Below are positions 1 through 64,000 of a DNA stretch of 64,000 nt, in pieces (positions within the stretch are counted from its first letter, which is position 1; every line of letters begins with the position of its first letter). Where the stretch lies: the NCBI RefSeq assembly GCF_963921235.1, contig NC_086097.1, positions 77,440,001 to 77,504,000 of the forward strand. Direction: 5' to 3'. Position numbers and translations under genes: made by a program. The DNA comes from Mobula hypostoma (lineage: Eukaryota). The notes under the pieces were generated by a model. It made no database searches. It was not told where the DNA came from and saw only the letters and a list, made by a program, of their open reading frames with translations.

Positions 1-944
1 ATGAGGGAATTAATAGTAACATTAGCAAATTTGCCGATGACACAAAGCTGGGAGGCAGTGTGAAATGTAAGGAGGATGTTATGAGAACACAGGGTGACTT
101 GGACAGGCTGGGTGAGTGGGCAGATGCAGTTTAATGTGGATAAATGTGAGGTTATCCACTTTGGTGGTAAGAATGGGAAGGCAGATTATTATCTAAATGG
201 AGTCAAGTTAGGAAAAGGGGAAGCACAACGAGATCTAGGTGTTCTTGTGCATCAGTCACTGAAAGCAAGCATGCAAGTACAGCAGGCAGTGAAAAAAGCT
301 AATGGCATGCTGGCCTTCATAACAAGGGGAATTGAGTATAAGAGCAAAGAGGTCCTTCTGCAGCTGTACAGGGCCCTGGTGAGACCACACCTGGAGTACT
401 GTGTGCAGTTTTGGTCTCCAAATTTGAGGAAGGACATTCTTGCTATTGAGGGAGTGCAGCGTAGGTTCACAAGGTTAATTCCCGGGATGGCAGGACTGTC
501 ATATGTCGAAAAATTGGAGCGGCTGGGCATGTATACTTTGGAATTTAGAAGGCTGAGAGGGGATCTTATTGAAACATGTAAGATTATTAAGGGATTGGAC
601 TCACTGGAGGCAGGAAACATGTTCCCACTGATGGGTGAGTCCAGAACCAGAGGCCATAGTTTAAGAATTAGGGGTAGACCATCTAGAATGGAGTTGAGGA
701 AAAACTTTTTCACCCAGAGAGTGGCGGATATATGGAATGCTCTGCCCCAGAAGGGTGTGGAGGCCAAGTCTGTGGATGCTTTCAAGAAAGAGATGGATAG
801 AGCTCTTAAAGATAGCGGAATCAAAGGTTATGGGGATAAGGCAGGAACTGGATACCGATAGTGGATGATCAGCCATGATCACAGTGAATGGTGGTGCTGG
901 CTTGAAGGGCTGAATAGCCTACTCCTGCACCTATTGTCTATTGT
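1..944 (+). mobile_element. CR1 LINE 3' portion (RT C-terminus + 3' UTR), relatively young copy, cut by the window start
   Basis: KFADDTKL at 28-50; ORF 94-861 has CR1 ORF2 motifs (QFNVDKC, RDLGV, LVRPHLEYCVQFWSP, TRGHSL, FFTQRV); ends in (ctattgt)2 at 931-944. Confidence 0.95.
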
Positions 945-1699
945 GCATCGTTGCTTCTCTGATCCCACTTCCAACTTCACCCCTCGAAGCATCTAATTCC
1001 GCCTTATTAGTCTGCAGAAAAAATGGGAAGTTTACATGAGATTCATGAAATAAACACCCTGTTTCTTCTTGTTCAGATCCAGAACATTTACTCACACTTT
1101 TTAAGTGAAATGTGCAGATGACTTCCTGGATAATTATCAGTGTTGGTTAAGCCTAAAGTTCCCCAGAAGTCCTCTAACATGGTTTAAAATCGTCATCAAA
1201 TCTGGAGCATAGAGTGCTAAAGGATAACCATTCTCTAAACAGGCCTCAAAATGTCAACAATGACCTGTTCAGTCTTAATCAGTGATTAAGAACAGGTATT
1301 AGGACAAGCACAAACAATCAAAATGCCATGAAGCATGATGAATGAATCAGCAGGCAAGCAGCCACTGCGTGAATGGGTATCCTACATTGAACATGAGCTA
1401 CATTTTTGCAATTAGTTGCCTCATTGTCTCAGCTACTTCAGAGGACAGCAGCCAAAATACCTGTAGAAATGTGCCACAACATGCAATTTCTCCAAGTGCA
1501 AGCCTTGAGGAAATTGAATTCTCTAATTAATTGGGAGAAATAAAAAACTTACTTGCAAGCCGACAAGCCTTTAAAGTAGTTTTATTTGGTTCCGTATGCT
1601 TCTTTCACTATGAGTGATCTCCATATGTTGCAATTTACTATCAATATCTGTTTAGAAGTTTAAGAGTTGGGGGCGGAGGGAGAAACATTTGGTCATTTG

Positions 1700-2070
1700 G
1701 TTCATGATGGAAGCTTCTCCAAGGATCGTCATCTTGTTGTGTTGGAGAGTCTTTTGAGTTCCTGAGATCCTTAGAGCGATGCCCTCTTGAGCTTAGCTCC
1801 TGGTAGGGTCAACCATGGTGGTAAGATCAAGAGGGAAGTCCCAGAAAAAGTGTTCCAACCAAGTCCTCAACGGTGGAACTGGTGGGAGAAGATGACACAT
1901 CATAATGGTAGTAAGGCAGAGGAAGGCTACAGCAGTGAAGAGTCCTCAGTTGTCTTGCATTCCATTCCACTGGACCCTGACTCGGATCCGTCAAGGATCT
2001 TGTGGTGACCGCCCATGCATCAGCCTCCCCTGGTTAAACAAAGTCATGCACAGGCATTCTCCATTAAGGG
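1700..2070 (+). mobile_element. Probable RTE-clade (Rex3/Expander-like) 5' UTR-derived fragment
   Basis: ttagctcctggtagggtcaaccatggtggtaag...cagaaaaag resembles RTE/Rex3 5' UTRs; no coding motif; boundaries approximate. Confidence 0.4.
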
Positions 2071-3929
2071 AATAACTCCTCTGAAGAACATAATACTCGA
2101 CTTGAGTGATTACACCACCAGATGATGGAAGATACTGCTGGAGAAGGAAAGCAGATTTGAAGTTTCTTTTTAATAAGGACATTTTGTTAGCTCATCCTTG
2201 TTAAGCTGTTCTAGAAGCTTTCTCTAAGAGTTATGTATTATGGTTGTTCACTCCCGTTCTGGCAAAATCAAAGTGTTACTACATGAAATAATTTCTTGTA
2301 GAGCCACTCTGCTTTTGAAAAATTGACACAAAAGCACCCAGTTTCATTGTTTGGATGCAAGTGATTATTAATTTGTGTGGATAGAGCATAAAAATAAATA
2401 TTAATAATACAACATGTTAACTTCTGTTGCAGTGAGCTATGTTTGACTAAGGTATAACTTGAGGTGAAGTTATATCTGAATTTATCTATATTCTATCATT
2501 GTAAAATGATGGTGACAGCATATATAAACCTTGACTTTTTATCCCAATTTTATTTATTCAAATTCACTTGGGGGTCTTCCAAAGATCACACACTTTTGTG
2601 AAGTTGCCATTAAGTGGGAGGTCCAGCACTTTTTCAGAGAAGAAATGTTTGGAGGTTCTTTGCTTCCCATTCCTTCAATGATCAGCAGTTTCAATGGTGC
2701 AGGGCATGCAGACTGCCAAGAATCTATTGAGCTCCAACCAAATGAATCATTTATCTAATATGCAAGAAGCCTACATATAGCAGATTAGAAATGATTAAAA
2801 ATCATATTTTCATTTTTTAAAAAAATCAAATGCAAACATCCTGAAAGAACTTACATATAAATATATACATATATATATACAACGAAGTCTACACATAAGA
2901 AAATGTATATTTTCCAGGCCTCTGCGAAGACCCAAGAGAACGATGGCAGTGAGGTAATTTTCCTATTCTGACAGAATGTAAGTACAGTCTCCTGCTGATC
3001 TCTTACTGAGACAGGCTATTTTTGTTCAGGGAAAAATGAACCATTTCAAAAGAAAAAACAACATTAAAAGCCGGGGTGACATTAAATAAGAGAACTTGGT
3101 GGAAATATCAGGAAAGTGAAAGGGGCGAAGTGGGTGCATTTGCAAAATCGTCCTTGGAGAGTGATCCAGCCTCACACATAACTTGAATGAGGTGACAGTG
3201 GGTAAAATAATTCCTATTTGCTTGTTTCTCATAAAATCCCTGACTCACAAGTTGCCAGAGTCATTGAGTAGAGGCTGCAGAGACTGCAATACTTGTTCTT
3301 ATATGGTGTGCTGACCATGGCTGTGACATTGCTATCCTCTTGTGTTTCATCGGAAATTGCACAAAAGCTGGATAAATGCCAAATTCCCAGATGCCATACA
3401 TGAACACTACCAGTGGGGTGTTTGTTGACTTTGGTTTGCATGACTGCTCAGCAAGCTCAGTGAAGTTTGGCTTCAGCTTTCTGGAAAAATAATCAATTTC
3501 TGACCCCATCAACCCATAGGACGTGAGAGGACCACTGGCAGACAGTGATCTCACTACTTCTGCAGATCCCTGCATTGTCTTTGCTCAGAGCAGTGAGGAG
3601 CTGAGGTCATCCATCCTCTCTGGGCTGTTATTATGCTTTGCTTGCCTATCAGCCTAAGGCACAGCTTACGGGGAGCTGGGACCAGCTGCCATTCTGTGCC
3701 GGGGCTGGGGGTACTGATTACCTGGGTCAAAAATAAAAGAATGAGATGGAGGAGGCCGTCGAAGATAGTGAACATTCTCATAATGAAGCCCATATGACAA
3801 AGGGGAAGTAGTCAACCTATTCTCCAGACCAATTGTCTGATCAGAAGCACAAAGCTAGCAGTATCCTCTGACCTGGTGCTTTCTTTTAAAACAATGCCTT
3901 TAGGCCACATGAGAGCTGTACTAATGACA

Positions 3930-4490
3930 TACAAAGACCTATGTCGAATGAAGTTAAACAACCCTTTTTCCACTTCCCTTTATTCTAACCACCACCACTG
4001 CAACACCCCCACCAACACTCCTCTTCCTCTCCTCACATATTCAAGGAGTCAGATGAAAACCATATCTAACGCAGCTGGGAAGAACACCAAACAATGGTCT
4101 GGAAGACCCTTTGAAAAATTATTCCTCCTGAAAGAATGTGTCATGAGCCTAGACAACCTCACCTTTGATCAACAGCCATGCTTTTGGGAATGAACAGTGG
4201 GAGAAAGTTTTGTGCAATACAAGATGATTTTGAAAACTAACCGGATGGTGCATATCATTTACTGGTTATTCCACAACATAACAAAGATATACCTCAAGAA
4301 TAAGTAACAAGAGCCTGTAAAAAAACAATGAATTCTGTGGAATTACAAAGGCTGATACTGACACTAGTATCTTCCTCTGATGCCAGCTGCTCACATCCTA
4401 GTAGCATATTCTAACCTGCCTCTCCCAAGCCATCCCATTCTCCAACCCACTGGCAAGATTCTTCTCACCATACAACTGACCAGCCCATTC
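3930..4490 (+). mobile_element. Possible highly decayed Penelope-like RT remnant
   Basis: LLKECVMSLDNLTFDQQ (ORF 3876-4193) weakly resembles the PLE RT motif LLxxxLxxNNFxF; otherwise degenerate. Confidence 0.3.
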
Positions 4491-5329
4491 ACATGAACAG
4501 GTTCTTGGGCCCTCAACATGCACTGTCTATGAAAATCTCAAATCAAATTAAATCAGGTTTAAATATCATTAAAACTATACATAGATACAGTAAACGATAC
4601 AACATTCATCTGGGGCCAAGGTGCAAAACATTCAAAATAGCAAGCAAACATTCAAAAATAGCAAGTAACATAATTCAAAATAGCGAGCAAAGAAGCATAT
4701 TCACTCGAACAAATAAAGATCTACTCTCTGATGCTAATGCCACATGATTCCAATGGACCTTAACAGCAGTTGGTCTCATTGACATTTGTTGCTTTTCTGT
4801 GTGATGATTAAATGTTTCTATAAGCAGAGAGCCAAATAAAATTTTGTCTGGACAATTTTGAATCAATACAATAAGTTCCCCCATTCAATTGGGATCAATA
4901 TTCTATAATTCTGTATGCAAATTGATAAAGACCAAATTTAAGATATCCTTAAACCAAGTATCATCACTTTGCTGGGAAATAATTTTTGGGTTCATCCTGA
5001 TCAGATTGCAGATTATTGATTTAACTCGGGCATAAGAGTTGAAATTGTAATTTCTTTAATTGGTTTATTATTGTCGCATGCATTGAGGTACAGTGAAAAA
5101 CTAATCTTGCATACTGTCCATAGAAATCAATTCATTACATCAGTGCATTGATGTAATTACAAGGTAAAGTCAGAATCAAAATCAGGTTTAAGATCACTGA
5201 CAGACTGTATGTCATGAAAATTGTTTGCAGCAGCAGTAACAATGCAATATGTAAAAATTACTATAATTTTCAACAATAAATAATAAATAAACAAATAAAT
5301 AAAGGGATGAATACATAAATAAATAAATA

Positions 5330-6944
5330 TAGTGCCTGTAAAAAGTATTCACCCTCCTTGGAAGTTTTCATGTTTTTTTTCACAATATTGAATCACAGTG
5401 GATTTAATTTGGCATTTTTGGCACTGTTCAACAGAAAAAGGCTTTGTGTCAAAGTGAAACAGATCTCTACAAAGTAATCTGAGTTAATTACAAATATAAA
5501 GCACAAAATAACTGATCGCTTAAGTATTAAACCCCTTTAATATAACACAACAAAATCATCACTGGTGCAGCCAATTGGTTTTAGAAGTCACATAATTAGT
5601 TACTTGGAGATCTGCTTTTGCAGACCTGTGTGCAGTCAAGGTATTTCAATTGATTGTAGTAAAAGTTCACCTGTATCTGGAAGGTCCAACTGCTGCTGAG
5701 TCAGGATCCTGGCAAAAACATGAACTCCAAGCAACTCTGTGATAAGGTTACTGAGAAGCAAAAGTCAGGAGATGGATACAAGAAAGTTTCCAAGTCATTA
5801 AATATCCTTGGAGTACAGTTAAGTCAATCATTCAGAAAGGGAAAGAATATGGCATGGCTGTAGATCTGCCTAGTACAGGCCATCCTTAAAAATACTGAGT
5901 GACTGTGCAAGAAGAGGACTAGTGAGGGATGCCACCAAGAGACCTATGACAATTCTGGGGAGTTACAAGCTTCAGTGGCTGAGATGGGAGAGACTGCATA
6001 TACAACAACTGTTGCCCAAGTTGTTCACCAGTCACTGCTTTATGAGAGAATAGCAAAGAGAAAGTCACTGTTGAAAAAAACTCACACGAAATCTCAGCTA
6101 GAGTTTGCCATGAGGTATGTGGGAGACTCTGAAGTCAGCCGGAAGAAGGTTCTATGGTCAGATGAAACCAATTGAGCTTTTTGGCCATCAGACTAAACGC
6201 AATGTTTGAGCCAAACAGTGCACCTCATCAAAAACATACCATCCGTTCTGTGAAGCATGGTGGTGGCTGCATCATGCTGTAGGGATGCTTCACTGCAGCA
6301 GGCCCTGAAAATCTTGTGAAGGTAGAGGGTAAAATGAATGCAGCAAAATACAGGCAAGTCCTGGAGGAAAACCTGATGCAGTCTGCAAGTGAACTGTGAC
6401 TTGGGAGAAAATCTGTTTTCCAGCAAGACAATAACCCCAAGCATAAAGCCAAAGCCTCACAGGAATGACTTAAACCCCTTAGTGTCCTGGAGTGGCCAAG
6501 TCAGAGTCCAGACCTCAATCCACTTAAGAATTTGTGGCTGGACTTGAAAAGGGCTGTTCACTCACGATCCCCATGCAATCTGACAGAGCTTGAACAGTTT
6601 TGTAAAGAAGAATGGGGAAAAATTGCAGTGTCCAGATGTGCAAAGCTGATAGAGACCTATCCACACAGACACAAGGCTGTAATTACTGCCAAAGGTGCAT
6701 CTACTAGTTACTGACTTGAAAGGGGTGAATACTTGTGCAATCAATTATTGTGTGGTTTATATCTGTAATTAATTTAGATCACTTTGTAGAGATCTGTTTT
6801 CACTTTGACGCAAAGAGTCTTTTTCCATTGATCCATGTAAAGAAAAAGTCAAATTAAATCCATAGTGATTCAATGTGGTAAAACAATAAAACATGAAAAC
6901 TTGCAAAGGGGATGAATACTTTTGAATACTTTTTATAGGCACTG
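5330..6944 (+). mobile_element. Tc1-family DNA transposon, full length, IR/DR-type long TIRs
   Basis: TA|tagtgcctgtaaaaagtattc ... gaatactttttataggcactg|TA; ~210-bp imperfect TIRs (5330-~5540, ~6718-6944) with inner direct repeats. Confidence 0.95.
5720..6714 (+). pseudogene. Tc1 transposase pseudogene
   Basis: GDGYKKVSKSL, WSDET, VKHGGGCIM, FQQDNNPKH, WPSQSPDLNPLKNLW (catalytic E to K), AKGASTSY*; several stops and frameshifts. Confidence 0.93.
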
Positions 6945-7974
6945 TAAATAGTGTAAAAAGACATAGCATCAGGGAGAATGGCTGCACTAACTCAGTCCTT
7001 CTGTGAAGAGCGACCGCTAAGCTGGGCCAAATGCCATCAACCTGGCGACGAACTGTTGTCGACTCTGTGAAGAGTGACCGCTGGCCTCCTCTACATTTGT
7101 CTCATTGCTTCAGTCTTCCTTGACGCTTCGAATTGGAGTTGTTCATGATCCCACGTCCCATCCCTGGTCTTCTCCACAAGGCAGCTCATGCTCACGGTCC
7201 TCACTGATGGGGTTCCAAATTGCATGTCACAGGCTCCAACAGTTTCTGAAACACAATCAAGACAAAAAGACCTAGCAGAAGATGTAGAGAAAGTAAAATA
7301 ATTGGAGAGATTGGCTATCAGAAAGATGTCACCCAAGGAATCATTGTTCACTAGTGTCATCTTGACCAGAAGGTGTAGATGGACAAACAGAGGAAGACAT
7401 TATTCTACAGACTCTCATTGGCTACTGAAGGAACTGGAGTGAATTGCATAGTGGAACTTTATGGATTGACATGCTAACAGCCTTAGAACAGGTACTTGTC
7501 CCGAATGAAACATCAGTATCCATGGACATCACGAAGAGGGGTTCTCTTGGGTACCTAGACACGGAATTAGCAACCCGCTGTTTGTTCGAGAATCAGACTG
7601 TTAATTCGAGTTTGACGTTAGCTAAAACATGGTTGTTTTCATCATAATTAGTCCTAATTTCATATTACATGTCTCAGCCTGGGCTTTCGCATGCCAACAA
7701 ACTCCACAGAGGCTGATTGGCATAGTGCATAAACACAGGATGCAGTCTTATCAAGCACTAGTGTAGATCTTCAGACAGCTGGGACCCTTTGGTCAGAAAG
7801 ATTACTTTAAAACTGAAGATGAATGTTGGAAGGGATAGGAGGCATGGATCAAAGTGGAGAGCACTGCCTGAAGGATACAGCTCTTTCCACCTTCTGTAGA
7901 GTTTGACATGGATGTTGCTCCCAGGGACCCATGGCTAACAATAAAAATGATTAAGGAGCAACAGATAGGAACGC

Positions 7975-8570
7975 CAATCATGATTATAGAAAAGCAAGGA
8001 CGTACAAGGACGTAACGCTGAGGCTTTATAAAACATCGGTGAGGCCTCAGTTGCAGTATTGTGAGCAGTTTTGGGTCCCTTATCTAAGAAAGGATATGCT
8101 GAAACTGGAGGAGATTCAAAAGAGGTTCACAAAAATGATTCCGGGATTGAAAGGCTTGTCATTTGATGGCTCTGGGCCTCTACTCACTGGAATTCAGAAG
8201 AATGAGGCGTGAAACCTATTGAATGCTGAAAGGCCTTGGTAGAACGGATGTGGAGTGGATGTTTCCTATGGTGGGGGAGTCTAAGACTAGAGGACACTGC
8301 CCTAGAGTAGAGGAATATCCTTTTTGAATGGAAATGAGGAGAAATTTCTTTAGCCAGATGGTGGTGAATCTGTGGAATTCATTGCCACAGGTGGCTGTGA
8401 AGGCCAAGTCATTGGGTATATTTAAGACAGAGGTTGATAGATTCTTGATTGGTCAGGGCATGAAAAGGGATAATTAGGGCTGAGAGGGAAAATGGAGCAG
8501 CCATGATGAAATGGTGGAGCAGACTCAATGAGCCAAATGGCCTAATTCTTCTCCTACATCTTATGGTCTA
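7975..8570 (+). mobile_element. CR1 LINE 3' fragment
   Basis: LYKTSVRPQLQYCEQFW, RFTKMIPG, TRGH motifs; CR1 3' UTR ending cctacatcttatggtct. Confidence 0.9.
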
Positions 8571-9734
8571 AAAGTGAGAGAATTTTACCTTCAGCCATTT
8601 CCTACAATGTTGCACTTGCCCTCTTTCCTCCTGGAGAAAACAATAACCGGATTCCCCTACTCCATGCCTTCCACTTCACCAACCTCTTCAATTCCTCCAA
8701 GACTTTCCAGCAAGACACATATTCCCCTCCTCTTTTAGCATTTCATGGCATTTTGCAGTATTTTTTCCCCATTTTATGAAAACATCTGGCTTGGTTAGCT
8801 CTTTGAATGAACTGACTAAATGAGCTGCCTTGTACTCTCCTATTGGCATTTTCCATCACTCTTCATATTTAAATTTATGTACAATTTCAGGCTTTTTGTT
8901 TTACCATTGGTAGACGTCTAGTCATTTTTAATATTGAAACTACACACACTGCCATCATGTTAAACAGGAAAACCGGGACTGATGGAAAAGGGAAAGTCAA
9001 TGAAAATGTTAGTGCATGAAATGGCAAATAAGGTGGCAACAGAATTGTTTTAGTACATTCCTCTGCTCTAAAATGATCAGTAGAAATGGTGCACCATTTC
9101 TTCAAAACATTTGCGCCATGTTGGAATGACCAATCTTATTAGCTTTTACAGATCTTCTTGTTTCCATTGCATGTTTGAGCATGTTCCCCATTTCTGAGAA
9201 TCTTACAGCATCTGAGCATGATCAGTGGTCTGGATCTCCAGGTGCACTAGTCTGGCCTGGCACTGGCTGCAATAAACTGGCACATGCAGAGCAAAACTAT
9301 TCAGCAGCATCCAACAGGAATGTCAAAATGCATCACTGCTCGGTGCTGAGGTAAACAGTAAGGTGATATAGATCATTTGTAGAAAAGAACTGTCAGTAAG
9401 AGTAAGTACCTGATTGGTTATGAATAAGAGCAGACTGCTGTTTAGCCTGTCACGGGAGATTTAAGATTGTGAGCTCTGAAAGATGCTTGTTTTGTGGTTT
9501 TTGTCGCCTCCTTCCATGAGGTGTGGAATGTGCAAGAAGCTGTTTGACTAACATGCATGCAGGAGAACAACAGCTTGCCCACCTGAGAAAGACAGAACAA
9601 CCCACAACTCCCTGCAGCAATTCCAAAGGACTTTTCATCGCAAACATTTTTTTAAACCTCAGTTTACAGCATATTACATGCATTTCACAAGAGAAGTAGC
9701 AGAATGATTCTCTTATTTTCATTTGTCTAAATCC

Positions 9735-9900
9735 TATAAGATGTCTTCAAGGAACAGTGTCTGAAAAAAGTGGTGTCCATCATTAAGGACCCCCACCACC
9801 CAGGACATGCCTTCTTCTCATTGTTACCATCAGCAAGGACATACAGAAGCCTGAAGGCACACACGGTGACATGTGCCAGTGATATTAAATTTGGATCTTG
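9735..9900 (+). mobile_element. Rex1/Babar LINE 3' fragment
   Basis: SIIKDPHHPGHAFFSLLPSARTYRSLKAH, the Rex1 ORF2 C-terminus; near-identical to 45175-45300. Confidence 0.8.
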
Positions 9901-10552
9901 GAAATGAAGAAAGAAATATGAAGCAAGTAATATCTGGAAGGTAAATTAGTGTTCGGGTTTACTTTAAGTCCAAGGAACTTACAAATTTCAAGTGCGCTCG
10001 GGAAGAAATATGTTAGAACTGCTTGGGAATTCTTCATCTTCTAAAGGAAACAACAGTCAGTGCTGCTATATATACACAACTTTTAATTTGTTCCTCCTTC
10101 AGGCAAAATCTAAGTACATAAGGCAAAGCAAGATGACAAGTAGCAGATTTGTATTATTGCAAATAGGAAATACATGCGCAATCACCATCAGTGGTTTCAC
10201 ACTATCATGTTCTAGCATTGTGATCCAACATGTGTTGTCCCAATGCTCCTAAAGGATTTTTTAATTTCATCCTGTTTAAAATGAGTACCATATCATTGTC
10301 ATAAGGCAGCTATTATGAAAACTTTCACAGGCCATTTCTATCTTTCCTTCCAAAGGTGTTGGGTTTTAAAGAAACATTTACAAATGCAACCTATAAACCA
10401 CGTGCATTAAATCAGACCCAGTGAAAGACATTGGCTCCAGTAGTTCGGTCCTCACCTTCTATGGTTCATTTGAAAAGTAAATTATATACTTCTGTTTTCA
10501 TTGGTAGAGGGTTGCATGGATTTGAATTTTTGACCTAGGACAAATTTTTGGA

Positions 10553-10720
10553 ATAACATAAAATGCTGGAGGAACTCAGCAGCTAAGGCAGAAGAATAAA
10601 GAGTTGATGTTTCAGGCCAAGACACTTCATCAGGACTGGAAAGTAAGTGGGGGAGAAGCCAGAAGGTGTGGGGAGAGGAAGGAGTATAAGCTGGAAGGTG
10701 ATAGATGAAAACAGGAGAAG
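10553..10720 (-). mobile_element. Penelope-like pseudo-LTR fragment with decayed hammerhead motif
   Basis: aaatgctggaggaactcagcag...gatgtttcaggccaagacacttcatcaggactgg; minus strand reads CTGATGA...GAAACATC. Confidence 0.75.
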
Positions 10721-10721
10721 A

Positions 10722-11077
10722 AGGAATTGATAGAGTTGACGTGGTTAGACTTATTCCATTGAGAGTGGGGAAGATTCAAACAAGAGGACATGAGTTGAGA
10801 GTTAGAGGACTAAAGTGTAGGGGTAATATGAGGGGGAACTTCTTTACTCAGAGAGTGGTGGCTGTGTGGAACGAACTTCCAGCAGAAGTGGTTGAGGCAG
10901 GTTCGATGTTGTCGTTTAAAGTTAAATTGGATAGATATATGGACAGGAAAGGAATGGAGGGTTATGGGCTGAGTGCAGGTCGGTGGGACTAGGATAGGGT
11001 AAGAGTTCGGCACGGACTAGAAGAGCCGAGATGGCCTGTTTCTGTACTGTAATTGTTATATGGTTATATGGTTATAT
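10722..11077 (+). mobile_element. CR1 LINE 3' end
   Basis: GIDRVD, TRGHEL, FFTQRVVAVWNELP, GMEGYG; (ttatatgg)n tail. Confidence 0.93.
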
Positions 11078-11611
11078 TTGCATCGCATTGCAAAAAAAAA
11101 AGACGGCTCAATGCAAACAGTTCAGCTCTGATTCCTAATAAGGAAGGACAAATATCTCAAAAGAGCCTGGCATGCCAAGCTAGCTGAGGTTCAGAGCTTT
11201 AACCCAAGAATTTTTGAAGAACGCATTTAATAGCGCTGTTATTGGATAGTTGCCTGTTTTAGATTTATTTAACATACGAAGATATCACACTGAAACACAA
11301 ACGATTCACTGTCAAGAATCACCTCAGAGGTACAGTTTGTTTAAGAGGATCGACTTTTTCACAGCTAGAGTTTAAGAGGGTTGCCTAAATAACTAGTGTG
11401 AAAGGGCAAATGTTAAAAATGAGGCAATTAGAAGCATAAAGGAAAATTAAGCAAAATTGTTTTGTGCATGAATTTTTTTTGTGAAGTACTTACTGGGGAA
11501 GAGTAACAACGCAAATTAGTTCTGACAGAGTTCTCAATCTGAAATATTCACTCTATTTCTCTCATCAAATGCCGTCTGATATTTTGAGTGTTTCCAGTAT
11601 TTTCTGTTATA

Positions 11612-11930
11612 CGAGGGTGATTGATAAGTTTGTGGCCTAAGGTAGAAGGGATCAATTTTAGAAAACCTAGCACATTTATTTTCCAACATAGTCCCCTCCT
11701 CCATTTACACACTTAATCCAGAGGTCATGGAACATACGGATCCCTTCTTTGTAGTAGTTGGTGTCTTGGACCTCCAAAAAGTGGTCCACAGCAGGGGTGA
11801 TTGATAAGTTCATGGCCTAAGGTAAAAGGAGATGAGTTATTAACTTCAAACTCTCTGCATAATCACTAAAAGAGTTGAACTGCGCGTGCATGTAACGAGA
11901 GCTGTGTAACTCATCTCCTTCTACCTTAGG
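11612..11930. mobile_element. Mariner-type MITE (three TIR copies), right end truncated
   Basis: TA|cgagggtgattgataagtttgtggcctaaggtaga; second TIR copy at ~11792; partial inverted copy 11907-11930; same family as 26798-27117. Confidence 0.88.
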
Positions 11931-12603
11931 AGGAGAGGAAGATGGCGGTGCGATGCAGCATGCGCAGCCTCTCCTGTGAATGATATCTGTAATCTATCAA
12001 GCAGGGTATCGTGCACAATTCTGATTTGATGGAGACAGACGTGAGAGTGCAGAGGAACATCTGGGGAAACTTCTGAAATGCCCGCTTCACTGCCGCTGCT
12101 ACTGTGTGGTAACTGGAATCTCCGGAGCAGAAGGCCCCGAATCCTCGGCTTTGCTTGTTTCGGCGGCCGGGGCTAGGTCGAAGGCGCTCGGCAGAGGATG
12201 GTGCTCGGGAGGCTGTATCGGAGGGGCTGGTCAGAGGCTCAAAGTTTTCGGATGGACGGACTCAGTGTCGGCTGTGGTCGGCTGCTTCCAATGCATCGGC
12301 AGTTGTCGGTGCCTGGAGGTTTATGGCAGGGAGTTTCTCCCTTTTGCCGCCTGCTATCGGGGACTCGGGAGTTGATCGGGACTTCGAGACTTTTTTTGCC
12401 CATGGTCTGCTTTTCATCAAATTATGGTATTGCTTTGCACTGCTGTAACTATATGTTATAATTATGTGGTTCTGTCAGTGTTAGTCTTTGGTTTGTCCTG
12501 TTTTTCTGTGATATCACTCTGGAGGAATATTGTATCATTTCTTAATGCATGTATGCATTTCTAAGTGACAATAAAAGAGGACTGAGTGTTCTCATAATCT
12601 AAA
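11931..12603 (+). mobile_element. Non-autonomous retroelement with YY1-like 5' motif and Rex1-like tail
   Basis: Starts ggagaggAAGATGGCGG; CpG-rich noncoding body; ends tgacaataaa...ataatctaaa, like the Rex1 tail at 46150-46185. Confidence 0.65.
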
Positions 12604-12732
12604 TATTGATTATATTCACATGGGGCCCGGAGCTTAAGTATTCTAGATTCTGTGCTGCTTTTATGCTGGTGCGAAATTAATTGGATGTACAGAGCTAGTT
12701 GGAGTGAATGGCCTTTCAACAAATCCTTATAT

Positions 12733-13282
12733 TAGACCATAATAATAAGACCATAATACATAGGAGCACAATTAGGCAATTTGGCCCATGAGTCTGAACT
12801 GCTATTCCATCATGGCTGATATATTATCTCTCTCAACCCCATTCTCCTGCTTTCTCCCCATACTCTTTAACACACTTACTAATCAAGAACTATCAATCTC
12901 CACTGTAAATAACCCAGTGACTTGGCCTTCACAGCAGTCTGTGGCAATGAATTGACAGATCCATCTCCCTCTAGCTAAAGAAATTCCTCCTCATCTCCAT
13001 TCTAAGCTAATGCCCTTTTATTCTGATGTTGTGTACTTTGGTCTCAGATTCCCTCACTATAGCAACTATCCTCTCCATGTCCATTCTATTTAGGTCTTTC
13101 AGTATTCGATAGGTTTCAATGAGATCCCCCTCATTCTTCAAAATTCCAGTGAGAAAAAGCCCAGAACCATTGATGGTTCCTCAAACGTGTACTCTTTCAT
13201 TCCTTGTGAACCTCCTCTGGACCCTCTCCATTGCCAGCAGATCCTTTCCAAGATAGGGAGCCCAAACTGTTCACCATACTCC
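12733..13282 (-). mobile_element. CR1 LINE 3' fragment
   Basis: Reverse-complement CR1 3' UTR with (tagaccataa) tail at 12733-12755; decayed EYGEQFG and RFTRN motifs. Confidence 0.85.
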
Positions 13283-13643
13283 ATCTTCTGAATGACTTGG
13301 CAGACCAAGTAGGTATGGCACTTTCAAGCAGAGGAAGGTTCAACATCATGGCCAGAAGCGAGGCAGCAGTGGGGGTGGTTACTTCAAGCCAGGCTGAAAC
13401 ACAGACAAGGCTCCCTCTATCCAGCACAGTGTTAGCAAATATGCAGTTGTTGGAGATCAAAATTGAGGACCTGAGGGAAAGATTGCTGTTTTAGAGGGAA
13501 GTGAGAGGTTGTTCTCTTCTATGTTTGAGTGAGACATAGCTTTCTCCAAGCACACCAGATACAGTGATCAGATCTGAAGATTTCTCGATTTACAGAATGG
13601 ACCAAGCTGCTGATTCAGAAAGCGCAAATGGTGGAGGTGTATG

Positions 13644-13884
13644 TGTGGTAAACCATATATATATGTTGTAACAGGGTTAACTGTCTGGACACGCCCCTCT
13701 GCTGTCTGAACACGCCCCTCTGCTGACTGCCCCTCCCACAGAGCCTGTATAAAGATGTTTTGCCTTGCCCCTCCCCCTCAGTCCGGGGGCAGACACTCAC
13801 TGTGGAGGTCGTATTGTACAGCGAATAAAAGCCTTTCAGTATTTTACCAGACCTCAGTCTTTTGGAGTTATTGAAGGTGCTTCA
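13644..13884 (+). repeat. 5' LTR
   Basis: tgtggtaaacc...gaaggtgcttca; TATA-like tataaa at ~13748; AATAAA at 13824-13829. Confidence 0.96.
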
Positions 13885-13885
13885 A

Positions 13886-13901
13886 TTTTATTCGCTGTAC
13901 A
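13886..13901 (+). promoter_or_regulatory. Primer-binding site complementary to the element's own LTR (putative self-priming)
   Basis: ttttattcgctgtaca is the exact reverse complement of tgtacagcgaataaaa at 13815-13830; no TGG start. Confidence 0.8.
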
Positions 13902-13910
13902 TTTTAAAGC

Positions 13911-14410
13911 ATGGAACATGCACTGAGACCAGACAAATTAGACCTCGATCCGCAAACACCTGAAGCTGGAAACGCTTTCGAACTCTGGCTGGCCTGCTTC
14001 GAAGTGCACCTAGAGGAGATTAAAGCGACCGACCCCGTAGCGAAGTGCAGAGTTCTACTCTCCAGGGTCAGTCCGCAGGTCTATTCGCTGATCAGAGACC
14101 AGCTGAGCTATGATGGCGCGATGCGCACACTCAAAGGACAATACCTGTGGCCAATAAACAGCGTCTATGCTCGGCACCGCTTAGCGAATGGGCAACAACG
14201 GCCCGGGGAATCAAGTGCTGAGTTCGTCCAGGCCCTACAGACGCTCGTGCGAGCCTGCAATTGCCAGGAGCTGACTGCGGTGCAGCATGCAGAGCTCTTA
14301 GTGAGAGACGCCTTCATCACGGGGACCAGGTCAGTGTACGTGCGCCAGCGGCTACTGGAAAAAGCCGATCTTACCCTAAGTTTGGCGATTGAGCTGGCCG
14401 ATACGCTGGA
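13911..14410 (+). pseudogene. gag: gag N-terminal part, truncated by the internal deletion
   Basis: MEHALRPDKLDLDP...ARHRLANGQQRPGESSAEFVQAL...LVRDAFITG...VRQRLLE (major-homology-region-like). Confidence 0.9.
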
Positions 14411-14438
14411 CCCAACAGGAGGCGCATACGGTCGCTCT

Positions 14439-16175
14439 ACTCCCTCTTCCCAACACCCTCAGAGCCCTCAAATGGTGCCTGGGCTTCTTTTCATATTACA
14501 CCCAATGGGTCTCTAACTATGCAGACAAGGCCCGCCCCCTGGTCAAGTCCGCCACATTCCCCCCTCTGCCGAGGCCCGCGCGGCCTTCAACCGCATAAAA
14601 GGGGACATTGCCAAAGCAGCAATGCATGCAGTGGATGAGGCCATTCCCTCCCAAGTAGAGAGTGACGCCTCCGACTTCGCACTGGCTGCTACCCTCAACC
14701 AGGCAGGAAGACCAGTGGCGTTCTTCTCCCGTACCCTTCAAGGCCCTGAAATTCAGCACTTCGCGGTAGAGAAAGAGGCCCAGGCCATAGTGGAAGCTAT
14801 TAGGCACTGGTGGCACTATCTTGCCGGCAGAAGGTTCACCCTGCTAGCTGACCAGCGCTCAGTCGCATTCATGTTTAATAATCAGCAGCAGAGCAAAATC
14901 AAAAATGATAAAATTCTGAGGTGGAGAATCGAACTCTCCACCTACAACTATGACACCATGTACAGGCCTGGGAAGCTCAAAGAGCCCTCCGATGCCCTAT
15001 CCCGGGGAACATGCGCCAGCGCGCAGATCGACCGGCTATACGCCCTACATGTAGACCTTTGCCACCCGGGGGTCACCCGGCTTTTCCACTTCGTGAAAGC
15101 CCGGAACCTGCCTTACTCCCTTGAGGAGATCAGGATGATGACCAGGGACTGCCAAGTCAGCGCAGAGTGCAAACCGCACTTCTACCGACCCGAAAAGGCA
15201 CCACTCATCAAGGCCACCCGCCCCTTTGAGCGACTGAGTGTTGACTTTAAGGGTCTCCTTCCCTCCACCGACCGCAATGTGTACTTTCTTAACGTTATCG
15301 ACGAGTACTTGCGGTTCCCCTTCGGCATCCACTGCCCCGACACCACTACCACGTCAGTTATAAAAGCCCTGCGCAAGCTCTTCACTCTGTTCGGATACCC
15401 ATGCTATATCCACAGTGACAGAGGGTCCTCGTTTATGAGTGACGAGCTGCGCCAATATCTACTGGCTAGGGGAATTGCAACTAGTAGGACCACGAGCTAT
15501 AATCCCTGGAGGAATGGACAGGTAGAGAAGGAGAATAGCACAGTGTGGAAAGCCACACTCTTAGCCCTCAGGTCAAAGGGACTGCCGGTCTCCCGCTGGC
15601 AGGAGGTCCTTCCCGAGGCACTCCACTCCATCTGCTCCCTGTTATGCATAGCCACCAATGCCACCCCTCATGACCGGCTCTTTTCTTTTCCCAGAAAATC
15701 GACCACTGGAACCACCCTACCAACTTGGCTGACGTCCCCAGGGCCAGTGCTGCTCCGGAAACATGTGAGGAGCAATAAATACTCCCTGATGGTCGAGAGG
15801 GTTCACTTACTTCATGCGAATCCCCGGTAAGCCTATGCGGTTTTACCTGATGGGCGGGAGGACACGGTCTCCATCCGCGACCTGGCGTCCGCAGGAGCAC
15901 TGGGCCCCTACCCTGAACGCTCCGTGGTGACTATTAACCCCGTACCCACCGATATATATACTCACCAGATACCGCGCACTCCAAACCCTACACAGACACC
16001 ACATGACACTCCCATACTGGGCGCGACGCACACGCACGAGGGATTACCACCACCTCACGTGCTGACACCTCAAGTTAGGCCGGAGCCAGCACAACCGCCA
16101 TCGCCGGTGCAATCACCACTGGTGCTACGTAGATCACAGCGACAGACTCAACCGCCTGATAGACTTAACCTGTAA
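14439..16175 (+). pseudogene. pol: pol remnant: RT thumb, RNase H, integrase
   Basis: CLGFFSYY; ESDASD...PVAFFSRTL...EKEAQAI; H-x4-H...CQVS (one Zn cysteine lost); VDFKG, SDRG, 35 aa, NGQVE (D,D35E); premature stop at 15828-30; ends PDRLNL*. Confidence 0.93.
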
Positions 16176-16246
16176 ATATACTTCTTGTAAATATTGTCAG
16201 TCACTTCACCCCACGGGACTCTTTTTTAAAAAAAAGGAGGGGTGAA

Positions 16247-16471
16247 TGTGGTAAACCATATATGTTGTAACTGGGTTAACTGTCTGGACACACCCCTCTG
16301 CTCACTGTCCCTGTGGCTCCTCCCACAGAGTCCTGTATAAAGGTGTTCGCCTTGTCCCTCCCCCTCAGTCCAGGGGCAGACACTTGCCGTGGAGGTTGTA
16401 TTGTACAGCGAATAAAAGCCTTTCAGTATTTTACCAAACCTCAGTCTTTTGGAGTTATTGAAGGTGCTTCA
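16247..16471 (+). repeat. 3' LTR
   Basis: Direct repeat of 13644-13884, preceded by polypurine tract aaaaaaaaggaggggtgaa. Confidence 0.96.
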
Positions 16472-17465
16472 GTATGTTTCATGATAAACTCTCAGTGGTG
16501 CTCCAGTATCACATTTCTGTTGAACTCATGTTCCCCTGACCTTGAACACTTCACAGCCAAATGTCATCCACTCTATTTACCTAGGGAGTTCTCCTCCATA
16601 ATCCTGACCACAGTTTACAAACCACCAGGGGCCGGCTAAAATCAAGTGTTTGAGGTTCAGCATGATGCTGTCTCCAAACAAGAAATAGTCCATCCTGACG
16701 CATTTCAAAGCATAGTCAGGGTCTTCAATGAGGCCTATTTGAAGAAAGCCCTGCCCAGTTGCCCTCAGCATATAACCTGTAGCATCAGAGGCCTGAACAC
16801 TCTAGAATACTGTTATACTAAGGGATGCCTACCATTTTACGCCCAGACCACATTTTGGTAAATTGGGTCACTTCGATGTCCTTCTCCTACCTGCATAGAG
16901 GCAGAGGCTAAAGAGCAAAGCTCCAGAGATTAGGGCAACAAAGAAGTGTTTGCGGGAGACAGAGGAGTGGCTACGAGATTGCTTTGATCGGAGGACCAGG
17001 TTCACGGTCTCTTCTGAGGACCTGAATGAATACACCAGGTTGTCATGCACTTTATTAAGACAGTTGTAGATGAATATGTCCCCACAAAATCATTTATAGT
17101 ATTCTCCAACCTGAAGCACTAGATGAACCATTAGATCCACAATCTGCTGAGGGCCAGATCACAGGCATTTAAGTCTGATGACAAAAAAAAGTTACAAGAT
17201 ATCCTGGAATGATCTCAGGAAAGCCATCTCATGGGCAAAGTGGCCATGAAGGATCAATGAAGGATGCTTGACAGTTGTTGGAGGGCTTGAATACTACCTC
17301 CTCTTATAAAGTTAAATCAAGCGACATAGGTGACAACAGAGTTTCATTTCCAGATGAGCTCAATGCCTTCTATGCTTGCTTTGATTGTCAAAACATGGAG
17401 GAGCCACCATAAACTCCCACAGCCCCTGACGACCCTGTCATTTCAGTCTCTGAGGCTAGCATGCA

Positions 17466-18426
17466 AACTCCTAAGGAAGTCTCTGACAACCTTCAAAGGT
17501 TCAAAGGTTCAAAGGTCCAATTTAATGTCAGAGAAATGTATACAATATACTTCCTGAAATGCTTTTTCTTTTCAAACATCCACGAAAACAGAGAAGTGCC
17601 CCAAAGAATGAACAACAGTTAAACGTGAGAACCCCAAAGTGCCCCCCAGCTCCCCTTCCCGGGCAAAAGTGGCAGCAAGCAACAATACCCCCCCAGCAAA
17701 AAAAAAGTGCACCCACCACTGAGCACAAGCATGAGCTAGGCAATAGCAAAGACACAGACCTTGCAGTTACCCCAAAGATTATCGCATTTCACCCAGCATT
17801 CGACAAACCACAGCTTCTCTCTCTCCCTAATAATCTCGTCCTGACAAAGGGTCTCGGCCTGAAACGTCGACTGCACCTCTTCCTACAGATGCTGCCTGGC
17901 CTGCTGCATTCACCAGCAACTTTGATGTGTGTTGCTTGAATTTCCAGCATCTGCAGAATTCCTATTGAGAGGGAGGTATCCCCCATTTTCATAGCAAGCC
18001 GGTTTACGATGTTAAAAAGTCAATTTTCTTGCTTTTTACAAGCTCTGTGCCTGAAGATCGCAAAGATCTCAGGTCTCTAAGCCCAGAGCGAAAGATTTTA
18101 CAGCCTCCCTGACTACACACAAGTCTCCTGCCGTTACACCGACCCTTGATCTGCCTGACTCCAGAGCATCGAGATCATAGGCTTTCGAATTTGGGCTGGA
18201 CTCTCAGGCCGAGCCCTTGGCATGCTGAACAACAATGGCTGGTCCCGAAACGCCGAGAACTGGGCCCATTCTGCAAAGAACCGAAGTCTGTGTGTAACTC
18301 CAGGTCAGGGTCTTCAAAATAACCTTGAAAGAGAAAAATAAAGATATTAAAGATAGAAATAGAGCAGTCTCCGAAGATGCAAGCAAAGGAGTCACCGTTT
18401 AGCGCCATCTTAACTGCGCCTCCAAC
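17466..18426 (-). mobile_element. Non-autonomous retroelement (YY1-like 5' motif, (cctttgaa)n tail) nested in Rex1
   Basis: Minus-strand start ggaggcgcagttAAGATGGCGC (18402-18423); tail (ttcaaagg)3 at ~17492-17516; same 3' end as 44775-45026. Confidence 0.75.
17836..17963 (+). mobile_element. Penelope-derived fragment with hammerhead motif (G8 to A mutant)
   Basis: gtc CTGACAA agg gtctcgg cct GAAA cg TC gac; near-identical to 42036-42180. Confidence 0.85.
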
Positions 18427-18799
18427 CAGGAGGGTGAACCCACAAAAAGCATCCAGCTCAGATGGGGTACCTGGCCAAGTACCAAAAACCTGTGCTGGCT
18501 GGAGTGCTCGCTGAGATCTTTGATCTCTTGCTTTGGCAGTCTGAGGTATGCATCTGCATCAAGCAGGCTTCAATTATACTGGTGCCTAAGAAGAACGTCG
18601 TAACCTTCCTTAATGATATTGTCTGGTAGAACTCACATCACAGTGATGAAGTGTTTTGAGAGGTTATTCATGAAACATTTCGACTCCTGCCTGAGAAGTG
18701 ACTTGGATCTGCTCCAATTTGCCTAACAGAGCGACAGGTCCACAGTAGATGCTGTTTTATTGGCTCTTCATTCAACCCTGGAACATCTGACAGGAAAGA

Positions 18800-19272
18800 T
18801 ACTTTATACTTTATTACTTTATTGTCAACAAACAATTGATACTAGAACATACAATCATCACAGTGATATTTGATTCTGCGCTTCCCACTCCCTGGATTAC
18901 AAATATTAAATATTAAAAATAGTAAAAATTAGTAAATATTAAACATTTAAATTATAAATCATAAATAGAAAATAGAAAAATGGAAAGGAAAGTAGTACAA
19001 AAAAAAAACCGAGAGGCAGGTCCGTATATTTGGAGGGTACGGCCCAGATCTGGGTCAGGATCCATTCAACAGTCTTATCACAGTTGGAAAGAAGCTGTTC
19101 TCAAATCTGGCCATACAAATCTTCAAGCTCCTGAGCCTTCTCCCAGAGGGAAGAGGGATGAAAAGTGTGCTGGCTGGGTGGATTGTGTTCTTGATTATCC
19201 TGGCAGCACTGCTCCAGCAGCGTGCGGTGTAAAGTGAGTCCACGGATGGAAGACTGATTTGTGTGATGTGCT
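18800..19272 (-). mobile_element. Rex1/Babar 3' fragment, antisense within the Rex1 host
   Basis: SAARIIKNTIHPASTLFIPLPSGRRLRSL...FENSFFPTVIRLLN; (tactttat)n tail at ~18800-18822. Confidence 0.88.
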
Positions 19273-21029
19273 GTGCATGTATACATTAGGATGCTCTTTA
19301 TCGACTACAGTTTATCATTCAATACCATCATCCCCTCAAAGCTAATCAATAAGCTTCAAGACCTTGGCCTCAATACCTCCTCAGTGGGACTAGGCAAATT
19401 AAAGGTTCCGCACAGACTAGATGGGCCAAAGAGCCTGTTTCTGTGCTGTAGTGTTTTCTGACTCTGTGACACTGTATCATTGGTGTAAAGAAAAAGAATG
19501 AGGTAAGATTACATCCATATTACAGCCTAAGGATCACTTTAATGTGAAACTAGCCAATTTGAATACCAGCAGTAGGAGCAACACAACATTAAATTGTTTA
19601 ATTTGATTTTGAATCCTGAAAGCTAGAAATAGAGTGCCACTCAAAAAATAAGCTACTGTCCTTGGACTTCCATTGACCTTTGATCCTCGTGCTTCCACTC
19701 AGCTTCATTAGAACACTGTCGATGACTACAGACTGGGACAGTGAGCAAGTAATGAGGAATCAAAGTAGCTCCTATCTTGTTGGATGTGCTGCACTATGAC
19801 TCAAAACTTTCTGAACGCACACTCAAGGAATTCAGTTTAGGAATTTCTTAAACCTACACCTTTCACACTAAGTGCATCTGAGTTAATCTTAGAGTAACTG
19901 AAATCTTCTATCAATATTCGTGCCGTTGTCAGAAAAGCGTGTCTTCATTTCAAATGCTGGTGCCATTTCTATCATACCTGCTTCTTACTTTATAAGGTGT
20001 CGTCACCGAACTATAAATGGCTAACATAAAGGACTTCCATGCTTCACCGAATAGACCTTCAGTTGGAAAAGAGTGCCTAAGTATGCTTCAAACCTATTTG
20101 CATTTATCACCATTTTTTCCACGTGGAATGTTGATTCCTTTCACGCAGCCAACAATAAGTTCGTGTAATTTCCACGAGAGTACCTGCACCCTGCTATTAA
20201 CACATTCTGCGCTATGATCGTCAAAAAACCCACAAATGCTGGAAATCTAAAATAAGAACTGGAATGTCGAAGATTCTTCAACCTGAACCTTTCACTCCAT
20301 TTCTTTTCACACAATCTGTACTGTGGAAATCTGAGGATAAGAAAGAGAAATAGGACCAATCACAACTCTTTGATGATGATCAAATCGAGTCAGTGCCCAT
20401 GACCAGATCTTGGATGTTGCCATGGCACCTTATGCTGCAGAAAAACATGTTGGTGACACAGAGATCACGTTCCCTAATCTTAACTCATGTCTATCCTTAT
20501 CCATAACTCTGCTAATTCTAACTGATTTATTTATTTATTTATTGAAATACAGCACGGGGCAGACTTACTCACTACCATCAACAGAATTTCCCTTTATATT
20601 CTTTCCAGCCATTGAGCTTCATTGCCTCAAACTAAATCTAGATTTGACAACTCTCAGTTGTGCTTGCTACATGCACAGAGCCAAAACCATCGACTATAAT
20701 TATATATCTTTCCAACACTATGAAAGCTGAATCATGTTAGTTCTCATTCATTTATTTAACCAATGCACTAAGATGCCCAAGGGAAATAACTTATGATCTA
20801 TACTCCCTGATAAGTAGAACACGAGTCTGTATTCTGCCACAATGCATGCTTCTCATTTGGTGTCAGTAAAATCTACTGCCTCTGTTCGTTCACTGAAAAG
20901 GGAGGGCTGATTGCAGGAATCTCTCCTGCCAATACTCTAGTAATAATCTTTCTTGGTGACACATGGTAACTAGGGAGCCTTAAAACCCTAGGTTGAATCA
21001 CAGCTAACAGGGTCCCAGAGGTCCATCTG

Positions 21030-21585
21030 CATATGGAAAAAAATGGTTATTGAGGAAATCGGGAGAGAGTGGGTGAGCACAACCTTGAGCTCACCCACTC
21101 TCAGTTGAGCTGCTGTAGAGATGGCTGACAGTTCCAAGGCATCCCTATCACCAGCAAATTCATCTGGTTCCACCATGTAGATGTGATGATCAAGGAAACA
21201 CATCAGTGTATGCAACTTTTTAGGCATCTGAGAAGATTCACTTTGTCCATGGTGATTCTCTGGAACATCTGAAGATGCAGGACAGAGGTATTCGATGGGT
21301 TGCATCTCAGCCTGGTATAGCAACTGCTCTGTTCTTGAATAACAGAATCTGCAGAGAGTGGTAAATACTGTATGTCCATCACAGTCTCATTACTTCCTTC
21401 TATCTGGTCCAACATCACAGCCTCTTGCAACAGGAAGGCTAGTATTATCGTCAGAGATGTCTGCCACCTCCGCTTTTCCCTTTTCTCACTTTGACTTTAT
21501 AGGAGAAGATACAGGAGCTTGATAGTCCAACCTGACTCAAGAACATCTTCTTCCACACTGCTATCAGACTTCTGAACCAATAATC
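21030..21585 (+). mobile_element. Old Rex1/Babar 3' fragment
   Basis: Decayed CISAWYSNC, ASIIVRDVCH, FFHTAIRLLN motifs. Confidence 0.65.
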
Positions 21586-21679
21586 TCTTCACACCACCTT
21601 CCCAGTGGTGCTGCCTTATTCTCAAACTCGATATTCTCAATGCATTCACTTCTGCTCAAGTCACTTGAGCTCTTATTTC

Positions 21680-22965
21680 AAGTCGTCACATCAAGTCAAG
21701 TTTTTTGTCATTTAACTATGTGCATGTATATAACATATACAACTATATAATGTCTATAGAAGCAAGATAATGTTTCTTCAAGCCAGGGTGTAAAGCACAT
21801 AGTACATATACAGTAACACATGATAACTTGTGGATGTAAAGATAAAATCTACAGATGAATCACATATAAATAACAAACACGAATATTAATTTTTTTAAGG
21901 CACAGAACAGATTAACCAGTGACACTTCGAATACGCTGTGGCAGGGAGTTCAGAAGCCTGATGGCCTGGGGTAAGAAACTGTTTCTCATCCTGACCAATT
22001 TTGTTTTTATACATCATAGTCTCCTGCCTGATGGTAAAAAGTCAGAAAGGATGCTGGATGGATGGGTGGGATCTTTAATAATACTAAGGGCCCTGCGTAC
22101 GCAGCGATCCTGATAGATGTCCCCAGAGGATGGTAGGGAGACTCCCATGATCCTCTCAGCTGTACTCCCAGGTCCGATGCTCGACTGCTCCCATACCAGA
22201 TGGAGATGCAACTTGTCAGGACACCCTCAATGCTGCTCCTGTAAAACGCAGTTAAGGTGGGGTGGGTGGAAGCCTTGTTTTCCTCAATCTTCTTAGGAAG
22301 TGGAGGCACTGCCGTGCCTTCTTGTTCAGGGAGGTGAGATTAAGGGACCAGGTGAGGTCATCTGTGATGTGAACTCCCAGGAACTAGGTACACTTAACTC
22401 TTTCTATGGAGGAGACATGTATTTGCAGAGGGGGTTGGTTCGTCTGCTCCTTCCTGAAGTCCACAATGGTTTCCTTTATCTTCTCCATTTTCCGGCTTAG
22501 GTTGCTCCACTTCCTCTCTATACTCCGTCTTGTCATCTTTCTTGATAAGGCCAACCACTGTTGTGTCATCCGCAAATTTGGTGACATGGTTTGAGCTGAA
22601 TCTGCGACACAGTCATGTGTTCAGCAGTGTGAACATCAGCGGACCGAGCACACAGCCTTGGGAGCGCCAGTGCTCAGTGTAGTGGGCTGAGAGATGTTGC
22701 TGCTCACGTGGACTGACTGTAACCTTACTGTTAAGAAGTCTAGTATCCAGTTGCAGAGGAAGATGTTGAGACCCAGCGAGGACAGTTTCCCCACCAGTTT
22801 CTGGGGTAAGATAGTGTTGAACATCGAACTGCTGTTTGACATATGAGACCTCATTTTTCAGCTGGGACAAAACAGAGTGGAGGGCAGAGGCTGTTGCATC
22901 ATCAGTGGATTGATTTGTGCGTTAAGCAAACCGGAAAAGGTCCAATGTAGCCAGGAGAAAGGCTT
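21680..22965 (-). mobile_element. Rex1/Babar RT and 3' end
   Basis: [57 protein letters not shown]; (tcaag)n tail. Confidence 0.92.
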
Positions 22966-23400
22966 TTTGCACTAATTCAGCTTGCACTACCATACTTTGT
23001 ACCGTTCCAGTTTTGGGTTTCCTGTTTTTATTACTACTGGGTATACTGTTCACTCTGTGAGCTTCACACGAGAAAAGAATTTCATTGCACACTGGTCTTG
23101 ATGACAGTAAACTAATCCCAACCTGACACTGATATCACAGCCATTAGGTCCAAACATAGCACTCACAGGAGTGTTTGTCTTTCTCAGGAGAGTCAAAGAT
23201 ACACAAACAGCTGGCAGACTCTGTTTCGTTTTCTAACTCCGAAACCTAACCAAAATAAAAAACACAGAAGCCGGGATATGTGCCTACTATCTTGTCCCTT
23301 TTTTTTAGTGAGGTGCTCACATATGACGTGGTGGTGTAATGATATATGCCATTCAGATACTTCTTACATACAACTCACAATGAATTATGTATTAAATACA

Positions 23401-23580
23401 CCACACTCAAATGGCTTCAAATGGTATGGCCTCCACAGAGCCTTGATCTCAACATTATCGAGGCTGTCTGGGATTATCTGTAGAGACAAAAGCAAGTGAG
23501 ACAGCCAAACTCTGCTGATAAACTGTGGTAAGTTCTCCAAGATACTTGGAACAACCTGCCAACCAATTTTCTTATAAATT
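23401..23580 (+). pseudogene. Tc1 transposase C-terminal fragment without TIRs
   Basis: QMVWPPQSLDLNIIEAVWDYL*...KLW*VLQDTWNNLP. Confidence 0.85.
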
Positions 23581-24121
23581 ACGCAGCATACTATATAATA
23601 CAACTACAGTATTACATAGATATTCACAGCATAATAAAACTATAAATTGTCTTACTCAGGCCTCAAAATTTAATTGCAATTCTGGCATTTCTGCTTCTTT
23701 TTTACTCATTATTATTATCACCTGATATTCACTGCATATGAACCCGTGGCCATAGTCATTGCTTGTTAATTCCCTCCGTCTTCTGCCTTTATAAAAAAAA
23801 CTTGAAGGTCTCCCTCCCCTTCTGAAGTAAAATGTGCTGCACTTCAACAGGGATGTAGTTGTGTCAGGTTCATTTTAAAACTTCCTTGTTGCCACTGTTA
23901 TGTTTTTAACTTCAGAAACTAACTGAAAGAAAAACACAGGAACCAGGATAATGGTCTGCTTAGATTTCTCTTCCATTTTTTTAGTGAAGTGCTCACATAT
24001 GACATAGTGGCATTATGACATATGCCATTCAAGTACTTGCTACATATAACCCATAATGAATTATGTAAACAAACAAAGAATGCTTAATCAAAAAATATAT
24101 TTACAGTATTACTCAAATATT

Positions 24122-24799
24122 GGTGGTGGCTTTCCGTCATGTCTGACAATGGCAGTGTTGTGTATGTGGCCTGGTTACACAACAATGCCATTAATAAAAA
24201 CGTTGGACACAGGAGCTAAGGTTCATGATTCTTTACTGGCAGAAACCAAACTCAGCACACATGTACAGATCAATACGAGCTTAATAGCGCATGCTCAATA
24301 CGTGCCTAATAGCGCATGCAACGACGTGTCCCTTATTATACCGTAGGCCATGCAGTACAGGCAGGAAACCTGTGCAGGAGAGTTTTTAAAGTAGAAGAGT
24401 TGTTGCACTGTGGCAGTTCCACTCCCTCTACCTTATAAGTCCAGGTCCCATGGTATGACAAAGTGGGGTTATCCATCGTTGCAGTGGATGACCATGACAT
24501 CTTCTGTGCCCTTGTCATCCACAGAACAGCCTTCACGGTCACTGGATCTCACTGTAGATCTCATTCACCTACACCACCGAGCTGATCTCACATGTTAGGA
24601 CAGGCATGTGGCTATCTCACCGAGACCACCGGCTACCCCCACCTGGTTTAACCTGCCTGTTGAAGCAGTGTACCGGTGTATGGCTGCTGTCGCATGCAAA
24701 AAGCCAATTGAAGCCACAGGTGAGAACTGAGTGTCCAGTAGAGACCAAAGGTGAGTGAGGTGTCCTGGAATGGTGTCATTGGACACCCTATATTCCCCC
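24122..24799. mobile_element. Unclassified ~680-bp insertion
   Basis: Flanked by 10-bp direct repeat ctcaaatatt (24112-21, 24800-09); splits an LTR. Confidence 0.7.
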
Positions 24800-26063
24800 C
24801 TCAAATATTACTGAAATATAAAATATACACTATAGTCTCATTTATACAAACATCTTCCAACAATTCTTGAAATGGCAGGGAATTCATATGTAGATCTGAC
24901 AGACCTTCTAAATTCAGTATATAATGTTGAGAGGAGAATAAATATTCTCAGCAGGTCTGTGTCTCGCACTCTGCTCAGGCTATGCAGCCAACAATGGAGA
25001 GGAACGTTTGTCCTTACTTTCACCAGTCTATTAGTCAACACAGTTTATATATTCTAAGTCTGACTCAACTGCAATGCAGCCAAATGTGCCATGAGTAATA
25101 TGTGATATTGAGAAGGATTCTTGTAAACTTTTGGAGAGCCCTCACCTGCCAGTAAGGTAGGCAGCCTCCTGCCAGTAAGGTGCCCAGCAAACAATGTCTG
25201 CCTTCTTTTCTTGCAGTAGGGGGATTAAGGATTTTAGCTTGCTAGGTAAGTGAGTGCCCATGAAATAAAAAGTGAACACTTTCTGGCTCAGATGTAGAGT
25301 GACTTGACATGAATGGTAGTTAATAAACAAGGGCACTCTTTGGCAACAAATTATATGTGTATGTAACTATATTATATGGAACTCTTCAGTAGTCCAGATG
25401 GGCCAGTAACAGTTCTGAGCATGAGACAATGTCAAAAGTGCAGATGACACTTCATGTAGTCAATAAACGCTTTGCTGTCAGCAATATCAGTGCAGATAAT
25501 TGGTACAATCCTGATACCATTCAGAAATTGTATTCAGTTTCTCATTGTACAATATTATATTGATTTTTTATCACCGTCGCTAGTGCTTATGCATCAGTAT
25601 TGTATAATGCATGCTAAAAACAAAGGTCAGTTTAAGAGCCTCTACATATATCTTCCATCAAGGATGTAGGGCAGATTTTAATAGAATTATGAAGTAATGA
25701 ATTAATTCATGGATCATGGCTTTCTGATTATGCTAGTTCCAAGGAACTAAGATTTGTTGAAAGCATTCAAGGACTGAGTGACCACACAGATTGTCAATTG
25801 ATAAAATATCTATCAAACTTGACAATGGTTTTTGGGATGAGGCAGGAGCAGTGAGTGTCAGGTTTACATTTTGTAAGACTTTCTCACAGGATATTAAATG
25901 AATTACATGAAGTCTGCTGTGCAGCAGATTGTGCATGTGACCTAAGGGGCAACCGACAGCTGGATTTTCCACTGCAAATCTGTCTAGATTCAAAGAAAGC
26001 TCTGCATTGTGCCTCTGGGCTGAATTTATTGCTTTCCTATAAGCCCACTGGCATACCCTTCTT

Positions 26064-26385
26064 CCATAAGCCCATAAGACCATAAAGTACAGGAGCAGAA
26101 TTAAGGCATTTTGCCCATTGAGTCTGCTCCACCATTTCATCACGGCTGATCCATTTTCCCTCCCATTCTCCTGACTTCTCCCCATAACCTTTCCTGGCCT
26201 GTCTAATTAAGAACCTATCAACCTCCGCCTTAAATACACCCAATATCCTGGCCTCTACAGCCGCCTGTGGCAGCGAATTCCACAGATTCACCACTCTCTG
26301 GCTAAAGAAATTCCTCCTTATCTTCTGTTCTAAATGGGTGTCCCTCTATCCTGAGGCTGTGTCCTCTGGTCCTAGACTCCCCTAC
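26064..26385 (-). mobile_element. CR1 3' end
   Basis: VNLWNSLPQAAVEA...FKAEVDRFLI...KGYGEK; (ccataaga) tail. Confidence 0.92.
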
Positions 26386-26797
26386 TTCCCTTTGCTATGT
26401 GAACGTGAAGAGGTACGAGGGTCAGTAAAATTTTAAAACACAACTGCCTAGAAATTGGGTTTCGGGAATTGTTGAACAGAAATGGGCATTGTATGAATGA
26501 CGATGTCATTAAGTGCACACTTTATGTCAGGTAAAGGTCAACTATGGTGAATCACATCTGGTATCACTGGTCCAATCTCCTGGTGGATGTTTTTTCACCT
26601 GTAAGTGATCTCTTGTGTCACCCTGGCTAAACTGTATGAGTAACACTTATGCTATGTCTGCTAATCAATCCATTTATCACTGAAGTTGTCTCAAAAAAAG
26701 TCAAGCCTCAAGATAACACTTGTGAAAACAAATAATTAGTTGTAGAAAAGATCTTAAAACATCTAATAGCTAAACTATCTGCCTTAAAGGAGCAATA

Positions 26798-27117
26798 CGA
26801 AGGGTGATTGATATGTTTGTGGCCTAAGGTAGAAGGAGTCAATTTTAGAAAACCTAGCACATTTATTTTTCAACATAGTCCCCTCCTACATTTACACACT
26901 TAGTCCAGCGGTTGTGGAACATATGGATTTTGGACCTCCAGAAAGTGTCCACAGCAGGAGTGATTGATAAGTTCGTGGCCTAAGGTAGAGGAGATGAGTT
27001 ACACAGCTCTCGTTACATACACGTGCAGTTCAACTCTTTTAGTGATAATACAGAAAGTTTGAAGTTAATAACTCATCTCCTTCTACCTTAGGCCACGGAC
27101 TTATCAATCACCCCTGG
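26798..27117. mobile_element. Mariner-type MITE, complete, with internal third TIR
   Basis: TA|cgaagggtgattgata...ttatcaatcacccctgg|TA; internal TIR copy at ~26955-27001. Confidence 0.92.
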
Positions 27118-27254
27118 TATAAAATTACCTGAATTAAATTGAAAGAAATTACAATAAACTTCAAAATGAACAATAACTGCTTCATTGATGAATACATATT
27201 AAGGTTTCACTGGGCAAAAATTTGAAATTTTCGTATCAGGACTGAAATTTAACA

Positions 27255-27666
27255 AAACAAAGCTGAGGGTCGAAGACTGAAGGTGGAGACCCGAAGGAGT
27301 CACGAGGGCCGAAGAAGGAGTTAGGAAAACCTGGCATCCTGGGGTGGTCCAAGGTAGGGGCCCCGATGTGAAATTGGGAATCTGCAGACAAAGATGGGAG
27401 GCCTGAAAGTGGCCTGACCATGGTTGGAGGCCAGTCTGGGTTTGTGAGTGGGATGGATGGGAAAGAAGTTTGATTTGCTCTTGGTGGATTGTTTAGTTTT
27501 TGCTACTTGTGTTGTTCTGTGAAACAGTGTGGCCATGTTACCTGTGGGCTGCCCTCAGCACATCCTTAGGTATGCCAGTTGTTAGCATAAATGATGACTT
27601 CACTGTATATCTCAATGTAAATGAGATAAATAAATCTGAATCTAAGGTGAATGTGAATCTGAATCT
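27255..27666 (+). mobile_element. 3' part of a Rex1-tailed non-autonomous element
   Basis: Noncoding body ending aataaatctgaatct...(tgaatc)n. Confidence 0.5.
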
Positions 27667-27858
27667 TCAAATAACTTGGAGCTTTCCTCTACTAACAATC
27701 TTTGTATAATCATGAAAGGCCTTGATAGAGTAGATTTGGAGAGGATGTTTCCTATGGTGGGTGAATCTAAGATCAGAAGATCACAGCCTCAGAACAGAGA
27801 GATGCCCACTTAGAACGGAAAAGAGGAGGAATTTTTTTAACCAGAGTGTGGTGAATGT

Positions 27859-29401
27859 GAGGATGTGACTAAACACATTGTTGAAGGTAAATAAGTAGAT
27901 GTAGTGTATATGTAGTGTAGTGCAAGGCATTTGACAAGGTACCCCATGCAAGGCTTATTGAGAAAGTAAGGAGGCATGGGATCCAAGGGGGCATTGCTTT
28001 GTGGATCCATAACTGGCTTGCCCACAGAAGGCAAAGAGTGGTTGTAGACGGGTCATATTCATATTCATGGAGGTTGGACCAGTGTTGCGCCTCAGGGATC
28101 TGTTCTGGGACCCCTACTCTTCGTGATTTTTATAAATGACCTGGATGAGGAAGTGGAGAGGTGGGTTAGTAAATTTGCTGATGACACAAAGGTTGGAGCT
28201 ATTGTGGTTAGTGTGGAGGGCTGTCAGAGGTTTATTTTTTATATAGGCATCCGTTAGTCTCATGAGACCATGGATTTGCACCTTGGAAAGTATCCAGGGC
28301 GCAGGCCTGGGCAAGGTTGCATGGAGGACCAGCAGTTGCCCATGCTGCAAGTCTCCCCTCTCCACGACTCCAATGTTGTCCAAGGGAAGGGCATTAGGAC
28401 CCATACAGCTTGGCACCAGTGTCGTCGCAGAGCAATGTGTGGTTAAGTGCCTTGCTCAAGGACACACACGCTGCCTCAGCTAAGGCTCAAACTAGCGACC
28501 TTCAAATCACTAGATGAATGCCTTAACCACATGGCCACGCGCCAACAGATGTTACAGCGGGACATTGATAGGATGCAAAACTGGGCTGAGAGGTGGCAGA
28601 TGGAATTCAACCCAGATAAGTGTGAGGTGGTTCATTTTGGTAGGTCAAATATGATGTCAGAATATAGTATTAATGCTAAGACTCTTGGCAGTGTGGAGGA
28701 TCAGAGGGATCTTGGGGTTTGAGTCCAAAAGACACTCAAAGCTGCTACACAGGTTGACTCTGCGATTAAGAAAGCAGACGGTGCATTGGCCTTCATCAAT
28801 TGTGGGATTGAGTTTAAGAGCTGAGAAGTAATGTTGCAGCTATATAGGACCCTGGTCAGACCCCACTTGGAGTACTGTGCTCATTTCTGGTCACCACACT
28901 ACAGGAAGGATGTGGAAATCATAGAAGGGTGCAGAGGAGATTTACAAGGATGTTGCCTGGATTAGGAAGCATGTCTTATGAGAATAGGTTGAGTGAACTC
29001 GGCCTTTTTTTCCTTGGAGTGATGGAGGATGAGAGGTGACCTGATAGAGGTATATAAGATGACGAGAGGCATTGATCATGTGGATAGTCAGCGGCTTTTT
29101 CCCAGGGCTGAAATGGCTAGCACGAGAAGGCACAGTTTTAAAGTGCTTGGAAGTAGGTACAGAGGAAGTGTCAGGGTAAGGTTTTTACGCAGAGAGTGGT
29201 GAGTGCATTGAATGGGCTGCCGGCGACAGTGGTGGAGGCGGATATGGTAGAGTCTTTTAAGAGACTCCTGGACAGGTACATGGAGCTTAGGAAAATAGAG
29301 GGCTATGTGTAAGCCTAGGTAATTTCTAAGGTAGGTACATATTCGTCGCAGCTTTGTGGGCCGAAGGGTCTGTATTGTGCTGTAGTTTTTCTATGTTTCT
29401 A
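27859..29401 (+). mobile_element. CR1 RT and 3' end
   Basis: [46 protein letters not shown]; (tttctatg)n tail. Confidence 0.95.
28233..28545 (-). mobile_element. tRNA-derived SINE with RTE-like tail
   Basis: Minus-strand 5' tggcgcgTGGCCATGTGGttaagg (A box) and agtttgagcc (B-box-like); ccttgagcaaggcacttaacc; TSD cagaggtt/cagatgtt (28225-32, 28546-53). Confidence 0.85.
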
Positions 29402-32199
29402 TGAATCTGTAGAATTCATTGCCACAGGTGGCTGTGTCATTGGGTATATTTAAGGTGGAGATTGATAGAGTCTTGATTAGTCAATTCATGAAGGGAAATG
29501 GGGAGAAGGCAGGAGTTTGGGGCTGAGAAAGAAATGGATTTGCCATGATGAAATGGAGGAGCAGACTTTTGGGCTAAATGGCCTAATTTTGCTCCTATAT
29601 CTTGGAGTCTAATGAGCCAGCTTATAAACAATACAAAATGGATATCTAAATCTCTCATTATTTAAATATGGACTTTGTCTGCCTTGTTTTTATCTTTTCC
29701 CTCTGATACAAAGAAAGAAAAGATTGAACTATTTGCTCCTGCTTCTCAGAGCATATTATCTTGGGTTCTGTGGTTAGTTGCAAAGTGATGTTGTCCGCCG
29801 ATGACCTCTGAGGAGCTTTCTCACAAGGATTCTCTGATCTTCTGCATGGGTTTCAACATTTCGGATGTCAGTTACTGTCAGGCATCAGTTCCAGAAGGTT
29901 CTGATTTTGAAAATCATTGATATCATGAAGCAGACAGAGTAGACTGATTTTCACAATGAACCAACAAGGAAGTAGCAAGCAAAGATGCAGCAAATGGTGA
30001 CAGCTTTGGTGTCAGTATAACCATGAAATCCAAGATTTTATGAAGTCCTATAGTGCAACTATGACAAAACTTCAAAAGAACTTAACTAGTTACAATTTGT
30101 TGCTGTTAAACCCTAAGCAGATATATAAGTACTTTTAAAGTAATCAATACAAAATTTCAAATGCAGGGTTCAGCTTTGTCCAATATGGTTTGTGAAAGGA
30201 ACAGGTTTTCTTAACTCCTTATTTTATGAATTAAATATTTTTATGCTTCTTATTAAAGATATAACTGACTGACAGAATTTTATGCATATCCACATAATTG
30301 AAAAAGTTATTTGTCTTTGAGTTTTGAGCATGGTTATATTTCTTTATTACTGTTTGCAGCCTCTATCTATTGTACACGAGGACAATGTTCAAATGCAATG
30401 CCATTCTGTGGCCTGTCAGCAGGGGGAACTGAAGTAAAACACAAATGAATCATGGACCATATCTAATCATCAAAGCCGCCTGCGCTCAACAATGTAATTG
30501 ACAACTTGGTTTTGATTGGCATTTTGCCATTCTGAAGGAAGTTAAGGTCAGACATCAGTTGAGACGACTAATTAAACATGGAACACCAACTCTTTAAGCA
30601 AATACTATATATTCACGATGCATTTGAGAAAGTGGAGATCAAATAGGATATTCACTTTGTAGTATAACTAACAAATATAAATGTTTTCATCAAGCAGTGA
30701 TAACTATTTTTGCTGTTACCATGTCATGACTGTTGCAAATGAAGGTTTCTGTACGAGACACCTTGGCTTAATCTACCTAATCATGCTATTGGAAAGTCTG
30801 AACGTTTTACGTATGGAATAGGTAACAAAGGAAGTTTGGCACATTCCACTTCCATCTGATGTCTAATCTGTGGTTTATAATTTTCTTATGATGTGGCACA
30901 GAGTCCAGCTGAAAGCTATCTGCGACTGAGTTCAGTTCTGATTTTATCAGCATTGCTGAAATTCCACAAACATTTCACTTCTATTCTTCCAAAACAGTGA
31001 GGAGAATCGTAAGGAGCCTAAGTAACCACTGGAATGTACCAGGCCCTGTACACTGAGTAACCAGATTTGCTTTTGGCAGGACAAAGTTTCCAGGAAGGAC
31101 TAATCTGTTGCCTAGCTGTATATCATTTCTAGAGGAATTCACCATCAAAATAAATTGGATAAGTGCATCAGTTTTTCAATGTACTTGCATATCTCAATAT
31201 ACAATTCATTCTTGTTTATAAACTTTTGCTTTTTCTCTTATCATTCCAATTACATTTAATTTGATAATTTATAAACAATAATAGACAAAAAAAGATCACG
31301 TGGTCTATACAAAACTGATCCAGACAGTGGTGGTGCCCATGTCACACCCAAGCAAGATATGCAAGGGGCAAAATATCAGATAAAAACCCAAGTTGGAACT
31401 GACATGGATAACTTTATTCACCGTTACTCTGAGCCAATCCTATGATCTACAGACTCATTTTCAGGACTCTTTACAACTCGTTCTCAGTACTATTTTTATT
31501 TACATATTGGTGTTTGTCAGTCATGTGTGTTTCTCCTTTTACCTGTAGATGCCTGGAAGAAAGTGAATCAGAAGTTAGTGACTATGTGGTAACATACTAT
31601 ATACAGACATGGATAATAAATTTACTTTATACTGATATATGGTTTTATATCCTTGCTTCAGCAATAACTGTCTGCTTTCATGGCCAAACAGGTTTCAGGG
31701 GCTCAGTAGTCTAATTCTGTTCTTGTGCAGTGAACAATGGAAAATAATTATATGCTGCTATTAGCCATTGTACAAGAGGCAATTGCTTTTATGTCTGTAT
31801 TGCTCGCTGTGTAACCACTTCATTCCACTCTCTGCCATTGCCTTACCTTTTACTATCTCACTGCACTGTTGTAATGAATTTAGCTGTATGAATGGTATGC
31901 AAGACATTTTTCACTGTGTCTCGGTACATGTAACAATAATAGACTAACGTTACCAATTAAAGACATCTCACACTGCTTATTCATGGGAACTTCATGGCAG
32001 AACCAGCGGGAACCAGAGAAAGAACCTGAAAAAGACTCAGAGTCTCAACTGTCCATTCCCTTTTCTGGTCCTTCCTCTGCATGCCTGATAATGAGATATG
32101 CTTCATGCATGCACGGCTCTCAGCAGCTTATCACCTCAAAACAGAGCCAAGGGTAGAAGAGAGGGCCAAGGGTAGAATCGGAAGAGTAAGGGTTTCATA

Positions 32200-34120
32200 G
32201 ACAGGAGCCACAGGAAAACAGTCAGACCTAAGCTGCAGGAGGCAGGTAGCTGGGTGAGGGTCAGGAGAGAGCAAGGAACAGTGCAGAGTACCCATGTGGT
32301 GTTCTACTCAATAACAAATATACCTCTTTGGATACTGTTGGTGTAGGATGAAACCTACCAGGGGAAAGCTATTGTGACCAAGTCTCTAGCACTGAGTCTG
32401 TCTCTGTGGCTCAGAAGGGAAGATGGGAGAAGAGGAGGGTGGTAGGATAAGGAATTTAATAGTTAGGGGAACAGACAGCAGGTTCTGTGGATGTGAAAGG
32501 GACTCTCTACGTTCAGGGATGTCTCAGATCAGTTCCACAGCTTTCTTAAGGGGGAGGGTGAGCAGCCAGAAGTTGTGGTACATACTGTTACCAACAACAG
32601 TAGTATGAAAAGGGATCAGGAAACAAAGAGAATATATAAGGAGCTGGGTAGGAAGCTGAATAGCAGGGCCTCAAGGATAGCAATCTCTAGATTGTTGTCT
32701 GTGCCAAACACCAGTGAGGGCAAGAATAGGATGATATGGCAAATTAATGCAGGGTTGATAATTGATGTAGGGGACCAAGTTTCAAATTTGTTGATCATTT
32801 GGATGTCTTCTGAGGAAGGTATGACCTGAACAAAAAGGACAGGTTACACCTGAACTCAAGGGGGACCAGAATCCTCGAGGGCAGGTTTCTAAGAGCTGTT
32901 GGGGAGGGTTTAAACTAGGTTGGCAGAGGGATGGGAACCAGAGTGGTAGGTCAAAGGATGAAGCAGTTGGTGTAACAGTAGATGCAATGTGTAGAGAGAC
33001 TGTGAGGAAGGGTAGGCAGTGGATAGGGCATAAATGCAGTCAGTTGGATGGGTTGAAATATGTCTATTTAATGCAAGAAGTATCAGGAACAAGGGCGAAT
33101 GACTTAAAGCATGGATCAGTGCGTGAAATTTCAATGGGGCCATTATAGAGACTTGGCTGTCACAAGGCAGGAATGACTAATGCATGTTCCATGGTTTAGA
33201 TTTTTCAAAAGGGACAAAGAGGGAGGTAAAAGAGGTGGTATTGCTAATCAGGGATAGTGTCATAACTGCAGAAAGGGAAAATGTCCTGAGTCAAAGAAGG
33301 TGGAAGTCAAAATCAGGAAGGGAACAATCTCTCTTTTGTGAACTTTCTATAGACCATCGCCTCCCAGTAGCATCACAGACTGAGGAGCAGATCAGAAGGC
33401 AGTTATTGGAAAGGTGAAAAAATAATAAGGCTATTGTCGTGGGTGACTTCAACTTCCCTAATATTGATTGGCAGCTCCTTAGTGCAAAAGGTTTAGATGG
33501 TGGGGGGTTAAGAGGAAGAAATCAGCATACTTAAGGCTTAGGAAGCAAGGATCAGACAGGGCTCTAAGGAGTTACAAAGCAGACAAAATGGAGCTGAAGA
33601 AGCAACTTAGGAGAGCTAGAAGTGGACAGGAGAAGTCCTTGGTGAGTAGGATTAAGGAAAATTCCAAGGCATTCTGCACATACGTGAAGAACAGGAGAAT
33701 GACTAGAGTGAGGGTAGGATCAATCAGGGATGAAAGAAGAAAATGTGACTGGAATTAGAGGAGGTACATTGGATCCTTAATGAATACTTTACTTCAGTAT
33801 TCACCAGTGAGAGAGACCTTCATGAGTATGAGGGCAGTGTAGAACCGGCCAACATGCTGGAATATGTTGACATTACGAAAGAGGATGTACTGGAACATTT
33901 GAAAAACATTAGGATGGATAAGTTTCCGGGGCTGGAAAAGATATAGCCCAGGTTATAATGGGAAGTGAGGGAAGAGCTTGCTGTGTCTTTGGTGATGATC
34001 TTTGCATTATCCCTGTCCTCAGGAGTAGTATCAGAAGACAGGGGGATTAAAAATGTTACTGCTTTGTTCAAGAAAGGTAATAAGGATAATCCTGGAAATT
34101 ATAGACCATTGACTCTTATG
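32200..34120 (+). mobile_element. CR1 5' region: ORF1 (SGNH-esterase-like) and ORF2 endonuclease/RT start, decayed
   Basis: IVRGTDSRFCG, VHTVTNN, LHLNSRG; YFNARSIRNK, GDFNFPNIDW, FKKGNKDNPGNYRP. Confidence 0.88.
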
Positions 34121-34189
34121 AACCATGACACCTACTTGTTAATATCATACCCATACATGCATTTCTGAGATTAAATGGAAAGAAGTTAT

Positions 34190-34686
34190 CATAATGGTTC
34201 CAAGAATAAGAAATTTCAGCTAGACTATTTGACTGAGGTCGCTCTTCTCGGAGCAAAGTAGACTGAGAAAAGATCTAATATAGAAATACAACCTTGTGCT
34301 GTGTTTTCAGAGCAGCTATTCTCTTTACAAAATTGCTCAGAAGCAGGAGGCACAGATTAACTTTTTATTTTAGTTTAGTTTAATTTAAAGTAAATGTCAT
34401 GGACGGAAGTTATGGTGTGGTGGGAGTATGGGTGGAGGGGGGCAGGAAAACTGGGAAAATATTTGCACTGAGAATGGCATCATTTCAATTTTACTGCTTT
34501 GAAGAACAGTTAAGTGGTGTCAATCAGAGCTTTTGGAAGGGAATTGGATAGGCATGATGGAAAATAATTTTCAGATCAGAGGGGAAATTGGGGTGATTGT
34601 ATTGACCGTTAGGGATTACAAAGAGCTATCACTGACTGGAGAGACCAAAGGGACTCCTTCTATGTGGTTTTGATTCTATGATTCTG
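34190..34686 (+). mobile_element. Old CR1 3' fragment
   Basis: Decayed ttctcggagcaaagtagactgaga and aggaggcacaga motifs; (attctatg) tail. Confidence 0.55.
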
Positions 34687-34774
34687 AGTAATTCATAGAA
34701 TCAAAGACTGAGTAATTACAGTCCTTAAATGTTATCAAAAATTGCCAGGAGACCTTGAAAGTTTAACAAAATGT

Positions 34775-34940
34775 ACAACACATGCAAAATGCCAGAGGAA
34801 CTCGGGAACCTTAATTTAGTCATCTCATCCTGATGAAGGTTCTTGGCCTGAATCATCGACTGCTTGCTCCTTTCCATAGATGCTTTCTAACCTGCTGAGT
34901 TCTGTATGGATTTCCGGCATCTGCAGAAACTCTTCTGTTT
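34775..34940. mobile_element. Penelope pseudo-LTR fragments in inverted arrangement; decayed hammerhead at 34830-34862
   Basis: acaacacatgcaaaatgccagaggaactc (minus) next to ctgatgaaggttcttggcctgaatcatcgactg (plus). Confidence 0.7.
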
Positions 34941-34944
34941 AAGG

Positions 34945-35640
34945 GAATCTTGATCATTTATGCAAGTGGGCTAAGAAATGGCAAATGATGTTCGGTCCAG
35001 ATAAAGACGAGGTGTTACATTTTGGTAGGACTTTCACAGTGAACAGTAGGGCCCTGGGGGAGTGTTGTAGAACAGAGGAACTCCAGAGCCCGAGCACATA
35101 GTTCCCTGAAAATGTCACCACAGGTAGACTTTGTAGTGAAAAAGAAACTTGGCATGCTGGCCTTTATCAGTCAGGGCTCTGAATATAGGAGATGGAACAT
35201 TGTGAGCCATTGTTTAAGATCTTGGCGATGTTGTATCTGGAATATAGTGTCCAGTTTTGGTTAATCAGTCATAGAAAACACATTATTAAGCAGAGATAAG
35301 TTGAAATAACATTTGCCAGAATGTTGTTAGGACTTGATAGTCTAAGTTACTGGGAGAACTCAGACTTTATTCTTTGGAATATAGTAGACAGAGGGATGAA
35401 CCTATAGAGGTGTTCAAAGGTTAAAAAGATAGGTACACGGATTGGAAAGGTTCAGATCATGAGTTCCCAATCTGGGATCCACAGACCCCTCTGTTAGTTG
35501 TTGGGGTCCAAGGCATAAAAAGGCTTGGGAACCCTGCTTTAGGTGGATATGGGCCAAATGCAAGCAAAATAGGGCTACCTTAGATTGGCATCTTAGTCAG
35601 CATCGATGAGGTGAGTCACAGGACCTATTATTGTGCTGAT
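34945..35640 (+). mobile_element. CR1 3' fragment, decayed
   Basis: WAKKWQM, VLHFGR, GMLAFISQG, LEYSVQFW; gatatgggccaaatgc in the 3' region. Confidence 0.8.
35458..35536. mobile_element. ~80-bp hAT/Charlie-type MITE inside CR1
   Basis: catgagttcccaa...ttgggaaccctg termini; internal gacccc/ggggtc palindrome; decayed 8-bp TSD. Confidence 0.65.
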
Positions 35641-37129
35641 CCCACTAAACTAAAAGGGGAAGTAATACTGAAACTCCTGGGATGTGTAATCAAATGGAAG
35701 ATACTTGAAGAACGTCGTCGTATGATGGCATCTAAAAGAAAGGAAAAGAAAATAATGTGAACAGTCAAGCGTAACTAAAAACATATAGAAGATGACATAA
35801 GAGACTGCAGGTACTGGAATCTGGAGCAACGTACAATCTGCTGGAAGAACACAGCCAGTCAAACAGTAATTATTGATGTTTTGGGTCAAAATCTTGCATT
35901 AAGACTGGACTCCATATTAACAGAGGACTCTGAGCTGATTAAACAGAAACCAAAATGCATCCGAAGAATTCTGGTTGAAGCCTCATGAAGAAACATCTTT
36001 TCAAGTTGATGCATTCGTTAGATTAGAGAGTTGTGGTAAGCAACCTCTTTCATCATTACCTTGATGAGGGAGTGCTTGTAGCCCATTCCAACTGTAAAGC
36101 ACATTTCTCATATAAAGAAAATATGGTGAAGGAACGGACCAAGGAAATAAATCCAATTGTAAACAATGTTCCAGTCTTTTATATTTATATTAATCACTTC
36201 ACTGTGGAAAACTTGTTTCTCTTCAGAGTCTCTGAACAAAATACTTATTCATGGGAACAAACTTTGAAGTTACACTTGTTTCATTTGAAGTAGTTCACAA
36301 GGATTTCAGGTTATTGGGTTAGATTACACAGAACACAACTGCGAGTCTCTCACAAACTAGGCAACTACTTCCACAAATTGCACATCAAAGTTGAGAGTCG
36401 CTTTTTATGGTTTGACTGGAAGAATTTAAATTTACTGGGTTAGCCAAAGGATACCTTTATGAATAGACATACAAAACTATGACATGAACACTGAGATACT
36501 TGGCCAGTAAATCTAGTCTGTTCCTTTCAGATGGTGAAGATTAGATTTTATGACTTAGTGATACTGTCAAATAGTGACACTACCTAGACAAAATTTCAAC
36601 GGATATTTTATTTTGGAATTACATATTTTATGATCTATTATACTGCCCTCAGTTCAGAAGCCTATATAATATAGATCATGAGTTATGCCAAAGTCCAAGT
36701 AAACTTATTATCGAGAGAGAGAGATCATGGGCTCGTGCCCCGTCTCTAGGCTTCTTGGCCTTGAGGCCACACACTTCATTTGAAGCCTCCCAGAACACCC
36801 TCGGAAACAGTAAAGTGCCAGATCGCTCAATCAGCCCAGTAACACACCACCAAAATGTGGATCACTTGCACCAACTGTAGCAGAACCACATTTGAAAGAA
36901 GACATAAAAGAAGAGAAAGAAGTAGTTTCATAAAAAATCTGGAGGTTAACAATCCCCGTTTACTTTTCAAATTGGACATCTATCCTCTGCCTGGTGTGGC
37001 CTAGATAACTTTTCAACCTCTTGCTCTGTATCTGTAATGTTCCTTTCGAAGAGGTCTTCCTTCATTTTCCCTTTGTGATGAGAACTCTTGATGAGGATGA
37101 TTTGGACCCCAGTGCTGGAGTATCCATGG

Positions 37130-37387
37130 CTAGGATCGAGACACGGAATAAAACTGGATCGAGACTGAGCACAGAACAAAACACTAGACGGTATCTCTGG
37201 CCGGCCTTACGATTGAACACTGAGGCTCCATTCAGGTGCTCTTTAAATACTCAATTCTTGGCGCCCAAAACCTGACTGCGAATTAGCAGGACGATCCTGA
37301 ATCTTTAAAGGGGCTGTGCCAGCTATCCGTCTTCTGGAGAGTCAGAGCGTGGAAACATCTAGGGCTCAGTGGAGTGCATGTTGTAAC
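37130..37387 (-). mobile_element. Possible LTR fragment
   Basis: Minus strand starts tgttaca, contains tatttaaa, CpG-rich relative to flanks; no second LTR found. Confidence 0.3.
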
Positions 37388-39911
37388 ACCTTTTGCTTTC
37401 ACTGTACTGTATAACATGGAATGTTCTCTGTGGATTGCCTCTGCTTCTGTTAACAGAATGAGTCAGATGACTACAGTATGTAGAGGTAGCCTCTGAAGTC
37501 AGGAAGAACATGGAACAGACCTGACAAGCCCGAATAGAGGCACTTGATAAGGGAATAAAACCAGAGGAGCCTCCTTCTGTGATATCTTTGTTAACAACTA
37601 TTCTGAGGCCAGGATAAGTATCAATGTGTGGCAGAGCAAGCTATGCCCATGGCCACAGTAGGCTCCCTCTTATTATCCAAGCACAAAATCATCTTAACCA
37701 GCTCTATAGTTTGCTGATTTTGTGGTGTATGGGATCTGACATTGTTGCAGACACTTAGTCTTGTGGAGCCAGCTGATAGTTTGTGCTCATCTGTCCCATC
37801 TCTTCTTGATTGATCCCTGGAGTTAAAGTTCTGCCTAATGTTCAGAAAGTAAATTTATATTTTTGCCTTCCAGATATAAGTAGATGATTCTCTTCACTGG
37901 TTCTTAAGAAGCATTTTTGTTTTCATTAAATGTCAACACATTTTCTCTGCATCTCTGCCCACACAACAAGGAAAATTTAAATGCAACATTTACCACTATA
38001 TTCGCATAATCAGGTAGAATAACACAAAATCCCTGAGTATCATTCCATCAAAATAACACCACTCGAAATTTCCTGACTAAAGCAAGGACATTTTTAGCAA
38101 AATTCTCAGGGAAAGTTAATCCCAATGAGAATTTCAGTTATTTCAACTCTAGCTGTCATGATGCCAATTTGTTTTCCTTATCAAATCCAGTTTAGAAAAA
38201 GAAATCTACTGAATTCAAGGTACAGGTCTCATAACAACCGGTCAGCTGCATGAGTAGATTTCCCTTTTATTTCCACACATGAGTCACTTGCCGTTTTTGT
38301 AATTCATTCTCTGAGATTTATGTATTCAAGCATGACCACGCTGCAAGATGCTCATCACATAGACCATTTGATCAGCAAATAGTCTTCACCCATTATGCTG
38401 TAAAAAAACTAGTAAATGATGAACAGATAAATAATTAAATCACTGACTTTCAAAATGCTGATACAAACAATTCTGTGTTTGAAGTGAAATGTTGTTTATT
38501 TAGTCACAGTTAAATAGGGATTCTGTTTAATTTTTTTAAACTTTTAAATGATAAATTTGCCAACTAGCCATGTATAAATGATCATATCCAACCAAACCCA
38601 ACCATAGGTGACTTGAAATAATTCTTAGTTTGTTGTCTTTAGGTGGAATAAATATACATGATGACAAATGCTGGATGTGGAAGAAGAATACTTTAACAGA
38701 AGTGGAAGTATGTAGGTGACCTGTATAATGAAGTTAGACCTTAGAAAACAAGCAAGTCATTTATCAAATATGTTTATTTTTGGCAGAAACCTTGTGTGAA
38801 TAATCCTCGGGGGACTTGGACCGGCATAATACAAAAAGCTACCATATTGCAAGAATTCCACAGGGCATCAAAGGTTCCATAACCACACCAAACGCTTCGA
38901 GGGCATGCCAGAAATGAAAAGAGAATATAATAAATAGCAGCTCAGATCAAACAAAAAAGGCCACAAAGAGCATACACAGGATTGAGAAATATTTCCACTT
39001 AACTGCCAAAGGAGACAAGAAATTAGATTGTTTAGATTGCATAAATGCATCTGAAGTGGGTGTACATCTGTGGGACAAAATGTGGTGAGTACCATATTGG
39101 TGTAGTTTGTCAGCCATATGTAATGTCTCAGTAAGAATGCAGTACTCAATGTTCTAGCCAGTCCTCTCCTGAAGGACAAGTTAGACATACAGGAGGTGAG
39201 AGGTCCTGCAAAAAACATCCAGGGTAGACTCTGCAGTCCTATTGACATTAAGACACTAACTGATATTACCACTCTGAATTCTCAAGCCTTTAGAGAAGGC
39301 CCCTAATTTACAGTCTAAAACCAAAACCCCTCTACCCAGCAAAATATTGTGATAAACAGAAAGCTAACAAATTTCATGGCACATGCCAGTGATAAAAAAC
39401 CTGATTCTGATTCTGGGTATCAACTTTACGGTTAAAAATTCTTGGATTTCTAAAGCACCTTTAAAAGGATAGAGATAATTTTCAGGTTGTTTTCAGAAAC
39501 ATTATCAGACAGATTAGATAGAGAACCACATAATATTATATTAGCCCAAGCTATCCAAACCTTGGTCAGAGGCCGTCACTTAGGGGGAACACAAAGGATG
39601 AGAGAGAGGTTTGAGGCTTAGAGTTTTGATGAAAGGTATAGCAGTACAGTGAGCTTCATCTGTCAAAGGCCAGTGTCCAAATGGCAGCTCTTGAGGAACT
39701 AAACTTATCCTGAGTGATGAAGGAATGTCAGAGAAAACAGAAACTTTCTATTAACCCTTTTGGATATCATAATATTCTCGGCTCTTTTCTGCAATTTCTG
39801 CCTTTCCATTTCTGGAACATCCAAAATATTTTTTGCTTCATTATTTTAATCACTGAACAATGATTCTAATTTTCATTTGAAAGATTAATTTCTTCTGACA
39901 TATTCCACTGT

Positions 39912-40180
39912 ATGAGGTGGGGTAATGAAGAGAAAAAGAGAGGAAGATGGGGAGAGGGAGGAGAGAGGGGGAGATGGGGCAGGGGGAAAGAGAGAGAGAA
40001 GGAGAGGGGAAAGAAAGAGGGAATAGAGTGGCGTAAGGGAGGGGAAGAGAGAGGAAGAGTGGAGAAGAAAGGGGAAATAGGGGTGAAGATAGTAGGGAGA
40101 AGTGAAAAGTGGGAGAAAGTGGGGAAAGAGGAAGAGAGAAGGGGAGGGAAGGAGGGAGAGCAGGAGAAAGGGTGAGAGGA
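39912..40180 (+). repeat. GA-rich polypurine low-complexity tract
   Basis: ~270 bp composed almost entirely of G and A. Confidence 0.95.
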
Positions 40181-40814
40181 ACTCTGGCCTTTGAGTGTCA
40201 GTTGTCAGTACATGAAATTGTCACTCTTCCAGGCATTTAGTGATAGGGAGTATTGGAATATGGAAATGACGAAAGGCTGCGAATGGAGTGGTTGTATTCA
40301 TCAGAGTGAGCATTTGGGCAGCCCTTTCTTTCTGATTCGTGCAGCTATGAACCCTACTTTTAATAACCCTTATAAGTACCTGAGACTGCAAGAAAGTGCA
40401 CTGAGTTGTGGATTCAACTCAGCACATTACAGAAATCAGTCTTTCTTCTGCAGACTCTACCTACACTTCTTGCCGATTCATTAATGCAGAAAACCAAATG
40501 TAAGACCCCACCCACCCTAGACATTTTGTTTTTCCTTCCCCTTCCCCACAACCAGACAGGAGACACAAAACCCTGAAATCATGATAGCAATTTACCTCAG
40601 CATGGCCTTGCACATTTTTGTCTGTCTGAAATGCACTTTCTCTATAACTGTAACATTTTATTCTTCACTCTGTTATTGCTTTTCCATTGTTCTACCTCAA
40701 TGCACTGATGTAATGAAATGGTTTGCAGAACACTGTACCTCAGTACATGTGCCAGTAATAAACCACTTTACCAGTTTCGCCCATAATTACCTATGCAACA
40801 GACTGAAGAACCTA

Positions 40815-41125
40815 CTGCATCACTTTGAGGAACAGATTATAGGTCATTCAACACACAATGTTATACAAACCTACCTCATGATCAATCTAACCTCCTGTAC
40901 AGCCCACTACCCTACATTCATGTGCCAATCTAAGAGGGTCTGAAATGCCCCTTTTCTATCAGCCTCTACCACCACCCTTGGCACTACATTCCAGGAACCC
41001 ATTACTCTCTTTCTACAAAAATCTACCTCTGTCATCTCCCCTAAACTTTCCTCCACTCACCTTAAATAGATGTCCTCTGGTATTGGCTATTGACTTCCTG
41101 GGGGGGAGGGGGAGTGTTGGGTAGC
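40815..41125 (-). mobile_element. CR1 3' end
   Basis: ANTRGHLFKVSGGKFRGD...RFL on the minus strand. Confidence 0.8.
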
Positions 41126-42035
41126 TTTTATTTTTATAAGTAAAACATTTATTTTGCTCTTTATTCCATCTTGTGCAATATTGAATATTTCTGTTATTTT
41201 CCACAACAGATAATATGGTATAGAAGATGGAAGAGGGAGGGAAAATAAAAAGATCAAACTTGCTATGATGTTAATGCCTGGACTGTGTTCATTCGGTCAA
41301 CTCAATTGCTGAATTACAGTTTTCTTATGGAAATAGCATGTAATTATCTGCAATTTACTTTAATTGTATTTCAATTTTCAGAGTTTCACACTTCCTGTGC
41401 ACCCTTGAATGCCACCATGTTCCAACTAAATAACCGTTTGATGCTTATTTGAATTAATTAACTGTACAATGCACAACTAAGAATTGTGGAATTCTGCAAG
41501 AAGTTATGATAAACTACTCCTCCTTTAACGATTATGTGGAATCACGGTTATTTTTCTGTGATGGTTAGGGCTGGTTAGGTGAGTCACCAAATGGGAAAAC
41601 AGTTATGTATTGTGGAAAAGATAATAAATCTCGTTCTGGCTCCACTCCTTAGTTTAATTTATCCATGGTCTTGTCAAAGTAATTATATCAGAAAATGTAT
41701 TAATAATTCTATAATAAAAACAAAGAAGTTATTATCCTTATGATTAAACACCATTTCATTTCAAAGAATAGTATTGACTTTAACTCCAGCTAATGACCTG
41801 GTTGTGAGGAACATAGCCTAGAAAAAGCCTATTGAAATCAATCTTGGACAATCTAAGTATTGTTTGCCATGCAGGTTGTAATTTAATATCCATCTCCCAT
41901 GCTGCAATTCTAAGAATTAGTTTTCCGTCATCCATGAAGCCTCTTTGCAAGTCAGGAATAAATGTAATGCCCTCTGAATGACATAGAATGGGGTCACCCT
42001 TTAAAGCTTGTAAACCTAGAAAATTGCAGGTTGTA

Positions 42036-42180
42036 AACATCAGGAATTCTGCAGATGCTGGAAATTCAAGCAACACACATCAAAGTTGGTGGTGAACGCA
42101 GCAGGCCAGGCAGCATATCTAGGAAGAGGTACAGTCGACGTTTCAGGCCGAGACCCTTCGTCAGGACTAACTGAAGGAAG
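42036..42180 (-). mobile_element. 145-bp Penelope-derived insertion
   Basis: 15-bp TSD aaattgcaggttgta/aaattgtaggttgta (42021-35, 42181-95). Confidence 0.9.
42133..42168 (-). ncRNA. Minimal type I hammerhead ribozyme, intact core
   Basis: AGUC-CUGACGA-AGG gucucgg CCU-GAAA-CG-UC-GACU; all core nucleotides, stem I and stem II pair. Confidence 0.85.
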
Positions 42181-44651
42181 AAATTGTAGGTTGTATCAGT
42201 ACAATCTAAATAACAATCTTCCTTTGGAATGGAATATGACTTTTGCTTCTGGTGTGCATAGGATAACACCAGTTAAGGTATTATGTCTCTTTTGGAGAAT
42301 TGTAGGCCTAAAGCAGAATTATCATTGTTCAATCCAGGGTTAACCAGGTCTTCCCAGTGTAATGTTGGAGAGGAGATCTATGTTTGTCTTCCATTCCTTG
42401 TCTCCCTACCTCACATGACACTCCCCCTCCACCCTATGATTGGCCAAAACTTCCAGGCCCTGAGTTCCAGGTGAGCAGCTGCATTTGCCACTTCCTCCCC
42501 CCCCAGCCTACTCACCTACCTGCTAACTAACTCCCATCTCCTGTGAGCCTGACACTGCTCACAAGCACCACAACTCTCAGCCACATACCTGATCACCAAG
42601 TTGACCTCTGGCACTGGTTAAATTGGTGGCTGCCAACCTTCTCTCCAAAGACACCTTGGACTTGGGAAGCATAGGCTTATTCATGAAATTCCCAGCACCC
42701 ATCTAGCAGTACCCCGGGCTTAGATCTGAAACACTTATGTAATAATTGTGGGCCTGAAAGAAACAGTGCTGTCCCACCACTGCTGTGACCATCTTAGTCA
42801 TGAATTCCTAGGCCATTATGTTTGTGAATGTGAGTAGGATCAGCTTATTAATTATTAACAAATTATTGTTCACCAACCCATGAACTTGTGGTGATCGAAT
42901 GCAATGACTACAATGGTCTCAAACCAGGAAGCGTCCCATGATAACTACCCAACACATCATGAGTGTACATATTGGACACTCTTGACTCTGAATGAGTTGA
43001 ACACAAGAACCTCAGGTGCTGAACTGTCACAGATTTGTTCCTGATCTAAGGCACTGTGCTCTCAAGCTATAGAACTAATTCCATAAAATACTTCTAAACT
43101 TGGCTTAGCCAACATCGCCAAAGCAGTTTGTCTGGCCACAATTCCTTACATCAGCCATTACAGTCTGGTTTGGTATAACGTCCTTTCACAATATACTAAA
43201 ACTACGGCAAACTTTCAGTTCAGCAGAAAAGGGTCATTAGCTGCCATCTGCTATCGTTGCAGGACGTGTAAGTGTCTAAGACAAAGAAGCAGGCAGGAAA
43301 AATCATTGTGGGTACTACCTAATCCGTAAAGTGCCTTTTCCAAAACCTCATTTCTGGAAAGCGCTATAGAGCTATTAAAACAAAATCTTCACATCTTCTT
43401 AAAAGGTTCTTCCCCATGGTAGTTAATCTGATCAACCATCCAAGTTAGCCCTCCCTGCCTTCTGTCACTGCAGTGCATGTATACACTTAAAACACTTTTC
43501 ATAATGCAGTTTACATTGTAATTCCATGTATGCAGGCATTTATGCATTCATGCACATTTTATTCCATATCTGTCCTTTAAGTTCTAACTTTGTTTTCATA
43601 TAATTCTTTATTCTTTATAATTGTTGAATATTGTTGCTTTTTGTACATGTCAAGCCCTGATCAACATACCACAACAAATTCTTAAAAAATGTATATGTAC
43701 TGTATATGACAAATAAAATTGATCCTCCTTGATTACACTGCTGGCCTTGAAAGCTACTGCTTTCACATATTGTGCCTTAAGCTAGCTGCCTCATTCGCTT
43801 GAGATGTTCTGACAGTGGAATAGAAGGTTCCATGCGGTGACACATCTCTCTTTAACATCAATCATTTCTACACCCTTCACCTGCAAATCTGATGCCAAAA
43901 ACCCACAGTTTCTCCTTCCACAGCCATCTTTCAACTTTACTACCATTTCTTTCCTTTCCAACCATTGTGAAAGAGAAAGACAACAAGCTCACAAATGAAG
44001 TATAGTTTTCCATATTTGTCCATAAGCTGGGAGTAGAGGATTTAAATGAAGGCAAGAGGAAAGACAACAGCGAACGTTGATAAGTGCTTTGACATAAAGA
44101 TGAGCATTTAGATTAAAATCTTTAAATTATCCATTAAAACCCTTGATATCCTTTCCCACGAAATGCAGTTTTATAGCGTTGATACTGTTTCAAAGAGGGT
44201 GAGATTTTCTGATCAAGCTGCCTTCGACTGTTCCAGCTGTTACATTTAGAGCCTCGCTCATCCATGCCAGTGTTGTTCTCTTCAGAAATTGAATGAGATG
44301 GACTGGTTTCTCATTCAGCACCACAATGTGCAGATTATCTGTCAGAACTGCGGCTGGTAGTTAGCCTGTTCCAGGCCTTCTGGATTTTTGTTTATTTTTG
44401 CTCATTTGGCCGAGTTTCACTATTGCCATTTTATCTGAAAGCTCTTGCTCTGCTTGAAAACATTTTGCGAAGATGTCACTGATGTAAATCTATGAGTGAC
44501 ACTGGTGTATCCCATTGAAATACTGAGAGCTCCCCTAAAACTGAGAAACTGAGGGTGGATTTAGACTGACACCAAAGCAAGCTACACTGATGCCAATGAA
44601 TAGTAAGTACTCCACAAACACAATGAATAACTTCACCCCGGCTGCTGGCAA

Positions 44652-46330
44652 ATGCACATCTCTGAGGATCTAACTTGGTCCCAACATACTGATCCAGTTA
44701 TAAAGAAGGAAAGACAGCGGCCAAACTCCATCAGGAGTGTGAGGAGACTTGGTATGTCAACAAAAACACTGAAACAAATACGCTTGAGTGCTTGGTGCTG
44801 GTGCTTGTTTTTTTTGCCGATGGGGGAGTATTGTTGCTTGCTGCCGCTTATGCACAGGAAGGAGGGAAGCTGGGGGGACTTTGGGGTTCTTACCTTTATC
44901 TGTTGTTCATTCTTTGGGGAACTTCTCTGTTTTCATGGATGTTTGTGAAGAAAAAGTATTTCAGGATGTATATTGTATACATTTCTCTGACATTAAGTTG
45001 GACCTTTGAACCTTTGAACCTTTGAAAAACTTCTATAGTTGTAGCGTGGAGAGCATTCTGACAGGCTGTATCACCGTCTGGTATGGTGGGGCTACTGCAC
45101 AGGACCGAAAGAAGCTACAGAGGATTGTAAGTCTTGTCAGCTCCATCTTGGGTTCTAGTCTACAAAGTACCCAGGATATCTTCAAGGAGCAGTGTCTCAG
45201 AAAGGCAGTGTCCATTATTAAGGACCTCCAGCACCCAGGGCATGCCCTTTTCTCACTGATACCATCAGGTAGGAGATACAGAAGCCTGAAGGCACACACT
45301 CAGTGATTCAGGAACAGCTTCTTCCCCTCTGCCATCCGATTCCTAAATGGTCATTGAACCCTTGAACACTACCTCAGTACCACAGCACCTGGCCACGTGG
45401 TGTGCCGACAACAACCTAGCCCTTAACACCCAGAAGACCAAGGAGATCATTGTGGACTTCAGGCATGCTAGGAGCCACACTCACATCCCTATCTACATCA
45501 ACAGAGCTGTAGTGGAATGTCTATCAAGCTTCAAATTCCTTGGTGTCCTCATTTCCAAGGATCTCACCTGGTCCCTGAACTCCTCCATTCTGATCAAACA
45601 ACAGCACCTTTATTTTCTGCGGAGCACCAAGAAAACTCACCTCTGTCCAGGATACTGATGGACTTTTACCGCGGTACCATTGAGAGCATACTCACCAACT
45701 GCATCTCAGTGTGGTATGGTAATTGTCCCGTATCAGACCGCAAAGCACTCTGGTGAAAACTGCCCAGCGGATTATCCGCACCCAATTGCCCACCATTGAG
45801 AACATCTACTATAAACGCTGCCTGAGCAGGGTGAAAAGCATTATCAAGGATGCATCTCACCCTAACCATGGACTTTTTACTCTCTTCCCATCTGGTAGGT
45901 GCTACAGGAGCCTCCATTCCTGCACCAGCAGGCACAGGAAGAGCTTCTTCCCTGAGGCTGTGACCCTGCTGAACCTCGCATCACAGCGCTAAGCAGTATT
46001 GCATCCATATTGTACTGTCTCAGTACTTTTACATTTGTGTGCTGTAGCTCTTACTTTTTATTCACAGTTATTTTGTAAATAACACTATTCTTTGCATTTC
46101 TGGTTAGATGCTAACTGCATTTCATTGGCTTTGTATCTGTACTCGGCACAATGACAATAAAGTTGAATCTAATCTAATCTAATCTTTTTAATATACAGTA
46201 TTTCTGTTTTTTGCATGATTTTTAAAATCTATTCAATATACGTATTCTGTAATTGATTGATTTATCATTATTATTTTCTTCTAGATTATGTATTGCATTG
46301 AACTGCTGCTGCTGAGTTAACAAATTTCAC
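44652..46330 (+). mobile_element. Rex1/Babar 3' end with two nested insertions (44775-45026 non-autonomous 3' end; ~45378-46185 second Rex1 3' end)
   Basis: HISEDLTWS, FYSCSVESILTGCITVWYG, SIIKDLQHPGH; nested copy WCADNNLALNTQKTKEIIVDFR with (aatct)n tail; (cctttgaa)n tail at ~45002-45026. Confidence 0.9.
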
Positions 46331-47659
46331 ATCACATGCTGTTGATTCTGAAATGAACACCCTCATGAGCATGAAGGGCGCTACAATATTCATCACATTT
46401 GGAGCAGTTTGGATGATATTGTAGTTTCAATAATGTGTGATCTATAACTCCTGCTGAAGAGCACAGCTTCTAGAGATTTGTAGCTGACAGGTGCCTGCAA
46501 GCCCAGGGATGCAGAAAAATCCTTCCTTCCCCAGCTCTCCTCTCCAGTTTCATTTGGCTTCTTCAGTCTCACAATAAGTATTCTTCAACACATGGAAGAT
46601 TTATAAAGGGTCTTTAAGGACAGACATTGCCTCAGCCTAATTTCCTCTGGAGAAAGATTTAATACCTTAAATCTCTTGTCACGTTGTGATTTGTGACAGA
46701 GCTGAGGTAGATTGGGTGCATGTACAGAAGTGAACTTGACCCGGAAGTAGTTATTGAATTTCAGACAATTGTCCATGATACCTTTCTTAACTGCAAAATT
46801 AAGTAGCCATTGAAACAGATTTTTTAAAATTTAAGTTGCAACAATAGAACCTAACATTTTTGTATTACACTTTCCTTTGGCACGATTTAACTGAGTAGCC
46901 AAACTATTGCAAAGGGTAAAAAAAAATGAGTCAGAGTGAATATTATTTTGTCTTTAAATTTCAGAGATTATGCTGAATAGTTTCTAAAGAAGGTTATTAG
47001 TTGTAAAGGACCACAACAAGATTCCACTGTGCAATGGTGATTAATTAGTTCATGAGTGTGGCCAGTATCATGAGCATGGCTGGATTCCAGCAGTCTGTGG
47101 AAAAAGGAGCCACAATAAGTCTAATTTGTGCTTACAGTTTATTATTAAGGTATATTGAGCTGAGTTAGTAATCTCATTTGTTTTCTGAGCTCAAGCTGAA
47201 AAGGAGAACAATCTATAATAACATTTCATTCCTATGATCTGTCAAATGTTCAGAGAGGTGCTTGATGGTTTTCCTCCCATTTCTCTTCAGTGAATTCATT
47301 ATTCAAACACATCCATCTTTCCCTCTTTTCATTTTTCCATCCTATATGTGTTGACTTTAATTCACTCCCCATTCTTTTGAGGCTGTGCTGAGTCCCGTCA
47401 CTCAGAAAGATCTTGTTAGATCCGTTGTCCTTGCCCAACATTATCAGCTCATCATTCCCTCAAGTTTCAATGCACAACTTTTGATGAATGTTAGAAACTC
47501 CACCAAAATCTGGAATGTTAGATCTATTTTGTTTAGTTAGCTGGAATACTGGTTAAGCAATAACTATGTAACACAACAAATCCAGTCTCTGGAAATAGGG
47601 TCAAATAATATTCTGGGACAAGGTCTTTAGAACGTGGATGAAGCTGCTCTTAGTGCTAG

Positions 47660-50499
47660 TGGGAATACTGTTAGCGATGTTAGCCAGCAGCCTGAGGAAG
47701 GACCCTGTTGGCCAGCATTGAAAAAGTACCCTTCGCTGCTCGCAACAGTTTGGCAATCAGCAAAGGAGTTTTATTCGTGGCTGGTTTGACTGGCTGGAAT
47801 ATTCGATTACGAAAGATACTACGTTTTGCTTCGCATACAGGCATTTCCTGTGTGGAGGACATGGTTTCCATTCTGAGTCTACCTTCACTATCACCGGTTA
47901 CCGCAACTGGCGGAAAGCTACAACGGCTTTCAAAACCCACCGTGTAAGTGCAGCTCAGAAGTTTGCTATGGAGGCACGGGCTGAATTCAGATTGAGAAAA
48001 CAAGACGGTTCAAGATTGGGAAATATGCCTGACAAAGGACATGCAAAGATTGTCCAAGAAAATCATGAGTTTATGAGAGCGGTGGTTGACTCTCTACACT
48101 ATACTGCGTGCCAAGGCATTGCCCAGCGAGGACACCGGGAGGATGATGGATCTGGCAATAGGGGAAACTTTGTTGAGTTGCTCAGTGTAATTGGACAGTT
48201 TGATAAGACTGTAGCTAAAAAAATAGACGACAATCCTGGAAATGCAAAAAACACCCATCACGATATCCAGAATGAAATTGTGGGTATTATGGCAGATATG
48301 GTCAGACGTGAAATAAGTGCAGAAATCAAGGAGGCTGGGCATTTTGCCATCATGGTGGATGAAAGTGAAGACTCGAGTAAAAAGGAGCAAATATCAGTGG
48401 TGGTGCGGAATTTGAATAACGAAACAGTGCTTGAAGAATTCTTGCACTTTACTCCAGCAGAAGGGTTGGATGCAGAGTCGCTTCTTAAAAGCATTGAACA
48501 GCCATTCGCCCAGTATGTTATTGATAAGAATGCGTGTATAGGTCAGTGTTATGACGGGGTGGCAGTGATGTCCCGGTGCAATAATGGGGTACAAGAGAGG
48601 TTCAGGAAAGAGGTCCCGCAGGCATTATATATACACTGCCATGCTCACAGACTTAACCTTGTTTTAGTGGATGTTGTGAGCAATGTACAACAAGCAGGCA
48701 GGTGAGTTTTTTGAAACTGTGCAGCTGCCTTACAACAACTTTTCAAACTCTGTTGACCATGATCTTTTCATGAAGAAACTGAGAGAACTGGAATCAACTG
48801 CACAGCCTGTGGAGTTGAAGAAATTGTCAGATACACGCTGGGCATGGCTTTGTGGGCTATAAGGAAATCACTCCCTACCATTCTAGCTACACTACAGGAT
48901 ATTATGGGTCAACCAAATGCACAGAGGAAAACGGAGGCCAGAGCTGTAAATGGACTGATTGACGAGCAGTTTGCTTTACTTCTCACTCTGTTTGAGGATT
49001 TATTCCGAGTCACCAAGTTCATGTCAGACCAGCTACAATCTCCCAGTTTGGAGCTTTCATCCCCTGTGGACTTGGCTCAGTCTGTTATCGACGCACTCTC
49101 AGCAAAATGGGGAGAGGAATCATGGAGTGAAATTCAGGCAAGAGCTAGGGACCTGTGTGTCAAGGCCGGTATACAGAGCAGACCACATGAAAGGAGATAG
49201 GCCCAGCCACCCTGCTGCCTACATGATTTTGTTGTTGAGGCCCAAACTGAACACACCTGCGACATTCTCTGATGACCTTCGCAAGCACTGTTTCTATCCG
49301 GTTATAGACAGACTTCTGACTGAAATAAAAAGATGGTTCTCAATTGAGACTGAGGGTGTTCTGACTGGAGTCTCATTGAGTCCCAAACACAAGTTCTTCC
49401 TAGTCAAGAATTGTCTTTGGCCAATGGCCCAATACTATGGAGTGACTGAAGTGAACCTGACTGTAGGGCTATATCAGGTTCGGCATCTGCTGGAAACGAA
49501 ACAAAAGCAAGGGCAGACAGGGAATGACACAGTGGAATTTCTAGCTCTAATGAGACCCTACGCGATGCATTTATAAATTTATACAAACTAATCTGCATAT
49601 CACTGACTCTACCTGTGACATCTGCCTCAGGCAAACGGAGTTTCTCTTGCCTCCGACGCCTCAAAAACTACCTAAGGAATAGCAGCGGCGATGCTCAGAG
49701 CAGCAACTTGGCCCTGTTGGCCATAAACAGCCGGAGGACCAAAGCACTTGACATCCAGAAAATCAATGATGCTTTTGCCACCAATCACGACAACAGACGG
49801 ACTGTGCTTGTCTGAAAACATCAATGGTGAGTGCAGTTGATTTTTTAAAAATTTGGTCCAAGACTAATGCTGATTATTATTATTAATTTGTGGTGGATAC
49901 CCCATAGTCTTTAATGTTTCCTACAAATCTTAAAATATTATATTTACTGCTATTAAGCCTACTGGTTTTGCTTAGACTTCCAAGCAGTGATTCTATTGAT
50001 TTTCGTTTTAATTTCAGTAGCCGAATTAATTGAGGTATTGAATGGTCAGAATACGATTTGTCCAACTCCTGGTAAAACCCTGCATCTGTTGTTTGCCTTA
50101 TTTGACTTTAATAACGATGTATCTTTTGGCGTTGTCTGTCTATGTAATGTGAATAGCAGTGGACATTGTGGGTCAGTGTTGACGTTTGACGTTGTGTGCG
50201 ATTCACGTTGTGCGCTGTGGGTCAGATGCTCTGTTGGTTTGTTTGTTTGTGCTCTGTGTAGCCCGGGTTGTTTCCAGTGCTGTTGACACTGTCACAGTTC
50301 ACTTCTATATTATATCTATCAATTGCTGTTGCTTGTGAATCAACATTTATACTAGGCACAAATGCTTGAAACTGACTTTTGAACGCCAGGTGTCTGGCCT
50401 TGCGAATACATATTACCATACAGTACATCCCTCAGCTCCATCACTGAATAATTCAGCCCCACTGTAGCACCAGCAAGAAAAAATATGGCGCCGCCACTG
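47660..50499 (+). mobile_element. hAT (Tip100-like) DNA transposon, 5'-truncated
   Basis: Right terminus atggcgccgccactg ends at 50499; no matching left TIR nearby; transposase remnant. Confidence 0.85.
47670..49815 (+). pseudogene. hAT transposase (ZMYM1/DUF4371-like) pseudogene
   Basis: WLEYSITKDTTFCF (TTF-type finger region), QGIAQRGH, NRGNFVELL, FAIMVDESEDSSKKEQIS, GQCYDG, YIHCHAHRLNLVL, LSDTRW, LTLPVTSASGKRSFSCLRRLKNYLR; frameshifts. Confidence 0.93.
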
Positions 50500-50504
50500 A
50501 GTAA

Positions 50505-50980
50505 AAATCTTTATATTACATCTCCGTCTAAATGTGCAATGTGCAATCATAGTAATTTATAATAATTTATAATAAATAGAACAGTCAATGTAACATAGAA
50601 TATACGCACATCAGCGTGAGTTAATCAGTCTGATGGCCTAGTGGAAGAAACTATCCCGGCGCCTGTTGGTCCTGGCTTTTATGCTGCAGCACCATTTCCC
50701 GGATGGCAGCAGCTGGAGTAGTTCGTGGTTGGGATGACTTGGGTCCCCAGTGATCCTTCGAGCCCTTTTTGCACACCTGTCCTTGTAAATGTCCTGAATT
50801 ATGGTAAGTTCACAACTACAGATGCACTGGGCTGTCCGCACCACTCTCTGCAGAATCCTGCAGTTAGGGGAGGTACAGTTCCCATACCAGACAGTGATGC
50901 AGCCAGTCAGGATGCTCTCAATTGTACCCCTGTAGAAAGTTCTTTGGATTTGGGGGTCCGTACCAAACTTCCTCAACCAT
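50505..50980 (-). mobile_element. Rex1/Babar 3' end
   Basis: FYRGTIESILTGCITVWYGNC...DPSHPNH...LPSGK...DSFF. Confidence 0.9.
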
Positions 50981-50984
50981 CTGC

Positions 50985-51845
50985 CTCCTGCCAGATGGCA
51001 AAAATAAGAGGAGGCATTGCCTGGAGGGTGAGGTACTTAATGATGCATGTCAGCTTCCTGAGACATCAACACTTGTAGATATCCCTGATGGTGGGGAGAG
51101 CTGTACCTGTGATGGAACTGGCTGAGTACACCTCTCTCCAGAGCTTCTTGTGTTCCTGTGCATTGGAATCTCAATACAAGGCCTTGATACAACCAGGCAA
51201 AATGCTTTCCACTGTACATCTGCAGAAGTTAGCCAAAGTCTTCAATGACACGCTGAACCTCCTTAAACTTCTAAGAAAGGAGAGCTGTTGCTGGTGTAGC
51301 TTCATCTTTGCATCTATATGCCAGGGTCAGGATAGATCCTCTGACACCCAGGAGCATGAAGCTGCTTACCCTTTCCACCAAGGACTGGTGGTAGTTTGCC
51401 TGACTTCTCTTCTGGAAGTCAATTATCAGTTCCTTGCTTTTGCTGATGTTGAGTGGAGTTTGTTGATACGACACCACTCAACCAGCTGACCTATTTCATT
51501 CCTCTCTGCCTCTTTGTCACCATCCACTATTGCACCAATAACAATGGTACCATCATTGAATTTGTGCAACGTGTTGAACCAATGATTAGGTGCAGAGAGA
51601 ACGATGCAGGGGCTAAGCCCTCAGCTCTACGATGCGCCCATGTTAATGGCCAGTGAGGCAGTGATGAGGTTTCTGATCTACATTGTAGCCTCCCACTGAG
51701 GAGGTCTAGGATCCAGTTGTAAAGTGGGGGTACAGAGGCACCAGTTTTGGAGCTTGATAAGTTTCTGAGGGGATGATTCTGCTCAAGCTGTAATCAATGA
51801 GCAACAACCTGACACATGTGTTCAAATTGTCCAGGTAGTCAGTGA
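50985..51845 (-). mobile_element. Older Rex1/Babar RT fragment
   Basis: VRLLLIDYS, LNISKSKELIIDFQK, VESILPGCIKALY. Confidence 0.8.
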
Positions 51846-51904
51846 GATAGTACCTGCTGATGGCACTCAACCAGCTATGCCAACAGGGCCTGACATCTTG
51901 CAAG

Positions 51905-52215
51905 AGTTCACCCTCCTGAGGGACTTTACCTCTTACCAGAAACCAACATTCTCTAGTTTTAGAATCTTCTGCTGTGGTGAAAGATATCCTAATACCTACT
52001 CTATCTATGCCACCCAAAATTTTGTAGATTTCTGTCAGATTTCTACCCCCATCCCTTCCACGTGCAACTGCAACTCAGCTTATTCCACTCCAGAGAATCC
52101 AGTCTTCCCTCCATACTCTAACCAGGCAACATCAAGGTGCATCTCCTCTGTATCTTCTCCAGAGACATCACGTCCTTCTGATAGTGCAGTGCCTAGAAAT
52201 GCATAGCATACCCTA
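51905..52215 (-). mobile_element. Old CR1 fragment
   Basis: GIDRVGI...SKTRE on the minus strand; decayed. Confidence 0.5.
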
Positions 52216-52639
52216 GCAAATGACGCACTTACTGATGCACTTTAAAGCAATGCATCAGTAGCCAATCGCTCACATTCTAAATTTGGCAGTCAAAATGTCA
52301 CACGCACTATTGCACTGCTGGAGTACGACACACAGTTCTGGGTACTGCATATACTTGGGAACTGAACAAATGCAGGTCCCAAAAACCTTTCAACGTGTTT
52401 TCCCGGGGCTGACAGTGCCAGAACACAATCACTGTCTACCTACATTAATCTGGGTTGGATACGGGGGATAAACTTGCTGGGGTCCCCCTGGCCCTTCAGA
52501 TGATAATAGGGCCCTGGATGGTATGGTGCAGAAGCTCTTCCTCTGCTAGCATAGGGCAGCTTTTCCCAGCTGCTAAAGCTGTAATAGGTTTTAGTAATTG
52601 TTAAAAATTCCTGACTTGCAGAGACATTTAATGATTATT

Positions 52640-53425
52640 AATTCTAATCTAAGGGAAAGATACCCCCAAGGGTGCCCGAGAGGTGGGGGGGGGGGAGGAT
52701 GAGCACCCCAGTCGGATGGACACAACGACATCAGACCCAAACAATGAACAAACGATGATGAGGAAGCAGTGTGCATGTAGCAAAATCTGCAAGAACGATC
52801 GCGGCTTGAAGATTCACCAAGCGAGGATGAAGTGTTTGGTGGGAGCAGGAGCAGCACAACGCGCAGGTGTCCAACCTGGTGAGACGAAGAAGGGGCCAGG
52901 CCCAGAGTCATCCCATACTGCCCGGAACCTCCAAGTGTTGCAAACTAATCCCTCTAACATGAAGTCTAACAGGAGGCGGATCAAATGGCCTGCAGCTAAC
53001 ATGACTTCACTGTGGAAGCAGTTTGATGAAGATGTTAACCAGATTCTGGAGGCAATGGCAAAGGGAGGGGTTGATAGGAAGCTGCAAGCCATGACAACAA
53101 TTATTGTCAGTATCGCAGCTGAACAGTTATTCGTATCCCGTTCCTTAGAGCCTTCAGCATTTTGGGCATTGAGGGAGAGAGGAAGAGGAGAGCCATCCAC
53201 AGTACCACCGATGCGGCAGAGAGGGTCTCAAGATGGCTGTGGCTCAAAAGAGGGGAGCCATGGAGTCATAAGTAGCTAGCCATCTGGACACAAGCTGGGG
53301 TCTGATCAGCCCCGGCTGGGTCACCTGGAGGAGGTTGTATGATGTTGAAAGACCTGAAACACCCGATGATTCCAGGAACATCACTGAAGATGTGTCCAGA
53401 AGCATCAATAGATGTATGTACACAG
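52640..53425 (+). mobile_element. Hero-clade (R2-group, RLE) non-LTR retrotransposon, internally deleted
   Basis: N-terminal zinc finger CACSKICKNDRGLKIHQARMKC and RIKWP joined at ~53130 to the C-terminus RAFSILGIEGERKRRAIHSTTDAAERVSRWLWLKRGEPWSHK* (stop 53273-75) and 3' UTR. Confidence 0.85.
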
Positions 53426-53914
53426 CAAACTAAATATTTCAATAAGGAAAATTAACATGATTTAAAAAACCACAGCAAAAAAAAATTGAAAACATTAATT
53501 TAATGCAAAGTAAAAGACCATCTCCTTTAGCTCCTAATCTTTTCCTATATCATGTCTAAGTATAGAATGCAATGGCAATAATCCAGCTGGAGTTCAGCAG
53601 CACAAGCAAATTGACATCTTTGACATCCCAAATCTGTCAGCAATTCTTGCTTATCCATGTCTTAAAGAGCATCTTTGAAACTTTGAGACCCACAACCATT
53701 GGAACAATGAGCAGTTCCAGACAGAACTGCCAGCAAATTCAACACAATCCAGACCATTAAGTTTTGTAAGGAAACATTTGCCTTACACCATTCCAGACAC
53801 AACATGAGTTAATTGAGATACCATGGTGTTTTGGAACATGGATGCAATTTACATATTTGCACCAGATCGCTCTTCTCAGCAGCAGCAGAGACTTGAAGTG
53901 ATATAAGCTACAAG

Positions 53915-54695
53915 CAGGAGAAATTCTGCAGATGCTAGAAATCCAAAGCAATGCACACAAAATGCTAGAGGAACTCAGCAGGGCAGCAGCTGTGGGAATG
54001 ATTAAACAGTGGATGTTTCCGGCCAAGGCCCTGCATCAGGACTGGAAAGGAAGGGGTAAGGAGTCAGAATAAGAGGTGTGGGGGAGGGGAAGGGAGGAAG
54101 ATGTACAAGGTAAAAGGGGAGGAAGAAGTATATGGTAGCTCAACATAGATTTGCAGAACATTTCATCAAGACCAGATATAGATTGGGAGACCTCTTTGTT
54201 GAGCAACCTAGCTCTGTCTGCCACAAAAAGCGAGTTTTCCGGTAGCCATCCATTTCAATTTTACTTCTCATTCCCATTCCCAGTCCATAGCCTCCTCTAC
54301 TGCCGTGATGAGGCCACATTCAGGTTGGAGGAACAACACCTGATATTCTGTCTTGGTTGCCTCCAACAGATGGCATGAATATTGATTTCTCAAACTTCCA
54401 GTAGTTGCCACACCTCCACTCCTTCACTATTCCCCATTCTTGTTTCCCTTTCACCTCCTTCTCCTCTTACCTGCCCATCACCTCCCTTTCTTCCATAATC
54501 TTCTGTCCTCTCCTATCAGGTTTCCCCCATCACCAGCCCTTTATCACTTTCACCAACTAACTACCCAGCTCTTTGCTTCGTCCCCTCCCCCTCTTCTGGT
54601 TTCACCTATCACCTGCCATTTTGTACTTCTTCCTGCCCTCCCCCACCTTCTTATTCTGATCCCTTCACCCTTCCTTTCCAGTCCTGATGAAGGGT
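53915..54695 (+). mobile_element. Penelope-like element: GIY-YIG C-terminus and pseudo-LTR, with an inverted pseudo-LTR at the 5' side
   Basis: RLGDLFVEQ, PVAIHFN, LEEQHLIFCLG, GMNIDF; ends cagtcctgatgaaggg; inverted copy at 53915-~54130. Confidence 0.85.
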
Positions 54696-55429
54696 GTGAT
54701 GCAAGATAGGTATTATATGCACACCAGAAATCCACAGCAAATCCAAAAGGTATAATAGTTAATTTACATCGTAATCTAGTTATAAGGTGGTTCTTGAGGA
54801 TGATTGATAAGATTACACTCTTCTATTCAATTCCATTGTAAATCTAACTGTGGGACACTAACTCATGAATAGTTTTGAATAACCTCACATCTGAGAGGGT
54901 AGAGATCACAGATCAGTTTAGTACTTCCATCAATAAAAAGGCACAGGCACCACTGAAGCACTTACACTCAACTGCACTGAGCTTGACTCAAATTCTGCCC
55001 AATAATCCTGTCTGAGGCTTGAATGTATTACTTTCTTGCTAAGTCCAGACTGACACTCAAACATGTTCTCAGATGCCATTTTTACACAGTTTAAGGGGTG
55101 ATAAACAAAAAAATCAAAACCACAAATAATTCCAAATAAACAAAATCAGAAGGCTGATGCTAATGAACCAAACTAATTCAAAAGCATCACAACTATTATA
55201 AAGGATTAACTTTTCATTTCGATGTTGGGCTTGAATTAAACAGCAGGAGTTTGTATACATTTTTTGAAGTAAAAATAGTTGAAAACAGACAACCGTGTTC
55301 TCAATGATGTCAATTATAATTTTAATTTATGATTAAGTGGAAATTTGGCAAGAATACTTTTCATCAATTACTCAGAACTTTTGGGTGACTTAACGCTTTA
55401 AAGTTTGAGTTTCTTCCTAATCGACCAAA

Positions 55430-56420
55430 GATTCAAAGGCTCATTTTATTGCCGAAGTATGCATGTACAATACAACTCTGATATTTGTCTTCTTCAGATA
55501 GCCATGAAATACAGAAAAACCACGGAGGTTGATGAAAGAAAAGACAACAACCCTCTCCCCACTTGGAAAAACTCACAAACCCTCTCATGCACAAAAAAAC
55601 CTACAGATCACCCACATGGAAAATGACAGCTGGAACACCAAGCCCTAAATGCCCCAATCTCTCCTTTGCACAAAAATCAACAGATCACCCACACAGAAGA
55701 TGGCAACCAGACCTTCAAAAACCCCAAACCACAAATCCCTCCCCGACAAAAAACAGCACCAACCGCACTAAACCCATAGCCCCTCTCTCACATACAAAAA
55801 CCAACAGATTGCTCACACAGAAAAACCAACAAGAACATCAGATCCCAAACCTCCAACCCCTCCATCACTCAAAAACCAACACATTGCCCACCCAGAACCC
55901 CCACCAATGTGAAGGAAAGCATTATAAACCACTGTCCAAAAATCAAATATCTCAGAATTTTGAAAACATCCTTCCACTAGAACTGAGGAGATCAGCACTC
56001 GTACTCAGTCCTTCTGCGAAGAATGACCACTATGTTACCGACCTGCAGCCTCCTGACCACTGTACAGCTGACCTGCGGCCTTCTAACCACTGTCAATCCA
56101 GCTACCAACCACTGTCGATCCTTGGAGAGTGGCCACGGACCTCCTCCACATTCACCTTGATGCTTCCATCTTCCTCAATGCTTCGAAATGGTGTCAATCA
56201 TGTCTCCAGTCTTCTGCATGAGGCAGCCCATGATCGCAGTCCTTTCCAGAGACAGCAGGGCCAGATCACCCAATCAAACTCCAAACTGCACATCAAAGGC
56301 TCCAGAGATCTCTGAACCACGATCAAGACAAAAAGAACAAGCAGAAGGCATAGAAAATGTGAAATAATTGAAGAGATCATCTATCTGGAAGATATCACCC
56401 AAGGAATGCCATTGTTGATG
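55430..56420 (-). mobile_element. Non-autonomous retroelement with internal degenerate minisatellites
   Basis: ttcaaagg-type tail at ~55430; 5' subterminal gatatcacccaaggaat shared with 7324-7341; ~80-bp and 30-bp internal repeats. Confidence 0.55.
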
Positions 56421-58444
56421 GAGGGGTTATTTTTGACTGTGCTCGTGTGCAGACCTTAGGTGGGGCAACTGGGTGAACGTGGCAATAGGGTATTCAAGAA
56501 TATGTATATTTTGCTCTCCTCATTGATCTTTGACCCTGACTTAGCTGGGACAACCATGGTCAGCATGGGAATCATCCCTTTTTTTGTCTGCAGTAACAGA
56601 TATTTTACTGCTGTAGCCACCACTCCTCCCCAAAGCCCAGCTCTGACACCCATATCACTTGTGCCAGAACGCAAACCGTCTGGCACATTGTGTTACTTTG
56701 CATCTGAGGAGATGCATCATCACCATCTTGTGAGCACTTTAGACCTATTCTCAGGGCAGGGCACAAAGATAAAATCAATGGGTTTCAGAAGCTCAATAAC
56801 CCTTCTGTCTTTCATGAATTGCGTGCTTAGATAAATGTTTGTCACAGTTCTTGAATGGTAACAATCATTGTTTAGTGCGAAAGATATAAACAGCAGGTGC
56901 AGTGTGTTTAATGATTAGTTTTTAAATTACAGATATAAATAACTACAAGCTTACAACCTGTAAGTCAGATCATTTGGAGGTGTGATCATTGCAATGTATC
57001 AACTCCTCATACTGAGCGTCTGGAATTCATCATGATTAACAGTAGATAACTTTTTGGGATACACATCATATAATTAAAATTTTTTAAATCATACATTAAA
57101 TATGTGCCTTTAGCCTGTTTCATAGGTCTTCTGGACATTTTCTGTTCTTGGGTTGGGTAAGTTGCACCAGTAATTCTATTTTGTTTGGTCCAAGTAGTGA
57201 ATCACTTAGGTCTGTTGGGCAAAGTGACTGCTTTGCTGACTATTTTATTCAAGTTTATGGAATCTAATTTCACAAGGTCTCAGGATAGGATAGGAACTTG
57301 TGATTTTTCGATTGCAAGCCAGGCATAATCGGCATTCCATGTCCTTGTATAAAATGTGTTTCTTGACTTCTAATTAGTTGTTCATTATGGATGAATAATA
57401 CTGGTTTCATGGTCCTGATTCACAGGAATCTCATTACATGTTGAGGCAATCTGAATTGTTATCCACTGTTCAATAATCTGCAAACAGCCACATTGGCGCT
57501 GAGGGAGGTTTACCTCTCTTTAATGTTTTCTACTTTCTTCTGAATACTTAAATGAAAGCCACATGGGAGTTAGCACTCATTAAATTGTGAATCACCATCA
57601 AAATTCGCAGCTGAGACACGGGAGAAAGGACATCTAACCTTTACGCATGTTCATTATCTTCCCAAAGACAAACCTGTAAGTGAGCCAAAGTAAATTAGTG
57701 ATGGCTACTTATCCAACCCAACCATCTATCTGCAGAACTAACTTGCCCTTCTCAAGCTTAGAAAAGCAATCAACCCCATGAATTGAGAGGAGTTATGGAG
57801 AATGCTGTTTACCTCTCCTCAGATTGCGTTACCATTCCATGGCTGCTGCAAGACGACCTTCCAGATGCAATCAGAACCGATGGATCCAACACCATCTGTA
57901 GGTACACCTACTTGAAGCGTGGCTGATTGAATCTACCTGAACACATCTAGGTGACTACATGTTCATGATCAACCAATGTAGACATTGATCAAATGTTAAA
58001 CATCTTGATAAGCAAAGCTCTGTGAAGTGTACAGGTATAACCTTGTGAGAATAGAATGACAAAGAAGAAGGGGATCTGTGTCTGATTCCCTTTGGGTTTT
58101 GGCTGTCTATAGGTGCTGGCAAGTTTTCGAAAGTGCTTATTGATCCTGGAATAGACCTCATTTTGAATCTGTGATTCTACGGCAACTTCACTGCACTTGG
58201 AAGTGCAATCACATCTTAACAAATGAGAATGTGTTTGACCACTTGGTAATTTATAAATTATGATTTTAAAACATTAGAAATTGAATCAAATAACTAACAC
58301 AGATACTGTACCATTCAGGGGAGGGGAAAGGACTGGTGCTCTGGTCACTCAGATTAGGTGGGAGAAAACAAGTCTCCGATAAAATGGGGCACTGCTATTT
58401 CAATTGTTCAGACTAAAGGAGTTTTACCTTATATGTAAGAAGAG

Positions 58445-59355
58445 ATTAGTGGTGATCTGTAGGGATCTGAACTGTGACTGCTGCTGTTTGTGATGTATGG
58501 AAACGAGCTGGATAAAAAATGGTAGATGTGTGGGTTAGTAAGTTTGCAGATGATACAAAGATTGGTGGTGTTGTGCATAGTGGAGAAGACTGGCAAAGAA
58601 TAGTTCAATAGTTCAATAGTTTCATTTTAATATGAATACAACGGGATATAGATCTGTTACAGATATGGACACAGAAATGGCAGATGGGGTTTAACCTGGT
58701 CAAGCGTGAAGTGTTGCACCTTTGTAGGTCAAATATAAAGAGACAGTACATTGTTAAGGGCAAGAACCAGAGGGATCTTGGGTTTGAAGCTCGTAACTCC
58801 CTGAAAGTGGCTACACAGGTTGTAGGGTGGTTAGCAAGACATATAACATGTTTGGCTTTATTAGCCGAGACATTGAGTTCAAAAGTTAGGAAGTTATGTT
58901 ACAGCTTTATAAAATCCTAGTTAGGCAAGATCTGGAGTATTGCATAGAGTTGTGGTTGCCCCACTATAGGAAGGATGTTGTGGCTTCGGAGAGGGTGCAG
59001 AAGAGGTTTACCAGGGTGTTGCTGTACTAGAGGGTACTGTATGTGCTATAGTGAGAGGCTGGACAAATTTGGGCTGTTTTCTCTAGAATGACAGAGGATG
59101 AGGGGAGATCGGATAGGGATTTATAAGATTATGAGAGGTATAGATAGAATAGACAGAGACTCTCTTTTTCCTAGTGTTGAAATGTCTAATAGCAAAGATC
59201 ATGCATTTAAGATGAGAAGGGGTCATATTAAAGGAGATGTGAGGGGCACGATCTGTTACACAGAGTGCTGGGTGCCTGAATGTGCTGCCTGGGGTGGTGC
59301 TAGAAGCAGACACATTAGGGACTTATAAGAGACATTTAGATAGACATATGAATGT
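58445..59355 (+). mobile_element. CR1 RT/3' fragment
   Basis: [37 protein letters not shown]. Confidence 0.9.
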
Positions 59356-59389
59356 GAGCCATTTGATTACTAATTTGTGGTGGAAGGTG

Positions 59390-60312
59390 CTATGGTGCTC
59401 CTCTAAGTGGTCCCAGAATTTGCATCAAGCCGCAGCGGGGACACTGGATGTAATAAATAACTCCAACAGACTCACAGATGAAACACTGCCTCACCCGAAA
59501 AGACTGTTCAGGGTGGTGAGGGAGGATGTGTCAGGGCAGGTGTAACACTTGGCACAGCTTCAGCGATAAGCACCAAATTCTCTAACTCCCCTCTCTTTCC
59601 TCCTCCACACCCTCATCTTTATTTTTCCTCATTCGTATGGCCCTCTATCCCCTTTTCTTCCCCCCCCACCTTTATGACCTGCCCATTAGCTTCTTCTAGT
59701 TCCTCACATCCTTCTTCTTCACACAGAGAGTGGTGAATCTGTGGAACTCTCTGCCACAGGAAACAGTTGAGGCCAGTTCATTGGCTATATTTAAGAGGGA
59801 GTTAGATATGGCCCTTGTGGCTAAAGGGATCAGGGGGTATGGAGGGAAGGCGGGTACAGGGTTCTGAGTTGGATGATCAGCCATGATCATACTGAATGGC
59901 AGTGCAGGCTCGAAGGGCCGAATGGCCTACTCCTGCACCTATTTTCTATGTTTCTATGTTTCCCTTTATTCCAATGTCTTTTGATTTCTCCCATCAGATT
60001 CCTTCCACATCAACTCTTTACCTTTTCCATCTATTACCTCCTAGTTTCTCATATTATCGCATTTCATTCCCATCTCCCTCAACCACATACCTCCCCCCCC
60101 TCAATGCATCTCGCCTATCAATTGCCAGCTTGTAAAGCTCTCCCTTCCCCAACCTTTTTATTCTGGCTTCTGACTCCTTTGTTTACAATCCTGATGAAGG
60201 GTCTTGGCTCAAAATGTCGACTGTTTATATCCCTCCATAGCTGTAGCCTGATTTGAGTTCCCTCAGCACTTTGTGTGAGTTGCTCAAGATTTCCATCATC
60301 TGCAGAATCTCT
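59390..60312. mobile_element. Penelope-like fragments (inverted internal piece plus pseudo-LTR) split by CR1
   Basis: Decayed hammerhead ctgatgaagggtcttggctcaaaatgtcgactg at 60191-60223; typical pyrimidine-rich pseudo-LTR. Confidence 0.7.
59711..59961 (+). mobile_element. CR1 3' end
   Basis: FFTQRVVNLWNSLPQ; 3' UTR similar to 860-944; (tttctatg)n tail. Confidence 0.92.
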
Positions 60313-61014
60313 TATATCCCAGTGTCAGGTGATATATCAAGTTAATTATAATCTCTTAATCACAAGTATAGGTATTTCATCACAAAATAGGAAATTCGTG
60401 TCATTGACTAACTAAAAATCCCTGCTGGTTGCTTACCTAATGACTGGTCCATTATAAATGTAGGAGAGCATTTCTACAAAGTTAGATCCCACAGGACACC
60501 AAAGCAAAGCCGGTTTAATCACTCCAAGTGCCTTTCTCAATCTTTCTTGCCAAATCACTGCACCTCATCTCCCACAACCTGCCAGCCAGAGCAGAGAGTC
60601 TGTCGAATAAGTGCAAAACTTTATCTTCTCATCACTTCCACTCCAGAAGTTAAATCACCCCAGCCCCTGTCATCAAATAACAATGCACAGATAACATTTA
60701 CAAATGTACATCACTGAAGACTGAGCTCCAGGTCTCAGCTGATTCTTTCATTGTAGCATATGAAAGAATGGGCCTCCCAGTGAACAAGCTGCTGTTGCAC
60801 AGCTCCAGGAAGCTGCATTCAGTCCTTCTCCTTGGAGATGTCTGTATGCACTTCCTATTTTTTCTCCACCACAATGTGGTTTCTTCCAGTTGTTTCATTT
60901 TCTTCTCATTTCCTGTATTCTTCGGTTACTTTAAATTGCCTTGGGTGCCGGGGAATTGGGGTTGCACATGTGACAGAGAAGAGGTTACAGAGAAATTAGT
61001 AGGAATAAGCCCAC

Positions 61015-61800
61015 ACTACATATTAAATGCTCCCAACGGTTAGCCTCTCAAATAGCCTCTGACAACCAAGTCCAGCTCATGGCCTTCATGTGTGGTTTAG
61101 CTACTAAGCCTGGCAGAACCATTTTTACTGTCAGGAGAAGGGGAAAAGGTGAGTTACTTGCACCTTAAAACCAGTAACTTTGGGCATATGGGACTTTTCA
61201 GCCATGGTTGGTGTGGTAAACCATATATATATATGTTGTAACTGAGTTACCTGTCTGGACACGCCCCTCTGCTGACTGCCCCTGTGGCTCCTCCCACAGA
61301 GCCCTGAATAAAGGTGATTTCGCCTTGCTCCTCCTCCTCAGTCCAGGGGCAGACACTCAGCATGGTGGAAGTCACATTTTACTGCGAATACAAGCCTTTC
61401 AGTATTTACCCTACTTCAGTCTTTTGGAGTAATTGAAGATGCATCAGTTGGCAGCTCATTTGGAAAAGGAAAACTCTGATCTCAAGCCTCTGCTGCCATA
61501 AGACTATACCCACTTATGGGGAAGTCTTCGGGAGTAAACCCTGAGGAAAAAAATCTGTAACGGGAGTCCCTAAGGGTGTCCAACATAGAGGTCAATGCCG
61601 AGTGGCAACATTGTTGCCAAATTGTATCGTTTTCTGCAGTTCCTTTGGATTCATCAGCTGCATTGAGGGAAGGAGGCTGCTGCATAGGAACCAGCCTGCT
61701 CTCCATCTCGTACTGCCCTGGCTTGTGTGCTAGCTCGCATATCATGTAGACAGCTAGGATGCAATATCCATGGTCGAGACCAACCAACGGAGGACCTCAA
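61015..61800 (+). mobile_element. RTE-derived non-autonomous element (host of the solo LTR)
   Basis: RTE-like 5' UTR (aaggaaaactctgatctcaa); 3' tail atccatggtc...aacgga..cct shared with the SINE at 28233-28545. Confidence 0.55.
61212..61446 (+). mobile_element. Solo LTR of the 13644-16471 Gypsy family
   Basis: tgtggtaaacc...gaagatgcatca; 5-bp TSD GTTGG (61207-11, 61447-51). Confidence 0.95.
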
Positions 61801-61874
61801 GTAGGATATAGAACTGATGGAAGTGCTTTGGGGACTGATATATATTTAATGTATGAAATGGCTACCTTCTATAT

Positions 61875-62755
61875 CAGGAGTGGGAAACCTACGGCCTGCG
61901 AGCAAATATTGGGATACTATGCTTATCTGGCCCACCAGTGATTTTTCCTTATTCTGAGTGCTTCACGCGACCACACTGATGGACATGCATGGCGTCTTGT
62001 TACACTGACCTCAGGTTCCATTTTGTTCCAAACCAAACACTGGTATATGAGAATGACGGGAAGGCAGACTACCTTATTAATATGTACTAGATACTCTCCG
62101 TGCACACATAGGTTTTCAGATGGGATCGTTCAAATTTGTAAACAGAAACAGCATCACTGTGTTTTAACAAGAAATCCACGCTAAATATCCAGATATTTAC
62201 ATGTGATGGCATCATTGTTTGGCAGCTCTGATCTGTATGAGCAATTATTTTCAAAAATGAAGCACACCAAGAACTATTTGAGAACACGATTGACTGTTGC
62301 CCATCTGGATAATGTCTTGCTCTTGGCATCAACATATCTGACACCCAATATTGAGAAGCTTTCAAGCACCAAACAGCAGCAAGTTTCACATTGATTTATT
62401 GACTGTTTGCATTAAATTTTTCTTTTTTATTATACTTAATTTACCACCATTCAATGCATCATGTTCATACGTTTTACGTTTAAAGATTCTTTGTGTCCTT
62501 TTAATAGATTCAAAAGATGCCTTGATTGAAATAAATTGCAACTAAACTGAGTTCTTTGATTACTAATTGGCATCCTTGGTTAAGCACAAATGATTTTCTA
62601 GCATATGTTATTCATTAATTTGAGGCAAAACATAACTAGATGTATTTAAATGGATAATTCCCATATTTCAAGTTTTTTTTGGCATTTATCTGGCCCACTG
62701 TCCGCTCATTAATACGCAATCTGGCCCACAGAGGCAATAAGGTTGCCGACCCCTG
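61875..62755 (+). mobile_element. Non-autonomous hAT (Charlie/SPIN-like)
   Basis: TIRs caggagtgggaaacct / aggttgccgacccctg; perfect 8-bp TSD ttctatat; C-terminal remnant SLFGSSDLYEQLFSKMKHTKNYLRTRLT...QQQVSH*. Confidence 0.93.
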
Positions 62756-62769
62756 TTCTATATTATAAG

Positions 62770-63850
62770 ACAAGGCAAGTTCATTTGGATGGCATTCAAA
62801 CACAAGGCAGCTCAAAGTGTTTTACATAAAACAAGATATAAAAATCAAACCGCAAATTTCAGACATTATAAAGAGAATAAAATCACACGTAAAAATAAAG
62901 AAATAAAAGTTATAATGATGGAGATTCTAATTAAAAGCTGCAGCGAAAAGAGAAGTTTTAAGCGTCGATTTAAAAGAGCTTAAAGTTGGGGCAGACTTCA
63001 GATCCTCTGGAAGGTTATTCCAGATACATGGAGCACAGTAACTAAAAGCTGCTTCACCATGTTTAGTTTTGACCCTGGGGACGCTAAGCAGATCTGCTCC
63101 AGATGATCTGAGAGCTCAGGAAGGTTCATAATGCAGCAAGAGATCGGAGATGTATTTTGGCCCTAGACCATTCAGTGCTTTATAAACCAGTAGCAATATT
63201 TTAAAGTCAACCCTCTGATGGACAGGAAGCCAGTGTAGTGATCTGAGACTGGGGTGATGTGTTCTACTTTCTAGGTCTTATTGTGGACTCTAACAGCAGT
63301 GTTCTGAATGAGCTGCAGTTGTCTAAGGGATTTTTTACAGAGATCTGTTAAAACGCCATTACAGTAGTCAAGCCTACTAAAAATAAATGCAGGGATGAGT
63401 TTTTCTAGATCTTGCTGAGACATAAGCCCTTTAACTCTCGCTGTATTTTTAAGATGGTAGTAGGCTGAGCTTGTAATTGTCTTAATGTGGCGGTTTAAAT
63501 TTAAATCAGAGACCGTCACAACACCAAGGTTTCTGGCTTGGTCTGTGGTCTGTAACAACAGAAATTCTAAGTGAGCACTGACTTCTTGGCACCAAAAACA
63601 ATTATTTCAGTTTCTCTTTATTTAACTGGAGGAAATTTTAGCTCATTCAATCAGTGATTTGTTCAATACAGTTTTTTAGTGATTGTATGGGACCATAGTC
63701 ACTTGATGACACTGTTAAATAAACTTGAGTGGCATCCCCATAACTAAGGTAAGATATTTTGTTGCTTACCATGATTTGAGCTAAAGGGAGCAGGTATATT
63801 AAACAGAAGAGGCTTAGTATGCACCCTTGAGGCACTCTGCTTATAATTTT
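62770..63850 (-). mobile_element. L2 LINE RT/3' fragment
   Basis: VPQGCILS, YGDATQVY, ARNLGV, LIPAFIFSRLDYCNG, LQLIQNTAVR; caaggcaag tail at ~62771. Confidence 0.92.
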
Positions 63851-64000
63851 TATTCGGTCAGATATGTAGCTACAAATCAACACAAAATAGTCCCTGTGTT
63901 TTAAACCAATTTAAAGAAAATACAGATATTATTAAAATTATAAATAAGAAATGAAAAATAAGAAAATATAAAAAATTATGGAAGACCTACATACTGTCCC

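Follow-up and report, generated by a model that had tools for sequence, protein, structure and literature searches.

We found that the Ty3/gypsy retrotransposon in our window of the Mobula hypostoma genome (the whole stretch of DNA analyzed, 64,000 nt) probably primes its reverse transcription in a manner similar to Tf1, using a ~51-nt 5′ fragment of its own RNA that ends at the poly(A) signal. Yeast Tf1 has been shown to self-prime, and among animal elements the mechanism has been attributed to the sushi chromoviruses. In the lineage described here, the pairing that LTR and primer-binding site (PBS) form is conserved, covaries and is fixed in register, a TGG site is absent, and an inverted copy is found in integrated DNA. 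The proposal of the first-pass annotation that priming occurs via the element's own LTR rather than a tRNA is therefore supported by a family-wide site, by covariation and by inverted-copy insertions.

The element is 2,828 bp long and has the TG...CA LTRs, target-site duplication and polypurine tract that define a Ty3/gypsy LTR retrotransposon; its best match among solved structures was Ty3. The LTR ends were confirmed by contig runs (n = 4, of uncertain contig type), which yielded neither a start nor a cut nor a poly(A) site. Both the 5-bp target-site duplication and the TATA reported by the first-pass annotation were found in place. The features are as follows (window coordinates).

13639-13643, no strand: left target-site duplication, GTATG
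13644-13884, + strand: 5′ LTR of 241 bp, whose U3 contains a 21-bp tandem duplication (sequence; contig loose ends at 13644 and 13884)
13748-13753, + strand: TATA box, TATAAA (sequence)
13778-13784, + strand: initiator-like TCAGTCC (sequence; inverted-copy ends); the +1 is predicted at A13780, 32 nt past the TATA T
13780-13830, + strand: predicted self-primer, putatively ~51 nt
13815-13830, + strand: PBS-complementary arm, including AATAAA at 13824-13829
between 13830 and 13831, + strand: predicted cut, by analogy with Tf1
13831-13841, + strand: adjacent stem, 5′ strand (predicted fold)
13869-13880, + strand: adjacent stem, 3′ strand (predicted fold)
13886-13901, + strand: primer-binding site, 1 nt past the LTR end, no TGG
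13911-14410, + strand: 5′ part of gag, ATG at 13911, broken by an internal deletion
14517-16175, + strand: remnant of RNase H and integrase with a stop at 15828-15830 and lacking a chromodomain
16228-16246, + strand: polypurine tract and the bases preceding the 3′ LTR
16247-16471, + strand: 3′ LTR, 225 bp, with an identical arm at 16402-16417
16472-16476, no strand: right target-site duplication, GTATG

Comparison with longer copies showed that the copy in the window is a deletion derivative in which ~1.7 kb comprising the 3′ part of gag, the protease and the reverse transcriptase (RT) is gone, with the junction near 14410-14440; it is non-autonomous because of this loss. Its two LTRs differ at 16 of 224 aligned positions. 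The order protease-RT-RNase H-integrase is present in relatives and in copies with long frames, while the copy in the window has neither protease nor RT.

The self-complementary site is as first described: bases 13886-13901 are the reverse complement of LTR bases 13815-13830 in 16 of 16 pairs, a single A (13885) separates them from the end of the 5′ LTR, and TGG is absent. The poly(A) signal AATAAA lies inside the arm. The region 13770-13920 is predicted to fold stably (z = -5.0), with none of 200 shuffled sequences being equally stable. The adjacent duplex that had been proposed between 13831-41 and 13869-80 appears in this fold; however, the terminal pair 13830-13886 has a probability of just 0.14, because 13830 is able to pair in another register. 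There was no Rfam match at the LTR.

The family is abundant in the M. hypostoma genome, where 2,132 exact matches to the arm plus one base occur and a strict pattern finds 499 intact 5′ junctions. Some copies keep frames of ~1,300 codons. The same PBS was present in all 67 junctions that we read from the family of the window element, 18 of which had been selected because their arm varied; at one more locus the arm could not be read. We considered whether other copies might carry a conventional tRNA site. A search for the LTR end followed by TGG and a start codon returned 8 matches with unrelated sequences, which, going by the search output, look like 3′-LTR flanks. No tRNA 3′ end is able to pair with the site, as compared directly for three isotypes (Rfam tRNA search): 20 tRNA genes for Lys, Cys and Thr match the PBS complement over at most 6 nt. 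Neither result contradicts the first reading. Variants at PBS positions 15-16 are inherited by subfamilies with the arm unchanged, as would be expected if the primer sequence is not inherited. Compensation between arm and PBS within the family was considered and rejected: it was seen in 3 of 67 junctions, all at one CpG, and decay explains it. Two 5′-type junctions (G000:C1:230166647 and 230170902) lie 4.25 kb apart on the same strand and are probably tandem elements with a common LTR.

Other elements of the same genome served for comparison. Two other Gypsy lineages (L229-L248) have plain TGG-type sites, presumably for tRNA-Pro; one of these lineages apparently has the integrase upstream of the RT. 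An old sushi-type family (L251-L268) retains, in those copies that are best preserved, a self-complementary site of 11 nt (10-11 nt in 3 of 10). In this sushi control the arm lies ~30 nt after a TATA-like motif, which is the known layout, and a chromodomain-like tail is visible by eye.

To assess the pairing across families, we used a profile built from 44 polyproteins, which gave 88 loci from metagenome and genome collections; 32 of these had a gag start and at least 90 upstream bases and formed the readable set. A blind search found a helix of at least 10 Watson-Crick pairs in 25 of the 32, and in a fixed register, whose anchor was designed after a first inspection of junctions defined by LTR pairs, 11-12 of 12 positions were paired in 27. 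The five non-pairing loci comprise one at a contig end (L085), one with a 5′ LTR deletion that has kept the arm in its 3′ LTR (L104) and three that are degraded or interrupted. The covariation between LTR and PBS that the first-pass annotation proposed as a check was found: across 17 families, each with one representative (the window family plus 16 families that are only distantly related and come from environmental sequences), 135 of the 136 pairs at the variable positions 5-12 are formed with the family's own LTR. Mismatching the families gave 4.4 of 8 pairs, and 20,000 permutations reached at most 101 and never 135, a figure that is no strict probability because the families are related. 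There are 19 distinct PBS 12-mers, each matching its own LTR, the spacing from LTR ends that are set by LTR pairs is 1 nt, and the gag start follows the site by 13-40 nt. Positions 1-3 are always A-U. Position 10 is always G-C (17 of 17 families; 13821 with 13895 in the window) although its neighbours covary, and possible reasons include an enzyme contact or a second cut or start site. The second stem usually begins directly after the arm. Its summed length is 71, versus 51 ± 5 in shuffles (0 of 500), but it does not exceed that of helices beginning 3-7 nt further on, and some families have a short stem or none (pairing probability <0.3 in L100 and L148).

Several further observations were made on the relatives. 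Scans of viral contigs found none. Eight contigs filed in bacterial MAGs (L141-L148) carry these retrotransposons, likely as eukaryotic contamination. Splice-acceptor-like tracts occur in the LTRs of L093, L098, L100, L131 and L148, 27-99 nt upstream of the junction, with donor-like motifs further upstream in L093 and L098, and deep-branching families may thus have LTR introns; an origin of the arm by splicing was rejected, there being no workable intron in the family of the window element. L089 and L141 share GCCGCCATGTTT, which we take to be YY1-like, ~30-40 nt upstream of the junction and just after an initiator-like motif. Its placement suggests a primer of ~45-47 nt in these families.

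If a long primer is copied during plus-strand synthesis, the predicted by-product is an LTR followed by A, the PBS and the upstream part of R in inverted orientation. The predicted junction occurs at 55 genomic places and the reversed control at 0, and a longer pattern adds 4. On reading these 59 places, we found that 57 have an inverted LTR copy and 2 are ordinary 5′ junction variants. Four of the inverted copies terminate opposite 13776-13781, which corresponds to distances of 50, 50, 52 and 55 nt between junction and stop; a start at 51 had been predicted. With all four stops in a 9-nt window, p = 1.7e-5 under uniform stops, or ~1e-4 by hand arithmetic if L369 is counted as a miss, although the 47-55 window was set post hoc. 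One copy (L326) ends at ~51 nt and is followed by a 4 of 5 match to the left target site; another (L359) ends at 50 nt and is followed by three extra bases and a 5 of 5 match; L310 and L324 have no target-site duplication. In L369 (G000:C40:64758315-64758440) the inverted copy runs to ~31 nt and is followed by a whole inverted U5 and arm, that is, another inverted LTR end, which suggests end-to-end template jumping between strong-stop DNAs.

The remaining insertions are longer: 52 of the 57 run past 110 nt as fold-backs. Where fold-backs could be read far enough, 36 of 38 reach the first LTR base and form palindromes of ~390-425 bp with two U3 ends, and a 5-bp duplication (at most 1 mismatch) is present in 9 of the 13 insertions with both flanks. 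Five fold-backs extend through U3 as far as the inverted polypurine tract and internal sequence, and a 5′ primer by itself does not account for these. Non-CpG mismatches showed no excess at positions 17-51 of the fold-back arms (2.3% vs. 3.4%), and no fold-back junctions of other families were found in the 88 fetched loci, a small sample. The long class requires just a plus strand ending in the PBS. The short class maps the RNA 5′ end at ~13780 and most simply represents copied primer; alternatively, it could arise when DNA ending in the PBS copies uncut RNA to the cap, in which case it maps the start and not the primer.

Together with the TATA box at 13748 and the initiator-like TCAGT around A13780, these ends place the arm at +36 to +51 of the probable transcript. 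The first-pass annotation had placed the primer internally, 35-50 nt from the start, and the insertions stopping at 50-55 nt agree with this. One contig (X1 record 3; 2,584 nt, depth 3,243) begins at 13775, aligns over 13775-13884 and then leaves the LTR into other sequence; it could be a host transcript driven by the LTR of a related subfamily, although contigs cannot reveal starts.

We propose the following course of events. Transcription would begin near 13780, as the motifs and insertion ends indicate, and the arm ending in ...TAAA pairs with the PBS, as the covariation shows; in most cases a second stem, which starts with the base that follows, is stacked on this helix. By analogy with Tf1, RNase H would cut at 13830/13831 and leave the 3′-OH of an A pointing into U5. 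The resulting 55-nt minus strong-stop DNA may then jump to the 3′ end via the ~20 nt that would lie between the cut and the poly(A) site. The plus strand would copy the retained primer and produce LTR, PBS and inverted R, as the genomic by-products suggest. In Ty1 and Ty3, the first plus strong-stop DNA includes a copy of the primer and accumulates as a dead end, and the primer sequence is not passed on (PMC5371799). The primer-copying product may likewise be a normal dead end here, so that the primer sequence would not be inherited, and the difficulty posed by a long primer is thereby removed. Occasionally, such a product may integrate directly, or anneal to another LTR copy and be extended into a fold-back with two U3 ends. 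The same pairing would mask the poly(A) signal in the 5′ LTR only, a predicted side benefit and possible second role.

Alternatively, the primer may be short, of 10-14 nt as in Tf1, and made by a second cut or a second start at or near the invariant G, the 50-nt insertions then being DNA that copied uncut RNA. Pairing is near-perfect to position 13 and then decays, to 13, 11, 9 and 6 of the 17 families at positions 14-17; PBS positions 15-16 vary freely; the invariant G-C at position 10 often lies in a TTAGT-like, initiator-like context; and TATA is missing in most families, with only 2 of 17 having one within the LTR (75-83 nt). However, the arm of the window family has no TATA 30 nt upstream, unlike that of the sushi control, positions 11-13 still covary, and no stops were found at 16-30 nt in the 59 places besides the two ordinary 5′ junction variants, in a search that needed 19 nt and to which shorter stops were invisible. 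We therefore regard a short primer as unlikely.

It has also been necessary to consider the identical arm in the 3′ LTR. At the end of the genomic RNA, or of a dimer partner, this arm could pair with the PBS and be trimmed or cut after ...TAAA, and the whole RNA would be the primer. Such priming has the attraction that full palindromes with two U3 ends are its expected read-through product, and the five fold-backs that extend into inverted polypurine tract and internal sequence speak for it as well, but DNA ending in the PBS that anneals to a 3′ LTR yields the same products. The 3′ arm is predicted to be unpaired in place; nevertheless, the 5′ arm, just 55 nt from the PBS, should win the folding (pair probability 1.00). 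Exact removal of the poly(A) tail would be required, and copies that end at the transcription start are left unexplained. We consider this route improbable.

A third alternative is that the pairing is maintained because it conceals the poly(A) signal of the 5′ LTR, with a tRNA fragment, a protein or another RNA acting as primer. AATAAA or ATTAAA stands at the end of the arm in 10 of the 17 families, and the predictions for all 7 families tested have the hexamer paired in the 5′ context (unpaired 0.01-0.20), whereas in the 3′ context it is freer (0.25-0.95). However, the other seven families have non-canonical hexamers and retain the pairing, a register set to one base from the LTR end would not be necessary for masking, and 19 different PBS 12-mers each match their own LTR. 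There is furthermore neither room nor a motif for another PBS, given a gag start 13-40 nt after the site, and masking as the sole function thus has little probability. Conservation across the family and the clade refutes the idea that a tRNA-primed family acquired the match by local inverted duplication or by chance: every one of the 67 junctions read has the site, as do 16 further families, and two other Gypsy lineages of the genome show plain TGG sites. Self-priming with the ~51-nt fragment remains our preferred explanation.

We analyzed the relationships of the lineage with two quick-search RT/RH trees of 57 and 28 rows and with a 17-row RT/RH/IN tree, built without Tf1 itself and without L148, which was too short. 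The lineage forms one clade with support of 100. It stands apart from sushi, a Mag-type group and two tRNA-type groups, the order among the five not being resolved by the quick trees or the LG+G4 tree. Sushi elements of the same genome form a separate clade, and the lineage is not nested within the sampled Mag-type or sushi elements. The one Mag-type group sampled, whose label we assume from a motif and a K02A2.6-like name, and the lineage are separate clades with support of 100 each; no LTR pair was found at the Mag-type loci. The term 'Mag-like' used earlier thus fits the zinc knuckles of Gag and not the position in the RT/RH/IN tree. The absence of a chromodomain was borne out in all six proteins examined (0 of 6), which also lack a Tf2-type SH3. 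By eye against the GyDB table, P0012, P0021 and P0002 have two CCHC knuckles, a GxV/I in place of GPY/F and no chromodomain. The RT catalytic motif is YLDN rather than YXDD in P0011, P0012 and P0021, and P0002 retains YLDD; we found no paper on the YLDN motif, and neither YLDN nor PFGVTNG occurred in the portions of literature supplements checked. The closest named proteins are from rays and sharks, followed by a cnidarian and a nematode, with Trichuris and Actinostola among the named relatives. The lineage is also not limited to vertebrates. Independent evolution of self-priming, as first suggested, was not upheld, since a sister relation to sushi was not rejected (p-AU 0.178). Its probable mode of priming resembles that of Tf1, yet we do not assign the lineage to the Tf1/sushi group.

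A broader picture is conceivable, though we consider it less likely than not as a whole: a widespread animal Ty3/gypsy lineage would self-prime independently of Tf1/sushi with a ~50-nt capped primer cut at its own poly(A) signal, one helix would both prime and silence 5′ polyadenylation, and the dead-end DNA would integrate often enough (57 places vs. ~500 intact 5′ junctions) to seed ~400-bp palindromes that record primer ends. Our main reading would extend self-priming to a separate, abundant lineage with a different geometry, and tRNA-free priming would therefore be no peculiarity of chromoviruses. Self-priming elements would escape control by tRNA fragments. Fold-back and primer-length insertions may make primer ends and RNA starts readable from genome sequence alone, and both kinds could also give rise to hairpin RNA and unstable palindromes. 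Because the junction at 13830/13831 is fixed, cleavage can be tested directly. In the literature searched, a scope that left subscription papers, Repbase and GyDB pages outside, the available text held no report of self-priming in a non-chromoviral animal Gypsy lineage or of such fold-backs.

Among described clades, the candidate name for the lineage is Cigr-1, based on the GyDB feature table; the compact single ORF and short LTRs presumably fit it. The Cigr-1 clade (Ciona) and the Mag cluster likewise have two CCHC knuckles, no chromodomain, no GPY/F and an integrase after RNase H (GyDB table; PMC2774666 supplement 3). The likeness to Cigr-1 is one of feature description, and no statement on its primer site was found in the available text of the literature searched. 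From Mag, the lineage differs in that the sampled Mag-type (K02A2.6-like) group is a separate clade. Self-priming has also been predicted from LTR/PBS complementarity for the plant TAR (Houba, Osr-1) copia and Tcn1 clades, and the same survey lists plant non-chromoviruses as tRNA-primed (PMC6317226); TAR and Tcn1 differ from our lineage in belonging to another superfamily or to the chromovirus branch. The Ty1/Ty3 primer is a tRNA of which 12 nt are copied, whereas here the copy appears to reach the 5′ end of the primer, and the copy is self-complementary and therefore able to integrate or fold back. The Tf1 primer is reportedly not removed, according to the title of one paper. The closest parallel is with Tf1/Tf2 of Schizosaccharomyces pombe, Tj1 and the Tf1/sushi group, which also have no tRNA site, a PBS by the LTR end that pairs with their own LTR and an adjacent duplex, and in Tf1 the primer is cut by RNase H (PMC7175516, PMC10085805 and PMC4600332). 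Of the three-duplex 'pretzel' of that group, we found the central duplex and one adjacent stem; compared with Tf1, the second stem here abuts the primer end, with its other strand 7-49 nt from the PBS. Tf1/sushi elements have a chromodomain at the integrase C terminus, unlike all six proteins examined here, and their primer is the 5′-terminal ~11 nt of the RNA, whereas here the arm lies at +36 to +51 of the probable start.

What the first reader, a model, noticed from the sequence alone, without database searches (positions are those of the whole stretch)
42133..42168. Intact minimal hammerhead ribozyme in a 145-bp TSD-flanked insertion
Seen (minus strand): stem I AGUC/GACU, core CUGACGA, stem II AGG/CCU, GAAA, palindromic ACGU in place of stem III, cleavage triplet GUC (cut between 42137 and 42136). 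The insertion 42036-42180 has a 15-bp TSD with one mismatch and no ORF. Known: Penelope-like elements carry minimal type I hammerheads thought to cleave as dimers via the palindrome. Inference: a potentially active ribozyme in a retrozyme-like or solo pseudo-LTR unit that could cut minus-strand transcripts.
Basis: partly seen in the sequence, partly recalled or inferred. Interest (0 to 1): 0.7.

Follow-up and report, generated by a model that had tools for sequence, protein, structure and literature searches.

The report
Penelope retrotransposon stub with minimal hammerhead
This 145-base insertion is real and carries an intact copy of a known tiny self-cutting RNA motif, but it is most likely just the cut-short end of a very abundant Penelope-type jumping gene of a shark- or ray-type genome, predicted not to cut on its own, so it is ordinary.

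Summary
Observation confirmed. The minus-strand hammerhead core at 42168-42133 and the 15-bp target-site duplication (1 mismatch) are present and beyond chance. The insertion is one of 8 family copies in the window. 83,407 contigs of one DNA run lie on the stretch. An older copy (54168-54696) runs upstream into the end of a GIY-YIG endonuclease of Penelope-like RT-EN proteins. Other copies continue upstream of 42181, so 145 bp is not a fixed unit. There is no tandem array, so the retrozyme definition is not met. CpG decay inside the listed part of the ribozyme equals that outside, so intactness needs no selection. The monomer is predicted to fold inactive. Minimal hammerheads in Penelope terminal repeats are published (PMC4209133). 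Open point: many other copies begin at 42166-42168, the 5' foot of stem I, not at the cut site. This scan has reported the same family and this clustering before, in this genome and others (76 findings by words).

The parts
42133..42168 (-). Minimal type I hammerhead motif: stem I 42168-42165/42136-42133, core CUGACGA 42164-42158, bulged A 42157, stem II 42156-42153/42148-42145, GAAA 42144-42141, palindrome ACGU 42141-42138, C17 42137
42036..42180 (-). 5'-truncated end of a Penelope-like element: 12 bases upstream of the ribozyme, the ribozyme, and 97 bases to the family's common 3' end
42021..42035 (.). Target-site duplication, left copy
42181..42195 (.). Target-site duplication, right copy (1 mismatch)
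42167..42181 (-). Pyrimidine tract ending in AG directly at stem I; looks like a 3' splice site (inferred, splicing not shown)
   Evidence: sequence; the same signature in copies at 54043, 54680, 10637
17838..17963 (+). Sister copy, 95% identical over 126 bp, begins inside the 5' strand of stem I, core broken (G8 to A); no TSD found
54168..54696 (+). Older, longer copy: decayed end of the GIY-YIG endonuclease (54168-54404), 276-base untranslated stretch, then the first half of the ribozyme
53908..54140 (-). Inverted 5'-truncated copy abutting the longer copy head to head; core broken
59950..60318 (+). Older copy (with a further piece at about 59560-59714) next to an inverted endonuclease fragment at 59574-59417; core broken
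34826..34944 (+). Older short copy beginning at the foot of stem I, internal deletion, palindrome broken
10556..10779 (-). Older copy, palindrome and stem I broken
35795..35909 (-). Heavily decayed short copy (nhmmer E 2.6e-7)

Best explanation
The 145-bp insertion is likely a dead-on-arrival, 5'-truncated copy of the terminal repeat of a very high-copy Penelope-like retrotransposon, and its intact minimal hammerhead is a passenger that is predicted not to cut as a lone copy. Mechanism: the element's RT/GIY-YIG protein makes a staggered cut 15 bases apart (TSD shown; enzyme inferred). It starts reverse transcription inside the element RNA about 100 bases downstream of the ribozyme (common 3' end shown; internal priming inferred from PMC11167929). 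It copied through the ribozyme and stopped 12 bases upstream of it. Because both sides of the cut site are present, the template was uncut or re-joined RNA (inferred). In the parent element the ribozyme would cut only as a pair joined through the ACGU palindrome, or with help from the element's protein (from the literature, untested here). The motif is intact here because the copy is young, not because it is selected (inferred).
For: 8 family copies in the window; 5' ends vary widely and most share the 3' end. 83,407, 49,858, 16,562 and 20,996 contigs of four DNA runs lie on the stretch; summed depth 1.5e7 on the element against 21 on the flanks in run X1. 3' loose ends cluster at 42035-42042; loose ends at 42181 continue as shared family sequence. 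Copy 54168-54696 joins the ribozyme to an endonuclease end 79% identical over 28 aa to ray protein P0042. P0042 and kin carry an RT YIDD motif, a CxxxxCxxC linker and GIY-YIG; full-length relatives have RVT_1 then GIY-YIG. Two inverted head-to-head arrangements (53908-54696; 59417-60318) match the Penelope layout described in PMC8557442. Changes at CpG sites in run X1: 8.5-12.2% at six ribozyme positions against 8.2-10.5% at two positions outside. This copy has 2 private changes in about 115 listed positions, so an intact 36-mer is expected in roughly 32-54% of copies of this age. 7 of 8 window copies have a broken or cut-off motif. In the monomer fold GACG of the core pairs with CGUC at p 0.96-0.98.
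Against: The link from this young subfamily to an ORF is indirect: it runs through older copies 73-75% identical to it, and I could not trace the young subfamily's own upstream sequence beyond 30 bases. GIY-YIG Pfam scores are below the curated cut-off (18.7-21.3 against 22.6 bits; 4 of 5 proteins, 3 of 4). The variant table has no rows for 42152-42181 and that is empty, so decay of CUGANGA itself was not measured. 5' ends are clustered, not random. No empty site was seen, so the TSD is not confirmed against a pre-insertion allele. Energy models omit core tertiary contacts and are biased against any hammerhead.
Confidence: 0.8

Rival explanations
1. The short copies are a non-autonomous, SINE-like class copied from a short RNA that begins at or near the 5' foot of stem I (a transcription start or a splice junction there) and are mobilised in trans by the Penelope protein; this copy would be a slightly longer member.
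For: Loose ends with long, unlike flanks pile up at 42166-42168 in all four DNA runs (in X5: 127, 159 and 310 contigs, median loose length 249, 255, 169, agreement 0.32-0.37). 3 of 8 window copies begin there or within a few bases. A pyrimidine tract plus AG ends there in both subfamilies. In D. virilis Penelope the intron ends at the 5' end of helix I (PMC4209133).
Against: This copy begins 12-13 bases further upstream, so its template reached beyond that point. The 42168 group is mixed with an older subfamily whose upstream sequence simply differs. 4 of 8 window copies extend 100 bases or more. No RNA end or splice joint was observable (contigs only).
Confidence: 0.13
2. It is the monomer offspring of a tandem non-LTR retrozyme that replicates through a self-cleaved circular RNA of about 130-145 nt.
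For: Monomeric 'solo retrozymes' related to Penelope terminal repeats are described in vertebrates, one chondrichthyan included (10.64898/2026.07.22.740005). The size is near the low end of the 150-450 bp range (PMC7229834).
Against: No tandem array here. None of the 15 joints shown table 5 goes back 130-145 bases (25 more were hidden). The ribozyme is the minimal Penelope type, not the canonical type with loop 1-loop 2 contacts. The family continues upstream into a UTR and an endonuclease end.
Confidence: 0.04
3. This copy is a host-used ribozyme that cuts or regulates minus-strand transcripts and has been kept intact by selection.
For: It is the only fully intact motif among 8 window copies, and the insertion is shared with a second organism (X5 contigs enter it from both flanks).
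Against: Intactness is expected by youth alone (32-54%). The second organism is only 1.5% diverged in the flanks (10 of 668 bases). No intact partner lies in the window. No host coding domain was found in 29 nearby frames, apart from one Pfam hit at 45347-45655 (short exons would be missed).
Confidence: 0.03

Closest known systems
Minimal hammerheads (min-HHR) in pseudo-LTRs of metazoan Penelope-like elements (Cervera and De la Pena 2014, PMC4209133; parts 1-2 of 4 read, supplements not seen)
   Same: Type I layout, short helix I (4 bp), extra base between positions 9 and 10.1, G at 10.1 pairing with C/U at 11.1, palindromic 15.2-16.2 without helix III, thousands of dispersed single motifs from truncated elements; reported in fish Xena, Poseidon and Neptune elements.
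   Different: Helix II is 4 bp here, not the 7-8 bp of the Schistosoma families; cartilaginous fish are not named in the parts read; copy number appears far higher than the 2,000-9,000 quoted.
Endonuclease-bearing Penelope-like elements of Neptune/Nematis type (Craig et al. 2021, PMC8557442; passages read)
   Same: RT then GIY-YIG, CX2-5CxxC linker, 5' truncation, adjacent inverted truncated copy, hammerhead near the 3' end.
   Different: Clade not placed by a tree here; a clear 15-bp TSD in non-repetitive DNA, whereas the paper notes a microsatellite bias for Neptune.
PAc, Poseidon element of Anolis (Frangieh et al. 2024, PMC11167929; parts 1-2 of 4 read)
   Same: Reverse transcription starts inside the RNA 111-118 bases past the start of stem II; here the common 3' end lies about 121 bases past stem II. 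Uncut RNA was the main template, and the ribozyme cut only with protein.
   Different: In PAc the ORF begins at stem II; no such ORF start was shown here; different clade.
Non-LTR retrozymes of animals (PMC7229834, passages; bioRxiv 10.64898/2026.07.22.740005, parts 1-3 of 5)
   Same: Non-coding, type I hammerhead, long TSD, related to Penelope terminal repeats; solo monomers exist.
   Different: Retrozymes are defined by tandem units and circular RNA; neither was found here. 8 of 9 predicted Xenopus dimers did not cleave in the preprint.

Membership tests
Minimal type I hammerhead (PLE type) | Core CUGANGA, GAAA and a UH cleavage triplet in type I order | tested here: met
Minimal type I hammerhead (PLE type) | Helix I and helix II can form; extra base after A9; G10.1 pairs with 11.1 | tested here: met
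   pair probabilities; U/C variation at 42145 (G-U in this copy)
Minimal type I hammerhead (PLE type) | Palindrome in place of helix III allowing a double hammerhead | tested here: met
   ACGU at 42141-42138; the nested dimer is possible at -9.5 kcal/mol but far above an inactive duplex at -28.3
Minimal type I hammerhead (PLE type) | Self-cleavage at C17 as dimer or with protein | not testable with these tools
   needs an in vitro assay
Rfam hammerhead families | Score at gathering threshold | tested here: not met
   0 matches at gathering in the window and 0 up to E 10 in 41900-42300
EN+ Penelope-like element | Family sequence lies downstream of an RT plus GIY-YIG ORF on the same strand | tested here: met
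   older copy 54168-54696; relatives with RT and GIY-YIG; indirect for the young subfamily, GIY-YIG scores below the Pfam cut-off
EN+ Penelope-like element | 5' truncation, common 3' end, inverted adjacent copies | tested here: met
EN+ Penelope-like element | Full-length or partial-tandem parent copy | not testable with these tools
   no genome held; collection scans empty
Neptune clade | CX2-5CxxC linker between RT and EN | tested here: met
   present in 5 of 5 proteins checked; also shared by Nematis per PMC8557442
Neptune clade | RT phylogeny places it in Neptune | not tested
   no reference sequences at hand
Non-LTR retrozyme | Tandem units each with a hammerhead | tested here: not met
   0 arrays in 41000-43500; no 130-145-base go-back joint among those shown; arrays elsewhere in the genome not excluded
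Non-LTR retrozyme | Fixed unit ends | tested here: not met
   the family continues beyond 42181; window copies range from about 115 to over 520 bases
Non-LTR retrozyme | Expressed as circular RNA | not testable with these tools
   only contigs of runs guessed to be RNA were available

The most novel reading that the evidence does not exclude
A spliceosomal 3' splice site ends inside the 5' strand of stem I (AG|UC) in both subfamilies, as in Drosophila Penelope. Splicing would rewrite stem I and so switch the ribozyme, and the short RNA that begins there would be the template of a mass-produced 125-130-base non-autonomous class. This copy, which keeps 12-14 bases of the putative intron, would be a record of the unspliced, uncut precursor. 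That would tie intron retention, ribozyme state and the 5'-end peak of vertebrate Penelope copies to one site.
Probability: 0.15. Interest if true: 0.5.

Novelty: new member of a known kind. Interest (0 to 1): 0.13.

Why it matters
As a single copy it matters little: it is one of tens to hundreds of thousands of remnants of a known kind of element, and the ribozyme type was described in 2014. The family is a useful natural record of how Penelope elements copy themselves. Copies keep both sides of the cut site, which fits the in vitro result that uncut RNA is the template (PMC11167929). Their 5' ends pile up at the foot of stem I, where a splice-acceptor-like signal ends. What the hammerhead does for Penelope elements is still called unclear (PMC8557442), and this intact young copy is a convenient substrate for testing it.

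Tried and rejected
No whole genome is held, so copy number and 5'-end spectra come only from laid contigs. Rfam: nothing. Pattern scans of viral contigs, metagenome contigs and genome contigs: 0 matches each. The look-up of sequencing runs: no RNA holder listed. Runs guessed to be RNA hold family contigs (X24 1,534; X21 1,255, probably DNA) but none on this locus's right flank; this says nothing on expression. Empty site: organism C's contig stops matching at 42020, the TSD edge, with 58 letters left that were not shown and did not lie on the right flank; inconclusive. A 44-aa query found no homologue; Pfam found nothing on the three endonuclease fragments themselves. In one search, 1 of 3 hits (P0003) is an unrelated repeat protein. 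P0001 is a chimeric gene model, so most of the 79 hits are ATP synthase subunit c and were ignored; 6 ray proteins matched the endonuclease part. My first double-hammerhead notation was invalid and was redone. No TSD was found for the copies at 17838, 34828 and 35909. Rejected: a chance motif; copies starting at the cut site as the main class (no peak at 42136-42137 among the six best-supported loose ends per run; 756 more were hidden); RT stalling at the stem I hairpin as cause of the 5' peak (a stall would end copies at the 3' foot, 42133; inference). Lunse et al. (PMC5785218) is not held; I saw it only as a reference in PMC6765202.

Full report
Observation. The minus strand at 42168-42133 reads AGUC CUGACGA A GGGU CUCG GCCU GAA ACGU C GACU. 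All conserved hammerhead positions are present in type I order, with C17 at 42137. A pattern search found 1 match in the window and none in 100 dinucleotide shuffles. A descriptor that also demands stems I and II found only this site and none in 100 resampled windows. The flanking repeat 42021-42035 / 42181-42195 is 15 bp with 1 mismatch; 5 of 4000 random intervals gave such a repeat. Rfam does not recognise the motif at gathering level in the window or up to E 10 locally, and folding energy is unremarkable (z -0.37). Stem II is better drawn as GGGU/GCCU behind a bulged A: -6.0 against -4.6 kcal/mol, pair probability about 0.25 against 0.006 in the 145-nt context. Position 42145 is C instead of U in 31%, 36%, 83% and 72% of laid depth in four runs, which preserves a pair only with G. 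This is the register that PMC4209133 lists as typical (extra base after A9, G10.1-C11.1).

The family in the window. BLAST and a profile built from the copies found 8 members (a ninth profile hit at E 0.28 was ignored). The copy at 17838-17963 is 95% identical; three older ones scored by BLAST over 73-130 bases are 73-75% identical. Most end near the same 3' position, about 100 bases past the ribozyme; the copies at 54680 and 10637 are cut short on that side. 5' ends differ: three begin at or within a few bases of the foot of stem I, this one 12 bases upstream, and four extend 100 bases or more. Only this copy has an unbroken motif.

The parent. The copy at 54168-54696 continues upstream through a 276-base untranslated stretch into a frameshifted coding remnant. 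A 35-aa piece of it found 3 proteins at E below 0.001 among 1.84 billion, 2 of them matching at about 70% identity. One of these led to 6 proteins from Hypanus and Mobula gene models among 79 hits (the rest are mostly ATP synthase subunit c, because the query was chimeric). These align back to 54168-54404 in four collinear pieces (P0042: 79% over 28 aa, E 5e-16 against the window) and to a second, inverted fragment at 59574-59417. They carry an RT YIDD motif, a CxxxxCxxC linker and YIGET. Pfam gives GIY-YIG for 4 of 5, below the curated cut-off. Full-length relatives of 749-828 aa at 45-47% identity give RVT_1 in 4 of 4 (2 above cut-off) and GIY-YIG in 3 of 4. RT-linker-GIY-YIG order, 5' truncation and an adjacent inverted truncated copy are the features given for Neptune/Nematis-type Penelope-like elements in PMC8557442 (passages). 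The link to the young copy is a chain: it matches the older copies at 53919-54043 and 60189-60308, and these match the untranslated stretch of the long copy at 82% and 71%. The host is likely a ray, from the protein matches (inference).

The family in sequencing runs. No genome is held, and pattern scans of three collections were empty. Of 24 runs listed I laid 6. In one search, 83,407 contigs of run X1 (possibly the source sample), 49,858 of X5, 16,562 of X9 and 20,996 of X10 lay on 41700-42450, nearly all on the element. Summed depth was 1.5e7 against 21 on the flanks in X1. The tool warns this is no copy number; allowing each base to be counted 1 to 31 times gives a rough range of 22,000-690,000. 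Loose ends at the 3' side cluster at 42035 and 42042. At 42181 they are short and alike (agreement 0.59-0.68), that is, the family goes on upstream and this copy is truncated. At 42166-42168 they are long and unlike (X5: 127, 159, 310 contigs; agreement 0.32-0.37), that is, many insertions begin there, although the 42168 group also holds an older subfamily. No peak at the cut site was among the six rows shown per run; 756 rows were hidden. The insertion is shared with organism B, whose flanks differ at 10 of 668 bases.

Is the intact motif special? In X1, changes at CpG sites occur in 8.5-12.2% of depth at six ribozyme positions (G1.1, C17, G16.2, C15.2 and two in loop 2) and in 8.2-10.5% at two positions outside; X5 gives 7.9-12.3% and 11.0-13.4%. 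So the copies decay without regard to the ribozyme, as far as listed; the table has no rows for 42152-42181, so CUGANGA was not measured. This copy differs from the majority at 2 of about 115 listed positions, and an intact 36-mer is then expected in 32-54% of such copies. The predicted monomer fold pairs GACG of the core with CGUC (p 0.96-0.98). The double hammerhead is possible but, at -9.5 kcal/mol, lies above two monomers (-20) and an inactive duplex (-28.3); these energies omit core contacts. In print, a single minimal motif did not cleave and dimers cleaved weakly (PMC4209133, parts 1-2 of 4); the Anolis ribozyme cut only with the element's protein, and uncut RNA was the main template (PMC11167929, parts 1-2 of 4); 8 of 9 predicted Xenopus retrozyme dimers did not cleave (10.64898/2026.07.22.740005, parts 1-3 of 5).

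Mechanism. Shown: TSD, common 3' end, variable and clustered 5' ends, endonuclease remnant upstream in an older copy, both sides of the cut site present. Inferred: a staggered cut by the GIY-YIG domain, internal priming about 120 bases past the start of stem II as in Anolis (111-118), copying of uncut RNA, and a stop 12 bases past the ribozyme. The retrozyme reading fails its defining features: no tandem array, no 130-145-base go-back joint among the 15 shown (25 hidden), no fixed ends. Circular RNA could not be tested.

What stays open. The 5' peak at the foot of stem I fits neither cleavage (which would give 42136) nor a stall at the hairpin (42133). An RNA end there fits best; I take that reading from earlier notes of this scan and could not test it. 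A pyrimidine tract ending in AG abuts stem I in both subfamilies. In D. virilis Penelope the intron ends at the 5' end of helix I (PMC4209133), 46 bases after the start site plus 75 bases of intron (PMC2377424, passages). Splicing here is inferred only. A word search of earlier findings for this reading gave 0 with all words.

Novelty. The ribozyme type and its place in Penelope terminal repeats are published (also reviewed in PMC6765202 and PMC7229834, passages). Four paper searches listed no paper devoted to this shark/ray family; subscription papers, Repbase and Dfam were not searchable, and supplements of PMC4209133 and the 2026 preprint, which I did not see, may list it. The scan itself has noted the family many times (76 findings in at least 22 genomes), none at this place. 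Verdict: real, correctly spotted, ordinary; new member of a known kind; interest 0.13.

Noticed in passing
window 42130-42181, joints: In all four DNA runs some contigs go back 35-40 bases from 42167-42181 to 42130-42142: rare genomic head-to-tail duplications of the ribozyme alone (depth 13-181 against 8-21 for a single-copy flank where measured). They are natural candidates for a double-hammerhead test.
   Followed up: partly
window 53908-54696: Head-to-head Penelope insertion: an inverted short arm joined near 54140 to a long arm with the endonuclease end; the long arm is cut off inside the ribozyme.
   Followed up: yes
window 59417-60318: Second inverted Penelope arrangement: endonuclease fragment on the minus strand, terminal repeat on the plus strand, interrupted at 59714-59949 by another repeat similar to 705-941.
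   Followed up: partly
window 42182-42188 equivalent, loose-end consensus: Upstream of this copy's 5' end the family reads like a branch-point motif (TACTAAC in run X1, TACTAGC in X5, X21, X24) before the pyrimidine tract; the variation weakens the branch-point reading.
   Followed up: partly
window 17778-17791 and 60054-60067: A 14-base exact match upstream of two different copies; the young copy at 17838 may sit in an older Penelope remnant, or this is chance.
   Followed up: no
window 13633-16473: Decayed Gypsy-type LTR retrotransposon: repeats at 13633-13884 and 16236-16471 (85% identical), RNase H and integrase domains; a related solo repeat at 61211-61449.
   Followed up: partly
window 47722-49576: Remnant with a DUF4371 domain, likely a hAT-type DNA transposon (label recalled).
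   Followed up: partly
window 85-861 and 27903-28185: LINE-like coding remnants (a 258-aa open frame; RT-like pieces), with many related repeats across the window.
   Followed up: no
proteins P0001, P0002, P0021, P0076: Ray gene models in public databases have this element's endonuclease end fused to host proteins, likely annotation artefacts or exonisation.
   Followed up: no
window 45347-45655: Pfam ALKBH8_N match (21.5 bits, cut-off 21), likely from a repeat rather than a host gene.
   Followed up: no
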